DNA of 64,000 bases from an uncultured bacterium (lineage in GTDB: Bacteria; Patescibacteriota; Saccharimonadia; UBA4664): contig CAVUEQ010000003.1 in NCBI GenBank assembly GCA_963740635.1, positions 161,350-225,349 of the forward strand. Direction: 5' to 3'. Every line of letters begins with the position of its first letter. Position 1 is the stretch's first letter. Positions 1 through 64,000 of the stretch are shown here, one piece after another. A program made the position numbers and the translations under genes. The notes under the pieces are model-generated. The model saw only the letters and a program-made list of their open reading frames with translations. It was not told the origin of the DNA and ran no database searches.

Positions 1-70
1 AATAGTTTTTACTTTTAATGGTGGAGTGATCTCGTTCTGCTAACTACGGGATGTAACTTCTAAAAGTGAT

Positions 71-103
71 GGTTCGAAAAATTCGAAATGAGACTTCGGA
101 ACC
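71..103 (-). terminator. Imperfect hairpin just downstream of the atpG stop
   Basis: GGTTCGAA ... TTCGGAACC arms. On the minus strand it is followed by ATCACTTTTAG. The 119 nt after atpG are AT-rich and non-coding. Confidence 0.35.
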
Positions 104-119
104 GGCACTCTGCGCTAGG

Positions 120-980
120 CTAGCCGACGGAGAGGGCGTTCATGGCGTTGACGATTTCCTTGATGCGGTCGTCGGCCTCGCCGCGGCGGGCGCGGTTGTA
201 GGCCATCACGAGCTCAACCTGGAGCTCGCGGGCGCGCTTTTTGGCGGCGGACATGGCGGTGAAGCGGGAGGCGTACTGCGCCAGGCGCGACTCGAGGATG
301 ACCTGCGAGAGCGCGATTTCCATCATGACCGATTCGAGGTAGCGGACGACGTCGTCGACGCTCGGCTCAAACAGGTAGTCGCGGGGGCTGATGATATCGC
401 CGGATTTGGCGGCTTCGGCGCCGGTGGCCAGCGAGCGCACGCGGCCGAGCAGGTCGATGCGGCCGACCTCCTGGACGCTCAGCGACACGTAGCGCTGGAA
501 CCAAACCGTGGGCTGCTTGTAGCCCAGGAGCTCGTCGACGATCGGGGAGACGTCGATGGCCTGGTCGATGTCGGGGAGGCGGAAGTAGCGCTTGATTTTG
601 GCGTGGTTCTGGACGAATTGGGTGGCGCCGTGCGCGCCGATGACGAGCAGGTCGGTGGTATTTGGGTCGATGTTGTCGAGCACGGTGCGGACGATGCGCT
701 GGTCGATGTCGCCGGACAGGCCGCCTTCGGAGGTGAGGGCCAGGAATACGTTGGGTTTGTCGCGCTTGATGGCGCTGTTGCCGGTGAGGCGGTCGTTGGG
801 GTCCACGCGCAGCTGGGTGTAGATTTGCCAGAGCTCGGCGAAGAAGGCCTGGCTGCGGGAGACGCGGTCTTTGATCTTGCCGATGCGCATGGAGGCAATC
901 GATTCGAAAATGCCGGTGAGCTCGGATACGGTGCCGACCTGGCCGGCCTCTTTCGCAACTGACAGCGAGCGGCTACTCAT
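120..980 (-). CDS. atpG: F1 ATP synthase gamma subunit
   Basis: 286-aa ORF with typical gamma N- and C-terminal helices (IASMRIGKI..., ...EIVNAMNAL). ATGA overlap with the atpA stop. Confidence 0.9.
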   Translation of the reverse strand: MSSRSLSVAKEAGQVGTVSELTGIFESIASMRIGKIKDRVSRSQAFFAELWQIYTQLRVDPNDRLTGNSAIKRDKPNVFLALTSEGGLSGDIDQRIVRTVLDNIDPNTTDLLVIGAHGATQFVQNHAKIKRYFRLPDIDQAIDVSPIVDELLGYKQPTVWFQRYVSLSVQEVGRIDLLGRVRSLATGAEAAKSGDIISPRDYLFEPSVDDVVRYLESVMMEIALSQVILESRLAQYASRFTAMSAAKKRARELQVELVMAYNRARRGEADDRIKEIVNAMNALSVG

Positions 981-2548
981 GGCTTGGACTCCGCGGTGGC
1001 TGCCGGGACGGCCGGCGCCGGAGCGGGCGCTGCGGCAGGCGGGGCCGCAGGGACGGCGGCGGCCGGGGGTGCGGCCGGGGGTTGGCCGGGCGGTGCACCC
1101 GGGGGCGGGGCAGCGGGCGCGGGCGGGGCGGCTGCTTGGACCGTGACCTCGGCGAGCAGCTTAGTGATGGTCCCCTCCCAGTCGCTATCGGCTGTCATAG
1201 TGGGCGCCAACTCTTTGGCCTTGCGCTTGAGGCTGTCGATGTTGATGGTGATTTTGCCCTCGGTTTTCATGACGGTGCCGAGGATGAGGTCTTGCTCGTT
1301 GCTGGAGTAAATCATGTCGGGCGGCTGCTTCAGAGCCTCGTAAATTTTCTTGCCCAATTCGAGGTCGGCGCGGGACTCGATGGCGAGTTCGGAGCCGAAG
1401 TGCGAGAATTCGGCGGCCTGGCGGTAGGCGGCCAGTTTCTTGAACAGCGCGGCCGTGAGCTTCTTTTGGCGCTTGTCCTGGCCCACGCCACCCACGCGGG
1501 ACACCGACAAGCCCACCGAGATGGCCGGCCGGATGCCGGCGCGGAAGGCCTCGGTGTCGAAGATGAGCTGGCCGTCGGTGATGGACATGATGGAGGTCGG
1601 CAGAGGGGCGGTGATGTCGTTGTTGGGGGTGAGCACGACCGGTATGGAGGCCAGGGAGGCGCCGTTACTTTCGAGCCGGCCGGCGCGCTCGAGCAGGCTG
1701 GAGTGGGCGTAGAACATGTCGCCCGGGAAGCTGGCGCGGCCCGGGGCCACCTTGAGTAAGAGTGAGAGTTCGCGGTAGACCTTGGCGTGGTTAGAGAGGT
1801 CGTCGTAGATGATGACGCCGTCTTTGCCACTGGTCCAGTAATGCTCGGCGATGGTGGCGCCGATGTAGGGCGCCAGGTAGCTCTGGGTGAGGGAGTCGAA
1901 AACGGAGGCCACGATGACGGTGCAGTAACTCATGGCGCCGGTTTCATTGAGCTTGGCGATGAGGCGGTCGACATCGGCCTTGCGCTTGGAGATGAGCACC
2001 TGGACCACAAAGCGGCCGGTGTCTTTTTGGGCCAGGGTGAGCTGCATGGTAAAGGCCGACTTGCCGGTCTTGTTGTCGCCGAGCACGGCAATGCGCTGGC
2101 CTTTCACGAGCGGGAAGAGCTGGTCGGCGATGGCGACGCCGGTGGGCAGCGCCTCGGTGAGGGCACGGCGCTCGATGATGCCGGGCGCCACCTTGAAGAC
2201 CGAATCGTAGTGGCTAAACGTGATGGGGCCCTTGCCGTCGAGCGGGGCGCCCGTGACGCTGATGACCCGGCCCATGAGGGCATCCCCCACCCCGGTCACG
2301 AGCTCTTCGGATTCGATGACGGCCAGCGTCCCGATGGGAATAGTTTCGGCCGACATGTTGAGCACCATGACGGTTTCGGCGCGCACCTCGCGCACAATCC
2401 CCTGGTGGCCGTTGTCGAAATATATGAGGGCGTTGACCGCCACACTCCCGAGGCCCTGCACCGTCACCAGAAAGCGGTCGACGCCTACGACTTCGCCGGT
2501 GGGGCGGCCGTCCGCCACGAGTTTGGCGAATTTGGGGTTATCAAACAC
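977..2548 (-). CDS. atpA: F1 ATP synthase alpha subunit with a Pro/Ala-rich C-terminal tail of about 55 aa
   Basis: Conserved alpha core with P-loop GDNKTGKS. The C-terminus is APPAPAAPPPGAPPGQPPAAPP... Confidence 0.95.
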   Translation of the reverse strand: MFDNPKFAKLVADGRPTGEVVGVDRFLVTVQGLGSVAVNALIYFDNGHQGIVREVRAETVMVLNMSAETIPIGTLAVIESEELVTGVGDALMGRVISVTGAPLDGKGPITFSHYDSVFKVAPGIIERRALTEALPTGVAIADQLFPLVKGQRIAVLGDNKTGKSAFTMQLTLAQKDTGRFVVQVLISKRKADVDRLIAKLNETGAMSYCTVIVASVFDSLTQSYLAPYIGATIAEHYWTSGKDGVIIYDDLSNHAKVYRELSLLLKVAPGRASFPGDMFYAHSSLLERAGRLESNGASLASIPVVLTPNNDITAPLPTSIMSITDGQLIFDTEAFRAGIRPAISVGLSVSRVGGVGQDKRQKKLTAALFKKLAAYRQAAEFSHFGSELAIESRADLELGKKIYEALKQPPDMIYSSNEQDLILGTVMKTEGKITINIDSLKRKAKELAPTMTADSDWEGTITKLLAEVTVQAAAPPAPAAPPPGAPPGQPPAAPPAAAVPAAPPAAAPAPAPAVPAATAESKP

Positions 2549-3128
2549 GCTTCAATATCTCCGCTAGCTTGGCGCGGCCCGCTACCAGCTGCTGCTTCCA
2601 GGTATAGTCAAACACGCGGTTGGGCGTGCGCACAACCAAGCCGCCGCCCAGGTTACGGTCGGCCACAAAGGACACCAGGAGATGGGGCGTAACATTAGTG
2701 CGGAACCAACTCACCAGAGCTTCGCGCTGCGGACGGTTGGGCAAGGCGGCCAGCATGAGGTGGACTTCGGGGAGTTTGAGGTGGCGGAGGTGCTCGAGCA
2801 GGGCATCGAGAGACTCGAGCGTGGCTGGCTTGCCGGCCAGCCAGGCCTCGATCACGAGTACGGTCTCGGCGGAGTGGCCGGGTTCGTCTTTGGCGTGAGC
2901 GCCAACGGTTTTGCGGATCTGGTTTTGACGGACCCAGTCGAGGTAAAACTGGATGTCGTAGATGACCGACTCAAGCAACGCGGGGCTGTAGACGGCCGGT
3001 GGAAGATCGAATTCTGGGGCGGGCTGGGGCTCGCCGGCGGCCGGGGGGGCCGGGGCCGGCTGGGGCGGCTGGGGCGGCTGGGCCGGCTGGGCCGGCTGCG
3101 ACTGAGGCTGGGGGGTCTCAGACGCCAT
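2541..3128 (-). CDS. atpH: ATP synthase delta (OSCP)-like subunit with a Pro/Gln-rich N-terminal tail
   Basis: The C-terminal part is OSCP-like (NLGGGLVVRTPNRVFDYT). It lies between b and alpha. The N-terminus is QPQSQPAQPAQPPQPPQPAP. Confidence 0.6.
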   Translation of the reverse strand: MASETPQPQSQPAQPAQPPQPPQPAPAPPAAGEPQPAPEFDLPPAVYSPALLESVIYDIQFYLDWVRQNQIRKTVGAHAKDEPGHSAETVLVIEAWLAGKPATLESLDALLEHLRHLKLPEVHLMLAALPNRPQREALVSWFRTNVTPHLLVSFVADRNLGGGLVVRTPNRVFDYTWKQQLVAGRAKLAEILKRV

Positions 3129-3711
3129 TGAGCAGGTCCTTCCGGATTTCTTCCTTGTGCTTTTCGAGGCTGGTCAGAATGAATTGCATTTGGGCGCCGA
3201 GATCCACGCCGCTGCCGAGCGACTCCGAGATGTAGCTGGAGACAACGTCGCCGATTTTGGCGTCGAATTTGTCGGCCAGGTGCTTTTTCTCTCCCGCCAG
3301 TTCCGCCTCCATGCCCTCCCGCAATTCGATGCGCTGGTGCTCGACTGCTTGGTGGATTTGCTCCATCGCCTGGGTTGCTACCTGCCGCACTTCTTCGAGC
3401 GTTTTCTGGTAGGCTTCGAGCTCCTCCTCGATCACCTGGGTGGTGAGGCGCGAGACCTGCTCGCTGAGACGGGTGGAGGTGGCCTTGAGGTCGGTGCCGA
3501 AGGTCTGGGTGGCCTCGCCGATCTTGGCTTCGTAGGCAGCTTTGAGCTTGGCCTCGAGCTCGGCCGCGGTGGGCTCGGTGACCCCCACGGGTTTGGTCTT
3601 GGCGGCGGTGGCCGCGGCCTTCCCGGCCCGGCTGAGTTGCAGGCCCTGGACGATTACTACCACCACCAGGACCAAAACGACGGCTGCTAATATGATAATC
3701 TGCACGTTCAC
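3118..3711 (-). CDS. atpF: ATP synthase b-like subunit (one N-terminal TM plus a long coiled coil)
   Basis: GTG start in a GTGA overlap with the upstream gene. TM helix IIILAAVVLVLVVVVIV followed by a charged helical region. Its position in the operon supports the call. Confidence 0.55.
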   Translation of the reverse strand: MNVQIIILAAVVLVLVVVVIVQGLQLSRAGKAAATAAKTKPVGVTEPTAAELEAKLKAAYEAKIGEATQTFGTDLKATSTRLSEQVSRLTTQVIEEELEAYQKTLEEVRQVATQAMEQIHQAVEHQRIELREGMEAELAGEKKHLADKFDAKIGDVVSSYISESLGSGVDLGAQMQFILTSLEKHKEEIRKDLLNGV

Positions 3712-4529
3712 CTCGCTATCACCAGATACATTGATACGGCTGTGACGGCTAGAATCACCATCGCGAAGGCACCGATGGTGAGCATGCCTTGGAGCACACC
3801 CTTTTTCGACAACGGATTGCGGCCGATGGAGATGATGCTGTTGCGGACCGCCGAGTACAGCAAAACACTAATGCTAATAATGGCCACAATGAGTATCGCC
3901 CCGGCAATAATAATGCGGATTGGCGATACGGCCTTACCGGCCAGGGTGTTGGACAAGTTTTGGAGCCAGTTGGGTACCACATACTGCTGTTTGCCGTTGG
4001 TGGCCGTGTAGCTGGAGACCGCCACAACCACCGGGATTTGGCCGATGGCAACCTCTTTTTTGCCGGTGCCGTCGTCGATACTGCGCTTGGTGACGTTGTC
4101 GGACCCGGCGTTGAAATCGGCCTGGGCCGTGCCGATGACACGGGTGCTCGAGGCGCCGACTTTTTGGCCGACGCCGGCGATGGACGACACCGAAATGTAG
4201 TCGCCCACGTGGATATCGCCGCCGGAGGTACTCACTAGCACGTCGGCGCTGCCGCTAACCGCTACCTGGACCTGGCCGCTGCCGCTGCCGGACAGCGAGA
4301 TGGAGGCCGCTGTGGGCGCTACCACCACGCCAAACAGGCGCCCGGCGTTGGTGAGGTCGGCCGCCACCACAGTGCCGCTGGATTTGGGATCAAGCGCCAC
4401 CAAGCTGCCGGTAGCTATCGGCGACGTGGTGGCGTAGCCCTGCGACAGGCTGGCGCTAGCGGGCGCGGCCGCGAACAGCGCCAGCGCGGCGGCGGCCGCA
4501 AGCCCCTTGATTCTGTGCCGTAAGATCAC
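3708..4529 (-). CDS. Secreted-domain protein with a C-terminal two-helix hairpin, sitting in the atpE position
   Basis: Signal peptide ends ...APASA/SL. A Gly/Ser/Val-rich domain of about 195 aa follows. The C-terminus is two TM helices joined by the loop SIGRNPLSKKG. Translationally coupled to atpF. Confidence 0.8.
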   Translation of the reverse strand: MILRHRIKGLAAAAALALFAAAPASASLSQGYATTSPIATGSLVALDPKSSGTVVAADLTNAGRLFGVVVAPTAASISLSGSGSGQVQVAVSGSADVLVSTSGGDIHVGDYISVSSIAGVGQKVGASSTRVIGTAQADFNAGSDNVTKRSIDDGTGKKEVAIGQIPVVVAVSSYTATNGKQQYVVPNWLQNLSNTLAGKAVSPIRIIIAGAILIVAIISISVLLYSAVRNSIISIGRNPLSKKGVLQGMLTIGAFAMVILAVTAVSMYLVIAR

Positions 4530-4551
4530 GTGCGTTTGGCTCTCCTCACAT

Positions 4552-4590
4552 CCACCTCTAAAAAGTCACTCTGAAAAGTCACCTCTATAG
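4552..4590 (-). repeat. Tandem AGAG(G)TGACTTTT repeats in the atp operon leader
   Basis: The minus strand reads AGAGGTGACTTTTCAGAGTGACTTTTTAGAGGTGGA. It lies between TATAAT (4599..4604) and the SD GAGGAGAG. Confidence 0.5.
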
Positions 4591-4727
4591 TGGTTATGAT
4601 TATATCTCCCTTGCGCCTCCAAGCCAAGCGGTTTTCAGCCGAATTTCAAGATTAGAAGCACTAGACACCCACAGACGGCTAATGTAACATAGCTCTAACG
4701 CTAAGTTTAGGTGGAGATAAATTTCGT

Positions 4728-5237
4728 ATGGATGTTAGACAGCAAAGACAAGCAGGCGATAACGGCCTGGCCGAAATGCCGGTAGCGCACAGAGGTGGAT
4801 CGGGCGGAGGCGGAATGCTGAGCAAAGTCCTGGCAGTTCTGCTCGTGATTGTAGCTGTCGTCCTGCTGGCGTGGTTTGCCAACCGGGCTTGGGGTTCACT
4901 GGCCGCTGACACCGCGGTAAAGGGCAAGCAGTACCAGGCGCTGTTTTTGACCAACGGACAGGTGTACTTCGGCAAAGTTTCGCATGTGGACTCGAGCTAC
5001 GTGAAGCTGACTGACATTTACTACCTGCAAGTTCAGCAGACGGTGCAGCCCAAAGACCAAAGTGCGGCGAACGCCAACAACCAGCAGGTCTCCCTGGCCA
5101 AGCTAGGCGGCGAACTGCACGGTCCTGAGGATGTGATGTACGTGAGCCGGCAGCAGGTCCTGTTCTGGGAGAACCTCAAGAGCGACGGCAAAGTCGCCAA
5201 GGCCATCTCCGACTATAAGGCCCAGGGCAACAAATAA
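4728..5237 (+). CDS. Membrane-anchored hypothetical protein
   Basis: SD GGTGGAG lies upstream. One TM helix (VLAVLLVIVAVVLLAWF) precedes a soluble domain. A terminator follows. Confidence 0.75.
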   Translation: MDVRQQRQAGDNGLAEMPVAHRGGSGGGGMLSKVLAVLLVIVAVVLLAWFANRAWGSLAADTAVKGKQYQALFLTNGQVYFGKVSHVDSSYVKLTDIYYLQVQQTVQPKDQSAANANNQQVSLAKLGGELHGPEDVMYVSRQQVLFWENLKSDGKVAKAISDYKAQGNK

Positions 5238-5262
5238 CCCGAGCCTGAAACTCACCAAAATT

Positions 5263-5289
5263 AAAAAGAGCCCCGGCGGGGCTCTTTTT
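5263..5289. terminator. Bidirectional intrinsic terminator
   Basis: AAAAAGAGCCCC-GGC-GGGGCTCTTTTT between convergent genes. Confidence 0.85.
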
Positions 5290-5299
5290 AATGCGCGGA

Positions 5300-5587
5300 C
5301 TAGGCAGCGAGCGGGCGCTCGGTCTTGGGGCGCGCCTCAGAGACGGTCAGCTTGCGGCCGTCCAGCTCGGCGCCGTCGCCCTGGGCGATCGCGGCGTCGG
5401 CTTCCTCGTCGTTGGCCATCTCGACAAAGCCGAAGCCCTTAGAGCGGCCGGTGGCGCGGTCCATGATGACGGCGGCGGACAAAACCTCACCGTACTGAGC
5501 GAAGAACTCTCCGAGATCTTCATTGGTAGTTGTATACGGCAGGTTGCCGACGAACAATTTCTTGGCCACTTTTACTTGGCTCTCCAC
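5300..5587 (-). CDS. RRM-type RNA-binding protein
   Basis: RNP motifs KLFVGNL and KGFGFVEM. The start may be the GTG at 5569 (VAKKLFVGNL), which has GGAGAG upstream. Confidence 0.9.
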   Translation of the reverse strand: MESQVKVAKKLFVGNLPYTTTNEDLGEFFAQYGEVLSAAVIMDRATGRSKGFGFVEMANDEEADAAIAQGDGAELDGRKLTVSEARPKTERPLAA

Positions 5588-5789
5588 TTACATCGCCAAG
5601 CCAACAAATCCCATACGCTGCGCATTTCTGCGTCAGACCTTTACGCTCCTCACTCAACGTAGGCGGTTCTACGCCTCGTTCCGGTGCGCAGCTCTTCCTT
5701 GAACTGCATCAGTGTATGGGATTTGTGAAAGAAGCCGGGACGATTATTCCGCCTTCGGGGCGGATTAACTTTTACGCGAGCATTATAGC

Positions 5790-6404
5790 CTACTCCGGCT
5801 GGTCTGTAAATGTTACGGCGCGGTACCAAGGCGTAAACGTGAGCAACGCGAATGCCAGGATGAGGTAGAGTTGGACGGCCAGGCCGGCCACCGCCGCGAT
5901 GGCCTGGAGCACGTCAGCGGCGGTGCTGGCGCCAAAAACCGGCGCCGACAGGCTGAGCCATAGAGCGATACCGGGCTTAAGCAGCAGCAACGCGCCGCCC
6001 AGAAGCACCGCCCCGGCCGCTTTCAGGCCCATGGTCTCGAACGGGCCGCGCCAGTGGCCGCGGTTGGTGTATTGGGTTTCGAGCGTGACTTCGTTGCGGG
6101 CCTCGATGAGTATATTGTAGGCGCCCCAACAGATAATGTAGGCGATGAGGCCGACCGCCGCCCAGAAGGTCACCAGGGCCGCCGACGAGGCGATCTGGGA
6201 GGTGAGCACGGCCGAAAACCGCTCGTGGAATTGGTCGCGGGTGGCGTTGAGGGCGGCGTCGCCGATGCCCAGGCGGGTCAGCACCTGGCTCCATTGCGCG
6301 CCGATGATGAGCACCAGTGAAGCCATGAGCGACATGACCACCTGCGCTTTGGTGGGCAGGGCGACAGAGGCCAAGCGGCGGCCAAATGATACCGGCACGC
6401 TCAC
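5790..6404 (-). CDS. Multi-pass membrane protein, hypothetical
   Basis: Several TM helices. I place the start at the GTG in a GTGA overlap with the upstream stop. The longer ORF-track N-terminus overlaps the upstream gene. Confidence 0.6.
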   Translation of the reverse strand: MSVPVSFGRRLASVALPTKAQVVMSLMASLVLIIGAQWSQVLTRLGIGDAALNATRDQFHERFSAVLTSQIASSAALVTFWAAVGLIAYIICWGAYNILIEARNEVTLETQYTNRGHWRGPFETMGLKAAGAVLLGGALLLLKPGIALWLSLSAPVFGASTAADVLQAIAAVAGLAVQLYLILAFALLTFTPWYRAVTFTDQPE

Positions 6405-6937
6405 GTTCGCCTCCTCGCCGGGCGGCCAAGCAGGCCGGCCATCACCAGCGCCACCAAAGCGCCCAGCAGCAAGGCGCCGGCCAGGTCGGGGGTCCAAAAC
6501 GGGGCGGTCAGCGTCTTTTTGTAGTCGGCCAGGTTCGGCGCCGGGACGTTGGTGGGGGCCGGAACGTTGGTGAGGTGCGTGGCCAGATAAGCCTGGTTGC
6601 ATTTGGCCTGGGTGATGGAATCGCTTTTGCCGGCGCAAGCGGCCTGGGCGGCAGCGTAGATCTGGGAGTTGGCATTCACGGCGGCAGCCGCGGCTAAGGC
6701 GGCGGCGGTGGCCCGGTCGTAGCTGCCATGCAGCGTGTAGCTCACTGATGCGCCCATGTGGGCGTTTACAAACTGCTTGAGGGTATTTTGCGCCGCGTTG
6801 GTGTCGGTGCTCAAGGTGTCGGCCTGTACCACCTTGTCGGCCTGGGAGCGGGCCTCGCGGGCATTGGCGGCTCGCAGTGACATTCCGGCGACGGCTAGAG
6901 CGATGGCGGCAATTACATACAGGATACGCTTAGGCAT
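6401..6937 (-). CDS. Membrane-anchored hypothetical protein (N- and C-terminal TM)
   Basis: Start is MPKRILYVIAAIALAV at ATG 6937, preceded by TATAAT-N6. The ORF-track N-terminal extension overlaps the divergent gene. Confidence 0.65.
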   Translation of the reverse strand: MPKRILYVIAAIALAVAGMSLRAANAREARSQADKVVQADTLSTDTNAAQNTLKQFVNAHMGASVSYTLHGSYDRATAAALAAAAAVNANSQIYAAAQAACAGKSDSITQAKCNQAYLATHLTNVPAPTNVPAPNLADYKKTLTAPFWTPDLAGALLLGALVALVMAGLLGRPARRRT

Positions 6938-6974
6938 AGCGCTATTATACCCCGTGTCGCGGTACAATGGGATT

Positions 6975-7235
6975 ATGTCTGTGGTGAGCAAACCGGCGGT
7001 GACGCTGATAGGCGGAATTTTGGTGCTGGCCGGGGCGGTGATGCTCGTGACACCCGGCCCCGGCTTGCTGGTGATCGCGGCGGGGCTGGCGGTATGGGCG
7101 CGGGAGTACGACTGGGCGAAGGGCATGCTGAGGCGGGCGCGCGAGCGGATTGAGGCGGCCCGGGCCAGGGTAGTTAATAAACCCGAGAAGCAGGGCGCAC
7201 CGGACAAGGGCCAGAAGCCCCCGGCGGGCAACTAG
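6975..7235 (+). CDS. PGPGW-type small membrane protein
   Basis: Motif LVTPGPGLLVIAAGLAVWAREYDWA. ATG 6975 is preceded by TACAAT-N6. Confidence 0.7.
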   Translation: MSVVSKPAVTLIGGILVLAGAVMLVTPGPGLLVIAAGLAVWAREYDWAKGMLRRARERIEAARARVVNKPEKQGAPDKGQKPPAGN

Positions 7236-7901
7236 CTACCGGAGTTTGCCGTCGGAGATGGTGAGGGTGAGGTCGGTTTGGCGGGCGATTTCCAAATCGT
7301 GAGTGACCGCCACGATGGTGGTTTTTTCTTTGCGCGCGAGCTGGTGGAGGAGGTTGACGATGAGTTTGCCGGTGGCGGAATCGAGGTTACCGGTGGGCTC
7401 GTCGGCCAGGATTACTTTGGGCTTGTTGGCCAGCGCCCGGGCGATGGCCACGCGCTGCTGCTCACCACCGGACAGGCGGCTGGGCTTGCGGCCGTGTTTG
7501 TCGTCGCTGAGGCCGACTTGGCGCAGCAGGGCGGCCGCGCGTTGCCGGCGATGGGCGCGGGAGAGGCCGGCGAACTCCATCGGCAGCATGACGTTTTCGA
7601 GCGCCGACAGGTTGGGGATGAGGTTGTAGCTTTGGAACACGAAGCCGATCTGGTCGCGGCGGTATTTGATGAGGGCCATGTCGCCCAGGCGGGTGATGTC
7701 CTGGTCCCCCACTTTGATTTCGCCGGAGCTGGGCTTGTCGAGCGCGCCCATGAGCGAGAGCAGGGTGCTTTTGCCCGAGCCGCTTTTGCCGACAATGGCG
7801 GCGAACTGGCCGTCCGGGACCTGGAAGCTGACGTTATCGACGGCTACGACTTTGCCGCCGCCGGAGTTGAATTCTTTGCGCACATTTTTCAGGGTTAGCA
7901 T
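7236..7901 (-). CDS. ABC transporter ATP-binding protein (MacB/LolD-like)
   Basis: Walker [10 protein letters not shown], signature LSGGEQQR, Walker B ILADEPT. Confidence 0.95.
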
Positions 7902-7903
7902 GT

Positions 7904-9328
7904 TTATTCTCCTCTCATCACTTCTGCCGGGCGGACCTTGGCGATTAAGAACGCGGGGATGGCGCTGCCGAGGATGGCAATGCCGACGCCGGCGCCGAGG
8001 CCTTTGAGCAGGAGGTCGGCGCCGATGGTGGTTTGGACCGACTTGAGCAGGTCGGCGGCCGACTGGGTGCTCTGGCCGATTGACCGGAAGAAGCCGCGGC
8101 CGCCCCCGAAGGCCCGGCCGGATCCGCCGCCCCCGAAGCCGCCCTGGCCGCTGCCGGAGCTGGCGGTGGGCGCGTTGGCCGCGACGAGGGCGCCCGTGAT
8201 CGGGTTTGAAGTGGCCGCGGCCAGCGCGATGCCAACCACGGCCCCGCAGAGGGTGAGCACGAGCGCCTCAGTCACAAACAGGCCCACCACGCGCACGTTC
8301 GACGAGCCGATGGCCTTGAGCACGCCGATTTCGCGGCGGCGCTCGCGCACGATCATGATCATCACCAGGAAGGTAATGACCGACGCGGCGATGAGGGTGG
8401 CGGTTTCACCGATGAGCGCGATTTGCTGAATGTTGCCGAGCGCGGTGATGGCGTCGGTGGTGTTTTGGGCGGGCGAGCTGATGTCGACCTTGTCGGCGCC
8501 GAGGGCGCTGGTGATGGCGGTTTTGACGCTGTCGAGGCTGTCGATGGAGTCGGCTTTCACGAAAATGTTACTCACTTCGCCCGCCTGGCCGCCGAGGCGC
8601 TGGGCAGTAGCCAGCGGCACAAAGACGGCCGCGTTGGCAAACTCTGTGCCGCCGTCAAAAATCCCGACGACCTTGAAGGTGGTGCTGTATCCGGTGAAGG
8701 TTGAGCCCACTTTGAGGTTGTTTTTGGTGGCAATGCCTTGGCCCACCACCGCCTCGGCGACGTCGGCGGCGCTGTAGCTGGCCGTGCCCGAGGTGACCTT
8801 GAGGGCGTTGCCCTCCTGGTCCACGCCGCCGGCCGTGCCGGTGAGGTTCACGGGCAGCTTGAAGTCCGGGACGGGGGCCGCGGCACCGCCACTGGTGCTG
8901 GTGCCCGCGCTGCCGCTGTCGGCGCCGGCGTTGCGGCGGCCGAGCGTGCCGGGATCAATGGGCGAATCGAGCGATACGTGCGATACCGGGGCCTGGAAAT
9001 CGCCGCGAGCCCCGAAGGACGCCCGTGTGGGGCCGCCGACCTGCAGGCTGGCCGTGGCCGAGCTCACGTTGGCGAGCGCTTTGACCTTGTCCAGGTCGGC
9101 CGTGGTGAGCGGCTCGCCCCCGCCCTGGCCGCCAAACTGGCCGGCCGGCCGCAGCGTCAGCGTGGTGGCGGCGCTTTTCTTGAGGTCGACGATTTTGGCC
9201 TTTACGGCCTGGTTGGCCAGCATCAGTGACAATGCGAGCGCGGTACTGATACCCAGCAGCGCGATGACGGAGGCAGTCCTGATGCCGTTGCGAAACGCGT
9301 TGCGGGCCCCCCGGACAACGGTACTCAT
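7904..9328 (-). CDS. ABC transporter permease, MacB periplasmic domain plus FtsX
   Basis: N-terminal TM, a large extracytoplasmic domain, and a C-terminal FtsX-like 3-TM bundle. SD AAGGAG. Confidence 0.9.
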   Translation of the reverse strand: MSTVVRGARNAFRNGIRTASVIALLGISTALALSLMLANQAVKAKIVDLKKSAATTLTLRPAGQFGGQGGGEPLTTADLDKVKALANVSSATASLQVGGPTRASFGARGDFQAPVSHVSLDSPIDPGTLGRRNAGADSGSAGTSTSGGAAAPVPDFKLPVNLTGTAGGVDQEGNALKVTSGTASYSAADVAEAVVGQGIATKNNLKVGSTFTGYSTTFKVVGIFDGGTEFANAAVFVPLATAQRLGGQAGEVSNIFVKADSIDSLDSVKTAITSALGADKVDISSPAQNTTDAITALGNIQQIALIGETATLIAASVITFLVMIMIVRERRREIGVLKAIGSSNVRVVGLFVTEALVLTLCGAVVGIALAAATSNPITGALVAANAPTASSGSGQGGFGGGGSGRAFGGGRGFFRSIGQSTQSAADLLKSVQTTIGADLLLKGLGAGVGIAILGSAIPAFLIAKVRPAEVMRGE

Positions 9329-9404
9329 AAATTACTCCTTGGTTGAATTGGACTAAACTTAAAGCGCCCGGCTGAGGATTTGCTTAAGCTGCGACAATAT
9401 TTGG

Positions 9405-9995
9405 CTAAGCATCTCGGGGCGGTTCAACGAGCGCCAGGGCCACACCAATTTGCCAGAGCATGAAGGCGGCTATGAGTTTAGTGACGCCGAGGCCGTTATA
9501 GCCGGGGTTATCACCCGAAATTATGTAGCTCATTGCAAACCCAAGAACAGCACCGGCGCCGATAGCTAGCAGCAGCCGCGCGGGGTGGATACGCTTGATT
9601 AATAACCAAAAAGCTGCGGACAGGATGAACGATCCGACCAAGCCGGCTATGGTATAGGACAGGCTGCCAATTTCACTGTCTGAGGCGGTCGAAAATCCGA
9701 AGTGGCTGAGCGCAATTTGTAGCGCGATCCGCCAAGCCACAACTGACGCTACTGCCCATACCAAGACCAACGGGGCCGCCCATTTGCGCCGGCCGCGGTA
9801 CAGCCATAAGCACAGGGCGCCGATGATAATTCCGAAAAAGATACCGGGACCGTAGAGCAGGCCCACGTTAAAAATCAGTTCAAGGTTAAATGTGTCTTTA
9901 CCACTTGGCGGGAGTAAGAAATAGCCCGACAACGCTCCCGAAACTGCGCTCGCAAGCGCGATGTAGGCGACCGATGAGCTGGCCTTTGGCTTCAT
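9405..9995 (-). CDS. Multi-pass membrane protein, hypothetical
   Basis: About 6 hydrophobic helices. ATG is preceded by TACATT-N6. Confidence 0.7.
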   Translation of the reverse strand: MKPKASSSVAYIALASAVSGALSGYFLLPPSGKDTFNLELIFNVGLLYGPGIFFGIIIGALCLWLYRGRRKWAAPLVLVWAVASVVAWRIALQIALSHFGFSTASDSEIGSLSYTIAGLVGSFILSAAFWLLIKRIHPARLLLAIGAGAVLGFAMSYIISGDNPGYNGLGVTKLIAAFMLWQIGVALALVEPPRDA

Positions 9996-10050
9996 GATGC
10001 TAATGTAGCACCGATAGCCTGTACGCGCGATTTATTGCGGAGACGCAGAC

Positions 10051-10160
10051 TGTGGGCGGTGTCTCATTTTGAGAGATAGGATTTTTCTGGAGTGTTTTAC
10101 AGATAGCGAAAGCGCTTTTGGCTAGTCGATGTCCCAATTTGAGACATCTCACTAAGTATG
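10051..10160. repeat. Copy A of a repeated palindrome-bearing intergenic element
   Basis: TGTGGGCGGTGTCTCATTTTGAGAGATAGG ... GATGTCCCAATTTGAGACATC. A related copy lies at 41698..41782. Confidence 0.6.
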
Positions 10161-10214
10161 CGTGCCCGGAAAAATTTGCGGCGCGGCGGCGGACATGCAC
10201 AGGGTTACGCGAGA

Positions 10215-10640
10215 TTAGGTGTACTGCTCTGGCTGGTCCTGCTCATCCCAAATCTCGGTTTGGGCATCCATGAGCAGCCCGGCGACAACTTCATTGGCGT
10301 CCTGAACCGGAAGATGCGGGCTGTCCAACCCGGCAGAATCCACGGCGTCTGCGGCCTCGTTGCGGCGGAAATTGGCTTCGGCAATAGCGGCTCGCAAGAT
10401 TGACCCGACCGATGGTTTGTCCTCGTAAGACTCCAACTGAGCCCGGACGTCTCCAGGGCTGATTTCGACCCCTTCAGCAACACGCTCCAAGCACCATTGG
10501 TAGAGCTTGTGACCAAATTCGCGCTCAGCTTCGGTGAGCTCGCGACGCTCCGTTTGCTCTGCTGCGGGCTCACCTAAACGGCCCGACTCGCCGGCGTTAT
10601 CAAACCCACCAGCATCCGGATTGTCGAATTCGCCTGTCAT
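10215..10640 (-). CDS. Acidic hypothetical protein
   Basis: 141 aa with no recognisable domain. TATAAT-N6-ATG lies directly after the kinase stop. Confidence 0.6.
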   Translation of the reverse strand: MTGEFDNPDAGGFDNAGESGRLGEPAAEQTERRELTEAEREFGHKLYQWCLERVAEGVEISPGDVRAQLESYEDKPSVGSILRAAIAEANFRRNEAADAVDSAGLDSPHLPVQDANEVVAGLLMDAQTEIWDEQDQPEQYT

Positions 10641-10660
10641 GGATTAATTATAGCAGAAAG

Positions 10661-11638
10661 TTAAGATAGCAGAGGCTTTTTGGGAGCGTACTGGGTAGGC
10701 AGTTTGACCTTAAAGGTACTGCCCTCGCCGGGCGTGGATTCGACCGTGATTTCGCCATGGTGCAGGTCGGCGATGCGCTTGGCGATGGACAGGCCGAGAC
10801 CGTAGCCCCCGGGGTGGTTTTTGGAGCGGGAGCGGTCGGCGCGGTAGAAGCGGTCGAAGATGTGCGGGATGTCGGCCGCACTGATGCCGGCGCCGTGGTC
10901 GGCCACGCTCAGGCGCACGGCATTGCCGGCCAGCTCTGAGCGCAGCGTGATGGTGGTGCCTTCGGGGCTGTACTTGATGGCGTTGTCGAGCAGGATGGCC
11001 ACCAGCTCGAGGAGGCTGTCGCGGTCGCCGGCCACGGTTTCGGCGCCGGCGTGACGGTCGATGGTGAGGCGGCGGGCATGTGCGATCTTGTCGAACCGGG
11101 CGGCAGCAGCGGCAAACAGCTCGCGCACCGGCACCCGGCTGACGGCCCGCGGGTCGAGCCCGTTCTCGAAGCGCGCGAGGCGCAGCAGGCCGGCCGACAG
11201 CGCCTCGAGCTTGGCAATCTCTTCGAGGTTGGAGCCGAGGAGTTCGCGGGCCTCGGCGCTGGTGAGCTGCTTCTGGCGCAGGGCCACTTCGATCTCTGCG
11301 CGCATGGCGGTGAGCGGCGTGCGCAGCTCGTGGCTGGCGTCGGCGGTGAAGCGCCCCTGGGCCTCCATGGAGTCCTGGATTGGCCGCAGCGTGCGCCGCG
11401 CCAAGAAATACGCGGCCGCGCCGCCGACCAGCAGCGTGGAGATGTTCAAAACCACCAGGCGCAGCAGGATTTGGCGCGTGTCCGCGTCGAGCTGGTCGTC
11501 GAGGGCCTGCAGAAATTCGGCGCGGCGCGGTTCGAGCCCGCCCGGCAGCGGCAGCCGCTCGATGGCGTTACGCTGGTGGTCGGCGTTGGCGGCCAGCTGG
11601 CTGGTGGATTCGCGGTACAAAGCCACACTAAAAAGCAC
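10661..11638 (-). CDS. Sensor histidine kinase (HisKA + HATPase_c); the N-terminal TM1 is in another frame
   Basis: H-box SHELRTPL plus N/G boxes. The natural ATG at 11702 (TAAcATG after the regulator) is out of frame by one nt. Confidence 0.85.
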   Translation of the reverse strand: MLFSVALYRESTSQLAANADHQRNAIERLPLPGGLEPRRAEFLQALDDQLDADTRQILLRLVVLNISTLLVGGAAAYFLARRTLRPIQDSMEAQGRFTADASHELRTPLTAMRAEIEVALRQKQLTSAEARELLGSNLEEIAKLEALSAGLLRLARFENGLDPRAVSRVPVRELFAAAAARFDKIAHARRLTIDRHAGAETVAGDRDSLLELVAILLDNAIKYSPEGTTITLRSELAGNAVRLSVADHGAGISAADIPHIFDRFYRADRSRSKNHPGGYGLGLSIAKRIADLHHGEITVESTPGEGSTFKVKLPTQYAPKKPLLS

Positions 11639-11703
11639 CGAAAAGGACCAAAATAATGCCCAAGTACCACAGGGTGAGCTTGAAGATGGCTGAGTGGATC
11701 ATG

Positions 11704-12387
11704 TTAATCGCTTGAAGTGGAAAGTTTATAGCCGAAGCCGCGGACGGTGTGAATTAACTCCGGCCCCTTGAACGGCCTCTCTATTTTAGCGCGAAGGTAG
11801 CCGATGTAGACCTCAAGCGTGTTGGGCAAGATGTCGGCGTCGTAGTCCCAGACGTGGCTGATGATGTTGGATTTGGTGAGAATGCGGTTTTGGTTGCGGA
11901 GCAGGTACTCGAGCAGGGCGTATTCGCGCTGGGACAGCTGCACCCGGCGGCCGGCGCGCTTGACCTCGTAGGTCTCGGTGTCGAGGCTGAGGTCGGCCAG
12001 CCGCAGCACGTTGCCGACGGTGTCCTGGGGCCGGCGCAGCAGGGCGCGGATGCGAGCCAACAGCTCTTCGAAAGCAAACGGCTTCACGAGGTAATCGTCG
12101 GCGCCGGAGTTGAGGCCCTCCACGCGGTCGGCGATCTTGTCTTTGGCGGTGAGCATGAGGATAGGGGTGCGGATGCCCTCGGCGCGGACCTGACGGCAGA
12201 TCTCGGCGCCGTCGTGGCCGCCGGGCAGCATGCGGTCGAGCACTATCACGTCGTACTCGTCGGTGAGGGCGTTGCTCAGGCCGTCGTCGCCGTCAAACAC
12301 AGCGTCAACCGCGTACGATTCCTGCTCCAGCCCGCGCTTAATGGCACCGGCGATTTTGTGCTCGTCTTCGACAACTAGGACTCTCAT
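11704..12387 (-). CDS. OmpR-family response regulator
   Basis: MRVLVVEDE receiver domain plus a winged-helix C-terminus (TVRGFGYKL). TATTAT-N6-ATG. Confidence 0.95.
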   Translation of the reverse strand: MRVLVVEDEHKIAGAIKRGLEQESYAVDAVFDGDDGLSNALTDEYDVIVLDRMLPGGHDGAEICRQVRAEGIRTPILMLTAKDKIADRVEGLNSGADDYLVKPFAFEELLARIRALLRRPQDTVGNVLRLADLSLDTETYEVKRAGRRVQLSQREYALLEYLLRNQNRILTKSNIISHVWDYDADILPNTLEVYIGYLRAKIERPFKGPELIHTVRGFGYKLSTSSD

Positions 12388-12436
12388 GGCCGCATAATAC
12401 TCTGAATGGGCTGAGAATGCGCTGAAGGGGAAGGGC

Positions 12437-12832
12437 TTACGAATGGGAGTCCATGACGGCCAGCCCGCCAAGGCGCGAGGCTAATATTTTGCTGTCCGAT
12501 GTTATCAGCACCAGGCGCTCGGTAAGGGCTTGGGAGACCAGGAGTTGGTCGAATGGGTCTGATATCTGGCCATAATCGAGCCGGCGAAGGGTCCGGAGGT
12601 GACGTTCAGACAGATCGAACTGGCGTAGGCGCATCGCTGCAAGCAGGTCGAAAATGTCCCCGGGGAGCTCCAGCTTGCCAAGTCTGAGCTTGAGGACAAC
12701 CTCCCATAGCGAAACGATGGACAGGGCGCATTCATCTAATTGCTGCTCCATAAGCTGGATGACAGACGGGTTGAGCCTGGGGTCGGCTGTCACAAACCAT
12801 AGAAAGACGTTGGTATCGAGCAGAAAGGTCAT
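12437..12832 (-). CDS. vapC: PIN-domain toxin VapC
   Basis: MTFLLDTNVFLW and a conserved acidic pattern. 4-nt overlap with the antitoxin. Confidence 0.9.
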   Translation of the reverse strand: MTFLLDTNVFLWFVTADPRLNPSVIQLMEQQLDECALSIVSLWEVVLKLRLGKLELPGDIFDLLAAMRLRQFDLSERHLRTLRRLDYGQISDPFDQLLVSQALTERLVLITSDSKILASRLGGLAVMDSHS

Positions 12833-13074
12833 TGCTCAATGCGACGCTTAACGGCCTGGGCAATCTCCGCGTCGGCCTGGTCATAGTCTGGAGCATATTT
12901 CACCTGATCGCGCCAAACGCCGAAAAAAGTTGCGGGTTTGGGGGCGGGTTTAATGGCTTTCAGCTCAACAGCCGGCTTGCCATGGCTACCAATTACCACC
13001 GTTTCCCCTTGCAGGGCCTGGGATACAAGCTTGCTAAACTGCGTTTTCGCCTCATAAATCGTGTAAGTCTTCAT
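12829..13074 (-). CDS. Phd/YefM-family antitoxin
   Basis: MKTYTIYEAKTQFSKLV is a typical Phd N-terminus. Start at ATG 13074. Confidence 0.85.
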   Translation of the reverse strand: MKTYTIYEAKTQFSKLVSQALQGETVVIGSHGKPAVELKAIKPAPKPATFFGVWRDQVKYAPDYDQADAEIAQAVKRRIEQ

Positions 13075-13081
13075 GCCCGTT

Positions 13082-13117
13082 ATTATATCTGGACGATCTA
13101 AGTTGGTCAATGACCAA
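13082..13117 (-). promoter_or_regulatory. Consensus promoter with a palindromic operator for phd-vapC
   Basis: TTGACC-17-TATAAT-N7-ATG. A perfect TTGGTCA-A-TGACCAA palindrome (13103..13117) covers the -35. Confidence 0.65.
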
Positions 13118-13179
13118 GTTTTAGACCAAATGGCTGTAGAGCAGGTCGTAAAATCCTCAAAATCGCTATAATAGCAGCA

Positions 13180-14022
13180 ATGGATGGACACGATGTAGAC
13201 ATATACCGGCGGCTGCTGCGTGAGTCCCCTGCTCTGGTGGTGATGATGCGCGGGCGGGAGGGCCGCGTGGAGCTGGTGAGCGATATGGCCCAGAGTTACC
13301 GGCCGTGGGCAACGCTACCGGGTAAGACGATGCGCCAGGCATGGCCGTTTTTGAAGGGCACGGGCTACTTCGAGATGTACGAGCGCGTGTTCGACACGGG
13401 TGAGCCCATGCGATTAGACGAGGCTATGGTGACGAGCGATCGCGGGCAGCGCGGCAAGCCTCGACCGTCATGGTTTAACATTAATTTTCAGCCGTACCGG
13501 GACGGCGAAGGTAAGGTATTGGGCGTGCTGCTGTACGGCGTGGACGTGACCGAGGCTGTGCTCAGCCGCCGGGCGCTGGAGGAGAGCCGGAAGCGGCTGG
13601 AGTTGGCTCAGGAGGCCGGCGGGATCGGTGTGTATGAGTGGGTAATCGAGACCGGTGAGGTGATATGGTCGCCCGAAGTGTCGGAGCAGTTTGGCATTCA
13701 GCACGGGACGTTCGAGGGCACGTACGAGGGCTGGACCAAGCGCGTGCACCCCGAGGATGTGGCGAACGCCGAGAGCTGGGTGCGCCGGGCAGTGGAGGAG
13801 CGCGAGCTGATGAACATGGAGATAAGAATTATCCGCCCGGACGGCAGTGTGCGGTGGCAGCTGGCGCGGGCGCGGGTGCTTGTGGACGAGCAGGATCGGC
13901 CGCGCAAGTTCATAGGGATGGTCATCGATATCACCGACCGAAAACTGCTGGAGGAGCGGCTGAAGGACGCCAACGAGCGGATTACTAAGATATTGGGCGA
14001 CATTTTGGACGGCCGGGCTTAG
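13180..14022 (+). CDS. Tandem PAS/PAC domain protein without an output domain
   Basis: Two PAS-like modules (...GVDVTE..., ...MVIDITDRK). TATAAT-N7-ATG. Confidence 0.85.
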   Translation: MDGHDVDIYRRLLRESPALVVMMRGREGRVELVSDMAQSYRPWATLPGKTMRQAWPFLKGTGYFEMYERVFDTGEPMRLDEAMVTSDRGQRGKPRPSWFNINFQPYRDGEGKVLGVLLYGVDVTEAVLSRRALEESRKRLELAQEAGGIGVYEWVIETGEVIWSPEVSEQFGIQHGTFEGTYEGWTKRVHPEDVANAESWVRRAVEERELMNMEIRIIRPDGSVRWQLARARVLVDEQDRPRKFIGMVIDITDRKLLEERLKDANERITKILGDILDGRA

Positions 14023-14159
14023 CCGAAGAAGTTTTGCGCTATCCGGTAGCCAACTGTCAAAGCGGGCAAGTATGTGAACGGTAAATCGTAACATTGATTT
14101 AGACGCCGGCACGGAGCAAAGTTGATGCTGGAATTAATCGTGTGGAAAGGGATAGTGCG

Positions 14160-14582
14160 ATGGCGAAGATGAATCCGGTGGTGCATTTCGAGATGGGGTA
14201 CAAGGACCGGGAGCGGATGAAGAAGTTTTATGAGACATGTTTCGGCTGGAAGATGCAGCAGATGGGCGCGGAGATGGGTCAGTACGTGGTGGCGCAGACC
14301 ACCAAGACCGACGCCGACGGGATGGTGCAGACGAAGGGCGCGATTAACGGCGGGTTTTACGAGAAGACCGACAATCCGCTGAGCCAGGCGCCGTCGGTGG
14401 TGGTGTCGGTGGATGATGTGAAGGCGGCAATGAAGGCCGTGGAAGCAGCCGGCGGAGAGATCCTGGGGGGCATGAATGAGAAGGGCGAGCACACGATGGA
14501 GCCGACGATGATCCCGGGAGTGGGGCTGTGGATCTCGGCCCGGGACACCGAGGGGAACCGTTTTTCGATATTGCAGCCGTAG
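14160..14582 (+). CDS. VOC (glyoxalase/bleomycin-resistance fold) family protein
   Basis: MNPVVHFEM...FYETCFGW pattern. SD AAAGGGA before ATG 14160. Confidence 0.8.
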   Translation: MAKMNPVVHFEMGYKDRERMKKFYETCFGWKMQQMGAEMGQYVVAQTTKTDADGMVQTKGAINGGFYEKTDNPLSQAPSVVVSVDDVKAAMKAVEAAGGEILGGMNEKGEHTMEPTMIPGVGLWISARDTEGNRFSILQP

Positions 14583-14592
14583 GGTTCGGGCC

Positions 14593-14862
14593 ATGAAGAA
14601 GTGGTCACAGAAGGTTACGGAAGGGAGCGATGCGCTTGATCTGGAAGAGGGCGTGTTTACTTGGAATGACCCGAGGCGGATTGCCGAATCGCTCAAGCGG
14701 TCGGCAGATGTGAGCGAGCGACGCAAGGGGACGCCGTACCAGTCGGCGATGTCGATGCTGAATTTCTACATTAACCGGGCGGGGCATACTCTGCCGGACG
14801 AGCACAGGCGCACGCTCGAGGCGGCCAAAGTGGAGCTGCGGCGGGCGTTTGGCCGGGGGTGA
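14593..14862 (+). CDS. DUF3175-like protein
   Basis: KGTPYQSAMSMLNFYINRAG is the signature I associate with DUF3175. Confidence 0.7.
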   Translation: MKKWSQKVTEGSDALDLEEGVFTWNDPRRIAESLKRSADVSERRKGTPYQSAMSMLNFYINRAGHTLPDEHRRTLEAAKVELRRAFGRG

Positions 14863-14981
14863 CGGCTACTGCCCAGGAGCCATCCAGCTATTACGGCTCA
14901 ATATCCGGGCTAAGACTCGCTCGGAGGGAGTCGAGTTCGGTATTTGTATGGTATAATAACCTTCTACAGATAGGGGAGAAT

Positions 14982-15581
14982 ATGCCAAACCGGCGCCGGC
15001 GCTTTATTGATGGCAACTATTACCACGTGTTTGGGCGCGGCAACCACAAGGACGTGGTGTTTCGGGAGGCGCCCGACCGCGTGCAGTTCTTAAATAAACT
15101 CGAGAGCTACTGCGACCGGGATGAGCAATCGATAATCGCGTACTGCCTCATGGACAACCACTACCATCTGCTGCTGCGACAGGACGGCGAGCGGCCATTG
15201 TCGCGCACTATGCGGTCACTGCTGCAGGGTTACGCCCAGTATTACAACCGCAAATACGGCACCGTGGGCTCATTGTTTCAGGGGCGGTTCGGCTCGGTGC
15301 TGGTTGACCACCCGCAGCACAATCCGCGGCGCTTGGCCGGCCTCACGCGCTACATCCATCGCAATCCCCTGCCCTTTGCGGACTTTACGAAGTACCAATG
15401 GTCGAGTTACCGCCAGTATGCGACGGGTACGGCCGGGGTGTGCGATACTCAGACGGTGCTCGAGCTCTTCCCCATAAAGGGTAGTTACACCACATTTTGC
15501 GAAAACTATGCTCCCTCCGAGCGAGCCGAGAAGCCGAAAAATTATCGTGTAATAGCCGGCCGGCGCTTGGCCAATGATTGA
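14982..15581 (+). CDS. IS200-like / REP-associated Y1 (HUH) transposase
   Basis: HUH motif NHYHLLL and the catalytic Tyr region RYIHRNPL. TATAAT and SD GGGGAGA lie upstream. Confidence 0.8.
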   Translation: MPNRRRRFIDGNYYHVFGRGNHKDVVFREAPDRVQFLNKLESYCDRDEQSIIAYCLMDNHYHLLLRQDGERPLSRTMRSLLQGYAQYYNRKYGTVGSLFQGRFGSVLVDHPQHNPRRLAGLTRYIHRNPLPFADFTKYQWSSYRQYATGTAGVCDTQTVLELFPIKGSYTTFCENYAPSERAEKPKNYRVIAGRRLAND

Positions 15582-15607
15582 CTGGCAGTATAGCGCCCCG
15601 ATGGAGC

Positions 15608-16873
15608 CTACACCAGGTGCGCGTAGAGGAGGTCAGTGGGCGCCAGCACCTGATAGCTGACCCCGAGACGGTCGAGGCGGGCAGTGAGAGCGGGGAAATC
15701 AGCGGGGGCGGCGACTTCGATGCCGACCAGGGCGGAGCCGGAGTCTTTGTTGGTTTTCTTGATGTATTCGAAGCGGGTGATGTCGTCGGTGGGGCCGAGG
15801 GCACGGTCTACGAACTGGCGGAGTTGGCCGGGCTTTTGCTGGAATTCGACCAGCAGGTAATGCTTGAGGCCCTCGTGGGCGAGGCTGCGCTCCATGATTT
15901 CGGGGTAGCGCAGGATGTCGTTGTTGCCGCCGGAGACGATGACGACCACGGTTTGGCCGCGGAGTTTAGGGGCGAGCTGGTCGAGGGCGGAGGTGGCCAG
16001 GGCGCCGGCGGGCTCAGTGACGATGCCCTCGTTTTGGTAGAGCTCGATCATGGTGGTGCAGGTTTTGCCCTCGGGGACGAGAACGAGGTCGTCGAGGAGG
16101 TCTTTGGCGATGGCGAAGGTGCGCTCGCCGACGGATTGGACCGCCGCGCCGTCCACGAATTTGTCGATGCGGTCCAGGCGCACCACGCGGCCCTCGCGCA
16201 GGGCGCGGTGCATGGCGGGCGCGCCGGCGGGCTCGGCGCCGAGGAGCTTGAGGTCCGGCAGCTTGGCCTTGAGGTAGGTGCCGAGCCCGGCCGCCAACCC
16301 GCCGCCGCCCACCGGGACCACGACGACGTCCGGGCCGCCAGGCAGGGCCTCGAGGATTTCGCGGCCCACGGTCCCCTGCCCGGCCATCACACGCGGGTCG
16401 TCGAAGGGGTGCACGAACACGGCGCCGGACTTGGCAGTGTGCTCGAGCGCCGCCGCCAGGGAGTCGTCGAAGGTGTGGCCGCTCAAACGCACGTCGGCCC
16501 AGTCGCCGCCGAAGTGCCGGATGCGGCTGATTTTCTGCGGCGGGGTGCCCTCGGGCACATAGATGGCGGTGCGGATTTTGAGAGTGGCGGCGGCCAGCGC
16601 TACGCCCTGCGCGTGGTTGCCGGCGCTGGCGGTGACGGCTCCCCGTTTGCGCTCCTCCGCGCTCAGGCCCTTCATGAGGTTGTAAGCGCCCCGCAATTTG
16701 TAGCTGCGCACCACCTGCTGGTCCTCGTGCTTAAGATAGATTTTGGCATGAAGGCGCTCCGAAAGCCGCTCCGAATATTCGAGCGGGGTGCGCTTTACCA
16801 GGTCGTAAATCTGCCCGGCGGCGGCATCGACGTCAGCGGCGGACAGCAGTTTTGATGTGGTGGCGGTGGGCAT
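15608..16873 (-). CDS. ilvA: Threonine ammonia-lyase (biosynthetic type, one C-terminal regulatory domain)
   Basis: PLP-fold sequence with an ACT-like C-terminus. 421 aa. Confidence 0.95.
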   Translation of the reverse strand: MPTATTSKLLSAADVDAAAGQIYDLVKRTPLEYSERLSERLHAKIYLKHEDQQVVRSYKLRGAYNLMKGLSAEERKRGAVTASAGNHAQGVALAAATLKIRTAIYVPEGTPPQKISRIRHFGGDWADVRLSGHTFDDSLAAALEHTAKSGAVFVHPFDDPRVMAGQGTVGREILEALPGGPDVVVVPVGGGGLAAGLGTYLKAKLPDLKLLGAEPAGAPAMHRALREGRVVRLDRIDKFVDGAAVQSVGERTFAIAKDLLDDLVLVPEGKTCTTMIELYQNEGIVTEPAGALATSALDQLAPKLRGQTVVVIVSGGNNDILRYPEIMERSLAHEGLKHYLLVEFQQKPGQLRQFVDRALGPTDDITRFEYIKKTNKDSGSALVGIEVAAPADFPALTARLDRLGVSYQVLAPTDLLYAHLV

Positions 16874-16887
16874 GTGCGACCTTTCGT

Positions 16888-16916
16888 TAAATGAAAAGGC
16901 CTCCCGGGCGGGAGGC
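16888..16916 (-). terminator. Attenuator terminator about 15 nt upstream of the ilvA SD
   Basis: GCCTCCC-GCCC-GGGAGGC followed by CTTTTCATTT on the minus strand. Confidence 0.75.
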
Positions 16917-16942
16917 TTCCTGGTTGGCGTTTGGGCTCTGAG

Positions 16943-17011
16943 CTACGCTAAACCGGCCTCCCGAGGGGGGTGGCTAATAATCATGCCAATGATGATGGCG
17001 GCGTGGCTCAT
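16943..17011 (-). CDS. Ile-rich leader peptide MSHAAIIIGMIISHPPREAGLA
   Basis: 22 codons, 5 of them Ile. TACACT-N6-ATG. Its 3' end contains CGGGAGGCC, which can pair with the terminator 5' arm. Confidence 0.65.
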   Translation of the reverse strand: MSHAAIIIGMIISHPPREAGLA

Positions 17012-17059
17012 GGGCGCAGTGTAGCATACCCGCCCGGCCTCCGCTACGTCGCCGGCGCG

Positions 17060-17088
17060 TTGACCTGCGCGCGGACCGCGTCTATAAT
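17060..17088 (+). promoter_or_regulatory. Consensus sigma-70-type promoter for tRNA-Asn
   Basis: TTGACC-17 nt-TATAAT, 15 nt before the tRNA 5' end. Confidence 0.8.
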
Positions 17089-17103
17089 TCGCGAGTACCA
17101 CAT

Positions 17104-17178
17104 TCCGGAGTAGCTCAGTGGTAGAGCAGTTCGCTGTTAACGAATTGGTCGTCGGTTCGAGCCCGACCTCCGGAGCCA
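17104..17178 (+). tRNA. tRNA-Asn (GTT), CCA encoded
   Basis: Cloverleaf read by hand. Acceptor TCCGGAG/CTCCGGA, D arm GCTC..GAGC, anticodon loop CTGTTAA, T arm GTCGG-TTCGAGC-CCGAC. Confidence 0.95.
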
Positions 17179-17192
17179 GGAATTATTCGATG

Positions 17193-17226
17193 AAAGAGGC
17201 TTTCTTAGGCCTCTTTTTATTTTTTG
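17193..17226. terminator. Bidirectional terminator between the tRNA and the P-type ATPase
   Basis: AAGAGGC-tttcttag-GCCTCTT followed by a T-run. It overlaps the ATPase stop. Confidence 0.75.
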
Positions 17227-19547
17227 GATACGAGGGCTTTGACCATGTCCGAAACTTGCATCCAGCCGAAGGACCAGACCCAGACGATGAGGATCCATTC
17301 GAGGGGCAAGGGGGTCATGAACAGCCCGGCGCCGGCGATGAGGGTGGCTATGAGCTGGGTGACGGTGGTAGCGGCGATGACCTGGCGGCTGGGCAAGAAG
17401 CGATACCACGGCTCGTCGGTATGGGCGACATAGATGAGCATGTGGCCGGCCACGGTGAGCTTGAGGAAGAAAGCGGTTTGGATGACTTCAATCGGCAGCC
17501 GGGCCGGGTAACGCATGATGTAGAACAGCAGGAGGCTGCTGGCGATACCGACGGTGCCATGGAGTATACCGCGGTAGAGTTTGCGCTTGGAGCGGCTGGA
17601 GGCGGGGGCGTGGCCGGTGCGGACGCGGTTAAAAGCCAGGGAGATGATCGGCAAATCGTTGAGGAAGGCAATGAGAATGAGCTGGATGGGCGTGATGGGA
17701 TAACTGTGGACAAGCAGGCCCAAAACGGCGATGGTGACGATGAGGCGCAGACTCTCTGAGATGCGGTAGACCGAATAACTGTAGAGGCGCTCGAAGATTT
17801 TGCGGGATTCGGTGAGGGCGTCTTTGACGACGGCCACGCCGGGTGCTGTTAGCACCACGTCGGCCGAGCTTTTGAGCGCGTCGACCGAATTGGCGACCGC
17901 AATGCCTATGTCGGCGGCGGCAACCGACGGCAGGTCATTGACGCCGTCGCCGGTGGCTGCGACCACGAAATCGTGCTTGGCAGCTTCCACGAGGCGGTAT
18001 TTGTCTTCGGGCAGGATTTCGGCGAAACCGGCGGCGGCATGCCACCAGGATTTGGAGACGGCGGCGCCGGGTGGCGGGAGCTCGCCGGCCGGCTTCACGC
18101 GCCCGCGCAGGCCGAGCAGCTGGGCGATGCGGGTGGCGATGGCGAGGTTGTCGCCGGTGATCATTTTGGTCTCGATGCCCTCCAGCCGCAGGGCTTCGAT
18201 GGTCTGTTTGGCGTCGGCGCGGGGCGGGTCGGACAGCATAACGAGGCCGAGCAGCTTCATGCCTTCCTCCCGTCGGCCTTCGGCTTGGGCCACGGCGAGC
18301 ACGCGGAAACCGTCGGCGGCGGCCGCGGCCACATCACGGTCGGCGCGAGACTGGATGCGCGGGTCTGCGCGGCAGAGCGCAGTCACCACCTGCACTGCGC
18401 CCACCGAAATGGTGAGCTCCCCGTCGGCGGCCTTGAGGTAGCCGGTGGTGCGCTTGCGCTGGGAGTCGGCCGGCACGGTGTCGAGCAGCTGCGCTGCATG
18501 GCCCGCGGGGTGTTCGGCGGCGGCGGCGCGCAGGGCGTGGTTGATGGGGTCTTGCTCCACCGTTGAGACGGCGGCGGCCCATGCCAGCACCCCGGCCTCG
18601 TCCATGCCGTCGTATGGAACCACGCGGGCCACGGTGATGGTGTTTTGGGTGAGAGTGCCGGTCTTGTCGCTGAGGAGCAGGTTGACGTTGGCCAGGTTCT
18701 CAAGGGCCGACATTTGGCGCACGATGACGCCACGATGCGACAGTTCCACCACGCCGATGCTGATGATAATAGTCATGACTGTGGGCAGGCTCACGGGCAC
18801 GCCGGCTATGAGGAGGCTGAGATCGAGGCGCAGCAATTCGGGAAGCGGCTGGTGGCCGGCCAGGAACACCAAGGTGAGGATGGTGACGGCAACCAAACTG
18901 GTGATGGAGAGCAGATAGGCCACGCTAAGCATATCCTGCTCGAGGAGGCTGCGCTTGGTGGCCTTTTCGACCAGTAGGATGGCCTTGCCGAAGGTAGTGC
19001 GGGCGCCGGTGCGGGTGAGGCGGGCGCGGGCCAGGCCGGTAGTGACGTACGAGCCCGCCAGCAATTGGTCGCCGGGCACTTTGTCTTTGGGCAATGATTC
19101 GCCGGTGAGGGCCGCCTCGTTGGCGGTGAGATTCTTGGCCTCTACCAAGTCGGCATCGGCCGGCACGAGTCCGCCGACGCCCAGCTCCACCAAATCGCCT
19201 GGTACGAGTTGCTCCGAGGCTACAGGCTGCCACTGTCCGTCGCGCAGGGTGCGGATAAACACCCGGAGCTTGGACCGGAGCTCTTCGACTGCGGCGCCGG
19301 CCCGCCGCTCCTGGCCAAAGGTGATAAAACCGTTGAGGCCAGTGAGGAACATGATTAGCCAAAAATCGAACTGGTGCCGGCTGAACCAGGATAACGCTGC
19401 GGCTGCGAGCAACATCAAGGTTATCGGCGAAAACAGCCATTTGGCGAGGCGCTTGAGAATGCCCGGCCGCTGCTCCGGAACCGAGTTGGGCCCGTATTTC
19501 GTAAACAGCCGCCCTGCTTCGGCCGAGGTCAGTCCGGGTTGCTCCAT
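17217..19547 (-). CDS. P-type ATPase, type IIIA (plasma-membrane H+-ATPase-like)
   Basis: DKTGTLTQN, MITGDNLAIA, GDGVNDLPS. The N-terminus GLTSAEAGRLFTKYGPN is typical of H+-ATPases. Confidence 0.9.
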   Translation of the reverse strand: MEQPGLTSAEAGRLFTKYGPNSVPEQRPGILKRLAKWLFSPITLMLLAAAALSWFSRHQFDFWLIMFLTGLNGFITFGQERRAGAAVEELRSKLRVFIRTLRDGQWQPVASEQLVPGDLVELGVGGLVPADADLVEAKNLTANEAALTGESLPKDKVPGDQLLAGSYVTTGLARARLTRTGARTTFGKAILLVEKATKRSLLEQDMLSVAYLLSITSLVAVTILTLVFLAGHQPLPELLRLDLSLLIAGVPVSLPTVMTIIISIGVVELSHRGVIVRQMSALENLANVNLLLSDKTGTLTQNTITVARVVPYDGMDEAGVLAWAAAVSTVEQDPINHALRAAAAEHPAGHAAQLLDTVPADSQRKRTTGYLKAADGELTISVGAVQVVTALCRADPRIQSRADRDVAAAAADGFRVLAVAQAEGRREEGMKLLGLVMLSDPPRADAKQTIEALRLEGIETKMITGDNLAIATRIAQLLGLRGRVKPAGELPPPGAAVSKSWWHAAAGFAEILPEDKYRLVEAAKHDFVVAATGDGVNDLPSVAAADIGIAVANSVDALKSSADVVLTAPGVAVVKDALTESRKIFERLYSYSVYRISESLRLIVTIAVLGLLVHSYPITPIQLILIAFLNDLPIISLAFNRVRTGHAPASSRSKRKLYRGILHGTVGIASSLLLFYIMRYPARLPIEVIQTAFFLKLTVAGHMLIYVAHTDEPWYRFLPSRQVIAATTVTQLIATLIAGAGLFMTPLPLEWILIVWVWSFGWMQVSDMVKALVSKK

Positions 19548-19614
19548 GCCAACATCATAACAAGTATGAGGCGCCTAAGGCCGGCCATCCCCCCAAATGG
19601 TACTATTACGGTAC

Positions 19615-20517
19615 ATGGCGGCGCCGATAACAATCGCAAACGTTACCAAATACTACGGCCACTCGAAGGTTCCCGCTGTGCATGACTTGACGCTTGAGAT
19701 CCGGTCCGGCGAAGTGTACGGGCTGATTGGCGCGAACGGCGCCGGCAAATCTACCACAATCCGGATGATTTTAGACTTTATACGGCCAAGTGCGGGTACT
19801 ATCCAACTGTTTGGCCGTGATAACCGGCAGGGCGGCGCGAAACTCCGCTCCCGTGTGGGCTACCTCCCGGGTGACGTGGTATTGCCTAAGGGCGCTACCG
19901 GGCGGGATTATTTAACGTATCTGGGCAAATTGAGCGGGGGGATAGACCACGCTTATCTGGGTCAGCTGGCGAAACGGTTTGAAGCGCAGCTGGACAAAAA
20001 AATGAACCAGCTCTCAAAGGGCAACCGGCAAAAAATCGGTCTGATTCAGGCATTGATGCATCAGCCCGATATTCTAGTGCTCGACGAGCCGACCAGCGGG
20101 CTTGACCCGATTATGCAGGAACAGTTTTATCATACAGTTAGCGAAGCCCGCGGGCGCGGAGCGACTGTATTGCTGAGCAGTCATAGCTTTGAGGAAGTCG
20201 AGCGCACGTGCGACCGCATCGGCATTATGCGCCAAGGGCAATTTGTGCATGAGGGTTTGGCAACGGATATCATTGCGACACAGAAGCCCCGCTGGCGGGT
20301 GACCTGTAAACACGCCCGTGATGTCGCGACGCTCAAAACCAGCCCGGCGCTGAAGGTGATCGACGTAGGCCGGAGCAGTCTGACGGTTGAGCCGGCGGAC
20401 TCTATCGAGCAGGCACTGGCAGCGCTGTCGCACTACCCCATCGCCGCTATGACGACCAGCCAGCATGGCCTCGAAGATGAATTTCTGCGCTTTTATGAGG
20501 CGGAGGAGCAGCCGTGA
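19615..20517 (+). CDS. ABC transporter ATP-binding protein (ABC-2 type)
   Basis: GANGAGKST, LSKGNRQK, LVLDEPTSGLD. An alternative ATG lies at 19597. Confidence 0.9.
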   Translation: MAAPITIANVTKYYGHSKVPAVHDLTLEIRSGEVYGLIGANGAGKSTTIRMILDFIRPSAGTIQLFGRDNRQGGAKLRSRVGYLPGDVVLPKGATGRDYLTYLGKLSGGIDHAYLGQLAKRFEAQLDKKMNQLSKGNRQKIGLIQALMHQPDILVLDEPTSGLDPIMQEQFYHTVSEARGRGATVLLSSHSFEEVERTCDRIGIMRQGQFVHEGLATDIIATQKPRWRVTCKHARDVATLKTSPALKVIDVGRSSLTVEPADSIEQALAALSHYPIAAMTTSQHGLEDEFLRFYEAEEQP

Positions 20518-21308
20518 ACGCAGTGATTGCCTGGGAACTTAAACGGCGGCGCCTTTTCATTCTCTGGTGGACACTCGGCATCTCCAGCCTGATTGCCGTG
20601 ACGGTGCTGGCCTACAAGGCCATCGGCCATGACGCCAAGCAGCTCAATTCCACATTCGATAGCATTTCGTCATCGGCAGGCGGGTTTTTTGGCGGCAGCG
20701 ACTTCTTTTCGCCCATCGGCTACATGAGTTCGCAGATATACTACGTACTGCTCCCGATTCTGATCATAATTATGGTCACGACGCTGGCAGCCGGCCTCAT
20801 GAACCGCGACGAAAACGACGGCACCGTTGAATACACATTAGCGAGGGCAATCAGCAGACAGCGGCTGCTAGGTTCCAAGGCGCTGGTTTGGCTGATCGTG
20901 ACCGCGGCTGTCTGTGCTCTTACCTACGCCGTTACGGTAGTGACGGTTCAGATTGCCGGTATCAAAATAAGCCGGGCTGACCTGCTGGTGACCCATTTGC
21001 TGTCATTTGCATTTTCGGCATCGTTTGGCGTGATTGCCTTCGCGCTGATGGCGGCTAGCCGGCTGACACGCAGAATTGCCGGCAGTATTGCCATTGTGCT
21101 GGCATTTGGTGGTTACACAATTTCGTCGCTGGCGAGTTTGGTGCACTGGCTGGAAGTTCCGGCAAAATTTATGCCGTACCACTACTACGACACGGTTGGC
21201 CTACTGAGCGGGCATATAGATCGCGGGCTGGTGGTATACCTCATCGGGACAGTTCTGGTATCGGCCGGCGTCGCCTCGATTGGCTATGCGCGGCGGGATA
21301 TCGGATAA
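20514..21308 (+). CDS. ABC-2 family permease
   Basis: 6-TM profile. 4-nt overlap with the ATPase gene. Confidence 0.8.
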   Translation: MNAVIAWELKRRRLFILWWTLGISSLIAVTVLAYKAIGHDAKQLNSTFDSISSSAGGFFGGSDFFSPIGYMSSQIYYVLLPILIIIMVTTLAAGLMNRDENDGTVEYTLARAISRQRLLGSKALVWLIVTAAVCALTYAVTVVTVQIAGIKISRADLLVTHLLSFAFSASFGVIAFALMAASRLTRRIAGSIAIVLAFGGYTISSLASLVHWLEVPAKFMPYHYYDTVGLLSGHIDRGLVVYLIGTVLVSAGVASIGYARRDIG

Positions 21309-21377
21309 ACTTTCAAGAGTCTGGTTTGAATCAAATAGCCTGCGGTTCTAACATCTCCCACGACCCGGCGCCAGGAT

Positions 21378-22595
21378 TTATGGCTCCAGCGCATCAAGCG
21401 CTTGCCGCAGGTCAGCCAGTAAGTCCGCGTCGTTTTCGATACCGACGGAGATTCGGAACAAGCCGTCGGTGAGGCCGATTTTGGCCCGTTCTTCCGGCGG
21501 GGTGGCGGCGCTGGTCATGCTGGCCGGGTGGTCGATAAGCGACTCCACGCTGCCAAGACTCTCGGCTAACGGAAAGTACTTGAGCGCCTGCACGAAGCGC
21601 TGAGGGTTGTATTCCGGCTTGAGCTCCAGGGAAACAATCCCGCCGCCGCCCTTCATCTGCGCTTTGACAATCCGGCCTTGCCCGCCCTCAAAGAAATCCG
21701 GGTAGTAGACTTGTTTGACTTTGGGATGGTCGCGAAGCATCGCGGCTACTTGCCGGGCATTTTCGACATGCCGCTGCATGCGCAGCTCCAGCGTACGCAG
21801 GCCTCGCAGCGTCAGCCAGCTGTCGAACGGCGATAATATGGCACCAATGGAGTTCTGTAAAAATTTGAGCCTGGTATATAACGCCTCGTTGCTGGTCGTC
21901 AGCGCACCGCCGACGACGTCGCTGTGGCCGTTCATATATTTGGTAGTTGAATACGCGACAACATCCGCGCCTAAGGCGGCCGGTAGCTGCAAGACTGGCG
22001 TGGCAAAGGTGTTATCCACCACGAGCCAGGCTTTATACTTTTTGGCTAGAATGCTGAGCCGTTTGATATCCGCCACCTTGAGCAGCGGATTGGTCGGCGT
22101 CTCTATCCAGATGATTTTTACGCTGCCTTGTTTGAGCGCCTTTTCGGCTTCCATAGCGTCGGTCAGGTCGGCGATCCGGTATTTGATGCCTTGCGCTCCG
22201 GCGGCCCGGACAATGAACCGGTAGGTGCCACCGTAGCTATCGCTTGAGAATAGGATCATTTCGTCCGGCCCCAGCAGCGCCACGATGTTGGCCAGGGCGG
22301 CCGAGCCAGAACTGTATACTAAGCCGTACTTATTGCCGTCCAGATCGGCGAGTACTTGCTCCAGCAAGATGCGGGTGGGATTGGCGGTGCGCGAGTAGTC
22401 ATAGTGTTCGTAGTCATTATTGAACTTGAACTTATTCTTGGCCTTCCATTCTGGCAGCGGCACGGAGCCGTCATAAAAGCCGCCGTTATTGCCAAATTTG
22501 AAAGTTGTACTGAGATGGAGAGGTGGAATGATCGCCCCGTCGTCGTCGTTCGGTGTGTAGCCGCTATGCAACACGTTTGTGGAAAATCCTGTCAT
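21378..22595 (-). CDS. Cys/Met-metabolism PLP enzyme (cystathionine gamma-lyase/synthase family)
   Basis: YSTTKYMNGHSDVVGG PLP-lysine region. Adjacent to the CBS/CysK-like gene. Confidence 0.9.
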   Translation of the reverse strand: MTGFSTNVLHSGYTPNDDDGAIIPPLHLSTTFKFGNNGGFYDGSVPLPEWKAKNKFKFNNDYEHYDYSRTANPTRILLEQVLADLDGNKYGLVYSSGSAALANIVALLGPDEMILFSSDSYGGTYRFIVRAAGAQGIKYRIADLTDAMEAEKALKQGSVKIIWIETPTNPLLKVADIKRLSILAKKYKAWLVVDNTFATPVLQLPAALGADVVAYSTTKYMNGHSDVVGGALTTSNEALYTRLKFLQNSIGAILSPFDSWLTLRGLRTLELRMQRHVENARQVAAMLRDHPKVKQVYYPDFFEGGQGRIVKAQMKGGGGIVSLELKPEYNPQRFVQALKYFPLAESLGSVESLIDHPASMTSAATPPEERAKIGLTDGLFRISVGIENDADLLADLRQALDALEP

Positions 22596-22610
22596 ACCAT
22601 TTTTCCTTAA

Positions 22611-23546
22611 CTAAAAGTAATTCTTTGATAGGTACGCCCGGCCGGAGTCGCTGAATATCGTGACGGCCAGACCGGTCTTGGTTAAATATTGCTGGTAATT
22701 CTGGGCCGCATAGGCCACGGCTCCACTGCTCGGTCCCACCAACAGGCCGTGTTTTGAGGCCAGCAACCGCAGCATGGCTATGGCATCCGCATCCCCGACG
22801 TTTATGAACTCATCAATTACCGCTTCGTTTAGGCACGGGGTTTCGAAATCAATGCCGATGCCTTCCAGGACATAGGGCTTTGGTTTTCCTCCCGTGGCAT
22901 GGAATGATGCGGCTGAGTCCACAGCGATTACTTTAATGTCAGGATTCTGCTCCTTCAGATACGCGCCGACGCCACTGACCTGACCGCCCGTACCGGCCGC
23001 TGCAAAATAATGGGTAATTTTGCCGCCGGTTTGGCGCCAGATTTCCGGCCCCAGACTAAGGTAATGCGCCTGGGGGTTGGCGGTGTTGAAGTACTGGTCC
23101 GGCATCCACGCGCCGGGGGTGCGCTTTTGCAGCGCCACCGCCTGAGCGTGATAGTTCCCCGGGTCGTCATGCTCATCGGTAGCCGGGCATATCAGCAGCT
23201 TGGCCCCATAGGCCTGGAGCGTGCGCTTTTTCTCTTCGCTGACTTTCTCCGAGACGGTGATAATGACCTCATAGCCTTTTACGGCTCCGATCATCGCCAG
23301 GGCGATGCCCTGGTTGCCCGATGAGGCCTCAATGATGGTTCCGCCTGGTTTTAGCAGGCCGCGGCGTTCGGCTTCCTCAACCATGTAGAGGGCAGTCCGG
23401 TCTTTGATACTGCCGCCTGGGTTTAGGTATTCAAGCTTAGCGAACATTGCGGCCGGCCTGCCCAACGGCAGCTTTATCATGGGAGTATTGCCGATGGCAT
23501 CGAGCAGGCTGCCTAGGTTCGTCTTGGTATCTTCAATTGTTATCAT
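22611..23546 (-). CDS. Cysteine synthase / cystathionine beta-synthase family PLP enzyme
   Basis: LEYLNPGGSIKDR and SSGNQG motifs. Confidence 0.9.
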   Translation of the reverse strand: MITIEDTKTNLGSLLDAIGNTPMIKLPLGRPAAMFAKLEYLNPGGSIKDRTALYMVEEAERRGLLKPGGTIIEASSGNQGIALAMIGAVKGYEVIITVSEKVSEEKKRTLQAYGAKLLICPATDEHDDPGNYHAQAVALQKRTPGAWMPDQYFNTANPQAHYLSLGPEIWRQTGGKITHYFAAAGTGGQVSGVGAYLKEQNPDIKVIAVDSAASFHATGGKPKPYVLEGIGIDFETPCLNEAVIDEFINVGDADAIAMLRLLASKHGLLVGPSSGAVAYAAQNYQQYLTKTGLAVTIFSDSGRAYLSKNYF

Positions 23547-23724
23547 AGTTTCCTAGTACTTGCGGGTTAAATTAAAAACGGGCCGGTGAGGCTCGGTTAA
23601 TCGCAAATCTAAAAAACTAGCCTCACTAAGTACAGGAGGCGCAACAGAAAGTATTTTGGCGGAAATTACTTCTCATACCTTATTTTATAGGGTATGCCGC
23701 TGTTTTTAGCAAGAAGTTGGCGGC

Positions 23725-24276
23725 TTATCCCCGGTCTCTGTTGGTTTTAAGAACCAGGTTCTGCCAATCTAGCCCATCGGCGCTACTCGTGTAGGGCTCA
23801 CCGTCATTTTGAAAATTGAGCTTGTTTAGTAATGAGGCACTGGTAAGGTTGCGGGTGAGATGCCGACTGTATATCTCGGCGTGTCCCTGCTTGTGCAAGA
23901 ATTCGATAACGGCTTGCATTGCCGCCTGGCCGACACCATGCCCACGGGCAGACTCGTCACCCAGCATTATCGAGAGCGCCGGTGCCGCCACTTCCCCATT
24001 GGTGTGTAATTCGACCCAAATTGAGCCGACGATACTCTTGTCGAGCTGGATCATCCAGTTGTATTGGTCGCTCTTATCGAGAAATTCTTGAACGCGCTTG
24101 GACTCCTGCCCGAGCGTCGTCGGGCGAATATCCGCCTCCGCGACCCCCATAAGCCGAAGTGTGTTACGGCCTTTTTCGCCGGCCAGCCACTCAACGGCGA
24201 TTGGGGCATCCCGCTCAACGTTAGGCTTAACGAGTTGGACCGCAGGATTTAGCGTATCGAGCTCGGTGATAAACAT
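23725..24276 (-). CDS. GNAT family N-acetyltransferase
   Basis: RGHGVGQAAMQAVIEF acetyl-CoA motif. GATAAT-N6-ATG at 24276. Confidence 0.8.
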   Translation of the reverse strand: MFITELDTLNPAVQLVKPNVERDAPIAVEWLAGEKGRNTLRLMGVAEADIRPTTLGQESKRVQEFLDKSDQYNWMIQLDKSIVGSIWVELHTNGEVAAPALSIMLGDESARGHGVGQAAMQAVIEFLHKQGHAEIYSRHLTRNLTSASLLNKLNFQNDGEPYTSSADGLDWQNLVLKTNRDRG

Positions 24277-24319
24277 GCCAATATTATCGCCCAGACAGCT
24301 CTTTACCGCCAACGGTGAT

Positions 24320-25468
24320 CTACTCGTCCTGGAATATCTTGATGTAGTCAGCATAGATATAACGCTGACCGTATGCTTCTGGTGCTTTCACCGGCTTAAG
24401 GATCTCGAGCCTAACAAGCCTTTCAATCGCGTTATATGCGGCCTGACGCGACGAATAGCCTGCCCATGAGCGGACATCCGCGGGGCTCACGATTGGCTGC
24501 TTAAACAACTGTTTGAGCAGCTCAATGGTTGATATAGCAGAGGTCTTACCGAGTCCTTGTGCCTTGCGCATATCGCGCTCGCGAAGAGCTGTGATTTTAA
24601 TGCACGTTGTGATGGACGATTGTGCAATCTCGATGACGCCGTCCAAAAAGAAGTCTAGCCAGTCGTTGAATTTGCTCGGCTCGGCATGGTAGCCGTTAAG
24701 CCGCTCGTAATAGATCTCTTGATGCTGCTTGAAGTAGCTTGAGAGGTACAGAACCGGCGTCTCAAGCAATTTGGTATGCCATAGGTAAATCATGATTAGC
24801 ATACGGCCCGTACGCCCATTTCCATCGCTAAACGGGTGAACCGTCTCAAACTGAGCATGAAGCAGTGCCGCTTTTATGAGCGGGAGGTAGTTGTCGTCAC
24901 TGCGTATGAACTTTTCGAGGTCGCTGAGGGACCGTTTCATTTCATGGACAGGCGGCGGAACAAATCTAGCATTAGCGGGTGATGTGCCCCCGATCCAATT
25001 TTGTGATGTCCGAAATTCGCCTGGGTATGGCGCGTGGGTGCTGCGGGCGCCGACCATAAGCTCTTTATGGAGTTCGCGGATCAGCCGTAACGAGAGAGGC
25101 AATTCTTTAATGCGCTCGAAACCGTAATCTACAGCCTTCATGTAGTGCAGGATGTCGTCTACGTCTGAGGGAAGATTGGACGCACGATCTTTGCTTTCAG
25201 CCTCGATTGCGTCCATCATGGTTGCTTGCGTACCCTCGATTTGGCTTGAAGATGCGGCGTCTTTGCGCAGAAACATTAACAGGAAGAAGTCTTTGTCAGG
25301 GAGTAAACCGGCGTACCCGTCTAGTTTGCCAATTAAGCGCATTGCTTCAGCGTGCTTTTTTGAAGTGTCTTGTGAGAGAATGATGCCGTTAGGGGGAAAT
25401 GGGCTTGGCACGAAGGCGGTAAACCCCAGCGGCTGTTTTTGATATCGGCCTATTATTACATTACTCAT
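24320..25468 (-). CDS. Fic family protein (class II, intramolecular inhibitory helix) with a C-terminal wHTH
   Basis: Fic motif HPFSDGNGRTGR. N-terminal SSQIEG matches the (S/T)xxxE(G/N) inhibitory motif. Confidence 0.95.
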   Translation of the reverse strand: MSNVIIGRYQKQPLGFTAFVPSPFPPNGIILSQDTSKKHAEAMRLIGKLDGYAGLLPDKDFFLLMFLRKDAASSSQIEGTQATMMDAIEAESKDRASNLPSDVDDILHYMKAVDYGFERIKELPLSLRLIRELHKELMVGARSTHAPYPGEFRTSQNWIGGTSPANARFVPPPVHEMKRSLSDLEKFIRSDDNYLPLIKAALLHAQFETVHPFSDGNGRTGRMLIMIYLWHTKLLETPVLYLSSYFKQHQEIYYERLNGYHAEPSKFNDWLDFFLDGVIEIAQSSITTCIKITALRERDMRKAQGLGKTSAISTIELLKQLFKQPIVSPADVRSWAGYSSRQAAYNAIERLVRLEILKPVKAPEAYGQRYIYADYIKIFQDE

Positions 25469-25472
25469 TTTG

Positions 25473-25538
25473 TGGACATGATATTCTTAATGTCTATACA
25501 TTATACACTTTCGTGGACATTTGCAATCGTAATGTCCA
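25473..25538. promoter_or_regulatory. Two GGACAT/ATGTCC palindromes in the Fic-SemiSWEET divergent intergenic region
   Basis: GTGGACATgatattcttaATGTCTAT and TGGACATttgcaatcgtaATGTCCA (perfect 7-bp arms). Confidence 0.4.
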
Positions 25539-25574
25539 TAATTTTTGAGGCCTCGTTTTTGTTATGCTTAGCTC

Positions 25575-25829
25575 ATGGGACTGGCAGCAACAATTGGCGC
25601 CTTGGCTTTCTTCTTAACCTGTCTAATCCAGGCTCCGCAGGCTGTGAAAGTGATTCGGACGGGTAAGACACGCGACATTTCCCTGGCGACATATGGTTTA
25701 ATGTGGCTGGCGAGCCTGGCCTGGATTACGTATGGGCTGCTCAGGCACGACGTGGCGGTAACGGCCTCAAATGCTGTCGTGATTTGCCTGGCATCAGTGG
25801 TTCTGAGCTACAAATTACGCGCGCCATAG
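25575..25829 (+). CDS. SemiSWEET (PQ-loop) sugar transporter
   Basis: 84 aa, 3 TM, QAPQAVKVIRTGKTRDISL PQ-loop motif. TATGCT-N6-ATG. Confidence 0.85.
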   Translation: MGLAATIGALAFFLTCLIQAPQAVKVIRTGKTRDISLATYGLMWLASLAWITYGLLRHDVAVTASNAVVICLASVVLSYKLRAP

Positions 25830-25840
25830 CCGCCGTAGGA

Positions 25841-26296
25841 TTATTGTTTGTGGAGCAGGCGCTCGCGGCGGAGGCGCTTGGCTTCCCGGCGGATGGATTT
25901 GACGTCGAAGAGTTGGGCCGGCTCGTCGAGCGCGGTCAGGTCGAGGGGCCGCTTGGGGAAGGCAATGAAGAGCATGCCGAGCGGTGCCCCGACGGTGAGC
26001 CAGATGACCGAAAAAAATGGCGTGCGGCCGAAGGCTTTGCCCACGCGGATGGCCACCGATCCGGAGTAAACGATGCCCAGAAACGGCAGCAGCGACAGCG
26101 GAAACCAGCGCTTGGGCGCGTTGACCGCTTTGACTTGGGCGTAGTAATTGACGATGGGGATGAAGGCCTGCCAGCGCAGGCGGTGGAGGCGGTGCAGCAC
26201 CAGAATCAGCCCGACCATATACATGAGGTACGCGACCACCATGATGGTCAGGACCAGCGCACCGTACCTGGCGATGAGGTCTTGCACCACGTTCAT
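25841..26296 (-). CDS. Small membrane protein (DUF5684-like)
   Basis: W-x-AFIPIVN...KRWFPLSLLP pattern. TATAAT-N6-ATG. Confidence 0.65.
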   Translation of the reverse strand: MNVVQDLIARYGALVLTIMVVAYLMYMVGLILVLHRLHRLRWQAFIPIVNYYAQVKAVNAPKRWFPLSLLPFLGIVYSGSVAIRVGKAFGRTPFFSVIWLTVGAPLGMLFIAFPKRPLDLTALDEPAQLFDVKSIRREAKRLRRERLLHKQ

Positions 26297-26334
26297 AGAT
26301 GCATTATAGACCTGCTCGAGGAGCGGGGGTCTGC

Positions 26335-27327
26335 CTAATATATCGTGCTGAGCTTGGCCATTTCTTCAGCGGTCGCTGGTGTAAAACTGTCGACATATTG
26401 TGCTAAGTCCACTGGCTTAATTGGGTATTCCGAGGTTTTAAGCGAAAGAACGGTGCCACCAAAATCCACGAAGTAGGTTTGCTCGGGCGGGACGATCGTG
26501 ATGCGGTTTTCGGCCAGATAGATTTTGTGTCCGGCCGGTGTGGTTTGGGCGAGAGGGCAGGAGACACTTGCCGGGTTTATGGAGTGCAAGCTTGGGTACT
26601 CTGGGCCACAGTCGTTGGGAGGGGAAAAATATAATGGCTTGGGAAACTCGTTGACTTCAAAGCTGGACGACCCACTGCGATAGGTTAAGTTGAAACGCTG
26701 CTCTCCGTCGATATCGACGTAAGAGGGGCCCGCATCGTCAAGTTTGATGCCAGTGGGGGGGATAGCTGGCTTCAATAGCTTAAATGATAATTCCTGGGCT
26801 GCTTTGAGGTACGAATTGTATTGATTATTTTTTGATAAGACTTTCCCTCCCAAATTCCCAGCGGCATAAGTGATGATGAGCGAAATTATTATGAGCACCC
26901 ACAGCTTTTTCCCGTGGGTAATTTTGAATAGTAAATGGTAATAGGCCCAAGCTGCGACCAGGACGAGAATATTTGCGGCAAGGCTGGGGATTGGCCAATA
27001 CCCAGTGACGCCTCGGAGCAAGAAGGCAGTGAAAGCGGTGGCGCCGGTTAATGCGAGCGTGCGTGACCAAGGTGTTTTGGACATGCGCAGGGCCCCCAAT
27101 AGGATGGTCACTACCGCGGTCCAAGCGACCGCCATCCCTATAAATACCCAAACAACGCAGCCGAGCCCTTCCCAGCCTGTGCTTGCCTTAATGCACTGGT
27201 CCCCAAGGGCCTGAAAAGGCACCGGCAAATAGGTCTGGGCAAGGCTGGCCATGACAGGTGCGGCTGTTAGGAGCAAGAAAGTGCTCCATTTGATGTCGGA
27301 TTTGGGTTGGTTAGCTTGAGCGGCCAT
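26335..27327 (-). CDS. Membrane protein with a C-terminal extracytoplasmic domain, hypothetical
   Basis: About 5 N-terminal TM helices. Lower GC than the surroundings. TACAAT-N8-ATG. Confidence 0.7.
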   Translation of the reverse strand: MAAQANQPKSDIKWSTFLLLTAAPVMASLAQTYLPVPFQALGDQCIKASTGWEGLGCVVWVFIGMAVAWTAVVTILLGALRMSKTPWSRTLALTGATAFTAFLLRGVTGYWPIPSLAANILVLVAAWAYYHLLFKITHGKKLWVLIIISLIITYAAGNLGGKVLSKNNQYNSYLKAAQELSFKLLKPAIPPTGIKLDDAGPSYVDIDGEQRFNLTYRSGSSSFEVNEFPKPLYFSPPNDCGPEYPSLHSINPASVSCPLAQTTPAGHKIYLAENRITIVPPEQTYFVDFGGTVLSLKTSEYPIKPVDLAQYVDSFTPATAEEMAKLSTIY

Positions 27328-27601
27328 TAACGGGCATTGTACATGATGCTTATGTTTTAATAATAGAGATGAAGGCGGAGCTTAAGCGAAAATCTCTAAT
27401 GCTTTGCAAGCTTTTTGCGTTTTCCACAAGGGAGCGGGCATTAGCGTGATAGGGTGGGAGGGTTAGATAAGGGGGTGCCCATGAATATTGATATTAATTG
27501 GCGATACTGGTTGGCGTTGCCGATGTTGTTGGGTTTGGGGTTTGCTTGGTTCCAGAGTGCTCAGTCGATACGGCCGACTAGCACAAGGGTGGCAAGCCGG
27601 C

Positions 27602-27871
27602 TTAGAACAGCCGGGTGGGGGTGTGCCTGGCGACGGGCACTTTCTCGCCGAAGTCGGCGCTGGGGCGCTCGTAGCCTTTTTCGACCATGAGAATCCGATC
27701 CAGCATACGGCGCAGGTGCTTGAGCTCGTCGTTGGCGTCCGACAGCTTGATTTCGGCGGCACCCTTCTCGCGTTTGAGCGCCCGGTTCTGCAGATATTGC
27801 CCCAGGCCCAGGCCAAAAATAAGGGTCAGTTCAAAGACCTCTAAAGGTAAGTCGGAAATTGATATATGCAT
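27602..27871 (-). CDS. Small hypothetical protein (one TM plus a helical tail)
   Basis: A strong SD GGAGGGGG precedes ATG 27871. Competing overlapping ORFs make this uncertain. Confidence 0.45.
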   Translation of the reverse strand: MHISISDLPLEVFELTLIFGLGLGQYLQNRALKREKGAAEIKLSDANDELKHLRRMLDRILMVEKGYERPSADFGEKVPVARHTPTRLF

Positions 27872-27999
27872 TCCCCCTCCGGACATGTGTTTCAGCTTGA
27901 ATTATGCAGCCGAAGACTGAATTAAAGCTGAGGTTTTGGGTTAGTTTTCTTAACTACCCTGATTTGGGATTATGATTAAGAAATCATGGAGGGGATCGT

Positions 28000-28434
28000 A
28001 TGAACTCGAAAGTAATTGGCATAGTAGTAGCCGTACTCGTAGTAATTGGGGTGGTTTGGTTCGTGGCCCGCGGGCAGGGCTCGAAGCCGAGCCCGGTGCA
28101 GTCGGCCAGCCCCGCTAGCTCGGTGTCGCCGGCCGGCTCAGCGTCGCCGCAGGTTAATGGTGCGGCTGCGGTCACGATTGCGTACAGCTCAAGCGGGTTT
28201 TCGCCCGCCGACACGACGGTGAAGTCAGGTGATGCGGTGACGTTTGTGAATAATGCCTCGACCGAGGTTCAGGTGGATTCCAACCCGCACCCCATCCACA
28301 CGGATGACACCGACCTCAACGTGGGGGCGATAGCGCCAGGGCAAAGCAAGACCGTGACGCTCACCAAGAAGGGCAGCTTCGGCTTCCATAACCACCTCAA
28401 CCCGAGCGACAAGGGCAACATCACGATCCAGTAA
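28000..28434 (+). CDS. Membrane-anchored cupredoxin-fold protein
   Basis: N-terminal TM, then SGDAVTFVNNAS...GSFGFHNHLNPSDKGNITI. SD GGAGGGG. Confidence 0.8.
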   Translation: MNSKVIGIVVAVLVVIGVVWFVARGQGSKPSPVQSASPASSVSPAGSASPQVNGAAAVTIAYSSSGFSPADTTVKSGDAVTFVNNASTEVQVDSNPHPIHTDDTDLNVGAIAPGQSKTVTLTKKGSFGFHNHLNPSDKGNITIQ

Positions 28435-28474
28435 CAGACGCTGTCTGAGAACGAACGGAGCGGCGGGTAGCTGT

Positions 28475-28496
28475 AAGCATTAATCTTGCTTTTTTT
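28475..28496 (+). terminator. Weak intrinsic terminator
   Basis: AAGCA-ttaatc-TGCTT followed by a T7 run. Confidence 0.45.
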
Positions 28497-28573
28497 AGGA
28501 ATTATGATTAAATACATAACTATCGGTCGTGATCGCGACCGAAATCCCGTCTGTGCAAGCGAAGGAGCTTGAC

Positions 28574-29446
28574 ATGCCTGCTGCTGTGCTTGACCCGCGC
28601 CCCGAACGCGCGGCCCCACGAACCCTGCTCATCGACTTCGAATCGAGCGACATCGACCGCGACGCGCTCGTCGATGACCTCTGGTCGCGCGCGTGGGTCG
28701 AGAAGGTCAGGAAGGTCGGCAACCGTCGCATGACGGGTCTCCGGCTGGTCTACTCCGACCGCTACCGGGAGTCTCAGGTCCGTCTGTGGCTCCAGAAGAT
28801 CCTCGACCGATACGAGGACATCGGGGCGGCAGCAGCCATCCCCGCGGACATCGACGACGCTTTCCCCGCCCCGGCCGAAGCCTCTGCCAGCCCGAACTAC
28901 CCCGGCAACCCCACCGAGGCGGGCCTTTCCGAAGCCGTAGGTGGCGCGCGCGAAGACGGGGCGGAGTCCGTGCCGGACCCCGTGAGCCTGGTGGACAAGG
29001 AGCAGCCCCGAGAGGTCGACAGCCGCGTCGGCCACCGGATGTGGTCCGGGAAGATCCGCCGCGACATCCTCGACTTCTTCCTGTCCGTGCCCATCACCCA
29101 CGAGGTGTGGGCGGAGGTCGAGGCGATGATGAACCGCGACGTGCGCATCTCGAACCTCTTCCTCGACTATCCACGAGGTCGGCACACCGTGCGTCTCGTG
29201 GGCAACACGCCCCAGCTCATGAGCGGTCTCCGCGACCTGTTCATCGAGGTCATGGCCCGCCACGGGTACGTGTACATGGGTACGGCCAAGGGCCGGGGTG
29301 AGTTTGGGCGCATCGACGGCCCGACCCGGACCGCCAAGGTCCTGCTCACTACCCTGCTCGTACTCGACCGCGAGCACCGGCTCAGCGTCACCGTGAGGAC
29401 ACCCGACGGTGTCGAGGTGACTGCCGAACCCCCCAGCCGGTACTGA
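28574..29446 (+). CDS. Hypothetical protein with foreign (C-ending) codon usage
   Basis: SD GAAGGAG lies 6 nt before the ATG. The 290-aa product has plausible composition. The antisense ORF 28520..29494 is an artefact of very high GC3. Confidence 0.7.
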   Translation: MPAAVLDPRPERAAPRTLLIDFESSDIDRDALVDDLWSRAWVEKVRKVGNRRMTGLRLVYSDRYRESQVRLWLQKILDRYEDIGAAAAIPADIDDAFPAPAEASASPNYPGNPTEAGLSEAVGGAREDGAESVPDPVSLVDKEQPREVDSRVGHRMWSGKIRRDILDFFLSVPITHEVWAEVEAMMNRDVRISNLFLDYPRGRHTVRLVGNTPQLMSGLRDLFIEVMARHGYVYMGTAKGRGEFGRIDGPTRTAKVLLTTLLVLDREHRLSVTVRTPDGVEVTAEPPSRY

Positions 29447-29461
29447 CAGAGAGGAACCGGT

Positions 29462-29532
29462 GCCCGCTGGGGCGACGTTACACCTGCATTGCAAGGTGGA
29501 AGTGCGTCGCTGCCAGCGGGGCCTTTCATTTT
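29462..29532 (+). terminator. Long imperfect hairpin plus a T-tract
   Basis: GCCCGCTGGGGCGACG ... CGTCGCTGCCAGCGGGGC, with an inner CACCT/AGGTG stem, then CCTTTCATTTT. Confidence 0.65.
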
Positions 29533-29587
29533 AGGGACGGGTTTTGGTTATAATACCGCTATGCTAAATAAATTGTTGTGACGATTC

Positions 29588-29905
29588 GTGAGTGAGTTCC
29601 TGCAGGTTATGATTAGCGCCGAAACCAGGGAGCAAGCTGATTTGATCTTGAACTCGCTGCTCGGGAAGAAGCTCGTCACAGGCGGCCAGTTTATCGAGGC
29701 GCCTGCCCGGTTTTTGTGGAAGGGCCAGATTCAGGATATGGGCTACGTAAATATTGTGAGCTTTACACTGGCGGACCTGCGCGATGCGGTGATCGCGGAT
29801 GTTGAGGCCACGTCGGTCGAGTCTGTGCCGATGATTTCGTTTGTGGAGATGGACGGCAACCAGGTGTTTTTGGATTGGATAAAGGATACGCTCGAGCGGC
29901 ATTGA
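29588..29905 (+). CDS. cutA: CutA1 divalent-cation tolerance protein
   Basis: CutA-like sequence (ISAETREQADLI...KLVTGGQ...W.G). The start is uncertain: GTG 29588 or ATG 29609. Confidence 0.8.
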   Translation: MSEFLQVMISAETREQADLILNSLLGKKLVTGGQFIEAPARFLWKGQIQDMGYVNIVSFTLADLRDAVIADVEATSVESVPMISFVEMDGNQVFLDWIKDTLERH

Positions 29906-29930
29906 CATTGTAAGTACGCGTAAGTACAAT
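29902..29930 (+). promoter_or_regulatory. Consensus promoter with an embedded palindrome for the AbrB-type antitoxin operon
   Basis: TTGACA-17-TACAAT-N6-ATG. The spacer contains TAAGTAC-GCG-TAAGTAC, which includes the GTACGCGTAC palindrome. Confidence 0.65.
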
Positions 29931-29936
29931 GTCAGC

Positions 29937-30206
29937 ATGGTACGAGCAATTGTTACGAAAACCGGGAATTCCTACGCGCTGCGGGTGCCGAAGCGGTATA
30001 TCGACGATAACCATCTGAAGCTGGGTGACGAGGTGGAGATCGAGGAGCCGATCACTGAGCAGCAGCGGGCACTCAGTGCCATTGTGGAACTAGGCCGCGA
30101 GCGGGGTCCGATCAAGGGCCTGGGCGATCCGGTGGAGTGGCAACGCAGCCAGCGCGAGGCTAGCGATCCTTGGGACGAAATCAAGCGTGATCCTGCTCGA
30201 CAGTAA
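29937..30206 (+). CDS. vapB: AbrB/MazE/SpoVT-type antitoxin (VapB)
   Basis: TKTGNSYALRVPKRY swapped-hairpin motif. Overlaps the PIN gene. Confidence 0.85.
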   Translation: MVRAIVTKTGNSYALRVPKRYIDDNHLKLGDEVEIEEPITEQQRALSAIVELGRERGPIKGLGDPVEWQRSQREASDPWDEIKRDPARQ

Positions 30207-30561
30207 CATCGTGATTTACCTGCGCGACCCCGCGTGGGGGCAAAGTATCCGGGATAAGATTGGAAACCAACGGCTGGCCACGTGCAATATTATTCGGGCC
30301 GAGGTTCTGGGGTATAAGGGTCTTACGCACGAGGATGTAGAATATTTTGAACAATTGTTTGTGGCGATGAAGAAATTCCAGTTTGACGATGCGGTCACCA
30401 TGAAGACTATCGAGTTGCGGCGGAGCATGAGTATCCAGCTTCCCGACGCCATTATCGCCGCCACTGCAAGTGTGAACGGCCTCGAACTGTGGACGCGCAA
30501 TCTAGCCGACTACAAGGTTCCTGAACTAGCGGTATTTGACCCGGTTGGAGAGCAAGAATGA
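30187..30561 (+). CDS. vapC: PIN-domain toxin VapC
   Basis: MILLDSNIVIY ... LPDAIIAATA ... LWTRN. Confidence 0.9.
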   Translation: MILLDSNIVIYLRDPAWGQSIRDKIGNQRLATCNIIRAEVLGYKGLTHEDVEYFEQLFVAMKKFQFDDAVTMKTIELRRSMSIQLPDAIIAATASVNGLELWTRNLADYKVPELAVFDPVGEQE

Positions 30562-30586
30562 ATGTTACGCACAGGAGGGCTGAGGC

Positions 30587-30997
30587 ATGAAACATCAGGA
30601 GAAGAAGTACCTGGTGAGTTCGTTTGAGGGGGTGCGGCGGCGGCTGCGGGAGCTGGGGGCGGTACCGCGGCCGAGTGTGGCGACAACCCACTATTATGTG
30701 GCGACGCCGGGGACGGATGTGGTGAAGCTGGTGGATTACGGTGACCGCGTGGAGATTCATGTACTCGAGAAGACGGATGACGGCAAGTTTAACCTGACCG
30801 AACGCCGGGCGATGGAGAGCCGGGAGGCTGGGTTGGCGGAGTTGGCCGACCGGGGGTTTGACGAGGCCGACGTGGTGCGGATGGAAGACGAAAGCTACGA
30901 CCTGGATGGTGGCGAGGTGGCGCTGTACACGATTGACGAGAGCGCATTGCAGTCTGGTGATTTTGGACTTTCCCGCCGGGCAGCACGAGGCCGTTGA
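30587..30997 (+). CDS. CYTH-like domain protein; the C-terminal part continues in the +1 frame to 31091
   Basis: SD AGGAGGG. Only weak CYTH-like features (QEKKYLV). Frame 30858..31091 carries a plausible C-terminus (LVILDFPAGQHEAVERKLG...). Confidence 0.45.
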   Translation: MKHQEKKYLVSSFEGVRRRLRELGAVPRPSVATTHYYVATPGTDVVKLVDYGDRVEIHVLEKTDDGKFNLTERRAMESREAGLAELADRGFDEADVVRMEDESYDLDGGEVALYTIDESALQSGDFGLSRRAARGR

Positions 30998-31105
30998 GCG
31001 CAAGCTGGGCCTGGAGTCGGCCGAGCGCCTGACCGTGCCCTACAATGTGGTGCTCAGGCAGATGGGCAAGCTCAAAACCATTACGCTGTAATCGGGCCTG
31101 GTAAA

Positions 31106-31618
31106 ATGAGCGGGATGGAACTGAATTTCCGACCGCTGAAGAAATCTGATTTGGAACAATTTGCACAGTGGCTGGGCAAGCCGCATGTGGCGCGGTGGTG
31201 GCGGGAGCCGGCGACGGTGGAGCACGTGGCCAAGGAATACGGCGTGCACATCGAAGATGATCCGCGCACGAAGATATTTGTGGTGCAGGAGGGTAGCAAG
31301 CCGGTTGGGATTGTTCAGACTTACCGGTGGCGGGATTACCCGGAGGATGCTGCGGGGTTTGACCTGGATGCGGCGAGCATTGACTACTTCATCGGAGAAG
31401 AGGATTACGTGGGCCGGGGGGTGGGCGCGCAGATGATCGGGCAGTTTGTGGACGATGTGGTGCGGAAGGTGTACCCGGACGCATCCGGTGTGGCGACCAG
31501 CGCCGAGGTGGACAATTCGGCGTCGCTGGGGGCGCTGAGGAGGGCCGGGTTTAAGCCGGGCGGAATTGTGACCGGCGAGTACGGCACGCCCGAGCAGGTG
31601 ATGCTACTCCCCTTTTAA
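31106..31618 (+). CDS. GNAT acetyltransferase (Acetyltransf_8 / AAC(6')-Ib-like)
   Basis: PHVARWW motif and RGVGAQMI. The likely true start is ATG 31115 (TAAAAT-N7-ATG). Confidence 0.8.
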   Translation: MSGMELNFRPLKKSDLEQFAQWLGKPHVARWWREPATVEHVAKEYGVHIEDDPRTKIFVVQEGSKPVGIVQTYRWRDYPEDAAGFDLDAASIDYFIGEEDYVGRGVGAQMIGQFVDDVVRKVYPDASGVATSAEVDNSASLGALRRAGFKPGGIVTGEYGTPEQVMLLPF

Positions 31619-32056
31619 CGGCTTGATGAGGCGGATGACGCGCTCGAACTCGGCGTAAACGTGGTGGAGGCTGGTGAGGCGCGGGTTATTGGGGCTGATT
31701 TTGAGGCCGGCTTCGGTGAGCTCGACGCCGGCGTGGACCTGGCGCAGGCGCAAGCCGACGATTGTGCCGGCGTAACCCGGGTTAATATGGTAGTAGATGC
31801 GCCGGTCGCCCGCGAAGGTGGCGCGCGAGACGATGGTAGCATTGTGGAGCATGGTGACAGCGGCGCTGACGGAGCCGGCCGAGAGCTGGAGCGTGGCGGC
31901 GATGGCCTCGGCGGGTTGGTGGTCGGGCTCACACAGGAGAAGGAAGCCGAAGACCCGGCCGGCGCTGCGGGGCATGCCGGCGTCACTTAAGAGCAGGCCG
32001 CAGCGCTCGATGAAGGCGGATTGCTCGGGCGTGAGGGTGGTAGCTTGCGGACTCAT
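31604..32056 (-). CDS. MarR/GbsR-type winged-helix regulator
   Basis: RSAGRVFGFLLLC...LQLSAGSVSAAVTML. ATGA overlap with the permease stop. Confidence 0.7.
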   Translation of the reverse strand: MSPQATTLTPEQSAFIERCGLLLSDAGMPRSAGRVFGFLLLCEPDHQPAEAIAATLQLSAGSVSAAVTMLHNATIVSRATFAGDRRIYYHINPGYAGTIVGLRLRQVHAGVELTEAGLKISPNNPRLTSLHHVYAEFERVIRLIKPLKGE

Positions 32057-33723
32057 TCTGAGGCCAAATCCCGGCGATTGAAGGCCCAGGCGCCGAGCCC
32101 GGTGAGGGCAGTGCCGATGGCGATGAGCACCCAGGCTTGGGTCCACTTGATGTCGGCGGCCGGCGCGAAGGCGATGTGATTGAACACCGAGGTGTCGAGC
32201 AGCCAATGGTTGAGGTTGGTGCCGGAGCCGAGCAGCTCCACCAGGAACGACCAGGCGATGACGCCGTAGGCGACGATGGTGGTGAAGCGCGGCAGGAAGC
32301 CGAAGGCGAAGATGCCGGCGCCGAGCGTGAAGATGGCCGCCGGGATGGTGTTGAAGCCGGCCAGAAGCAGGTCGTGGATCGACACGACGTGGTCGGAACC
32401 CATACTGAGGTAGGTGATAGCGGCCGACAGGAAGGCGGCGATGGCTACCACGGACGCGATGAGGCCGATGCGGCCCCAGAGCCAGCGGGCACGGCTGACG
32501 GGCCGGACCAGGAAGTTATCGAGGAAGCCGTTGGATTCTTCCGAGCGCATGGCGCCGACGGCGCTGGCGACGTAGGCCATGAGCACGGTGATAAACATGA
32601 AGAACGCCAGCCCCAGGAAGGCTTTGATGCCGGCTGAGGGGGCGGCTTTGGCGACTTTGTCGAGGAAATTCTGGGCGCCGGAGGTGCCGAAGGCTTTGGC
32701 CGCGGTGTTGGTGATGCCGCCAAAGAAGGCCAGGAAAATGGCCAGGCCGGCGAGCCAGCTGATGGTGCTGCCGCGGGTGAAGCGGATGGCCGAGGTGAGC
32801 GGGCCGCGCAGCAGCAGGGTGCGGGGCTTGGCGGTGTCGCGGTCGGCGAAAGTGGCAGCGCCGAGGTCGCGGCGGCCGGCCAGCCAGATGGTGGCGGCGG
32901 CCAGGGCCAGCGTGAAGCCGGCGATGGGGATGAGCCAGAGGGGCCGCGTGACCAGCAATGGCTGCAGCTGCTCGACCCAGCCGAGCGGCGTAATGCCTAG
33001 CAGCCAATGCGCATCGGTGATGTCGCCGGCCGCTCGGATCAGGAAGGAGACGCCGAAGATGGCCGTGGCGAGGCCGGCAGCGCGGGCACGGGTGGGCATG
33101 ATTTGGCTGGCGAAGGCGCCCACGGCCATGAACATCACGGCCGGCGCTACCGCCGCCAGGGCAAAGTACAGCGCCGGGCCCACGGCGTAGCCCACGGTGT
33201 GAACCTGGCCGATGGCGATGAGCGCGGCGGCCGTGAGCACGTAGTACACCAGGAGGCTGGCGCTGAGGCCGAGCAGCGCATTGGCGGCGGCGCGGCGCTG
33301 AGTGGTGAGGCCCGCCAGCAGCAGCTCCCAGCGGCCGGCGGTTTCTTCGCCGCGGAAGGCGCGCGTGGCCACCAGGTAGGCCCAGATGCTGCCGAGGAAC
33401 ACGCCCATGGCATACCCGTACCACGAGGCGTAGCCCAGGATGGTGTCGACCTGGACGGGCGTGCCAAACAGGGCTTTGAAGCCCACATTATTTACGAGCA
33501 GGGCGGCGGCTACGGCCCGGTCGTGGGCCGTGGGGTAAACGTCGACGTAACCGAGAATCTTGGACGCCGCAAACACGCCGAAAGTGAGGGCAATGAAAGT
33601 GGCGCTGCGCAGGGTGCGCCGGGCTACAAACCGGGCGACGAGGGTGCGCGGCCAGCGAAAGCGCTTGAATGCCGGGGCTTGGGCCGTACCCAGGGCCGGG
33701 GTTGTGGCCGCGCTAGCGCTCAC
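32053..33723 (-). CDS. ABC-2 type exporter permease (12-TM)
   Basis: Highly hydrophobic 556-aa protein. Overlaps the ATPase stop. Confidence 0.8.
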   Translation of the reverse strand: MSASAATTPALGTAQAPAFKRFRWPRTLVARFVARRTLRSATFIALTFGVFAASKILGYVDVYPTAHDRAVAAALLVNNVGFKALFGTPVQVDTILGYASWYGYAMGVFLGSIWAYLVATRAFRGEETAGRWELLLAGLTTQRRAAANALLGLSASLLVYYVLTAAALIAIGQVHTVGYAVGPALYFALAAVAPAVMFMAVGAFASQIMPTRARAAGLATAIFGVSFLIRAAGDITDAHWLLGITPLGWVEQLQPLLVTRPLWLIPIAGFTLALAAATIWLAGRRDLGAATFADRDTAKPRTLLLRGPLTSAIRFTRGSTISWLAGLAIFLAFFGGITNTAAKAFGTSGAQNFLDKVAKAAPSAGIKAFLGLAFFMFITVLMAYVASAVGAMRSEESNGFLDNFLVRPVSRARWLWGRIGLIASVVAIAAFLSAAITYLSMGSDHVVSIHDLLLAGFNTIPAAIFTLGAGIFAFGFLPRFTTIVAYGVIAWSFLVELLGSGTNLNHWLLDTSVFNHIAFAPAADIKWTQAWVLIAIGTALTGLGAWAFNRRDLASE

Positions 33724-34649
33724 TTCTCACCCCGCATACCCGTCCCCGCCGCCTCCGGCTGCTTGGCTTCCGGCTCGCCGTATTGGGCCAGGAACAATTC
33801 TTCCAGCGAAGGTTCGCGGCTGATCAGGGTCTTGGGGTGGTGGGTCGCCAGCACCGCCAGCAGCGGATCGATGGGGCCCATTATCTGGCAGCTGAGGTGG
33901 TGGCCGTGCACCCGGACGTGGCTGACGCCGTGAATGTGCTCGACGTGGGGCGGCGGGCCGTCAAACGTGGCCTCGATGGTGAAGGCCGAGAGGTGGCGCA
34001 TTTCGGCCAGAGTGCCAAGCTCCACCAGCTCGCCCGCGCGCAGAATGCCGACGCGGTCACACAGCGCCTCCACCTCCTCGAGAATGTGCGAGCTGAGGAA
34101 GATAGTTTGCCCCGCGGCTTTGGCCTCGAGCACGGTCTGGCGAAAGGCCTGCTCCATGATGGGATCGAGGCCGGAGGTGGGCTCGTCCATGATGAGCAGG
34201 TCGGCGCGGGTCGAGAAGGCGGCGATAATGTTGATCTTCTGGCGGTTGCCCTTGGAGTAGGCCCGGACTTTCTTGGACGGCTCGAACTCGAAGCGCTTGA
34301 TCAGTTCATCGCGGTAGGCAGGGTCGATTTGGCCGTGGATTTGGCCGAGCAGGTGCAGGGTTTCGGCGCCGGTGAGATTGGGCCAGAACATGGCCTCGCC
34401 GGGGATGTAGGCCAGGCGCTGGTGGGCCTCAACTTTATGCGCCCAGGCGTCGATGCCGAAAATTTCGGTGGTCCCGCCGCTGGGCCGGATGAGCCCGAGC
34501 ATGGCGCGGATGGTGGTGGTTTTACCGGCGCCATTGGGCCCGAGGTAGCCCAGCACCTCCCCCTTTTTAACCTCCAGATCGAGCGGCGCCAGGGCCACAA
34601 ACGAGCCGTAGCGCTTGGTGAGGCCTTGGGTGCGAATAGCAACGTCCAT
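33720..34649 (-). CDS. ABC transporter ATP-binding protein
   Basis: GPNGAGKTT, YSKGNRQK, LIMDEPTSGLD. Confidence 0.95.
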   Translation of the reverse strand: MDVAIRTQGLTKRYGSFVALAPLDLEVKKGEVLGYLGPNGAGKTTTIRAMLGLIRPSGGTTEIFGIDAWAHKVEAHQRLAYIPGEAMFWPNLTGAETLHLLGQIHGQIDPAYRDELIKRFEFEPSKKVRAYSKGNRQKINIIAAFSTRADLLIMDEPTSGLDPIMEQAFRQTVLEAKAAGQTIFLSSHILEEVEALCDRVGILRAGELVELGTLAEMRHLSAFTIEATFDGPPPHVEHIHGVSHVRVHGHHLSCQIMGPIDPLLAVLATHHPKTLISREPSLEELFLAQYGEPEAKQPEAAGTGMRGEK

Positions 34650-34677
34650 GGGCTGTCTCCCTTCCGGTTATGATTTG

Positions 34678-34706
34678 ATTATATAACTTTCAGAAATGAT
34701 TGAAAG
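34678..34706 (-). promoter_or_regulatory. Promoter -10 plus a CTTTCA-N8-TGAAAG palindrome upstream of the ABC-MarR operon
   Basis: TATAAT (34678..34683) abuts the inverted repeat at 34687..34706. SD GGAAGGGA lies downstream. Confidence 0.45.
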
Positions 34707-34760
34707 ATGAATATTGACGCTGGACAACAAATTGGTCTGTTAAACTAGAGGGGTATTATT

Positions 34761-35843
34761 GTGGCGGTAGGTATGGTGACTTTGGCGCTCGCAACATGGC
34801 GGAGAGGGCTTGTGACTATACAGCGGGACGCGGTATGGAGTTACGCGGCCAAATTGTTGGTTGTGGCCCTGCTTTATGTGGTGGTGGCCAAGTTGTCGTT
34901 GTCTTTTGCCGTGACGACCAAACAGGTTTCGGCGGTCTGGCCGCCGACCGCGGTGGCGCTGGTGATTACCCTGCTGTTCGGATACCGGTATCTTCCGGGA
35001 ATTCTGCTGGGGGCCTTTACCGCCAACGCTATGACGTCGGAGCCGGCGCTGGTGGCGGCCGGCATCGGCATCGGCAACACGCTGGAGGCCGCTGTAGGCG
35101 CCTGGCTGCTGCTGCGGGTGGCTGGATTCCGGCTTGAATTTGAGCGGGCGCGGGACCTGGTGTGGTTTATGGCGGTCGTGGGGCTGGTGGCCACGCCGGT
35201 GAGTGCGACCATTGGCGTGCTGAGCCTGGCGCTCGGAGGGCTAGTGAACTGGGCAAGCTACTGGCCCGTATGGCAGACGTGGTGGGCCGGAGACGCGATG
35301 GGCGGCCTGATCGTGGGGCCGTTTTTGCTGGTCTGGGCCAGCCGGGCTTGCCGCCAAGTACTGCGCAGCCGGCCGTGGGAGGCAGTGTTGATTTTTGGAC
35401 TGACTGTGGCAGGCGGTTGGCTGTCATTTACGGTCAGCCTCAATCCCGCCTGGACGCTGCCGCTGGCGACCTACGTGATATTCCCCTTGTTGATTTGGGC
35501 GGCCTTCCGGTTTGACCGGGTGGGTGTGGCGACCGGCGTGATCGTGGTCGCGGAAACGGCGTTGCTGGCGACACTACGCGATCTGGGGCCGTTCGCGATG
35601 AACGGCCAGGGTGAACACAACCTGATTTTTCTGCAATCATTCGTGCTGGTGCTGTTTGGGACCATGATGTTTCTCGCGGTGACGGTGGCCAGACGCAACC
35701 GGGCCGAGCTGGAGTTGCGCCGGCTTACCACCGAGCTACGAGAGGCCAACCAGCGGGCCACGGACACTTTGGCCGAAGTGCTCGACCAGACAACGCCAAG
35801 GCGGTCGACCGCGCGCGTCCGCTCAGACACGGTGAAGGGCTGA
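34761..35843 (+). CDS. MASE1 membrane sensor domain protein without a catalytic output
   Basis: MASE1-like 8-TM region (AKLSLSFA...VSAVWPPTAVAL) followed only by a short coiled coil. Confidence 0.8.
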   Translation: MAVGMVTLALATWRRGLVTIQRDAVWSYAAKLLVVALLYVVVAKLSLSFAVTTKQVSAVWPPTAVALVITLLFGYRYLPGILLGAFTANAMTSEPALVAAGIGIGNTLEAAVGAWLLLRVAGFRLEFERARDLVWFMAVVGLVATPVSATIGVLSLALGGLVNWASYWPVWQTWWAGDAMGGLIVGPFLLVWASRACRQVLRSRPWEAVLIFGLTVAGGWLSFTVSLNPAWTLPLATYVIFPLLIWAAFRFDRVGVATGVIVVAETALLATLRDLGPFAMNGQGEHNLIFLQSFVLVLFGTMMFLAVTVARRNRAELELRRLTTELREANQRATDTLAEVLDQTTPRRSTARVRSDTVKG

Positions 35844-35942
35844 GGGGCAGCCGCGCTAAAATTTAGAACTTTCAATATAGCCGCCGGTGTGGAGGCGGTT
35901 TATCCTAAAGCGCAATAGGGGACTTTTAACGGAGGTTGTGGG

Positions 35943-36500
35943 ATGAGTGAGACGAAAATCGGCCAGGTGGAGCCTGTGACGCTGGCTTTGTTTGAAGGAG
36001 CGCTGGGGGCGGTGGTCGGCCTGGCGCTGGCGCTGATAGTGCTGTTTCAGGCGTCGGCGTTTGGGACATTGGTGACCGACAGTATTCTCGCGGGTTTGCT
36101 GCTGGGACTGGGCACCAGCGCGGTGATAATTATCGCGCTGCCAGTGGCGTACTTCGCGATCGGCTGGGTGCTCGGATATGCACACGGGCGGGTGTTTAAC
36201 TGGATAGCGCAAGGGCTGGGCGGCCTGGTGGTAAGCCGCGACCTCGGGCCGGTGACGCCGCTCGACGAGGCCGACATGCCGGTGGCCGACGAGGTGGTGG
36301 TGGGCGCCGAAGAGGCCGCGGCAACGCCTGCGCCCATGGCGCCGCAGAGCCGGGGGGCGGTGACATTTGGCGAACGGATTGGCGAGCACGAAGAGACCGG
36401 GGATCTGCCCGATAGCATGCCCGAAGGCATGAGCGAGCCGTGGCCGCGCCAGGACACCAGGCCCAGCGCCGGCTCGGGCCGCCGGATGCGCCGGCTGTAG
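35943..36500 (+). CDS. Membrane protein with an acidic C-terminal tail, hypothetical
   Basis: SD GGAGG. Three TM helices. Confidence 0.65.
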   Translation: MSETKIGQVEPVTLALFEGALGAVVGLALALIVLFQASAFGTLVTDSILAGLLLGLGTSAVIIIALPVAYFAIGWVLGYAHGRVFNWIAQGLGGLVVSRDLGPVTPLDEADMPVADEVVVGAEEAAATPAPMAPQSRGAVTFGERIGEHEETGDLPDSMPEGMSEPWPRQDTRPSAGSGRRMRRL

Positions 36501-36879
36501 CCGGCGCCTGGGGTGGCCGGCGCGACAATTCGGCTAACTTTCAGATGTTTCGTGGGCGCGGATGTGTAGACAAACTACATTTTCTTGGCTTTTTCCAGAT
36601 CTGCGTATATGCTGATCGATGAAGCATGAGGGGGATAAAATTTGGGTTTGCGGCTGAGTTGGGGCAGAATGCAGCTCCTGGGTTTGGCGGTGCTAGTGGT
36701 GGCATCGGGGGCAATGGCGGCCGCGACGGTCCACGGAATGGGCCGGGTTTCGCGCCGGCCTGCACCGGCGGCCGCACCCACCGCCAGCCCGGCCGTGCTG
36801 GCGGCCAGGGCGATACATTCGCCGGCGCCAACGGCCACGCCGGCGCCCGCTCCGGCGCCTCCCCCGCCGGTTCCACGGT

Positions 36880-37197
36880 TTGAGCGCCACCAGCGCCAAC
36901 GCCATCCTGATGGCGGCGGCCGGCTCCAAAGCGGCCGATATGCAGAACTGCGGCTACGGCCACACCGCTTGCGGGCGCGCTTTTGACTATTGGCTGCGCT
37001 CCGGCGGCTACGCCGGCCGGTGTGACGCCGAGAATATCGCGGAAGGCCAAAAATCGCCGCGGGAGGTGTTCGGGTCGTGGATGAATTCCCCGGGCCACCG
37101 CGCCAACATCCTAAATCCCAGCTACCGCGACGTGGGCGTGGCGGCCCTCGCGGGCGCGGGCGGCGAGCTGTGGGTGATGGAATTGGGCGGCTGCTAA
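36880..37197 (+). CDS. CAP/SCP (YkwD-like) domain; the signal peptide and linker are in another frame (36669..36880)
   Basis: ENIAEG...WMNSPGHRANILNP...DVGVA. The upstream frame encodes MQLLGLAVLVVASGAMA plus a Pro/Ala linker. Confidence 0.75.
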   Translation: MSATSANAILMAAAGSKAADMQNCGYGHTACGRAFDYWLRSGGYAGRCDAENIAEGQKSPREVFGSWMNSPGHRANILNPSYRDVGVAALAGAGGELWVMELGGC

Positions 37198-37256
37198 GTG
37201 GCTTCAAACCCGGCGCCGGTTGCACAGATAGGGCCGAAGCTGTAAAGTTTCGTTAA

Positions 37257-37754
37257 ATGGCAGATTGGGTCAACGAAGATCACATGAGGGTGGCGCTTCA
37301 GCAAGCTGAAACGTCAAAGATGCGGGGGGAGTTTCCGTTTGGGGCGGTGCTAGTGCAAGAAGGCCAGGTATTGGTGACCGCCGAAAACGGTGAGCACCGC
37401 AAGGCCGACGTGACCGCGCACGCCGAAATGATGGCCATCAGCGAGGCTTGCTGGAAGCTGGGGCGGCGGGACCTGAGCGATTGCATCATTTATTCTTCGG
37501 CCGAGCCCTGCCCGATGTGCTCGGCGGCCATCTTCCAGTCGAACATTCCACGGGTAGCATTTGGGCTGTACCGCGACGACCTGCCTCACCTGTTCCGGCG
37601 GCGCAAAATCCGCATCGCCCAGTTGGCCGACGATTGGGACTACAAGCCGGAGGTAGTGGGCGGCATACTGCGCGAGGAAGCCATTAAGGCTTTTGACGGC
37701 ATCGAGAAGCCGTGGAGGGTGGCCGGCGCGCACCACTCCGACGAGCACAAATGA
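37257..37754 (+). CDS. CMP/dCMP-type zinc deaminase (TadA/guanine deaminase-like)
   Basis: HAEMMAI ... EPCPMCSAAI. Confidence 0.9.
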   Translation: MADWVNEDHMRVALQQAETSKMRGEFPFGAVLVQEGQVLVTAENGEHRKADVTAHAEMMAISEACWKLGRRDLSDCIIYSSAEPCPMCSAAIFQSNIPRVAFGLYRDDLPHLFRRRKIRIAQLADDWDYKPEVVGGILREEAIKAFDGIEKPWRVAGAHHSDEHK

Positions 37755-38755
37755 TCGTAGTAATAATACTTGCGCTGCTGGTGCTATCGGCACTCTTTTC
37801 GGGACTGACCCTGGGCCTGATGAGCCTGGGTCCGCATGAACTCAAGCGCAAAATGGCGCTGGGTGACATGCGGGCCCGCCGGATTTATGCGGTGCGCAAA
37901 AACGGCAACCGGCTGCTGGTGACACTGCTGGTGGGAAACGTGGCGGCAATTTCGACTATGTCTTTAGTGCTCGACACCGTCTGGGGCGGCGTGGTGGCCG
38001 GCATTGCGACCACCTTCTTGATCACGGTTTTTGGCGAGATTTTGCCTCAAGCGGTATTTTCGAGGTACGCATTGGTGCTGGGGTCGCGCACGGCCTGGCT
38101 GGTGCGCGCGATTATGTTCATTTTGTACCCGGTGGCGGCGCCGATGGCCTGGGTTTTGGACAAAGTGCTGGGCGAGGAGCTGCCCACGATGTATTCGCGC
38201 AAGGAAATCATGGGAATCTTGCAGGAGCACGGCGGCAACACCCTCAAGCGCGACGAAGAGCGGATAGCCCGGGGCGCGCTGACGTTTGGCGACAAGACGA
38301 TCCGGCAGATAATGACGCCGCGGTCGATGGTGACGGCCATCGAGCAAGACCGGGTGCTAGACGGGAAAACCATGGAGGAGCTGCGGCTCACGGGCTACTC
38401 GCGGTTTCCGGTATACGACGAATCGCTCGACCACGTGACCGGCCTGCTCTACGCCCAGCAGCTGATTGACCCTGCGATGCGGGGCAAACTGGTAGAGAAG
38501 GTGAAGGCGGGCGAGGTGTTCTTCGTGAACGAAGACGCCAAGCTCGACCAGGCCCTGAATGCGTTTATTAAAACCAAGAACCACCTGTTTATGGTCGTGA
38601 ACCAGTTTTCCGAATTTGTGGGCGTGATCTCGATCGAGGACGTGATCGAGGAAATTCTGGGGGTCGAAATTGTGGACGAATTCGACAAGTATGCCAACGT
38701 GCGGGCGGTGGCCGAGAAGACCGGGTCGCCGGCCAAGCGGAGGAATGCTCTGTAG
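37751..38755 (+). CDS. CNNM/HlyC-CorC family protein (DUF21 + CBS pair)
   Basis: ATGA overlap with the deaminase. The N-terminal 4-TM DUF21 region is followed by CBS domains. Confidence 0.9.
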   Translation: MIVVIILALLVLSALFSGLTLGLMSLGPHELKRKMALGDMRARRIYAVRKNGNRLLVTLLVGNVAAISTMSLVLDTVWGGVVAGIATTFLITVFGEILPQAVFSRYALVLGSRTAWLVRAIMFILYPVAAPMAWVLDKVLGEELPTMYSRKEIMGILQEHGGNTLKRDEERIARGALTFGDKTIRQIMTPRSMVTAIEQDRVLDGKTMEELRLTGYSRFPVYDESLDHVTGLLYAQQLIDPAMRGKLVEKVKAGEVFFVNEDAKLDQALNAFIKTKNHLFMVVNQFSEFVGVISIEDVIEEILGVEIVDEFDKYANVRAVAEKTGSPAKRRNAL

Positions 38756-38819
38756 GTTTGGGCCGGCGGTGGCCCGTGAGGGTAAAAACAGCTATGCTTG
38801 AGGCAATAAGGAGCCACCG

Positions 38820-40571
38820 ATGAAGGACAGTGACCCACGGGAGGATGAGACCTCTAAGCCAGATGAATCTCGCGAACCTGAGACCCACAGCTACGACGAA
38901 ACTGAGTCGCCGGAGCCAGATCGGGATACCACGAAGGATGCCAAACCCGGCAAACTGAAGGCGGCCTGGCGGTGGGTGCGGGCCAAGCGATCGCGCACGA
39001 TTGTGGCTGCGGTGGCGGTGGTGCTGGTGGTGGCCGGCGTTGTGCTGGGCTTCACCAACCTCAAATACCCGCTGGCGGGCATCTTTTGGCGGACCACGCT
39101 CGACGTCACGGTCACCGACAGCAGCACCAACCAGCCGGTGCCCGGCGCGGCGGTGGAGTTTGGCGGAGCCGGCAGCACTACCGACAAATCCGGGCGGGCC
39201 AGCCTGACGATGGTTAAGCCGGGCCGGGCATCTCTGAGGGTGCGCAAATCCGGGTACAGCGATGCTGCGCAGCAGGCGCTGGCGCCGATACGGCGGGGAT
39301 CGCCTGTGGCTGTGAGCCTGCGGCCCAACGGCATCAAGGTGGTGACCACCGTTACCAACCTGATCACCGGCGGCAGCGTGCAGGGCGCCGAGGTCAAAAG
39401 CGGCGAGGCGTCGGCCATCACCAACCAGGCCGGCCGCGCCGAGCTGAGCCTGCCGGCGAACTCGGCCGGCGCCAAGGTAACGCTCAGCGTCACCCGCGAC
39501 GGCTTTAACCAATCGGATTTCAGCGCCGGCGTTAAAAGCGGCGCCGCGCCGGTGGCCATTAAGCTGACGCCGGAGGGCAAGGTTTACTTCCAGAGCAACC
39601 GCACCGGCCGCATCGATATCTACGGCAGCAACCTCGACGGCAGCGGCGCCGAGGTGGTGTTGGCCGGCACCGGCAGCGAGGATGAGGCCACCGGCATATT
39701 GCCGAACACCCGCGATCCGCACACGCTGGCGATAGTGTCGAGCCGGGACGGCCGCCGGGCGGGCGGCCTGCACCACGACCTGTTCCTGTTCAACACCGAG
39801 AGCAACAAGCTGACCAAGATCGAGCAGGATGTGGAATTTACTAATTACCGGGCCTGGATCGGCGGCACCTTGATTTACTCAAAATCAGTCAATATCCCGT
39901 CTTTCGGGTACTGCAACACCATTAAGTCATATGACCTGAACTCCGGGAAAACAACGGCGCTTATCGAGGGAGACGGATTTAACAACGGCTGCCCGACCGT
40001 GGCGCTGGCATTGAGCAACGGGTTTATTTATTCGGTGCGCGGGGCAACAGATGATGCCCGCAATGGTATTTTCCTGGCCAAGCTGAGCGGCGCACCCAAG
40101 CGGATCAGCGGTACGCCTTCAGACACCACGGTGAGGCGCGCCAGGCAAACGCTGCTGTCTGAGTATTACAATTACAACCCCGCCACCGGCAGCTCGTCAC
40201 TCTGGGACAGCATCGACCTCGGCAGCTTTGCGGTCACGCGGCTGCCCAACGGGCCCAGCATTGAGACCAGCCGGTACTACAACGATTCGCCGGGCGGCGA
40301 CCACAGTGAGTTTATCGAGGAGCGCGACGGCAAGAGCGAGCTGTACCTCACCGACGGCAACGGGGGCAACGAGAAAAAGCTCACGAGCCTGGGCTCGGTC
40401 AACCAATTCGTGCAATGGTACGGCGACGACTACATAGTATTTAGTTCGACCAAGACCGATGAAAATGCGCTGTACGTGATTGGGGCAGCCGGCGGCACGC
40501 CGGTGAAGGTCTCGGACTTCTACCGCGGCAACGCCCGTACCTACGGGGGTGGCGGGAACCCGTACAACTAA
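38820..40571 (+). CDS. Membrane-anchored protein with CarboxypepD_reg-like repeats and a TolB/PD40-like beta-propeller
   Basis: Acidic N-terminus, one TM, repeated V.V.D....P..GA.V modules, then GKVYFQSNRTGRIDIY. Confidence 0.75.
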   Translation: MKDSDPREDETSKPDESREPETHSYDETESPEPDRDTTKDAKPGKLKAAWRWVRAKRSRTIVAAVAVVLVVAGVVLGFTNLKYPLAGIFWRTTLDVTVTDSSTNQPVPGAAVEFGGAGSTTDKSGRASLTMVKPGRASLRVRKSGYSDAAQQALAPIRRGSPVAVSLRPNGIKVVTTVTNLITGGSVQGAEVKSGEASAITNQAGRAELSLPANSAGAKVTLSVTRDGFNQSDFSAGVKSGAAPVAIKLTPEGKVYFQSNRTGRIDIYGSNLDGSGAEVVLAGTGSEDEATGILPNTRDPHTLAIVSSRDGRRAGGLHHDLFLFNTESNKLTKIEQDVEFTNYRAWIGGTLIYSKSVNIPSFGYCNTIKSYDLNSGKTTALIEGDGFNNGCPTVALALSNGFIYSVRGATDDARNGIFLAKLSGAPKRISGTPSDTTVRRARQTLLSEYYNYNPATGSSSLWDSIDLGSFAVTRLPNGPSIETSRYYNDSPGGDHSEFIEERDGKSELYLTDGNGGNEKKLTSLGSVNQFVQWYGDDYIVFSSTKTDENALYVIGAAGGTPVKVSDFYRGNARTYGGGGNPYN

Positions 40572-41662
40572 TGGCCGGTACTGCCGGCCAGGGGGCTGAT
40601 TTGGACACGCAGCTTTTAGGGCTGTGCGAAGCCGCGATCCGCGAGCGAGTATTTCCGGGGTGCCAGGTGGGGTACATTCGCGCGGGAAAGCAGACTGTGT
40701 TGCCCGTCGGAAGTCTCACCTACGAGGCCGGCGCCCCGGCCGTGCGGGCCGACACGCGGTATGATGTGGCCTCCGTCACCAAATCCATTCCGACCGCGAC
40801 GCTACTTCTGAAGTTGATTGACCAAGGCAAAGCGGGCTTGGGCGATCAGATAATAAAGTATATTCCCGAGCTCAGTAATGCATACCGTGAGCAGATACTC
40901 GTGCGGCACTTGCTGACTTACACAGTGGTGTTCGATATTCCGAGTATTGCCGCCATGGCCAAGCAGGATCCGGATAATCTTCTGAAGAACCTGTTGGCCG
41001 CTCCCCTGCTGGCCCCGCCCGGCGAAAAATACTTTTACACCAACGCACCGGCGATTTTGATGGGGCTGGTGGTGGAGGACGTGACGGGGCGGCGCTTAGA
41101 TGAAGTGGCGCAGGATGATTTCTTTGGACCTCTTGGGATGACCCACACGGCTTTTGACGGCCGAAACCTGCCGTCGGAACAGGTGGCCCCATCCGAAATT
41201 GATGAACGGGGCGAGGTCCGGGGTGAGCCGCATGACGAAACGGCATGGGCGTTGCGCCGGCAAGGCATGACCAGTGGCCATGCCGGCCTATTTACTACAG
41301 CCGGCGACCTGCTGCAATTTTGCGATATGATAATCGCCGGCGGAAAGCACGATGGCATGCGGTACCTTAGGGAGGAAATGGTCGGGCAAATGCGGGCTAA
41401 TCAGATTCCCGAGCTGGATGCTCGAGCCGGGCTTGGCTGGGAGATTGAGCGCCCCGACGTGATGGGCCGGGCCCAGCGGCCGGGGCTGCTGATGAAGTCC
41501 GGGTTTACAGGCTGCTGGGTGGCAATTGGCCCGGACGTGGGCAACGCGCTGGTGCTGTTATCAAACCGGAACTACCCGAAGCGGCCACCGCGCGAGCCGT
41601 TCCAGGCGTTTATGAGGGGACTCAACGAAGAGTTTTTCGGCCTGCCTGCGGGCGCACATTAG
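40571..41662 (+). CDS. Serine hydrolase, beta-lactamase/PBP4* family
   Basis: SVTK (SxxK) motif and YTN. Start overlaps the upstream stop. Confidence 0.9.
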   Translation: MAGTAGQGADLDTQLLGLCEAAIRERVFPGCQVGYIRAGKQTVLPVGSLTYEAGAPAVRADTRYDVASVTKSIPTATLLLKLIDQGKAGLGDQIIKYIPELSNAYREQILVRHLLTYTVVFDIPSIAAMAKQDPDNLLKNLLAAPLLAPPGEKYFYTNAPAILMGLVVEDVTGRRLDEVAQDDFFGPLGMTHTAFDGRNLPSEQVAPSEIDERGEVRGEPHDETAWALRRQGMTSGHAGLFTTAGDLLQFCDMIIAGGKHDGMRYLREEMVGQMRANQIPELDARAGLGWEIERPDVMGRAQRPGLLMKSGFTGCWVAIGPDVGNALVLLSNRNYPKRPPREPFQAFMRGLNEEFFGLPAGAH

Positions 41663-41697
41663 ATGCGGTCTCAAATTATTTCGAGCATCCACATAGT

Positions 41698-41782
41698 GTG
41701 GGGAGTCTCAGATTGAGAGATAGGTTCAATTTTCGAGGCTATATTTGGGAGCAATGTCCCAAAATGGGACATATTACATTAA
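41698..41782. repeat. Copy B of the repeated palindrome-bearing element
   Basis: TGTGGGGAGTCTCAGATTGAGAGATAGG ... ATGTCCCAAAATGGGACAT (perfect 8-bp arms). Compare 10051..10160. Confidence 0.6.
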
Positions 41783-41865
41783 ATGAATATCCTCCAAAAG
41801 GATATCCGGCTCACTTCTTCTTACTAAGATGTATTCCCTTTTCAGTAATATTTTTTGGGGAATAC

Positions 41866-42075
41866 TTAGACCTGCACGATTTGGAGCGGCTGGGGGACGG
41901 ATTCGAAAGCGGCCAGGAGGCGGCGGAAGCTGGGGTCAACGAGCTTGTCGTAACCGATAGGGACGAAGCGAGCAACTTTCTTGGGGCCGGACTCGGCCGG
42001 CAGGGCGAACTTCATGTTGCCGCTAGGTGAAACATACATATGGCATTCGAATGAGTTGTAGGAAGCTGTGTTCAT
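41866..42075 (-). CDS. Small hypothetical protein co-transcribed downstream of lexA
   Basis: 12-nt gap after the lexA stop. A hairpin (41831..41865) follows its stop. No recognisable domain. Confidence 0.4.
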   Translation of the reverse strand: MNTASYNSFECHMYVSPSGNMKFALPAESGPKKVARFVPIGYDKLVDPSFRRLLAAFESVPQPLQIVQV

Positions 42076-42087
42076 TGGTTTCGCTTT

Positions 42088-42708
42088 TTAGTATTTGCGG
42101 ATCAAACCAATCACGACGCCCTGGATCTCGATAGGAGTGCCGGGCTCGATGATGATGGGCTCCATAGCGGCGTTGGAAGGCTGGAGGCGGATATGGTCTT
42201 TTTCTTTGTAGAAGCGTTTGAGGGTGGCCTCCCCGCCGTTGATGAGGGCGATGACCATCTCGCCGTTTGAGGGGGCGGGCTTCTCGGTGACCACGACGTA
42301 ATCGCCGGTGTGAATGCCCTCGTCGATCATGGAGTCGCCTTTGACCTGAAGCACGTAAGAGTTGCGGCGGCCGACCATGAAGGGCGGCACCTCCAGAGTC
42401 TCGTGGTGGGTCCCAAGAGTCTCGATGGGCTGGCCGGCCGCGACCAGGCCGAGAATGGGCAGGCCGACGGTGGGAGTGGCGTCGACGTGGTCGGCTTTGA
42501 CGAGCTGGATAGAGCGGGCCTCGTTGTCGGACTTATGGAGCATGCCCTTGCCTACCAGCGATTCGACGTGCTCGGCGACAGTGGCGACGGAGGCATAATT
42601 GAAGTAAGCGGCGATTTCCCGGTAGCTCGGGGCGTAGCCATGCAGCTCGATGAACTGCGTGACGAAGTCGAGGACTTCTTTTTGACGTTTAGTTAGCGGC
42701 TCGGCCAT
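42088..42708 (-). CDS. lexA: LexA repressor
   Basis: N-terminal wHTH (LTKRQKEVLDF...PSYREIA). Cleavage site region VAAG. S24 peptidase Ser/Lys (GDSM ... KRF). Confidence 0.95.
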   Translation of the reverse strand: MAEPLTKRQKEVLDFVTQFIELHGYAPSYREIAAYFNYASVATVAEHVESLVGKGMLHKSDNEARSIQLVKADHVDATPTVGLPILGLVAAGQPIETLGTHHETLEVPPFMVGRRNSYVLQVKGDSMIDEGIHTGDYVVVTEKPAPSNGEMVIALINGGEATLKRFYKEKDHIRLQPSNAAMEPIIIEPGTPIEIQGVVIGLIRKY

Positions 42709-42737
42709 GGGTAACCCTCCCAGGTGTTAATGCTTAA

Positions 42738-42780
42738 ATAGTACCGAACAGAAACCGAATTGTCAACTGCTTTTGTTCGG
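42738..42780 (-). promoter_or_regulatory. lexA promoter with embedded GTTC-type repeats (candidate SOS box)
   Basis: TTGACA-17-TACTAT. The spacer reads ATTCggtttctGTTCGG. An outer CCGAACA/TGTTCGG inverted repeat flanks the -35. Confidence 0.55.
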
Positions 42781-42782
42781 TC

Positions 42783-44693
42783 TTAATTAAATTGCTTGGT
42801 AATGGGAAAATCTTTGCTCGACTTGTAGTGGGTGGTGAAGGTGTCCGTCTTGACGACGGCGCCGGCGAGGTCGAGGACGTCGCGGTAGAAGACGGTCGTG
42901 GAGGGCTGGGTGGCATCGCTTGAGCCGGAAACGAAGTTGGGGCCGCGGATGACGCCGGATTTGGTCTTGGTGCCGAAGAAGTCGAACTTCAGGTCGGTGC
43001 CCTGCATGATGGTCTGCATGAGGATGTAGTGGCCGGTGTCGTTGGTGAATTTGAAGTCGACGGCTGGGTAGTAAATGGTGGCGTCGACGCCGGGGGCGGA
43101 GTAGGGCCAGGTGTAATAGCTGATGGCGAAGGCGTGGTTGACGCGCTCGGTGATGGGCAGGCCGGCGGCCAGGGCGGCGCGGAAAGCCGTGGAGCTCACT
43201 TGGCACAGTCCCCCGCCGTATTGCTTTTCTTCGTGGTCGCCGAGGATGACCAGCTCGGGTACATAACCAGTGGAGGGGCCGACGTCGCCGAGGAGCTTGC
43301 CGAAGCTGAAGACCTCGCCGGGCTTGAGGAGGACGCCGTTGAAGCGGCGGGCGCCGGCGCGGACGTTGGTGAGACGGGTGGACGGGCTGCCGGGGAAGTA
43401 GGTTTCGCCCTCGGAGATCTGCTCCTTGATGCCGAGCGAGTCGAGGTTACTTTCGTTGACGTCGGCCTGGGTGGTGGCGAGGTTGAGGTCAACGATGCGG
43501 TCGGCGGCCGGCTTCTTGAGCGCGGCGTTGATGGCGGCGACGGCGCCGGACTGGTCGAGCTTGATGCCGGTGCGGCTGGGACGGGCGACGGCGAGCTGCC
43601 CGTCGGCCATGGCCAGGCCGGCGTTTTGGGCGGTTTGGTCGATGTGGGTGGCCAGGTCGGCCACATAGGCGGCCACGGCTTTTTGGCTGAGGCCAATGTT
43701 GGCGGCGGCCGCCGGCGGGTAGAGGTCGGCCACGTCATGCGTAATGATGAACTGCTTGGGGGGGCGGGCGCCGACCTCGACCCAGGAAATGATGGTCTGC
43801 TGGCCGATGGTGGTGGGGCCGCCGTTGTAGCTGAGGGTGATGGGGCCGTCCAGATAGCCGCCGAGCTGGTTGGTGACCGCGCTGAGGGCGGCGGTCGAAA
43901 GCACCGGGGCGAGCTGGTAGACCGGCGCCGCGATGGTGTTGGTGGAGGTGGTGGCGAGACGGTCGGCCACCATGGCGGTGAGGCGGCCGTAGTCGAGGCG
44001 GGCGCCGGGGCTGGCTGGGGTGACCTGGGGCCGGCCGGAATCGAAGCTGAGGCTGGCGTCAACGACGGGTGTGAGCACCTCGTCGCCGAGGTCGACCACG
44101 TAGGGCACCAACTTGCCGGAGTCGTAGCTGGAGGTCGAAATGTTGGTGACACGGCCGAAAAGAGCGCGGAGTTGCTCGTGGACTCGCTGGGCCCAATTGC
44201 CCTGCCGGCCGTAACCAAAGGCGAGCTCGGCGGCCTTGCCTGCGTCGTAGCTGACGCCCAGGCTGCTCACCGGGATGCGCGTATTTGTGCCGCCGTTGGC
44301 GATGGTGACCACGCGGCCGGCGAATTCGGTGGTGCGGTCGCGGACGCGTTTGGCCGCCTCGATTTGACTAACGCCGGCCAAATCGGCGCCGTCGGCCGTG
44401 ATGCCCGGGTAGACCTTGCCGGCATACACCAGCTCAAAGCTGCCAACCAGCAGCACAAACAGTACGACCAGGCTGCCGAGGGCGCGCAGCCACGACGGGG
44501 AGCGCTGCCAGGCACTGGCTGGGGCGTCCTCATCCGGCTCCTCGGGTTCGGCGGCGAGCTCGGGTCCGGGGGTAGGCTCCTCGACTGGTTCCGGCTCGGG
44601 CTCAGGCTGGGGCCGGGACCCGCGTTTGGACCGGGTATTGGGAACCCGCATGTCGATAACCGCAGGGGAAAGATCAAGTTTACGCTTGGCCAT
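42783..44693 (-). CDS. VanW-domain protein (YoaR-like) with a disordered acidic/Pro N-terminus and a TM
   Basis: C-terminal GGGLCQVSSTAFRAALAAGL...ERVNHAF is a VanW signature. Confidence 0.9.
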   Translation of the reverse strand: MAKRKLDLSPAVIDMRVPNTRSKRGSRPQPEPEPEPVEEPTPGPELAAEPEEPDEDAPASAWQRSPSWLRALGSLVVLFVLLVGSFELVYAGKVYPGITADGADLAGVSQIEAAKRVRDRTTEFAGRVVTIANGGTNTRIPVSSLGVSYDAGKAAELAFGYGRQGNWAQRVHEQLRALFGRVTNISTSSYDSGKLVPYVVDLGDEVLTPVVDASLSFDSGRPQVTPASPGARLDYGRLTAMVADRLATTSTNTIAAPVYQLAPVLSTAALSAVTNQLGGYLDGPITLSYNGGPTTIGQQTIISWVEVGARPPKQFIITHDVADLYPPAAAANIGLSQKAVAAYVADLATHIDQTAQNAGLAMADGQLAVARPSRTGIKLDQSGAVAAINAALKKPAADRIVDLNLATTQADVNESNLDSLGIKEQISEGETYFPGSPSTRLTNVRAGARRFNGVLLKPGEVFSFGKLLGDVGPSTGYVPELVILGDHEEKQYGGGLCQVSSTAFRAALAAGLPITERVNHAFAISYYTWPYSAPGVDATIYYPAVDFKFTNDTGHYILMQTIMQGTDLKFDFFGTKTKSGVIRGPNFVSGSSDATQPSTTVFYRDVLDLAGAVVKTDTFTTHYKSSKDFPITKQFN

Positions 44694-44758
44694 ATAGCAA
44701 CATTATGGCACATTTCGGCCTCGGCCACGTATAATGATTGGGATAAGCGAGAGTGTGA

Positions 44759-45949
44759 ATGCCGCGCAAGAAGATTTCGGAGTATCGGGCCAAAACCATT
44801 TTGTCTGATGTGCTAGGCAGAAAGTACGCCGGCGTGCCGGTTGATGCCGAGGGTAATTATGAGCCCGCACTCGCCTCTTTGGATGAGCATAAGCATTATG
44901 TGGTGAAGGTAGACCAGGGGGTGAAGGGGCGGTTCAAAAAGGGCCTGGTGAAACTGGGGCGGCAAAAGCCCGACCTGGCAGGGGACGTGAAAGAGCTGGC
45001 GGCCAAGGGCTTTCGCTATCTGATAATTGAGGAGCAACTGGGGCACGCCGCGGAAAGCGAGCGGTATCTGGCGTTTGAGCGGACCCGGGTGGGGAATATT
45101 ATCAGCTTCTCGGCGGTGGGCGGGGTGGACGTGGAATCAGCGCCGGGCGAGATAAGGCGGGCGCCGATTGGCCCGGAGGTGGCGGCCCGGGCCAGCGAAG
45201 CGCTGGGCGTGCCGGCGGAGGTACTCGGCGAATTGGCTGAGGCCTTTGACGACAATTATTTCTCGTTTCTTGAGGTGAACCCGCTGGTGGTTGAGAACGG
45301 CCAGGCGGAATTTCTGGACGCGGCGGTGGAGGTGGACTCGGAGGCGGCGTTTTTCGTGGACGGCCGCTGGACGCCGGACGACTTCCGGGTATACGAGGCC
45401 AAGGCGCAGCTGCCGCAGATGGCAGCCGTGGAGGAGCTGGCCAGCCAGAGCCAGGCGTCGTTCCGGCTAGCGGTGCTGAACCCCGAGGGCAGCATCTTCC
45501 TGCTGCTAAGCGGCGGCGGTGCTAGTGTGGTGCTGGCCGACGAAGTGTTTAACCAGGGCATGGGCCGGGCACTGGGCAACTATGGCGAGTACAGCGGCAA
45601 TCCGAATACCGAAGAAACCGTAATTTACACAAGGCAGGTGCTGTCGCTAATGCTAGACTCACCGGCGCCACACAAGGTTCTGGTGATTGCCGGCGGGGTG
45701 GCTAACTTTACCGATGTGCGCGCGACGTTTAAAGGCGTGATTATGGCCCTGCAGGAGGTAGCCGAGAAGATGCGCGCGGCCGGCATCAAGGTGTTTGTGC
45801 GGCGCGGCGGGCCGTTTGAGGCCGACGGCCTGGCGATGATGCGCGACTTTCTGGAACGGGAGGGCCTGCTCGGCGAAGTCAGCGGGCCGGAAATGATGAT
45901 GTCGGAAATAATTCCGCGGGCGCTCAAAGGTCTGGAGGCTGAGGTATGA
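44759..45949 (+). CDS. aclB: ATP-citrate lyase, ATP-grasp (SucC-like) subunit
   Basis: Colinear with the eukaryotic ACLY N-terminus: LEVNPLVV, LLSGGGASVVLAD, NYGEYSGNPNTEET, GGVANFTDVRATFKGV, FVRRGGP. Confidence 0.85.
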   Translation: MPRKKISEYRAKTILSDVLGRKYAGVPVDAEGNYEPALASLDEHKHYVVKVDQGVKGRFKKGLVKLGRQKPDLAGDVKELAAKGFRYLIIEEQLGHAAESERYLAFERTRVGNIISFSAVGGVDVESAPGEIRRAPIGPEVAARASEALGVPAEVLGELAEAFDDNYFSFLEVNPLVVENGQAEFLDAAVEVDSEAAFFVDGRWTPDDFRVYEAKAQLPQMAAVEELASQSQASFRLAVLNPEGSIFLLLSGGGASVVLADEVFNQGMGRALGNYGEYSGNPNTEETVIYTRQVLSLMLDSPAPHKVLVIAGGVANFTDVRATFKGVIMALQEVAEKMRAAGIKVFVRRGGPFEADGLAMMRDFLEREGLLGEVSGPEMMMSEIIPRALKGLEAEV

Positions 45950-47754
45950 GCACTCTGAATATAGCTGCACTGCGAGCGATTGAGCCGGTGATTGTGGCTC
46001 TGGGGAGCTCTAAAGGGATTGTGCAGTCAATTTTGGATTTTGACTATCTGGCGGGCCGTGAACTGCCCTCGGTGGTGGCCGTGGTGGCCACCGGACGCAA
46101 GAGCGAGCGTTACTTCTTCGGCGCTGAGGAAGTGACGATTCCAGTGTACGGCAGCGTGGAGAAGATTCCGGCGCGGCTGCGGTCGAGGATTAACTTGTTT
46201 TTGAACTTGTCGTCGGGGCGGCGAGTGCTTGCGAGCAGCCGGCAGGCGCTGGAGCAGCTGCCGGGCTTGGTGGGCGGAGTGGTGTTTGCCGAGGGACTGC
46301 CGGAGCGGCACGCGCTGATGCTGGCCGAAGAGGCGGCTGCGGCCGGTGTGTGGATCGCGGGCGGTGCGAGCGTGGGCCTGGTGGTGCCGGGCGTGGTGAA
46401 GCTGGGGCCTATAGGGGGTGTGCAGGCGCCGCAGCTAGTGAAATCGAAATTATTTACGCCCGGCTCGGTGGCGGTCGTGAGTTCGAGCGGCGGCATGGTA
46501 AGCGAAATTATCCGCATGGTGGCCACCAGCGGGCACGCACTGAGCTTTTCCCTGGCGATTGGCGGCGAACGGTTTCCGCTGAGCAGCCCGCAGGAGGTGT
46601 TTGCGGCGGCGCAGGCGGACCCCGAGACCAAAGCTATTGTGTACTTCGGTGAACTCGGGGGCTTGGATGAATACGACCTGGCCGAAATGATTGCGAGCGG
46701 GGCCGTGACCAAGCCGGTGGTGGCCTACATTGCGGGCACGGTCGCTGAGCTGTTTGAAACGGCGCCGCAATTTGGCCACGCGAAGGCCATGGCGGCTTCG
46801 GCCGACGAGTCGGCTGCGGCCAAGCGCGAGGCGCTGGCGGCGGCGGGCGCGCAGGCGGCGGCCACCTTCGCCGAGTTTGCGCAGCTGGTGGCCGCGCTGC
46901 CGGGCGCGGTGGAGGCGCCGGACCACGCGGCGGCGCTGAAGCTGCTGGGCTCGCGGCGGGCCGGGCTCATGGTGAGCTCGATCTCGCGTGACGACAGCGA
47001 AGGCGAAGTGGAAGTGCTGGGGCAGAGCCTGCTGGAGCTGGCCGGCAACAATTCGTTTGCGAAGATCGTGATCTCGATGTTTTTGGGGCGCCCGGCGAAG
47101 TCGCCGGAGTTGGAGGCCTTCGTGGATTATGTTTTGCGCGTGCTGGTAGACAACGGCCCGTACCAATCCGGCGTGGTTAACACCATAGTCACAGCCCGCG
47201 CGGGCCGCGACCTGGTTTCGAGCCTGGCGGCCGGCCTGCTCACCATCGGTCCGCGTTTCGGCGGCGCGGTGAACCAGGCGGCGACGACGTGGCTCGAGGG
47301 CGTGACCACCGGCCTGTCCCCCACTGCGCTGGTGGAAACCTACGCCGCCGGCCGGCGCTACATTTCCGGCATCGGCCACCGCAAATACCGCATCGACTCC
47401 CCCGACCCGCGCGTGGCCCGCGTGACCGCCTTTGCCGATGGCCTGGAGCACGCCCGCTTCACCAAATTTGCCCGCGGCGTCGAGCTAGAGACCACCCGCA
47501 AAAAGGGCAACCTCATCCTCAACGTCGACGGCGCCATGGCCGCCGTGCTGCTGGATCTGCTATCCGAAAAAGAGGGCCTGTCCCACGACGAACTAGTTGC
47601 CCTCACTCAAGTCGAATTCTTCAACGCCCTGTTTGTGCTGTCGCGGTCGGTCGGGTTTATGGCCCACTACTTCGACCAAGTGCGCCTCGACGAAGGCCTG
47701 TTCCGCCTCGGCCCGGCCCAGGTTACGCACGTCCGTCCCCTATCTGAGGATTAG
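45946..47754 (+). CDS. aclA: ATP-citrate lyase, CoA-ligase + citrate-synthase-like subunit
   Basis: Phosphohistidine loop QFGHAKA. GPRFGGA and GIGHRKYRIDSPDPR match the ACLY C-terminal domain. 4-nt overlap with aclB. Confidence 0.85.
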   Translation: MSTLNIAALRAIEPVIVALGSSKGIVQSILDFDYLAGRELPSVVAVVATGRKSERYFFGAEEVTIPVYGSVEKIPARLRSRINLFLNLSSGRRVLASSRQALEQLPGLVGGVVFAEGLPERHALMLAEEAAAAGVWIAGGASVGLVVPGVVKLGPIGGVQAPQLVKSKLFTPGSVAVVSSSGGMVSEIIRMVATSGHALSFSLAIGGERFPLSSPQEVFAAAQADPETKAIVYFGELGGLDEYDLAEMIASGAVTKPVVAYIAGTVAELFETAPQFGHAKAMAASADESAAAKREALAAAGAQAAATFAEFAQLVAALPGAVEAPDHAAALKLLGSRRAGLMVSSISRDDSEGEVEVLGQSLLELAGNNSFAKIVISMFLGRPAKSPELEAFVDYVLRVLVDNGPYQSGVVNTIVTARAGRDLVSSLAAGLLTIGPRFGGAVNQAATTWLEGVTTGLSPTALVETYAAGRRYISGIGHRKYRIDSPDPRVARVTAFADGLEHARFTKFARGVELETTRKKGNLILNVDGAMAAVLLDLLSEKEGLSHDELVALTQVEFFNALFVLSRSVGFMAHYFDQVRLDEGLFRLGPAQVTHVRPLSED

Positions 47755-47770
47755 GTGTTAGAATAGCGGC

Positions 47771-48304
47771 ATGTTGAAGTGGTTTGTGAATCATAAATGG
47801 CTGACCGCCGCGATTATAGCCGTGCTGCTGCTGGCGGTGTGGGAGGCGAGCGATAAGTTTTATCCGGCCCAGAATTCGGCCAATCTGCCGGCCAGCGAAC
47901 AGCCGGGCGGGAGCACGGCCACGCCGTCGCCGGGGGCAACCGGTACGCCGGGCGCCGGCACGAACAATGGCGGCGGCGGCAACAAGACGGCAACAGGCGA
48001 AACGGTAGCCACGCCGGACGCATCGGCGTCCAAGTACAAGATGACGATTTCGGGCTCGACTGTGAGCCTGGCGGCGGACGGTACCGCCACCGTGACAGGC
48101 AACATTACCAACAACGAGCAGGCACAACATTCGGCCACTGTGGGGGCGCTATTTTATGACAAAGCCGGCCTGGTCGTGGGCAGCGCGCAAGGTTCTGTGA
48201 GCGACGTGCAGCCGGGCCAGACGCAGGCATTTACGATTACGAGTAGCGGTAAGATCCCGGCGGATTACGCCAAGATGGTCGTGCAGGTGAATTCGATTAG
48301 CTAA
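47771..48304 (+). CDS. Membrane-anchored FxLYD-domain-like protein
   Basis: N-terminal TM, a Gly/Thr/Pro linker, and ALFYDKAG in a C-terminal beta domain. TAGAAT-N6-ATG. Confidence 0.65.
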   Translation: MLKWFVNHKWLTAAIIAVLLLAVWEASDKFYPAQNSANLPASEQPGGSTATPSPGATGTPGAGTNNGGGGNKTATGETVATPDASASKYKMTISGSTVSLAADGTATVTGNITNNEQAQHSATVGALFYDKAGLVVGSAQGSVSDVQPGQTQAFTITSSGKIPADYAKMVVQVNSIS

Positions 48305-48355
48305 ATCGTGATAATTAGATTTAGGGTTTCTATCTGGGTATGTAGTTCTTTATCA

Positions 48356-49239
48356 GGTTCTGTCCACTAAACCGGAACAGCCATACTCTTAAGTAATGTG
48401 AATGGGTCTCGAAATAGTTCAGGGTGGCTCCTCCGTGCCTGAAACTCCTGCAGTATGCCGGACAAGAAGCGCTTCAAGAAGCGGTCGCGGGTTCGGATGA
48501 CAAACCGGTCCAGGCAGCTCCAGACATTCTCGGCCCGGTTGGTTGGCCCGAAGTGCCCCCGGTCATGGTTGCAGACGACGAGTCCGTAGCCGACGTCCTC
48601 GAGCCCCAGATGGGAAGCGTGGGCGTCAGCATGAATGAGGCTGCCGACCTCAGCGTGACGGTCAAGGAAGCCCTCAACGGTATCTTGGGCTACATCCGGA
48701 ATGACCTCTAGTCGCACTTTGTTTGTTTCCCGGTCGACCACCCCCATGACAATAGCTTGGTTGCCATATTTCTGGTGACCCAGGAAGGACTCGTCAATCT
48801 CCAGGAGGCCAGCCAATGGGTCGCCCTCACTGCGGGGCAACCGGGACCGGAGCCGTTCCAGCCACCGCTGCACCGTCGGGTAGCTGAGGCCGGTCGCCAC
48901 CACAATGTCGCCTGGAGAGTGCTTGCCCTGCCAACAGATGACGAGGGCCAGGATCTTGACCCAGGACAGCTTCGAGAACCCGAATCCCAGGTTGCGCTTG
49001 AGGCTCCATTTCCGGCGGCAGGTACCGCACCACAGGTATTTCTCCCGTACAAGTATTGTCTTGTGGCTTTGCCAAGGGCAAACCAGGCCATTGGGATATA
49101 TTTCCCGGACCACCAGCTCGACACACTCCTGGTTATCCCGGGGCAGATTTATTAAGGTATACATTGGAACAAGTCTCCTTGCTTTAAGTTATTGCCGTAA
49201 CTTAAGTGTAGAACTTGTTCCGCTTTAGTTTAGAGAACC
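48356..49239 (-). mobile_element. Intact IS1595-family insertion sequence with a 9-bp target duplication
   Basis: 24-nt imperfect terminal IRs (GGTTCTGTCCACTAAACCGGAACA vs GGTTCTCTAAACTAAAGCGGAACA). Flanked by TCTTTATCA at 48347..48355 and 49240..49248. Confidence 0.85.
48367..49164 (-). CDS. IS1595-family DDE transposase
   Basis: N-terminal Zn-ribbon-like CPW..CGTC and a DDE_Tnp_IS1595-like core (LEIDESF...). Confidence 0.9.
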   Translation of the reverse strand: MYTLINLPRDNQECVELVVREIYPNGLVCPWQSHKTILVREKYLWCGTCRRKWSLKRNLGFGFSKLSWVKILALVICWQGKHSPGDIVVATGLSYPTVQRWLERLRSRLPRSEGDPLAGLLEIDESFLGHQKYGNQAIVMGVVDRETNKVRLEVIPDVAQDTVEGFLDRHAEVGSLIHADAHASHLGLEDVGYGLVVCNHDRGHFGPTNRAENVWSCLDRFVIRTRDRFLKRFLSGILQEFQARRSHPELFRDPFTLLKSMAVPV

Positions 49240-49303
49240 TCTTTATCATTCTATTGACAAAGTAACTGCCCTTACTTTATTATACAAATGATAAAGAGTT
49301 ACA

Positions 49304-50740
49304 ATGATGGACCAGGCCACTTACGATAAGGTGATGATTTATCTACGCACGCAGCTTAGTTCGGCTGTGTCACGCCTTGAGTCGTACACGGTAGATCGGA
49401 ATGGCAAAGAATTGCCACGCAGGCATGCAATATTAACAATCGAAAAGTATATCAACAATTTCGCGACTCAGGATAAGGAACCCCGCTGGGTTGCGATCCC
49501 CGGGTTGAGAGGTTCCGGCAAGACAACGTTGCTAGCTCAGATATATATGGGGCTCAAATGCGCCACCAATCAAAAACTATATGTCTCACTTGATGAAGCT
49601 AAGAGGGTTTTGGGGGTGAGCTTGACGGATATTTTGACCGTGTACGAAGAAATACTTGGCAAAACGTTCGAGAACATAACCACGCCAATATATTTGTTCA
49701 TAGATGAAGTCCAATACGATGATGACTGGGGCGTAGTTCTAAAAAGCCTTTACGATCGCTCAAAAAAGATATTTATACTTTGCACAGGCTCTTCTGCCTT
49801 GGCACTTCGGCTCAACCCAGATGTTTCTCGCAGAATAACTCTTGAGCGGCTCTACCCTCTGTCCTTCACAGAATACATAATGATTAAGCATAACAAGATG
49901 CCCATCAAGGGGCTGGGGGCCGCGATTCGTGACGCCCTCTATAATTCATCAGATGCAGGCGAAGTTCATGCCCGCCTTGCTAGCCTAAAGCGTGACACTA
50001 TGAGGTACTGGTCAAATATTAACCGGCTTGAATTGGATGCTTACTTGAAATATGGGACTCTGCCTTTTACATTGCAGTATTCGCAGGAGCCGTTAATCTA
50101 CGAGCAGATTGAGCAGACTTTAAGTAGCGTAGTAAATAAAGATGTTGCGCAGCTGGGGAAGTTTGACTCGATTACACTCGGGAAGATACAACAAATGCTG
50201 TACGCGCTAGCTAACAACAGCGTTACGAGCCTTGGCACGCTAGGAAAAATGCATTCACTATCAATAAATACAGTAATCGATGCGTTAAACGTGCTAGAAC
50301 GGTCCGAAGTTTTACTCAGAGTTTTCCCTTATGGTGCTGCGGGGACGCATGCAAAAAAACCGTCGAAGTACTTATTTCTTTCGCCTGCATATCGCAATAT
50401 GTTCTTTAATCTTATCGGCTCCACGCAGCCTTACGATCGATACAAAGGACTTCTCTGGGAGGATGCGGTTGGGATGCAGCTACACAGGATGATCGGCGGT
50501 CGCATGGGCTCAGGCTTGCATTACGACAGCAGCGCGGACGGTGCAGATTTCATTGCGACTATCGGCGCTAATAAAATTGCACTAGAGGTTGGTTATGGGA
50601 CAAAGGATTTTCGCCAAGTAGCTGCTACACTTGCCCGTCACGGTGGAGTATATGGACTTTCTGTGTCGAGTTCGCCCTTATACATAAATACAGAAAGAAG
50701 TGCGGTAAAAGTGCCATTTAGCTACTTCCTAATGACCTGA
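49304..50740 (+). CDS. AAA-family ATPase with a DUF4143-like C-terminus
   Basis: Walker A GLRGSGKTTLL, Walker B LFIDEVQ. Lower GC than the flanking genes. Confidence 0.8.
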   Translation: MMDQATYDKVMIYLRTQLSSAVSRLESYTVDRNGKELPRRHAILTIEKYINNFATQDKEPRWVAIPGLRGSGKTTLLAQIYMGLKCATNQKLYVSLDEAKRVLGVSLTDILTVYEEILGKTFENITTPIYLFIDEVQYDDDWGVVLKSLYDRSKKIFILCTGSSALALRLNPDVSRRITLERLYPLSFTEYIMIKHNKMPIKGLGAAIRDALYNSSDAGEVHARLASLKRDTMRYWSNINRLELDAYLKYGTLPFTLQYSQEPLIYEQIEQTLSSVVNKDVAQLGKFDSITLGKIQQMLYALANNSVTSLGTLGKMHSLSINTVIDALNVLERSEVLLRVFPYGAAGTHAKKPSKYLFLSPAYRNMFFNLIGSTQPYDRYKGLLWEDAVGMQLHRMIGGRMGSGLHYDSSADGADFIATIGANKIALEVGYGTKDFRQVAATLARHGGVYGLSVSSSPLYINTERSAVKVPFSYFLMT

Positions 50741-50745
50741 GGTTG

Positions 50746-52572
<1,827 letters not shown>

Positions 52573-52626
52573 GGCGTGATTATCCCATATCAAGTGTTGA
52601 TTGCGAAGTGTAACCCGTTTGAGGGT

Positions 52627-52680
52627 AAAAATAAAGACTGTGGGGCGCCCGGCCCCGGAACCTTGCGGTCCCGGGGGCGC
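52627..52680 (-). terminator. GC-rich hairpin plus a T-tract after the 52728 gene
   Basis: GCGCCCCCGGGACC-GCAA-GGTTCCGGGGCCGGGCGC, then ...TCTTTATTTTT on the minus strand. Confidence 0.7.
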
Positions 52681-52727
52681 GGGCATCCACCCATGCGGGC
52701 CGGTCAGTCAGAACTGGCCCCCGTCGA

Positions 52728-53132
52728 CTACCCGGCGGACTCTTCGTCCGGCGTGCCGTAGGTGAGGTCGAAGGCCAGGAGGCGGCGGAGTTTCGCGAAG
52801 TACCACTCCGAGGCCTGTTGGGCGTCATCCACGACGGAAGCATCGAGCCAGGGGGTGCCGGCCAGCGGCTTGATCTTGGCCAGATTGTCGTCCAAGGCCG
52901 TCTTGGCCTCGTCGGCCAGATCAGCCAGGAGCTCCCGGACGAACTTGCGGGCCTCCGCGAAGGCTGCTTCGTCTAGCCAGAGCGCCAGATGCGCGCGGGT
53001 GATCGGGTCGTTGAGGTCGAGATTGGGGTCGCGCCGATCACGCGGCTCCGTGCCTTCGACCGTTTGTCTGCCCTGGGCGACTTTCGTTGCGTACCCGTCG
53101 AGACGGGCAGTCAGGAGTTCAATCGTGTTCAT
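52728..53132 (-). CDS. Hypothetical protein with foreign codon usage
   Basis: SD AAGGAGAGG. 134 aa, acidic and helical. Confidence 0.65.
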   Translation of the reverse strand: MNTIELLTARLDGYATKVAQGRQTVEGTEPRDRRDPNLDLNDPITRAHLALWLDEAAFAEARKFVRELLADLADEAKTALDDNLAKIKPLAGTPWLDASVVDDAQQASEWYFAKLRRLLAFDLTYGTPDEESAG

Positions 53133-53186
53133 GGGAATGCCTCTCCTTGCTGGGCTCGCGGATGCGGGCCGCTGGATGGGGCTGGA

Positions 53187-53726
53187 TCAGTTGCTGCCGT
53201 GGACAGGGGGCACGATCCGCCCCTCGGTGACGCCATAGCCGCCGAGGAGGGCGTCGACCTTGGCACGGGCGAGCGTGATGCGGCCCGGGGCTCCGTCATC
53301 GATGGCTGCGAAGAGCTCGGTGACGGCATCGGCGCCGGCTGGGCCGAAATGGAAGCCGTAGAATGCCACGATCTTGGCCTTGGCGACGACTTCCAGAACT
53401 GCAGCCGGATCGGGCAACCTCGTGATTGCGGGATCGTCGGTCAGGCTTGTGTCGTGGAAATCCCGCCAGCGGGCAAGGGCAGCGTGAACGACGTCATAGC
53501 CGACTTCATCGAGCAGCTGGCCATTCGTGGCGGCCGTGATGGCGGCCTCAGAGGTGAGGCTATCGGCCAGCCGGGCGTGGGCCGAAGCGACCCGGACCAG
53601 TGCTCCGACGAGGGCGGCTTCATCGGCGGGCTCGGCGGGCTGTCCGCGCAGGACCGAGGACAGGGCTGCCTCAGCGCTGTCGAGCTCGGTGCGCAGCTGC
53701 GAGAGGTAAGAGCTACGGGTGGTCAT
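53187..53726 (-). CDS. Hypothetical protein with foreign codon usage
   Basis: SD AGGAG. 179 aa. Confidence 0.65.
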   Translation of the reverse strand: MTTRSSYLSQLRTELDSAEAALSSVLRGQPAEPADEAALVGALVRVASAHARLADSLTSEAAITAATNGQLLDEVGYDVVHAALARWRDFHDTSLTDDPAITRLPDPAAVLEVVAKAKIVAFYGFHFGPAGADAVTELFAAIDDGAPGRITLARAKVDALLGGYGVTEGRIVPPVHGSN

Positions 53727-53881
53727 GAGAGACTCCTGTCTTCCGGTTTTCCGGAGGGTCGGGTGAACCGCTGGGTGGATGAATTGCTAAGGTTCTAGCC
53801 GGGATAAAATATCATAATTATGCTCAAAAATCAATCGTTACAACTGTAGTACCATAGATATGAATTACCGGTGGAGGGTAC

Positions 53882-54343
53882 GTGACCGCAGAAGCAGAAC
53901 CAGAATTTCTGAAGAATATCGACCGATCGACGTTTAGCGTGAAGGGCGGGGTAGTTGAGCATGTAAAGAAACCGTGGGGGTATGAGCTGATTTTTACCGA
54001 GCCAAACTCCCCTTACACATGCAAAATTATGCACATTGACGCTGGAAAGCGGCAGAGCCTGCAGATTCATGACGAGAAGACCGAAACCTATGTGGTAATG
54101 AAGGGCCGGGCCGGGGTTGTGATCGAGAATACTGCCGGAGAGATGGTGCAGGTGGAGTTCGAAGAGGGCAAGGGATACACGACTAGAATCGGGCAAAAGC
54201 ACCGGCTACTGGGCGTGACGGATTGTGATATCCTGGAAGCCTCGACGCCGGAGAGCGGGACGACCTGGCGGCTGGAGGATGATTATGCCCGGGGGGATGA
54301 GACGGAAGAGATCCGGGCCGAGCCCGGCCGGGGTTGGAAATAG
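53882..54343 (+). CDS. Cupin-domain protein (phosphomannose-isomerase type II-like)
   Basis: KPWGYE...QSLQIHDEKTETYVV...HRL cupin motifs. SD GGAGGG, GTG start. Confidence 0.8.
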   Translation: MTAEAEPEFLKNIDRSTFSVKGGVVEHVKKPWGYELIFTEPNSPYTCKIMHIDAGKRQSLQIHDEKTETYVVMKGRAGVVIENTAGEMVQVEFEEGKGYTTRIGQKHRLLGVTDCDILEASTPESGTTWRLEDDYARGDETEEIRAEPGRGWK

Positions 54344-54376
54344 CTAGGCGGCCGGCGAGCCGCAAGGGGGGCTAGC

Positions 54377-55606
54377 TTGAAGCAAAAGCTCGAATATTTG
54401 AACGGCCTGCGGGGGCTGGCGGCGCTGGTGGTGGTGTTTCACCACTTCGCGTACGTGTTTTTGGTGTGGGCCACACGGGGGGCGGGCGCGCATCACTACG
54501 CTGCCGAGGGCGTGATTTATGCCACTCCCCTGCAGCTGCTGGTGGCGGGCAATTTCGCGGTCTGTATATTTTTTATCTTGAGCGGGTTTGTGCTGAGCTA
54601 CGCGTTTTTTCAGACCGGGGCGGTAGCGCAGGTGCAGGGAGCGGCGCTGAAGCGGTACTTCAGGCTGATGCCGCCGATCCTTATGAGCGTGCTGCTGAGT
54701 TGGGCAATCCTGACGCTGGGGCTGCATTGGAACCATGAGGCCGCGGCCATAACGGGCGCGCCGTGGCTGAATAATTTTTGGCCGCGGGCGGTGAGCCTGG
54801 GGGAGGCGCTGCGCTACGGGGCCTGGGATATCCTGGTGGGCAACGGGCAGGCCGGGCTGTTGAATAACGCGCTGTGGACGATGAAGATCGAGTTTTTCGG
54901 GTCAATGCTGGTGTTTGGGTTTTTGGGGCTGTTTGGCAAGCTGCGGCTGCGCTGGATCGCCTATGCGGTGCTGGTGCTGATTACCTGGAAAACGTACTAC
55001 CTGGCGTTTGTGCTGGGGATAGCGCTGTGTGATGTGAGCGCGCGCAAATGGTCGCCCGGACAGCTGGCGTGGCCGGTGGTGGCGGGGCTGGTGGCCGGCG
55101 GGCTGTGGCTGGGGGCGGCGCCGATACCAGGGCCGACGCACACGCTCTACGACGCGGTGGCGTGGCCCGGCGCCGACCGCCAGGTGGTGTTTGTGCTGAC
55201 GCACATCGTGGGCGCGGCGATGGTGCTCGGGGCGCTGCTGTACTCGCCGGTGCTGAAGATGGTGTTCGCCAGCCGGCCGCTGCGATACCTGGGGCGGGTG
55301 TCGTTTTCGATGTACCTGCTGCACGTGCTGGTGCTGGGCTCGTTCGTGTCGTATTTGTTTACGGTGATGAGCATCGGGCATGGGTATCTTACGAGTATGG
55401 TGGTGGCGGGTATCGGGTATTTGGTGATGGTGGTGATTTTGTCAGATATCTTCACGCGGTACGTGGACGAACCGAGCATCCGGCTGGCGTCGGCGGTAGG
55501 CCGGCGGCTGATGCGCGCCCGGAAACCGGCCGCGGCGCCTCCCGAGCCGGTTAAGAAACCTGATATCATAGGGCCAACAGCGAGGGTTAATGCGACCAAT
55601 TCTTAA
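54377..55606 (+). CDS. Acyltransferase family 3 (O-acyltransferase) membrane protein
   Basis: LNGLRGLAALVVVFHH signature. About 10 TM helices. TTG start with SD AGGGGGG. Confidence 0.9.
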   Translation: MKQKLEYLNGLRGLAALVVVFHHFAYVFLVWATRGAGAHHYAAEGVIYATPLQLLVAGNFAVCIFFILSGFVLSYAFFQTGAVAQVQGAALKRYFRLMPPILMSVLLSWAILTLGLHWNHEAAAITGAPWLNNFWPRAVSLGEALRYGAWDILVGNGQAGLLNNALWTMKIEFFGSMLVFGFLGLFGKLRLRWIAYAVLVLITWKTYYLAFVLGIALCDVSARKWSPGQLAWPVVAGLVAGGLWLGAAPIPGPTHTLYDAVAWPGADRQVVFVLTHIVGAAMVLGALLYSPVLKMVFASRPLRYLGRVSFSMYLLHVLVLGSFVSYLFTVMSIGHGYLTSMVVAGIGYLVMVVILSDIFTRYVDEPSIRLASAVGRRLMRARKPAAAPPEPVKKPDIIGPTARVNATNS

Positions 55607-57436
55607 CGCTTTAGGACGAGCTGCGGGGTGGATGCTAAGCCCGGGCGTACTGGCCGGGATTGGCCTGGTGGTGATGGCCGGGGTGGTGGCTGTGGGCTAC
55701 ACCAGGACGCAACGCACGTTTAGCGTGACGTTGGCCAGCCAGAGCGACGTGAAGGTGAGCGGGCCGCTGCGCGTGGACTTTAGCCAGGATGTGGCGGCCG
55801 GATTTCGCGAGAGCATTGCGCCCAAAGTGGACGGCACGTGGAAGCAGGAGCGGACGGTGCTGGGGGTGTCGGCGGTGGAGTTCACGCCGGCCAAGCGGTT
55901 TGAGGCGGGCCGCACCTACCGGCTGACCATCGCCGGCGTGAAGCGGGCGGTGACCGGCCGGCCGCTGGGGGGCTTTAACGGCGAATTTACCGCCCAGCTG
56001 CCGTCTGGGGTGGCCAAGACGTCCCCGGCGGCGGGCGCCATGGACGTGGCCGTGAAGCCGCGGCTGGGGCTGACCTTGTCCGACGCCAACCAGGGGGTGC
56101 GGGAACTGAAGGCCAGCTTGCTGCCGGATGTAGCCTTGAGGCTGGTGTCGAGCGACGACCGGAACTTTGTGTGGGAGCCGGTGACGCCGCTGAAGCAGGG
56201 TACGAACTATACCTTCGCGGTGGCTGACCTGCACGCGGCTGAGGGCAAGCAAACCCTGTTTAGCAACAGCTTTACGACAGTGCGTCCGCCGGCCGTTATG
56301 TCGGCGCGGGCGGGCGGGCACTTGGCCCCGGGGCAAACGATCGACATCGTGTTTGGCGACGCCATGGAGCAAACCGACAAGGCATTTACGTTTGGGCTGG
56401 CCGGTACGGGCGCCTGGACCGACGACCACACCTACCGCTTTTCACCCGCGGAGTCGGCGCTGAAGCCGGGCACGCAGTACACGTATGCTCTGAATATCGG
56501 GGCGAAATCCAAGAAGGGCGGCGTGCTGGAGGGCACGCAGTACTACGGAGTCGCGACCAACGGCGCGGTGGCGGCCGGGTTTAGCCCCGGCGGCGGCGAT
56601 GTGGCGCTGAACGTGCCGATCAAGGTGGCGTTTGACCAGGCCGTGGACCATGCGTCGGCACAGAGCAAGTTCAGCCTCAGCCCGGCGGTGGCCGGCGGTT
56701 TCAGCTGGGACGGAAACACGATGATTTACAAGCCGGCGGGGCTCGCCTACCAGACTACCTACGCAGTGAAAGTGGCGGCCGGGGTGAAGCCCGTCTGGGG
56801 GCTGCCAAACGGGGCGGTGCTGAGCGGCTCGCTGGCGACCGTGGCCGAGACAATTAAGCTAGGCGTGCCGGCCTACAAGACTCAGTACAAGATGAGCTGC
56901 GAGCTGGCGTCGAGCCGGATGGTGCTGGGATTTTACGGCATTAACGTGCAGGACTGGGACGTGCTGATGAAGCTGCATTACAACCCGCGGCCGCGCGATA
57001 CGGCCACCAATACCTGGGATAACCCCAACGAAATGTACGTGGGCGACGTGGGCGGTAACGCCAACACCACCAGCTACGGCGTGCATGCCGGTCCCATTGC
57101 CACCGCCATCCAGAGTTACGGGCGAGGAGCCACGGCCAGCTACAATGTGTCCGCGAATTACATCGCGCAGGCCATTCACGACGGGCACCCGGTGATCTTC
57201 TGGGGGCACAGCACCCCGGCCAAGCCCGACGCCTGGAACACCTCCAGCGGCGTGGTGCAGACCTGGCTGAGCTCGCACGCCCGGGTGGTGTACGGGGTGG
57301 TGGGCCGGGCCGACGCGCCGATCGGCTTCCACATCATTGAAAGCTCCAAGGGCACCACAATGTACTGGACGACCGCCCAATTGATGGCTAACATGAACAT
57401 CATTCCGGGTGTGAGCAACCAGACGGTAGTGGTTTA

Positions 57437-57440
<4 letters not shown>
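55590..57440 (+). CDS. Membrane-anchored protein with Ig-like (SbsA_Ig/Big_5-type) repeats and a C-terminal C39-like peptidase domain
   Basis: Repeated P..G..Y...V modules. The C-terminus has SCELASSRMVLGFYG and a His region (IHDGHPVIFWGH). Confidence 0.75.
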
Positions 57441-60078
<2,638 letters not shown>

Positions 60079-60091
60079 CGGAGGATGACTA

Positions 60092-60640
60092 ATGGCTGAT
60101 TTGGCAGTGCGCGAGACGGCAATTCCGGGGCTGTTTGAGATTGACCTGGACCTGCGCGGAGATTCGCGGGGATGGTTTAAGGAGAATTACCAGCGGGCCA
60201 AGCTCGAAGCGCTCGGGTTGCCGCAGTTTGAGATTGTACAGAATAACTTTTCGTATAATGCCGAGCGGGGCGTAACGCGCGGCCTGCACATGGAGCCGTG
60301 GCGTAAATATATTTTGGTGGCGGGCGGCAGCGTGTTCGCGGCCTGGGTGGACCTGCGCCAGGGGGCGGGCTTTGGCCGGACGCACACCATGAAAATCACG
60401 CCCGACAAGGCCGTGTTTGTGCCGCTGGGGGTAGCCAACGGCTACCAGACGCTCGAGCCTAACCTCACCTACACCTACCTGGTGGACGGCCATTGGTCGC
60501 CGGACGTGAAGTATGTGGGGGTGCAGCCGTTTGACCCGGCGCTCGACATCGCGTGGCCGATCGGCAAAGAGGCGGCCATTTTGAGCGAAAAGGACCAGAA
60601 AAACCCGCTGCTCGCCGACCTAGGGCCGGTGAGTGTATGA
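60092..60640 (+). CDS. rfbC: dTDP-4-dehydrorhamnose 3,5-epimerase
   Basis: RmlC-type cupin. SD GGAGGA. Confidence 0.95.
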   Translation: MADLAVRETAIPGLFEIDLDLRGDSRGWFKENYQRAKLEALGLPQFEIVQNNFSYNAERGVTRGLHMEPWRKYILVAGGSVFAAWVDLRQGAGFGRTHTMKITPDKAVFVPLGVANGYQTLEPNLTYTYLVDGHWSPDVKYVGVQPFDPALDIAWPIGKEAAILSEKDQKNPLLADLGPVSV

Positions 60641-61509
60641 AAGACTCGGAGATATTGATAGTCGGCGCCAACGGGCAGCTCGGGAAAGCTTTGGCGGCGC
60701 GGTTTCCGGGAGCGCGGGCCGTGGACAGGGAGCAGCTGGATATCACGGATGAAGCGGCGGTGGCCGCCTATGACTGGGAGGGACTGCGCTACCTGCTAAA
60801 CGCGGCCGCCTACACGAATGTGGACGGCGCGGAGACGGCCGAGGGCCGCAAGAGCGCCTGGCTGATTAACGCGCAGGCCTCGGCGAATCTGGCGCGCGTG
60901 GCCGCAGCGCAAGATCTGACGCTGGTGCACGTTTCGACCAGTTATATTTTTGACGGCAGCGTGTCGCCGCACACGGAGGATGAAGCGGTGACCCCGCTGG
61001 GCGTGTACGCGCAGAGCAAGGCGGCCGGCGACATAGCCATCGGGGTGACGCCAAGGCATTACATTTTGCGCACCTCCTGGCTGATAGGTGACGGGCCGAA
61101 TTTTGTGCGCACCATGATGAATCTGGCGGCCAAAAACATTTCGCCGAAGGTGGTGGACGACCAGATTGGGCGGCTCACGTTCACCCACACGCTGGTGGAC
61201 GCGATCGAGGCGCTGCTGAAATCCAAGGCGGGGTACGGCATTTACAACCTGTCGAACGACGGTGAGCCGGCCAGCTGGGCAGAAGTGACGCGCACGATTT
61301 TCAAGCAGCTGGGGAGGGACGATCTCACGGTCACGCCGATAACGACCGAGGAGTACTTCCGGGATAAGCCGACGTCGGCGCCGCGGCCGCTCCAAGACTA
61401 CTACGACCTGGGCAAGATAAAGGCCGCCGGGGTGAAGCTGCCGGATTGGCGCGACGAGCTCAAGAGCTACGTGGCGTCGGAGCTGGCCGGGCGGCCGGGC
61501 AAAGAGTAG
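60637..61509 (+). CDS. rfbD: dTDP-4-dehydrorhamnose reductase
   Basis: ILIVGANGQLG Rossmann motif. ATGA overlap with rfbC. Confidence 0.95.
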   Translation: MKDSEILIVGANGQLGKALAARFPGARAVDREQLDITDEAAVAAYDWEGLRYLLNAAAYTNVDGAETAEGRKSAWLINAQASANLARVAAAQDLTLVHVSTSYIFDGSVSPHTEDEAVTPLGVYAQSKAAGDIAIGVTPRHYILRTSWLIGDGPNFVRTMMNLAAKNISPKVVDDQIGRLTFTHTLVDAIEALLKSKAGYGIYNLSNDGEPASWAEVTRTIFKQLGRDDLTVTPITTEEYFRDKPTSAPRPLQDYYDLGKIKAAGVKLPDWRDELKSYVASELAGRPGKE

Positions 61510-61907
61510 CCGTTGGCGGCAAAGGCGCCGTCGAAGCCGAAGATGGTCTTGGTGCCATAATGATCCGCCCAAGCCATCACGAGGCAATCGATAAACGAGA
61601 CTGAGTTTTTCTGGCGCGTAAGCCGATCCAGAGTTGCCTTGAGCAAGGCATCGTCGCTTTGGGCAATGTAAAAGCGCCGCTCTAACAGAGCATTGCCGGC
61701 GGTGATCGCGAAGGGGTTGCCGAAACGTTTTCCAATGGCGTTAATGGTTTCCGCGAAAACTTCTGAAGGGATGATCAGGTCGATGCGCTGGTCCTCGAGG
61801 GGGCCGAGGATTGCTACGGCGCGTTCGTGCAGCGAATCGTCTTCGTGCAGTATTGAGATCAAACCACTCGAGTCAAAAATTACAGCCTCGATGTCATTTG
61901 TCTCCAT
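61467..61907 (-). CDS. vapC: PIN-domain toxin VapC
   Basis: AVIFDSSGLISIL...SFIDCLVMAWA. Its 3' end overlaps the rfbD 3' end by 43 nt. Confidence 0.85.
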   Translation of the reverse strand: METNDIEAVIFDSSGLISILHEDDSLHERAVAILGPLEDQRIDLIIPSEVFAETINAIGKRFGNPFAITAGNALLERRFYIAQSDDALLKATLDRLTRQKNSVSFIDCLVMAWADHYGTKTIFGFDGAFAANGYSLPGRPASSDAT

Positions 61908-62127
61908 AGAGATAGTCGTCGAGGTTGGTAGCTAGATCCGGCGGTCCGCCCTTAATGCCCAGCTTGGCCAGGTCGAGCAGCGGATTACCGGAATAATCAG
62001 ACTTGGCCGCCAGCCCGTCCTCGAGCAGCTCACGGATAACTTCGGCCTGGGGACGGTGATCCCGGTCGGCGCGCAGCTTGATGCGTTGGCGCAGTTGTTT
62101 TGGCAGGTAGATATTTACACGTTCCAT
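61894..62127 (-). CDS. Ribbon-helix-helix (CopG-type) antitoxin
   Basis: MERVNIYLPKQLRQRIKLRADRD is an RHH N-terminus. Overlaps the PIN gene. Confidence 0.8.
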   Translation of the reverse strand: MERVNIYLPKQLRQRIKLRADRDHRPQAEVIRELLEDGLAAKSDYSGNPLLDLAKLGIKGGPPDLATNLDDYLYGDK

Positions 62128-62211
62128 ATTAGATGTATAGCATATGGTGTATGTTATCTGCAAGCATGAAGCGGTCTGGTATCATGGCTAGGTAAACAGG
62201 CATCTCCACCT

Positions 62212-63072
62212 ATGAAGGGAATTATTTTGGCCGGCGGCAGCGGCACTCGGCTGTACCCTATAACGAAGGGCGTGTGCAAGCAGCTGATGCCGATTTATGA
62301 CAAGCCGATGGTGTACTATCCCCTGTCGACGCTGATGCTGGCGGGGATCCGGGACATTTTGATTATCACCACGCCGGAGGACCAGACTTCGTTTCAGCGG
62401 CTGCTCGAAGACGGCAAGCAGCTCGGGTGCAATTTCTCGTACAAGGTCCAGGAAAAGCCGCGGGGCCTGGCTGACGCGTTTATTCTGGGGGCGGACTTCA
62501 TAGGCGACGATAAGGTCGGGATGGTGCTGGGCGACAACATATTCTACGGGCACGGTTTTGGCACGGCGCTCAAGGATTGTACGGACCCGGACGGCGGCAT
62601 TGTGTTTGCCTACCCCGTAAATGACCCGGAGCGCTACGGCGTGGTGGAGTTTGACGAGCAGATGCGGGCGGTGAGCATTGAGGAGAAACCGGCCAAGCCC
62701 AAGAGTAATTATGCCGTGACGGGGCTGTATTTCTACGACAATGATGTGGTCGAGATTGCCAAAAACGTGCAGCCCAGCGACCGGGGCGAGATTGAGATCA
62801 CGAGCGTCAACGACGAATACCTGAAGCGGGGCAAGCTCAGCGTGCAAACCATGGACCGCGGCACGGCCTGGCTGGATACGGGGACGTTCGGCTCCATGAA
62901 CGACGCCGCCCAGTTTGTGGAGGTGATCGAGAAGCGCACGAGCTTCAAGATCGGCTGCATCGAAGAAGTGGCGTGGCGCGAGGGTTTCATAGACGACGCA
63001 CAGCTCGACGCGCTGGCGGCTCCGCTGATCAAGAGCGGGTACGGGAAGTATCTGAAGGGGCTGCTGGCCTAA
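62212..63072 (+). CDS. rfbA: Glucose-1-phosphate thymidylyltransferase
   Basis: [18 protein letters not shown]. Confidence 0.97.
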
Positions 63073-63087
63073 AAGCCCGCCAAAACT

Positions 63088-63498
63088 ATGCAACGCGCCC
63101 GCAAATTACTGGTCGAAAAAAGCTCCAGTATCTGGATGCAACTGGTGCGGTACATCTTTGTAGCGGGCGCGGGGCTGGTGATTGATTTTGGCGGGCTGGT
63201 TTTCCTAACCGAATCGCTACACATTTACTACGTGCTGTCGGCGACAATATCGTTTGTGGCCGCATTGATTGTGAACTATGCGCTGAGCGTGTTGTGGGTA
63301 TTTCCGGCGTCGAAATACCGTAGGTTGCATGAATTTCTGTTCTTTGGCTTGATTGGCCTCGTTGGGCTGGGGATAAACGACCTGCTCATTTGGGTCCTGA
63401 GCTCCGGATTTGGTGTTTACTACGTATGGTCGAAGGTGATTTCAACCAGTGTGGTATTTGCCTGGAATTTTTTGGCCCGGAAATTTCTGCTGTTTTAG
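63088..63498 (+). CDS. GtrA-family membrane protein
   Basis: 4-TM. LVRYIFVAGAGLVIDF...NYALSVLWVF. Confidence 0.85.
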   Translation: MQRARKLLVEKSSSIWMQLVRYIFVAGAGLVIDFGGLVFLTESLHIYYVLSATISFVAALIVNYALSVLWVFPASKYRRLHEFLFFGLIGLVGLGINDLLIWVLSSGFGVYYVWSKVISTSVVFAWNFLARKFLLF

Positions 63499-64000
63499 TA
63501 GATTTTTTGGGCGAACTCGAGGGCCCGGCGCACGCGGTCTACGTTTGAGCCGGCTGGGCCAGCTTTCATTTCGATGGATACTACCTGGCTGTAGCTAGTT
63601 TCGCGCAAGGTTTTGGAGATGTTTTCGTGGTCGACCTGGCCGGGCCCAATTTCTTCCAGAAACGGCTCGCTGAGATGAAAATGCCGTAGGCTTGGCATAG
63701 CCTCCCGGATAGCGCCGGCTGGATCGCCGCCGGCAAGGGTGAGGCCGGCCGCGTCGAGGTGGAGGCCAAAGCCGGGGCTGCTCACGGCCTGCACCAGCCC
63801 GATGCCGGTGTGGGTATTGGTAACAAAGTCGCAGCCATAGGCCGGGGGATTGGGCTCGATGCAAAAGACCACGCCATGGTCAGCGGCGGTTTGGCCGAGG
63901 TCACCAAAAAACTCGACAGCGATGGCGTGGGCTTGGCTGGCGGGTAATTCGCCGACGAGACGGTTTTTGGGCGAGCCAAACACCAGCACTTTGGCGCCGA
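63495..64000 (-). CDS. Sugar-phosphate isomerase/epimerase (xylose-isomerase-like TIM barrel); the 5' end lies outside the window
   Basis: FCIEPNP...LHLDAAG...HFHLSEP pattern. The ORF is open to the window edge. Confidence 0.75.
   Translation of the reverse strand, partial: GAKVLVFGSPKNRLVGELPASQAHAIAVEFFGDLGQTAADHGVVFCIEPNPPAYGCDFVTNTHTGIGLVQAVSSPGFGLHLDAAGLTLAGGDPAGAIREAMPSLRHFHLSEPFLEEIGPGQVDHENISKTLRETSYSQVVSIEMKAGPAGSNVDRVRRALEFAQKIY

Follow-up and report, generated by a model that had tools for sequence, protein, structure and literature searches.

The window analysed here, i.e. the whole 64-kb stretch of DNA, carries on its minus strand a monocistronic gene for threonine ammonia-lyase (ilvA), preceded by a short Ile-rich open reading frame and a series of complementary segments. 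The identification of ilvA in an earlier sequence-only reading of the window was sustained by NCBIfam NF006390 (577 bits, cut-off 421); TIGR02079 gave 549 bits (cut-off 440.55), whereas the score against the TdcB model NF006389 (273 bits) was below its cut-off of 453. The protein has the Pfam domains PF00291 and PF00585, with one C-terminal regulatory domain, and judged by family score and regulatory domain this IlvA is of the Ile-biosynthetic, Ile-feedback type. As to the source of the DNA, the AtpA protein of the window is 76–86% identical to proteins named in their sources as Ca. Saccharimonadia, Saccharibacteria or Patescibacteria. The features are listed below in the direction of transcription, with the evidence for each in brackets.

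17018..17026, minus strand: extended -10 promoter TGcTACACT, 6 nt 5' of the leader ATG (sequence)
16943..17011, minus strand: leader ORF, 22 codons plus TAG, MSHAAIIIGMIISHPPREAGLA, with five Ile codons (translation)
17001..17010, minus strand: 5'-terminal segment UGAGCCACGC, nt 2–11 of the predicted transcript, one strand of helix P0 (complementarity, folds)
16988..16996, minus strand: first Ile codon cluster, ATC ATC ATT, codons 6–8 (sequence)
16976..16981, minus strand: second Ile codon cluster, ATT ATT, codons 11–12 (sequence)
16968..16974, minus strand: R1, GCCACCC, anti-antiterminator arm, partner of R2 (R1:R2 hairpin, -8.8 kcal/mol)
16956..16962, minus strand: R2, GGGAGGC, switch segment, partner of R1 or R3 (folds)
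16950..16954, minus strand: GGUUU, 5' arm of the second antiterminator helix (folds, pair counts)
16939..16948, minus strand: stop-codon region GCGUAGCUCA, the other strand of P0 (minimum free energy (MFE) fold of the full leader)
16922..16926, minus strand: CAACC, 3' arm of the second antiterminator helix (partner of GGUUU)
16910..16917, minus strand: R3, AGCCUCCC, 5' arm of the terminator and partner of R2 (consensus scan, folds)
16898..16905, minus strand: R4, GGGAGGCC, 3' arm of the terminator (consensus scan)
16889..16897, minus strand: U tract of the terminator, UUUUCAUUU (consensus scan)
16880..16885, minus strand: ilvA Shine-Dalgarno (SD) sequence GAAAGG, 6 nt before the ATG (sequence)
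15608..16873, minus strand: ilvA, threonine ammonia-lyase, 421 aa (NCBIfam and Pfam matches)

The 22-codon ORF with five Ile codons (in the order ATC ATC ATT ... ATT ATT) had been noted before, and 17011..16943 does translate to the peptide given above. The TAnnnT-N6-ATG arrangement holds as well: TACACT (17023..17018) ends 6 nt 5' of the ATG and, with the TGc ahead of it, makes an extended -10 box. That other genes of the window share this geometry was also a fair observation, with TAnnnT found 5–9 nt upstream of 10 of the 47 long-ORF starts against 4.8% of all ATGs. In relatives (see below) the box is constant, TGnTAnnnT lying 6–9 nt before the leader ATG in 12/12 leaders (11 close members and L009) and an SD sequence being absent ahead of that ATG in these 12. 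This pattern predicts a leaderless transcript starting at or beside A17011, and the 22-codon leader would therefore be translated from a leaderless mRNA.

Between the ORF and ilvA, a consensus scan of the minus strand found a canonical intrinsic terminator at 16917..16889 (GCCTCCC-GCCC-GGGAGGC followed by CTTTTCATTT), in agreement with the hairpin and T-rich tail proposed earlier, which the scan recovers at 16916..16889. The stem has 7 bp, six of them G-C, and closes a 4-nt loop (hairpin -14.7 kcal/mol). All sequence features named in the earlier reading are found where it put them; one distance needs correction: the U tract had been placed about 15 nt before the SD sequence, and it ends 3 nt before it (GAAAGG) and 15 nt before the ilvA ATG. 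No promoter-like site was found by scanning between the U tract and the SD sequence. The 3' arm of the hairpin is indeed duplicated within the leader ORF, as CGGGAGGCC at 16963..16955, i.e. R2 with its flanks. The four segments R1 (GCCACCC), R2 (GGGAGGC), R3 (GCCUCCC) and R4 (GGGAGGC) can pair as R1:R2, R2:R3 and R3:R4, so that the antiterminator (R2:R3) and the terminator (R3:R4) exclude each other through their common R3. The transcript 5' end (17010..17001) can form a further helix, P0, with the stop-codon region, which contains the stop of the ORF and, starting just 5' of it, the TAG of a second frame. The folding z-score of the full window leader is -2.0.

How unusual is the Ile content? 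Isoleucine accounts for 5.4% of codons in the genes of the window, and on this basis the probability of at least 5 Ile in 21 codons is 0.0047 for the window leader alone. At least five Ile codons occur in 6 of the 457 small ATG-ORFs of the window, the leader ORF being the shortest of the six and that with the highest Ile density. Taken alone, then, the window leader is only modestly above chance level, and it is conservation in relatives, a strong line of evidence, that raises it well above chance. We recovered close relatives by protein search and exact-protein look-ups, and all ten of the closest IlvA relatives with fetchable upstream DNA (69–79% identity) carry the element, giving nine distinct full leaders and one contig cut inside the terminator. 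Beyond these, the same design was found in one metagenome match and in one distant Saccharibacteria locus (56% IlvA identity, about 40% GC) with the same architecture and the leader MAKGIISIIGIIITSFGGALA. The conservation proposed as a check of the Ile-rich mini-ORF is thus present: the element precedes ilvA in 12 distinct loci, in which IlvA identity to the window protein ranges from 79% down to 56% and the flanking genes otherwise differ.

The common design comprises the leaderless start, 3–7 Ile codons, R1–R4 and stop codons in two frames, and a T-rich tract lies 3' of R4 in 12/12 leaders. Orthologous ORFs of 20–23 codons are present upstream of ilvA in all relatives, with 3–7 Ile codons each across the 12 leaders (5 of 22 codons in the window), and Ile is the sole residue enriched in all 12. 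The Ile codons vary synonymously and fall into two clusters. No family member is without Ile codons before the second cluster; there are mostly one to three of them, at codons 6–9, but L085 (codons 3 and 7) and L009 (codons 5, 6, 8 and 9) deviate. Insertions and deletions in the N-terminal part of the ORF come in multiples of 3. Relatives differ in which of two frames, each with its own stop, they use for the 3' part, which is conserved as RNA and not as peptide. Spacing is also kept: the last regulatory Ile codon begins 0–7 nt before R1 in 12/12 leaders (4 nt in six of them), and the stop codon follows the end of R2 by 5–6 or 10–11 nt. From these positions, the decisive stall site should be the second Ile cluster (codons 11–12).

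An IlvA scan of a genome collection listed as its best matches proteins 45–60% identical from Chloroflexi, Dormibacterota, Bacteroidota and a few Patescibacteria; close relatives of the window IlvA were absent among the matches listed, and none of the Chloroflexi, Dormibacterota or Bacteroidota loci among them had an Ile-rich ORF upstream of ilvA. With nhmmer, the leader profile matches the window once, at ilvA only, and detects no additional copy there or at the 80 distant ilvA loci; L003, too divergent to be detected by the profile, was assessed by eye only. Scanning metagenomes for the conserved 21-nt DNA pattern CGGGAGGnCGGnnUAGCGUAG gave two matches: L092 is a genuine ilvA-linked member, and L091, which falls in an unrelated palindromic region, was rejected as a chance hit. 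Another candidate, the Ile-rich mini-ORF upstream of ilvA in L010, was discarded as well, as it sits in the 3' end of a RidA-like gene.

Folding, another check proposed with the sequence-only reading, favours the switch. With R4 left out and the last Ile codon occupied by a ribosome, the footprint sizes being assumed from model bacteria (CPR ribosomes differ from those of model bacteria), R2:R3 is the MFE structure in 10/11 sequences. The exception is L082, where the antiterminator forms only in part because an extra Ile codon sits inside R1 and the masked footprint consequently overlaps R2. When the R2..R3 segment is folded by itself, free of any alignment, R2:R3 closes it in 12/12 leaders (z -1.9 to -6.1). 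For the 5' domain, the MFE structure of 11/12 leaders contains R1:R2, and in 10/12 P0 encloses it. The terminator hairpin is part of the MFE of 8/11 full-length transcripts; in the other three (L083, L084 and L085) the unconstrained full-length MFE retains the antiterminator instead, and the terminator stem of L083 has only 5 bp.

Covariation was counted on a hand-registered alignment of fixed-length helix blocks (A2), a procedure biased towards structure, and in these blocks R1:R2 is 82% paired with an outer pair that covaries (G-C in six, A-U in three), P0 has 71% of its cells paired and three pairs changed on both sides, and R3:R4 is 92% paired with a covarying flank pair (A-U 5, G-C 5, G-U 1). 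Two pairs of the second antiterminator helix are G-C in 11 and C-G in one, and U-A in nine and C-G in one; L009 has CCUU:AAGG in its place. The terminator state as a whole is 80.6% paired against 39–51% with slid partners, and it has six pairs with 14 cells changed on both sides, which none of 500 shuffles reached. The antiterminator is 89.6% paired against 34–61% with slid partners, and three of its pairs changed on both sides. At one flank position the four segments change together, from G/C/G/C in the window to A/U/A/U in L082, and the R2:R3 flank pair is unpaired in 5/12. The GGGAGG/CCUCCC cores are uninformative for covariation because they are invariant. Only fixed-length blocks were used since MAFFT re-gapped the N-padded full-length manual alignment, and RNAalifold run on the automatic MAFFT alignment, where terminator columns are mis-registered and alternative folds compete, gave no meaningful consensus (-2.15 kcal/mol).

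The locus, then, combines the hallmarks of a leader-peptide attenuator, i.e. an Ile-rich short ORF, a terminator between this ORF and ilvA, an exclusive antiterminator together with a 1:2 pairing (by folds and hand-registered pair counts) and, with footprint sizes assumed from model bacteria, the appropriate spacing. It is quite probable, in our view, that the element acts as a transcription attenuator mediated by the ribosome, reporting charged Ile-tRNA and controlling a monocistronic ilvA of the biosynthetic type in a member of the Saccharimonadia (Patescibacteria/CPR). In the mechanism that we infer, in which the transcription start, translation of the ORF, ribosome footprints, termination and the response to isoleucine are all predictions, transcription would begin from the extended -10 promoter at the A of the leader ATG or its neighbour. 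When Ile is scarce, the ribosome would stall at codons 11–12, and with the last Ile codon in its A site it would, by a standard footprint, cover R1, 4 nt downstream, leaving R2 free. R2 would then pair with R3, reinforced by GGUUU:AACC, R3:R4 would be blocked and RNA polymerase would read into ilvA. When Ile is plentiful, the ribosome would reach the stop codon, 5–11 nt past R2, and mask R2, in which case R3:R4 and the U tract would end transcription 3 nt before the ilvA SD sequence. If no ribosome were present, R1:R2 would form and be clamped by P0, sequestering R2 and letting the terminator form, and the default state would therefore be off. One difficulty is that a ribosome halted at the first Ile cluster would leave R1 uncovered, so that the design would need RNA polymerase pausing or slow transit. 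The attenuation proposed in the sequence-only reading, an Ile-codon leader with an antiterminator segment, is backed by comparison and folding; it was incomplete rather than wrong, having left out R1 (16974..16968), the second antiterminator helix GGUUU:AACC and the 5'-end/stop-region helix P0.

Other readings of the same features have to be weighed against attenuation. The mini-ORF might be an independent gene for a small hydrophobic protein with its own terminator, ilvA being transcribed separately and without regulatory link. A promoter-like box of its own does precede the ORF, a canonical terminator comes after it, and the N-terminal half of the peptide (M-N-Y-x-x-x-I-I-C-x-I-I-C-H-P) is fairly conserved. 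However, the C-terminal third is in two frames among relatives while the RNA is conserved, the conserved non-Ile codons coincide with the RNA helices P0 and R1, and the element occurs solely upstream of ilvA in 12 loci whose flanks otherwise differ. Moreover, the U tract lies only 3 nt from the ilvA SD sequence with no promoter-like site detected by the scan between them, and a duplicated arm giving an exclusive antiterminator would be pointless for a plain terminator. Of all the alternatives we give this one the least credit. It is likewise very improbable that the terminator is controlled by the conserved RNA acting as a switch for a ligand or protein (a riboswitch, a T-box-like element or the target of an RNA-binding protein), the ORF being incidental. 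Such a switch would fit the conserved 21-nt RNA motif, the alternative terminator and antiterminator folds and the preservation of the 3' part at the RNA and not the peptide level, but R2, the second antiterminator helix, the two-frame stops and P0 account for the whole motif. The element is also too short for a T-box and has neither specifier nor T-box sequence, and no Rfam family reaches threshold (the best leader-like match, Phe_leader, has 20 bits where 55 are required). Nor would a binding switch explain why the ATG is invariant and keeps its distance from the -10 box, why the Ile clusters change synonymously, why there are 3-nt indels or why the spacing from Ile codons to R1 is conserved.

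Closer to attenuation is the idea that the leader reports general translation capacity or coupling instead of isoleucine, or acts mainly on translation or stability of the ilvA mRNA. Any slow ribosome at codons 11–13 would cause the identical fold switch, several leaders have Cys codons after each Ile pair, and no further gene of the Ile pathway was detected in the 64-kb window. Against this, only Ile is enriched in 12/12 leaders (3–7 per 20–23 codons versus 5.4%), while Cys is absent from the window leader and from L082, L085, L092 and L009, and L095 has a single one, at codon 3. In addition, the regulated enzyme, by its family score of the Ile-feedback type, makes the Ile precursor. As for an action on translation or stability, the canonical intrinsic terminator is placed before the SD sequence and not over it. 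We thus regard this reading as improbable, and Ile-specific transcription attenuation as the preferred one.

As a rule, Saccharimonadia are auxotrophic for amino acids. Apart from ilvA, the 64-kb window has no ilv or leu genes, and ilvA stands alone in all Saccharimonadia loci examined; in L003 its partner is ridA, and a Levybacteria genome has it in a leuD-leuB-ilvA operon. For the KEGG orthologue to which this IlvA corresponds, K01754, a 2026 preprint on another genus of Saccharimonadia gives a catabolic reading, 'tdcB'. It is conceivable, if rather unlikely, that the attenuator operates in a lineage without the rest of the isoleucine pathway. If so, a signal of Ile starvation would lead to 2-oxobutyrate that the cell itself cannot convert to isoleucine, implying a non-canonical route, a pathway shared with the host bacterium or, as a third option, Ile-tRNA charging used as a starvation proxy that triggers threonine catabolism. 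The element would tie a stand-alone threonine dehydratase to isoleucine supply, instead of or beside threonine catabolism, and predicts that ilvA mRNA should rise on Ile limitation. CPR bacteria are usually described as poor in regulation, with a metabolism inferred from gene lists alone. A conserved element reading Ile-tRNA charging would be direct sequence evidence for transcription-translation coupling in Saccharimonadia, and for regulation through intrinsic terminators and leaderless initiation. Full-text literature searches found no report of attenuation in Saccharimonadia, a lineage with minimal genomes.

Among classical leader-peptide attenuators, those of amino-acid operons in enterobacteria include trpL, pheL (FFF-A-FFF-T-F), ilvL of ilvGMEDA and ivbL of ilvBN; they were reportedly reviewed by Yanofsky in 1981. 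With these the ilvA leader would share the four-segment logic (1:2, 2:3 and 3:4), regulatory codons directly 5' of or overlapping segment 1, a stop placed such that the terminating ribosome masks segment 2 and an intrinsic terminator directly before the first structural gene, and like pheL it has two clusters of regulatory codons. It differs from them in being without an SD sequence, with a predicted start at the transcript 5' end, in an apparent response to Ile only where ilvL is multivalent (Ile, Val and Leu), and in its target, a lone ilvA instead of an operon. Its stop lies downstream of segment 2, with stops kept in two frames, and it has the extra 5'-end/stop-region helix. There is no sequence homology with the enterobacterial leaders and no Rfam family at threshold: searched at E <= 10, the leader region matched Phe_leader (RF01859; 20.2 bits, E = 1.7, gathering score 55) as the only leader family, with other weak matches (YrlA, RcsR1, ctRNA) all far below threshold, and at gathering thresholds tRNA-Asn was the sole match in the whole window. 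The compact motif is now available for annotating Saccharimonadia genomes, Rfam having no such family.

Leaderless leader peptides are already known in Deinococcus and Actinobacteria. In Deinococcus deserti, 14 of them were predicted for attenuation (de Groot et al. 2014, PMC4007540), and they resemble the ilvA leader in a transcription start at the A of the leader ATG (predicted here), directly 3' of the -10 box, and in being short ORFs rich in the cognate residue before amino-acid biosynthesis or tRNA-synthetase genes. The Deinococcus starts are backed by dRNA-seq whereas that of the ilvA leader is predicted; the phylum is another one, no sequence relationship is detectable and, in the main text of PMC4007540, isoleucine has 0 occurrences. 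Among Actinobacteria, the Corynebacterium ilvBNC leader is reported as a uORF attenuator (PMC11857589, PMC10272879), and mycobacterial leaderless poly-Cys uORFs are reported to attenuate operonic gene expression (bioRxiv 10.1101/834739). These uORFs are similarly short, leaderless or nearly so, rich in the sensed residue and dependent on alternative hairpins or stalling, but they belong to another lineage and their targets are ilvB or cysteine genes, with Ile/Val/Leu or Cys sensed. The Firmicute ilv-leu leaders are SD-led, and their sequence is unrelated to that of the ilvA leader. Listeria Rli60 (PMC5864092) and the Leu-rich attenuator peptide of Staphylococcus aureus (PMC5794164) likewise place a leader peptide or attenuator before branched-chain amino-acid genes but, unlike the ilvA leader, control the ilv-leu operon and act together with CodY, which both abstracts name. 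The mechanism proposed here being a textbook one, the advance over these systems would therefore be in scope and physiology and not in kind.

The ilvA leader lies on the minus strand of the window, between the enzyme gene and a divergent tRNA gene, with its parts in the following order.

Features of the ilvA leader region
17104..17178, plus strand: tRNA-Asn(GTT) gene, divergent from the ilvA leader
17060..17088, plus strand: near-consensus tRNA-Asn promoter, TTGACC-17-TATAAT
17026..17018, minus strand: extended -10-type box TGcTACACT, 6 nt before the leader ATG
17011 (ATG) to 16943 (end of TAG), minus strand: leader ORF of 22 codons, MSHAAIIIGMIISHPPREAGLA
16916..16889, minus strand: hairpin GCCTCCC-GCCC-GGGAGGC followed by CTTTTCATTT, 26 nt after the leader stop
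3 nt past the U tract, minus strand: GAAAGG, the ilvA Shine-Dalgarno (SD) sequence, with the ATG of the large ORF 6 nt further on
16873..15608, minus strand: ilvA, 421 codons (NCBIfam models and PF00585)

The sequence-only reading of this DNA had described the leader ORF, promoter box, hairpin with T tract and downstream ilvA accurately, as each could be read at the locus; the approximately 15 nt that it placed between the U tract and the SD is actually the distance to the start codon (3 nt to the SD). The large ORF is confirmed as IlvA by NCBIfam NF006390 (577 bits, cut-off 421) and TIGR02079 (549 bits, cut-off 440.55), scores below the cut-off of the catabolic TdcB model and carries the C-terminal regulatory domain PF00585. 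The window has a GC content of about 60%, and its ATP synthase alpha is 76–86% identical to proteins labelled Candidatus Saccharimonadia, Saccharibacteria or Patescibacteria, which assigns the window to a Saccharimonadia (CPR) bacterium.

Several features of the neighbourhood deserve mention. An 11-bp hairpin at 17192..17217, followed by a plus-strand T run, sits between the 3' end of the tRNA-Asn gene and the stop codon of a P-type ATPase gene (17217..19547, minus strand) and is probably a terminator common to these convergent genes. A weak YrlA (Y RNA-like) match at 17046..17158 on the plus strand (22 bits, gathering score 69) overlaps the tRNA-Asn gene; it most likely arises because that model contains a tRNA-like module, and it was rejected as a real Y RNA. 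In relatives, ilvA is directly followed by genes for a response regulator and a histidine kinase. The window has this pair at 12471..10661, and three ORFs intervene between it and ilvA: one with a PAS domain, one unassigned and one at 14859..15581 that weakly resembles a REP-associated tyrosine transposase (35 bits, cut-off 80). The arrangement of 10661..15581 may reflect an insertion. More amino-acid metabolism is found nearby, at 21378..23546 (minus strand), where genes for a Cys/Met-metabolism PLP enzyme and a PALP-family (cysteine synthase/CBS-like) enzyme adjoin. Two adjoining genes with ATP-citrate lyase domains (Citrate_bind/ATP-grasp and CoA-ligase/citrate-synthase; 44759..47754, plus strand) are unexpected in a small-genome Saccharimonadia bacterium.

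Taken in the window alone, the leader exceeds chance only modestly. Ile makes up 5.4% of codons in window genes, giving a probability of 0.0047 for at least five Ile in 21 codons; six of the 457 small ATG-ORFs of the window reach this number, and the full-leader fold has a z-score of -2.0. A sequence profile of the leader matched the whole window once, at ilvA.

Comparison with other genomes was more informative. IlvA searched against species-representative genomes gave, among the matches listed, only distant homologues (45–60% identity), while a search of a large protein collection returned the window's own IlvA and a clade of 17 proteins (69–79% identity), all from metagenomes or MAGs. Encoding contigs were obtained for ten of these, regardless of upstream content, and nine carry a window-like arrangement directly upstream of ilvA, the tenth contig beginning inside the terminator. 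One leader-bearing relative is a complete 1.32-Mb genome (CP064960.1), and in two (L082, L083) a tRNA-Asn also lies directly upstream of the leader, so that the tRNA-leader-ilvA order is partly syntenic. A metagenome scan with a conserved 21-nt motif added one further ilvA-linked copy and one chance match. The same architecture was found in a distant Candidatus Saccharibacteria locus, L009 (IlvA 56% identity, upstream region about 40% GC), with the leader MAKGIISIIGIIITSFGGALA; in the Patescibacteria locus L003, MKHFINSIIIIISAYPRAA is followed by a terminator with the core CCUCCC/GGGAGG changed to CCGCCC/GGGCGG. Chloroflexi, Dormibacterota and Bacteroidota ilvA loci had no comparable upstream ORF. 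The feature is thus real and conserved, and the Ile-rich mini-ORF whose conservation the sequence-only reading had proposed to check is kept, with 3–7 Ile codons, in all 12 leaders (window, nine close relatives, metagenome copy and L009).

These leaders share a detailed anatomy. TGnTAnnnT lies 6–9 nt 5' of the leader ATG and no SD is present, which predicts a leaderless mRNA. Similar geometry at other genes had been claimed for the window and is indeed enriched there: 10 of 47 long-ORF starts, against 4.8% of all ATGs, have TAnnnT, often TGnTAnnnT, 5–9 nt before the start codon without an SD (e.g. 9995, 13180, 19547, 27327, 44693, 58471). About 40% of long-ORF starts show an SD-like motif, and together these motifs suggest that this genome combines leaderless with SD-led initiation, a mixture for which full-text literature searches gave no report in CPR. 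The ORFs have 20–23 codons with Ile in two clusters, usually at codons 6–9 and 11–13. The Ile codons vary synonymously (ATT 43, ATC 11, ATA 2; 77% ATT across the window, L081–L095 and L009), whereas window genes favour ATC (325 ATC, 187 ATT, 83 ATA); the preference for ATT might come from slower decoding by wobble pairing or from keeping C/G out of the leader part that is unstructured. Half of the leaders (L081, L083, L084, L088, L090, L093) have a Cys codon after one or both of their Ile clusters, as I-I-C-x-I-I-C in L081 and L088, and the leader of the window has none; the Cys codon could reflect an RNA constraint (UGC being the start of R1, UGCCACCC) or possibly a second sensed amino acid.

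Four RNA segments follow. R1 (consensus GCCACCC) begins 0–7 nt past the start of the last regulatory Ile codon, the distance being 4 nt in six of the 12 leaders, and R2 (GGGAGGC) lies 3–5 nt 3' of it (one nt in L009). R2 is followed by a conserved tail, (C)GGUUUAGCGUAG, with stop codons in two frames. The first stop serves those relatives that differ by 1 nt upstream and the second serves the rest, so that translation would always end 5–6 or 10–11 nt after R2. The peptide C-terminus is not conserved; the RNA there is. A variable spacer ending in AAACC-like bases leads to the terminator, formed by R3 (GCCUCCC), a loop of 2–8 nt, R4 (GGGAGGC/U) and the U tract.

Predicted folds of the window leader reach -8.8 kcal/mol for the R1:R2 hairpin, -25.8 for the 5' domain in which a helix of nt 2–11 with GCGUAGCUCA encloses R1:R2, -22.8 for the antiterminator (R2:R3, GGUU:AACC and an inner hairpin) and -14.7 for the terminator. 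Modelling of the alternative folds supported the proposed switch: the minimum free energy (MFE) structure of the window transcript cut before R4 is the antiterminator, and 10 of 11 family leaders have R2:R3 as their MFE once R4 is removed and a ribosome occupies the last Ile codon. R2:R3 formed only in part in L082, because an extra Ile codon inside R1 makes the masked footprint overlap R2. Of 11 full-length transcripts, 8 include the terminator hairpin in their MFE. Isolated R2..R3 segments are closed by R2:R3 in all 12 leaders (z -1.9 to -6.1), and 5' domains fold with R1:R2 in 11 and with the 5'-end/stop-region helix in 10.

RNAalifold gave nothing useful on the raw MAFFT alignment, since the terminator columns were mis-registered, and eight helix blocks were therefore registered by hand. 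In this alignment, which leans towards structure, 80.6% of terminator-state cells are paired (39–51% with slid partners), with six pairs and 14 cells changed on both sides (equalled in 0 of 500 shuffles), and 89.6% of antiterminator cells (34–61% slid), with three pairs changed on both sides. The GGGAGG/CCUCCC cores are invariant and hence uninformative. Joint changes are seen at the position following GGGAGG in R2 and R4 and at the positions it pairs with in R1 and R3 (G/C/G/C in the window, A/U/A/U in L082); for the R3:R4 flank pair, five leaders have A-U, five G-C and one G-U. The second antiterminator helix is GGUUU:AAACC in most leaders, CCUU:AAGG in L009 and UUUGG:CCAAA in L085.

We consider ribosome-mediated, Ile-tRNA-responsive transcription attenuation of ilvA to be the probable function, as the parts fit the classical model; its steps are deduced by combining sequence and conservation with standard footprint sizes. 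When Ile is scarce, a ribosome would wait for Ile-tRNA at codons 11–12 and shield about 12–13 nt beyond the first base of the A-site codon. Given that R1 ends at +10 and R2 starts at +16, it would hide R1 and spare R2, which could then capture the emerging R3 and block the terminator. When Ile is plentiful, a ribosome at the stop codon would hide R2 wholly or its 3' half, leaving R3 to pair with R4. With no ribosome, R1:R2, clamped by the 5'-end/stop-region helix, would hold R2 and the terminator would form. A ribosome at the first Ile cluster would be too distant to mask R1. This cluster may raise sensitivity, in analogy to pheL, and probably needs an RNA polymerase pause after R1:R2. The attenuation proposed by the sequence-only reading thus appears right, judging from conservation, modelled folds and spacing, even though R1, the second antiterminator helix and the 5'-end/stop-region helix were missing from it.

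That the mini-ORF is an independent small-protein gene is unlikely: its 3' third is read in two frames, its conserved non-Ile codons fall on RNA helices, and a separate ilvA promoter would not fit. The fixed ATG, Ile clusters, 3-nt indels and conserved Ile-to-R1 spacing would all be left unexplained if a riboswitch or protein-binding switch controlled the terminator and the ORF were incidental, which we regard as very improbable. Hardly more credence is given to a leader that senses translation in general, Ile being the sole residue enriched in all leaders, or that acts mainly on translation or stability of the ilvA mRNA.

In this lineage, both the Ile leader and the regulatory domain speak for an IlvA that answers to isoleucine supply. 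A 2026 preprint on another Saccharimonadia genus named the same KEGG orthologue 'tdcB' and read it as catabolic. Gene linkage elsewhere fits a role in 2-oxobutyrate or branched-chain biosynthesis: ilvA lies within a leuD-leuB-ilvA operon in a Levybacteria genome (L096 1..1204), and a RidA/L-PSP gene is linked to it in other CPR genomes, beginning 4 nt after ilvA behind the Ile-rich leader in L003 (2773..3150) and directly upstream of ilvA in L010.

The leader belongs to no Rfam family (none above threshold; top leader-like match Phe_leader, 20 bits, gathering score 55), and full-text literature searches for attenuation or leaderless leaders in Saccharibacteria, Patescibacteria or CPR turned up no report. 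The attenuator type is already known; its occurrence in this lineage had, as far as those searches go, not been described before. Its predicted position at the very 5' end of the transcript is shared with actinobacterial uORFs and with Deinococcus deserti, in which predicted leader peptides begin at the transcript 5' end (PMC4007540). In its working logic, as far as the sequence suggests, it would be the same as the enterobacterial trp, phe and ilv leaders.

Follow-up and report, generated by a model that had tools for sequence, protein, structure and literature searches.

The aclBA gene pair of a Candidatus Saccharimonadia (TM7; Patescibacteria) bacterium, an episymbiont with a tiny genome, encodes a complete heteromeric ATP-citrate lyase (ACL) that, from its sequence, is predicted to be functional, and the explanation we favor, at a probability of roughly 0.6, is that the enzyme is native to this host and makes acetyl-CoA from scavenged citrate for the acetylation of cell-wall sugars rather than for CO2 fixation. 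The peptidoglycan of Saccharibacteria and other CPR bacteria needs acetyl-CoA, for which published reconstructions show no PDH, PFOR, or other obvious source. A citrate-fed ACL would close this gap for the ACL-carrying subset and would identify citrate as a specific compound linking the symbiont with the host or the surrounding community. The enzyme is a known one, and both its presence in Patescibacteria and the idea of citrate scavenging are already in the literature (2025, 2026): Saccharimonadia MAGs show an enrichment of aclAB (PMC12577380; its supplementary tables list no TCA KOs and are uninformative on that point), and Patescibacteria that carry ACL have been proposed to take up or scavenge citrate (PMC13014828).

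The whole stretch of DNA analyzed, 64 kb (64,000 nucleotides) in length, is referred to here as the window. Both genes lie on its plus strand and start with ATG, aclB (44759 to 45949) encoding the 396-residue small subunit and aclA (45946 to 47754) the 602-residue large subunit, the sizes being those given in a preliminary description of this DNA. The two reading frames overlap by 4 nt in an ATGA stop/start arrangement that, together with a GAGG ribosome-binding site just before it (combined span, 45937 to 45949, +), implies translational coupling of aclB and aclA. The genes were also side by side in essentially all of 59 related loci. Upstream, a TATAAT box at 44730 to 44735 (+), 23 nt from the aclB start, sits in the 65-nt divergent intergenic region common to vanW and aclB and is a putative promoter element, but the call is weak because a consensus scan of the plus strand upstream of aclB found no full -35/-10 pair. 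An identical AclA is present in an independent assembly. Recent horizontal acquisition of aclBA was considered and rejected, since the GC content of the pair equals that of the genome, unlike that of the adjoining insertion.

The small subunit had been likened by eye to the ACLY N terminus and the large subunit to the CoA-ligase plus citrate-synthase-like part, on the strength of motifs (LEVNPLVV, GGGASVV, NYGEYSGNP, ANFTDVRATFKGV, FVRRGGP, QFGHAKA, GPRFGGA, and GIGHRKYR) that were all found in the sequence, and profile and PDB searches bore out both assignments, the PDB matches lying well outside what chance would give. AclB consists of an ATP-grasp domain (residues 3 to 204) and a citrate-binding domain (residues 218 to 390), matching the Pfam domains Citrate_synth_N and Citrate_bind (PF24948, 83.6 bits against a cutoff of 83; PF16114, 184 bits against a cutoff of 26.8, 1.8e-54), and its PDB matches include Methanothrix ACLY-A (6hxi_A, 5e-55), human ACLY (9e-53), and Chlorobium AclB (3e-37). 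In alignment to human ACLY, the citrate-binding loop Asn316-Phe317-Thr318 (45704 to 45712, +) corresponds to human Asn346-Phe347-Thr348, and Ser279/Gly280 (45593 to 45598, +) and Arg348/Arg349 (45800 to 45805, +) form part of the same citrate site. The equivalents of human S308, G309, N346, F347, T348, R378, and R379 are all identical in AclB and invariant in 115 homologues, as is every mapped ATP-grasp residue.

AclA combines PF00549, PF13607, and PF00285 (Ligase_CoA and Citrate_synt among the Pfam names) within one 602-residue chain that is colinear with residues 502 to 1096 of human ACLY, and it matched human ACLY at 2e-94, Methanothrix ACLY-B at 1e-92, and Chlorobium AclA at 2e-56. Its AF2 model (pLDDT 81) found 6hxi_B as the top Foldseek match (3e-46), and the top matches were all ACLs. 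The preliminary description had counted missing catalytic residues as grounds against an ACL. By alignment, Glu116 (46291 to 46293, +) is human Glu599; His278, in the phospho-histidine loop His278-Ala279-Lys280 (46777 to 46785, +), is human His760; His478-Arg479 (47377 to 47382, +) is human His975-Arg976 (citrate synthase His320); Asp528 (47527 to 47529, +) is human Asp1026 (citrate synthase Asp375); and Arg567 (47644 to 47646, +) is human Arg1065. Glu116, His278, His478, Asp528, and Arg567 are invariant in the family alignment. Thus, the phospho-His, Glu599, His975/Arg976, and Asp1026 equivalents are kept along with the mapped citrate and ATP-grasp residues, and the exception lies in the CSH His/His/Asp set (human H900, H975, and D1026), in which H478 and D528 are present but the H900 position is occupied by Asn403 (codon AAC; 47152 to 47154, +). 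The pair is under purifying selection, and the window copy departs from the family at 0 of 102 near-invariant columns in AclB and at 1 of 174 in AclA.

An SCS-like or citryl-CoA synthetase family had been named as the placement that would speak against a lyase, and the scores place the pair with the ACLs instead (human ACLY, 320 bits; Methanothrix ACLY, 314 bits; versus 61 bits to Hydrogenobacter citryl-CoA synthetase, 72 bits to its citryl-CoA lyase, and ~80 bits or less to SucD). The NCBIfam scores for SucC (48.9 bits; cutoff, 375.6) and SucD (106 bits; cutoff, 336) fall well short of what membership in SucCD would require, and the CSH domain is additionally present, unlike in that succinyl-CoA synthetase. 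Scores for the NCBIfam Ccl model were likewise under the cutoff, and matches to 6hxq/6hxp reached 46 to 72 bits, versus 190 to 320 bits to ACLs. Hydrogenobacter CcsAB and Ccl (6hxq and 6hxp) are built from homologous modules and divide the same overall reaction between two separate enzymes (matches of 4e-11, 7e-16, and 2e-19), whereas in the window pair a dedicated Citrate_bind domain is present and the CoA-ligase subunit itself carries the lyase-like domain, this fused C-terminal citrate-synthase-like domain of AclA being what distinguishes an ACL from CCS. The clade-specific GHAKA loop and an identity to characterized ACLs of ~35 to 37% (31 to 34% in Foldseek alignments) would allow divergence toward another substrate, such that the pair acted as a CoA-ligase/lyase for a different hydroxy- or tricarboxylate, but we regard this as very improbable, given that all mapped citrate-contacting residues are invariant in 115 members and that the CSH His/Arg/Asp motifs are kept.

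Among characterized enzymes, the best or near-best match was the ACLY-A/ACLY-B pair of Methanothrix (Methanosaeta) concilii/soehngenii (6hxi and 6znw), which has the same two-subunit split, similar subunit sizes, and the same domain order but is only 31% identical in the Foldseek alignment; it differs from the window enzyme, which has Asn at the His900 position and belongs to a separate Patescibacteria clade. The Methanothrix two-subunit ACL likewise comes from an organism that is not known to run the rTCA cycle. Human and other eukaryotic single-chain ACLYs (6hxh, 6poe, and others) are colinear with both window subunits and share the equivalents of the citrate, ATP-grasp, phospho-His, E599, H975/R976, D1026, and R1065 residues; the window enzyme differs in being two proteins that lack the eukaryotic linker and in the changes of G762 to Lys and H900 to Asn. 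The cellular role of human and other eukaryotic ACLYs is acetyl-CoA supply, not CO2 fixation. The likeness to green sulfur bacteria put forward in the preliminary description held for layout and size, the AclB-AclA of Chlorobium limicola/tepidum (6hxj) having the same two-gene order and subunits of 398 and 610 residues, but not for sequence, which is nearer to archaeal and eukaryotic ACLY: Chlorobium AclAB was a much weaker match, at a neighbor-joining (NJ) distance of 1.65 versus ~1.3 to eukaryotic ACLY. In the NJ tree, the window enzyme falls in a Patescibacteria clade (100/100 bootstrap) that is closer to the ACLYs of Methanothrix and eukaryotes than to the AclAB of Chlorobium.

ACL is a classical marker of the reductive TCA cycle, and databases list it under the Arnon-Buchanan cycle, so that the window enzyme might be taken for the citrate-cleaving step of that cycle in an autotroph or mixotroph. 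We consider this the least probable of the alternatives. Chlorobium AclAB operates within a complete rTCA cycle that has no counterpart around the window aclBA, and the Patescibacteria clade is distant from both the Chlorobium and the Nitrospinae autotroph types. No TCA or rTCA genes adjoin the pair, in agreement with the preliminary description; our searches for the missing pathway genes covered the 64-kb window and locus flanks of up to 10 kb, and neither the ~55 window open reading frames nor the recurrent neighbors at 59 loci included OGOR, fumarate reductase, PFOR, aconitase, or IDH. The host is, moreover, a member of the Saccharimonadia, and in a published reconstruction, the TCA cycle, PDH, and PFOR are absent from a soil Saccharibacterium and from six further complete genomes (PMC6031116). 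These observations support the earlier proposal that acetyl-CoA is made from scavenged citrate rather than in the course of autotrophy. Because aclA and aclB are used routinely as markers of rTCA autotrophy in metagenome surveys, the existence of a large nonautotrophic Patescibacteria ACL clade means that marker-based estimates of rTCA are inflated.

The surroundings of aclBA suggested where the acetyl-CoA might go. The immediate neighbors are a VanW protein (PF04294, 1.7e-38) and an FxLYD-domain protein (NF038353, 40.1 bits; cutoff, 23), both recognized beforehand and both matched by profiles. Beyond a 3-kb insertion downstream of aclA lies glmS, encoding glutamine--fructose-6-phosphate aminotransferase (50746 to 52686, -; Pfam GATase_6/7 and SIS), and GlmS was the most frequent conserved neighbor of aclBA, at 14 to 15 of the 59 loci and as close as 28 bp. 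The window also encodes an Acyl_transf_3 membrane O-acyltransferase of an acetyl-CoA-dependent family (54377 to 55606, +; PF01757, 2.8e-20), which in relatives occurs near aclBA at 5 loci within ~7 kb and at 7 within the 10-kb flanks, and a ManC-like sugar-1-phosphate nucleotidyltransferase (57437 to 58471, -; Pfam NTP_transferase and ManC beta-helix; TIGR01479 at 244 bits, below the cutoff), found at 10 of 59 loci at a median of 337 bp from aclA. Altogether, GlmS, GlmM, MurB, GNAT, the ManC-like transferase, or Acyl_transf_3 lay within ~7 kb at 42 of 59 loci, which are not phylogenetically independent, and these neighbors occupied ~8 kinds of junction, in most cases immediately beside the pair and in the same orientation. 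Neighboring GlmM, MurB, and Ddl exceed their NCBIfam cutoffs, and the two neighboring GNAT families resemble RimI at scores below the cutoff and GNA1 only at ~1e-6. The position of aclBA beside GlmS, GlmM, MurB, GNAT, and other acetyltransferases thus points to a supply of acetyl-CoA for amino-sugar acetylation.

In the first 15 genome loci, only VanW, LexA, and GlmS recurred nearby, in close relatives, and this synteny by itself read as inherited and uninformative; the association became clear with annotated contigs and ~60 metagenome loci. PLP enzymes in the window (Cys/Met and IlvA) were considered as consumers of acetyl-CoA or oxaloacetate and were rejected, since they resemble transsulfuration enzymes and threonine deaminase.

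In the mechanism we propose, AclB would bind ATP and citrate, His278 of AclA would be phosphorylated, and citryl-phosphate and then citryl-CoA would form, after which citryl-CoA would be cleaved to acetyl-CoA and oxaloacetate with the aid of the C-terminal citrate-synthase-like domain. Citrate drawn from the host or surroundings would in this way yield acetyl-CoA for acetylations, chiefly the N-acetylation of glucosamine phosphate on the way to UDP-GlcNAc, UDP-MurNAc, and envelope glycans. The direction of flux, the source of the citrate, and the fate of the oxaloacetate are points that we infer; none of the genes in the window or flanks was recognized as a citrate transporter. Some features count against this role, namely, that small genomes commonly contain cell-wall genes, that ACL spends one ATP per acetyl-CoA, that Lys280 is placed in the phospho-His loop, where it is seen only within the Patescibacteria clade, and that Asn403 stands in place of a His that in citrate synthase takes part in catalysis and in human ACLY is one of the residues lining the CSH CoA pocket.

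The ACL reaction is near equilibrium, and Desulfobacter postgatei is reported to run its ACL as an ATP-yielding citrate synthase. The window enzyme could likewise work in reverse, from acetyl-CoA, oxaloacetate, ADP, and Pi to citrate, CoA, and ATP, supplying citrate, 2-oxoglutarate, or glutamate or conserving energy. No classical citrate synthase was seen in the 64-kb window; human ACLY, too, forms citryl-CoA from its products (PMC10115795). We think this unlikely, however, as there is no aconitase or IDH in the window or in the 59 neighborhoods, the neighbors consume acetyl-CoA and not citrate, and the lineage is reported to be without a TCA cycle and without a route from pyruvate to acetyl-CoA, so that the substrate of the reverse reaction would be missing. 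A more far-reaching proposal, which we offer tentatively and with well under even confidence, is that in those Saccharimonadia and related Patescibacteria that carry ACL, the aclBA pair and the adjacent GNAT, GlmS, GlmM, MurB, and Acyl_transf_3 genes form a conserved acetyl-CoA supply module on which the cell depends for all of its acetyl-CoA and which couples host citrate directly to the synthesis of peptidoglycan and envelope glycans, with GHAKA and the recurring change of His900 to Asn as functional adaptations.

The GHAKA loop had already been remarked on as a replacement for GHAGA, and it proved to be a signature of the Patescibacteria clade: Lys280, at the position of human Gly762, is shared by 114 of 117 family members as well as by the other representatives of the clade, whereas Lys at this position is absent from every other lineage in our comparison table and the loops read there (the Methanothrix loop not being among them) have GHAG[A/S]. 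The AF2 model of AclA serves for the overall fold and not for judging Lys280 or Asn403, because its pLDDT is <50 at 266 to 277 and 402 to 438, the phospho-His loop and the Asn403 region.

The change from His to Asn at AclA position 403 had escaped the preliminary description. The human residue at this position, His900, is one that we take to be citrate synthase His274, an assignment that used a segment of pig citrate synthase and an ungapped in-register extension. Whether the CSH domain of ACLY has a catalytic or an allosteric role is disputed, and the natural Lys280 and Asn403 variants are ready-made tests for this debate over the ACLY mechanism; if the Asn403 enzyme is active, the citrate-synthase-type His is dispensable. 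We infer that the form carrying Asn403 and Lys280 is active. The closest AclA relatives (77 to 81% identical) all have His at 403, a residue that in human ACLY helps to keep CoA in the CSH pocket, and the window copy might therefore be an altered one, stopping at citryl-CoA, cleaving it slowly, or loading CoA differently, in a family of otherwise normal ACLs. We assign this possibility a low probability, in that Asn remains able to serve as a hydrogen-bond donor, a Nitrospinae ACL has Asn there as well, the catalytic role of the pocket is itself in dispute, and conserved-site substitutions are not in excess in the window protein. Decay to a pseudogene was rejected on the same count of substitutions (1/174 in AclA and 0/102 in AclB). 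Of the 117 family members, 108 carry His at this position and 9 carry Asn, and parsimony gave two independent origins of Asn, which has been stably retained by eight otherwise conserved members that form a diverged subclade; that Asn arose twice and persists in this subclade, and that the window copy is otherwise fully conserved, argues that the Asn403 copy is not decaying.

The two genes lie on the forward strand, with aclB, encoding the small subunit of ATP-citrate lyase (ACL), at 44759-45949 (396 aa) and aclA, encoding the large subunit, at 45946-47754 (602 aa), both with an ATG start codon. The aclB stop codon overlaps the aclA start codon as ATGA, a GAGG lies a few bases upstream of the overlap, and a TATAAT hexamer is found 23 nt 5' of the aclB start, inside the 65-nt gap to the divergent vanW gene. 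The motifs quoted in the preliminary description, which had proposed a two-subunit ACL, were all found in the translated sequences. In AclB, Pfam recognised the citrate-binding domain of ACLs (PF16114; 1.8e-54) and an ATP-grasp domain of the ACL type; in AclA, it recognised CoA-ligase and citrate-synthase domains. Among solved structures, AclB matched Methanothrix ACLY-A best (5e-55), with human ACLY at 9e-53 and weaker matches to Chlorobium AclB (3e-37) and citryl-CoA synthetase (4e-11); AclA matched human ACLY (2e-94, colinear over 502-1096) and Methanothrix ACLY-B (1e-92), more weakly Chlorobium AclA (2e-56) and SucD proteins (1e-22 or weaker), and most weakly Ccl (2e-19) and CcsA (7e-16). 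The pair scored far under the cutoffs of the NCBIfam SucC, SucD, and Ccl models. An AlphaFold model of AclA, built from a 40-sequence family alignment (mean pLDDT, 81), had as its best Foldseek matches exclusively ACL large subunits, and its N-terminal half superposed on human ACLY at 2.0 Å. Because structure, profile, and fold matches all point to ACL, the pair was not placed with the succinyl-CoA or citryl-CoA synthetase families, the outcome that the preliminary description had named as speaking against its proposal. We concluded that the pair is a genuine ACL and belongs to an ACLY-like clade specific to Patescibacteria. The structure and mechanism of ACL are well studied, and the window ACL is no new kind of system; many such proteins already go by "ATP citrate (pro-S)-lyase" at JGI, and the name used by NCBI is either "ATP citrate lyase citrate-binding domain-containing protein" or "citrate/2-methylcitrate synthase."

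The closest AclA homologues (57 to 81% identity; best 120 of about 2,000) come from sources named Candidatus Saccharimonadia or Saccharimonadales, an identical one being carried on a 236-kb contig, and all 15 GTDB genome loci with homologues belong to Saccharimonadia-type metagenome-assembled genomes (MAGs). Neighbor-joining analysis of 55 full-length representatives united the Saccharimonadia sequences with five others, one of them from Candidatus Dojkabacteria, in a clade with bootstrap support of 100/100; a DPANN archaeal sequence and the fused ACLY of eukaryotes were nearer to this clade than the Chlorobium/Nitrospinae type, which was the farthest from it. Since the GC content of the genes (aclB, 0.62; aclA, 0.65) is close to that of the window (0.61), they look native to the genome on base composition. 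Two of the 15 loci, on MAG contigs that carry the label "uncultured Gammaproteobacteria" (L009 and L014), have aclBA of the Saccharimonadia type (55 to 56% identity); in one of them, MurB follows directly and a VanW-family open reading frame (ORF) lies upstream. Because their synteny is that of Saccharimonadia-type loci, both contigs are probably mis-binned or mislabelled. A separate large-subunit lineage labelled Candidatus Saccharibacteria (the P0144 cluster, including P0434, 588 aa) has ~35% identity to the window AclA and the canonical GHAGA loop, and it groups with P0136 and P0138. As this second lineage sits outside the GHAKA clade, it suggests that ACL was acquired more than once among TM7-labelled bins. 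The homologue search retrieved the window AclA at 100% identity but the window AclB only to 78% at best, although a Logan contig (L016) has a recorded gene call for the 396-aa AclB; the missing match is probably a candidate-sampling gap of the search and not a biological feature.

Alignment to human ACLY showed that AclB keeps K58, K64, R66, E118, E201, N203, D216, G281-283, S308, G309, N346, F347, T348, R378, and R379 (human numbering), all invariant or nearly so among 115 homologues. In AclA, the human residues E599, H760, H975/R976, D1026, and R1065 correspond to E116, H278, H478/R479, D528, and R567, which are invariant in the family alignment save R479 (near-invariant, with Lys in some members). 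Action on a substrate other than citrate is a less well supported reading of a pair with this complement of residues. The preliminary description had been right to remark on GHAKA instead of GHAGA in the phospho-His loop, where Lys280 replaces the Gly following the phospho-His+1 position. This is no peculiarity of the window, however, but a clade-wide trait, shared by 114 of 117 family members and by the remaining representatives of the Patescibacteria clade, with one reversal to Gly by parsimony; all other ACL lineages in the comparison table have GHAG[A/S] or a near variant. We found no report of this signature in the literature searched.

A second substitution had been overlooked. Asn403 of AclA (47152-47154, codon AAC) occupies the position of human His900, at which the closest AclA relatives (77 to 81% identity) all have His. 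The Asn state has two origins on the family tree, one on the window's own branch and one at the base of an eight-member Saccharimonadia subclade (P0043, P0044, P0080, P0083, P0093, P0096, P0097, and P0113), which retained Asn while diverging to distances of ~0.4; a fused 1,023-aa Nitrospinae ACL (P0197) has Asn at the same position. BLASTP of AclA against a pig citrate synthase segment (an approximate sequence) aligned GIGHR with GYGHA and NVDG with NVDA, and ungapped extension of this register puts Asn403 opposite what we take to be His274; we regard this as a lead, in agreement with textbook knowledge. In the human enzyme, CoA is stabilised by His900 and Arg1065 within the pocket of the C-terminal citrate-synthase-like (CSH) domain, and it is disputed whether the pocket serves as the lyase site or as an allosteric site for loading (PMC10115795). 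Impairment of the window copy by Asn403 would fit the loss of a CoA-stabilising His, and it is less well supported for a state that a whole subclade has kept through divergence. Decay of the copy was ruled out: at family columns with at least 95% agreement, AclA departs at 1 of 174 (V407Q; rank, 46th of 117) and AclB at 0 of 102. An independent assembly (Logan ERR11718635) has an identical AclA. No report of a recurrent natural His900-to-Asn variant was found in the literature searched, and such variants may bear on the catalytic-versus-allosteric debate over the CSH domain.

Neighbouring genes were drawn from genome loci, Pfam-annotated contigs of distant members, and a metagenome scan; they were clustered for 59 Patescibacteria-type loci, and recurrent families were then annotated. 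The aclB-aclA pairing is constant across the 59 loci. GlmS occurs in 14 to 15 of them, down to 28 bp from aclBA; a ManC-like nucleotidyltransferase in 10 (downstream; median, 337 bp); a 146-aa GNAT protein (GNAT146) directly upstream in 9, on the same strand in 8; a 201-aa GNAT-like protein (GNAT201) in 8, mostly directly upstream and with GlmM in three; MurB, above the TIGR00179 cutoff, directly downstream on the same strand in 7; Acyl_transf_3 in 5 to 7, adjacent in several; GlmM, above its equivalog cutoff, downstream in 4, down to 15 bp; and Ddl, above its cutoff, nearby in 4. Further recurrent neighbours are GDP-sugar dehydratases and GT4 glycosyltransferases. In 42 of the 59 loci, one or more of GlmS, GlmM, MurB, GNAT, ManC-like, and Acyl_transf_3 lie within about 7 kb. 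Because these links occur at about eight different junctions (among them GNAT146-aclB, GNAT201-aclB, Acyl_transf_3-aclB, aclA-MurB, aclA-GlmM-GNAT201, aclA-ManC-GlmS, convergent aclA/GlmS, and aclA/Acyl_transf_3), the association has survived, or has formed anew, across many rearrangements. The literature searched held no report of a link of aclBA to GlmS, GlmM, MurB, and GNAT genes.

GNAT146 is RimI-like (under cutoff), and those of its PDB matches that have the longest coverage are glucosamine-6-phosphate N-acetyltransferases of eukaryotes (about 1e-6); GNAT201 had marginal matches only. The two families, found beside aclB in 17 loci (e.g., L062:7459-7893 and L079:2551-3192), could be GlmU-independent glucosamine-phosphate N-acetyltransferases. 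Left out of the neighbourhood analysis were about 20 metagenome contigs (L082-L102) of ~3.5 kb with an AclA match of 36 to 40% identity starting near position 1500, which look like single-gene eukaryotic ACLY metatranscriptome transcripts and not bacterial loci.

Peptidoglycan and envelope glycan synthesis need acetyl-CoA for GlmU- or GNA1-type N-acetylation. Since aclBA is repeatedly linked to amino-sugar pathway and acetyltransferase genes, acetyl-CoA supply for acetylations fits best as the role of this ACL: it would make acetyl-CoA from exogenous citrate, which would feed amino-sugar and envelope acetylations; where the citrate comes from, how it is taken up, and what becomes of the oxaloacetate are inferred. 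Neither a TCA, rTCA, PFOR, PDH, Pta, or AckA gene nor a citrate transporter was detected when about 55 window ORFs were scanned with Pfam and NCBIfam, and a part in the rTCA cycle, of which ACL is the signature enzyme, is less well supported. So is ACL run in reverse as an ATP-yielding citrate synthase; the neighbours in the 59 loci included no recurrent catabolic partner, TCA gene, or citrate carrier. According to published reconstructions, a soil Saccharibacterium retains of the TCA cycle only a fumarate reductase subunit and is without PDH and PFOR, and six other complete genomes likewise appear to have no acetyl-CoA metabolism (PMC6031116). The earlier suggestion that scavenged citrate supplies acetyl-CoA and does not serve autotrophy is thus supported by gene context and by those genomes (PMC6031116), but it is not new, because papers of 2025 and 2026 precede it: aclAB was found enriched in Saccharimonadia MAGs (3 of 11; PMC12577380), and ACL-bearing Patescibacteria and DPANN were explicitly proposed to import citrate that others release and to make acetyl-CoA and oxaloacetate from it (PMC13014828). 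A 2022 preprint reported mis-annotation of citrate-cleavage enzymes in CPR and DPANN. The window ACL is a caution for aclAB-based autotrophy surveys and a testable lead on acetyl-CoA sourcing by CPR bacteria. In a single case, a Parcubacteria-labelled clade member, aclBA is preceded, 5 kb upstream, by a malic enzyme gene (L020:3577-4725), whose product might act as a sink for oxaloacetate or malate derived from ACL.

The window ORFs encode F-type ATPase subunits, ABC transporters, a P-type ATPase, a two-component system, PAS, MASE1, and CNNM proteins, IlvA, a transsulfuration pair, GNATs, Fic, LexA, VanW, a beta-lactamase-fold protein, GlmS, Acyl_transf_3, a ManC-like transferase, and rhamnose genes. 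Directly downstream of aclA, a 3-kb block (47771-50740; GC, 0.51 versus 0.61) encodes an FxLYD-domain protein (177 aa), an AAA_14/DUF4143 ATPase (478 aa), and, on the minus strand, an IS1595-family transposase (265 aa). Because its ORFs have no counterpart in 15 related genome loci, the block is probably a lineage-specific, mobile insertion that moved glmS off aclA. Another GC dip (0.52 to 0.57) at 20000-28000, with genes for an ABC-2 transporter, a cystathionine gamma-synthase/lyase-type enzyme, a CBS/CysK-type PLP enzyme, a GNAT, a Fic protein, and several ORFs without a family match, may be a further acquired island. An IS200-like Y1 transposase ORF (14859-15581; PF01797, 3.4e-09) adjoins the minus-strand gene for threonine ammonia-lyase IlvA (15608-16873; above the NCBIfam cutoff). 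At the window edge, F1 ATP synthase gamma (weak, sub-cutoff) and alpha/beta-family subunit genes occupy 120-2548 on the minus strand, and the three ORFs upstream of them (2541-4529), which had no family match, may encode divergent delta, b, and a subunits.
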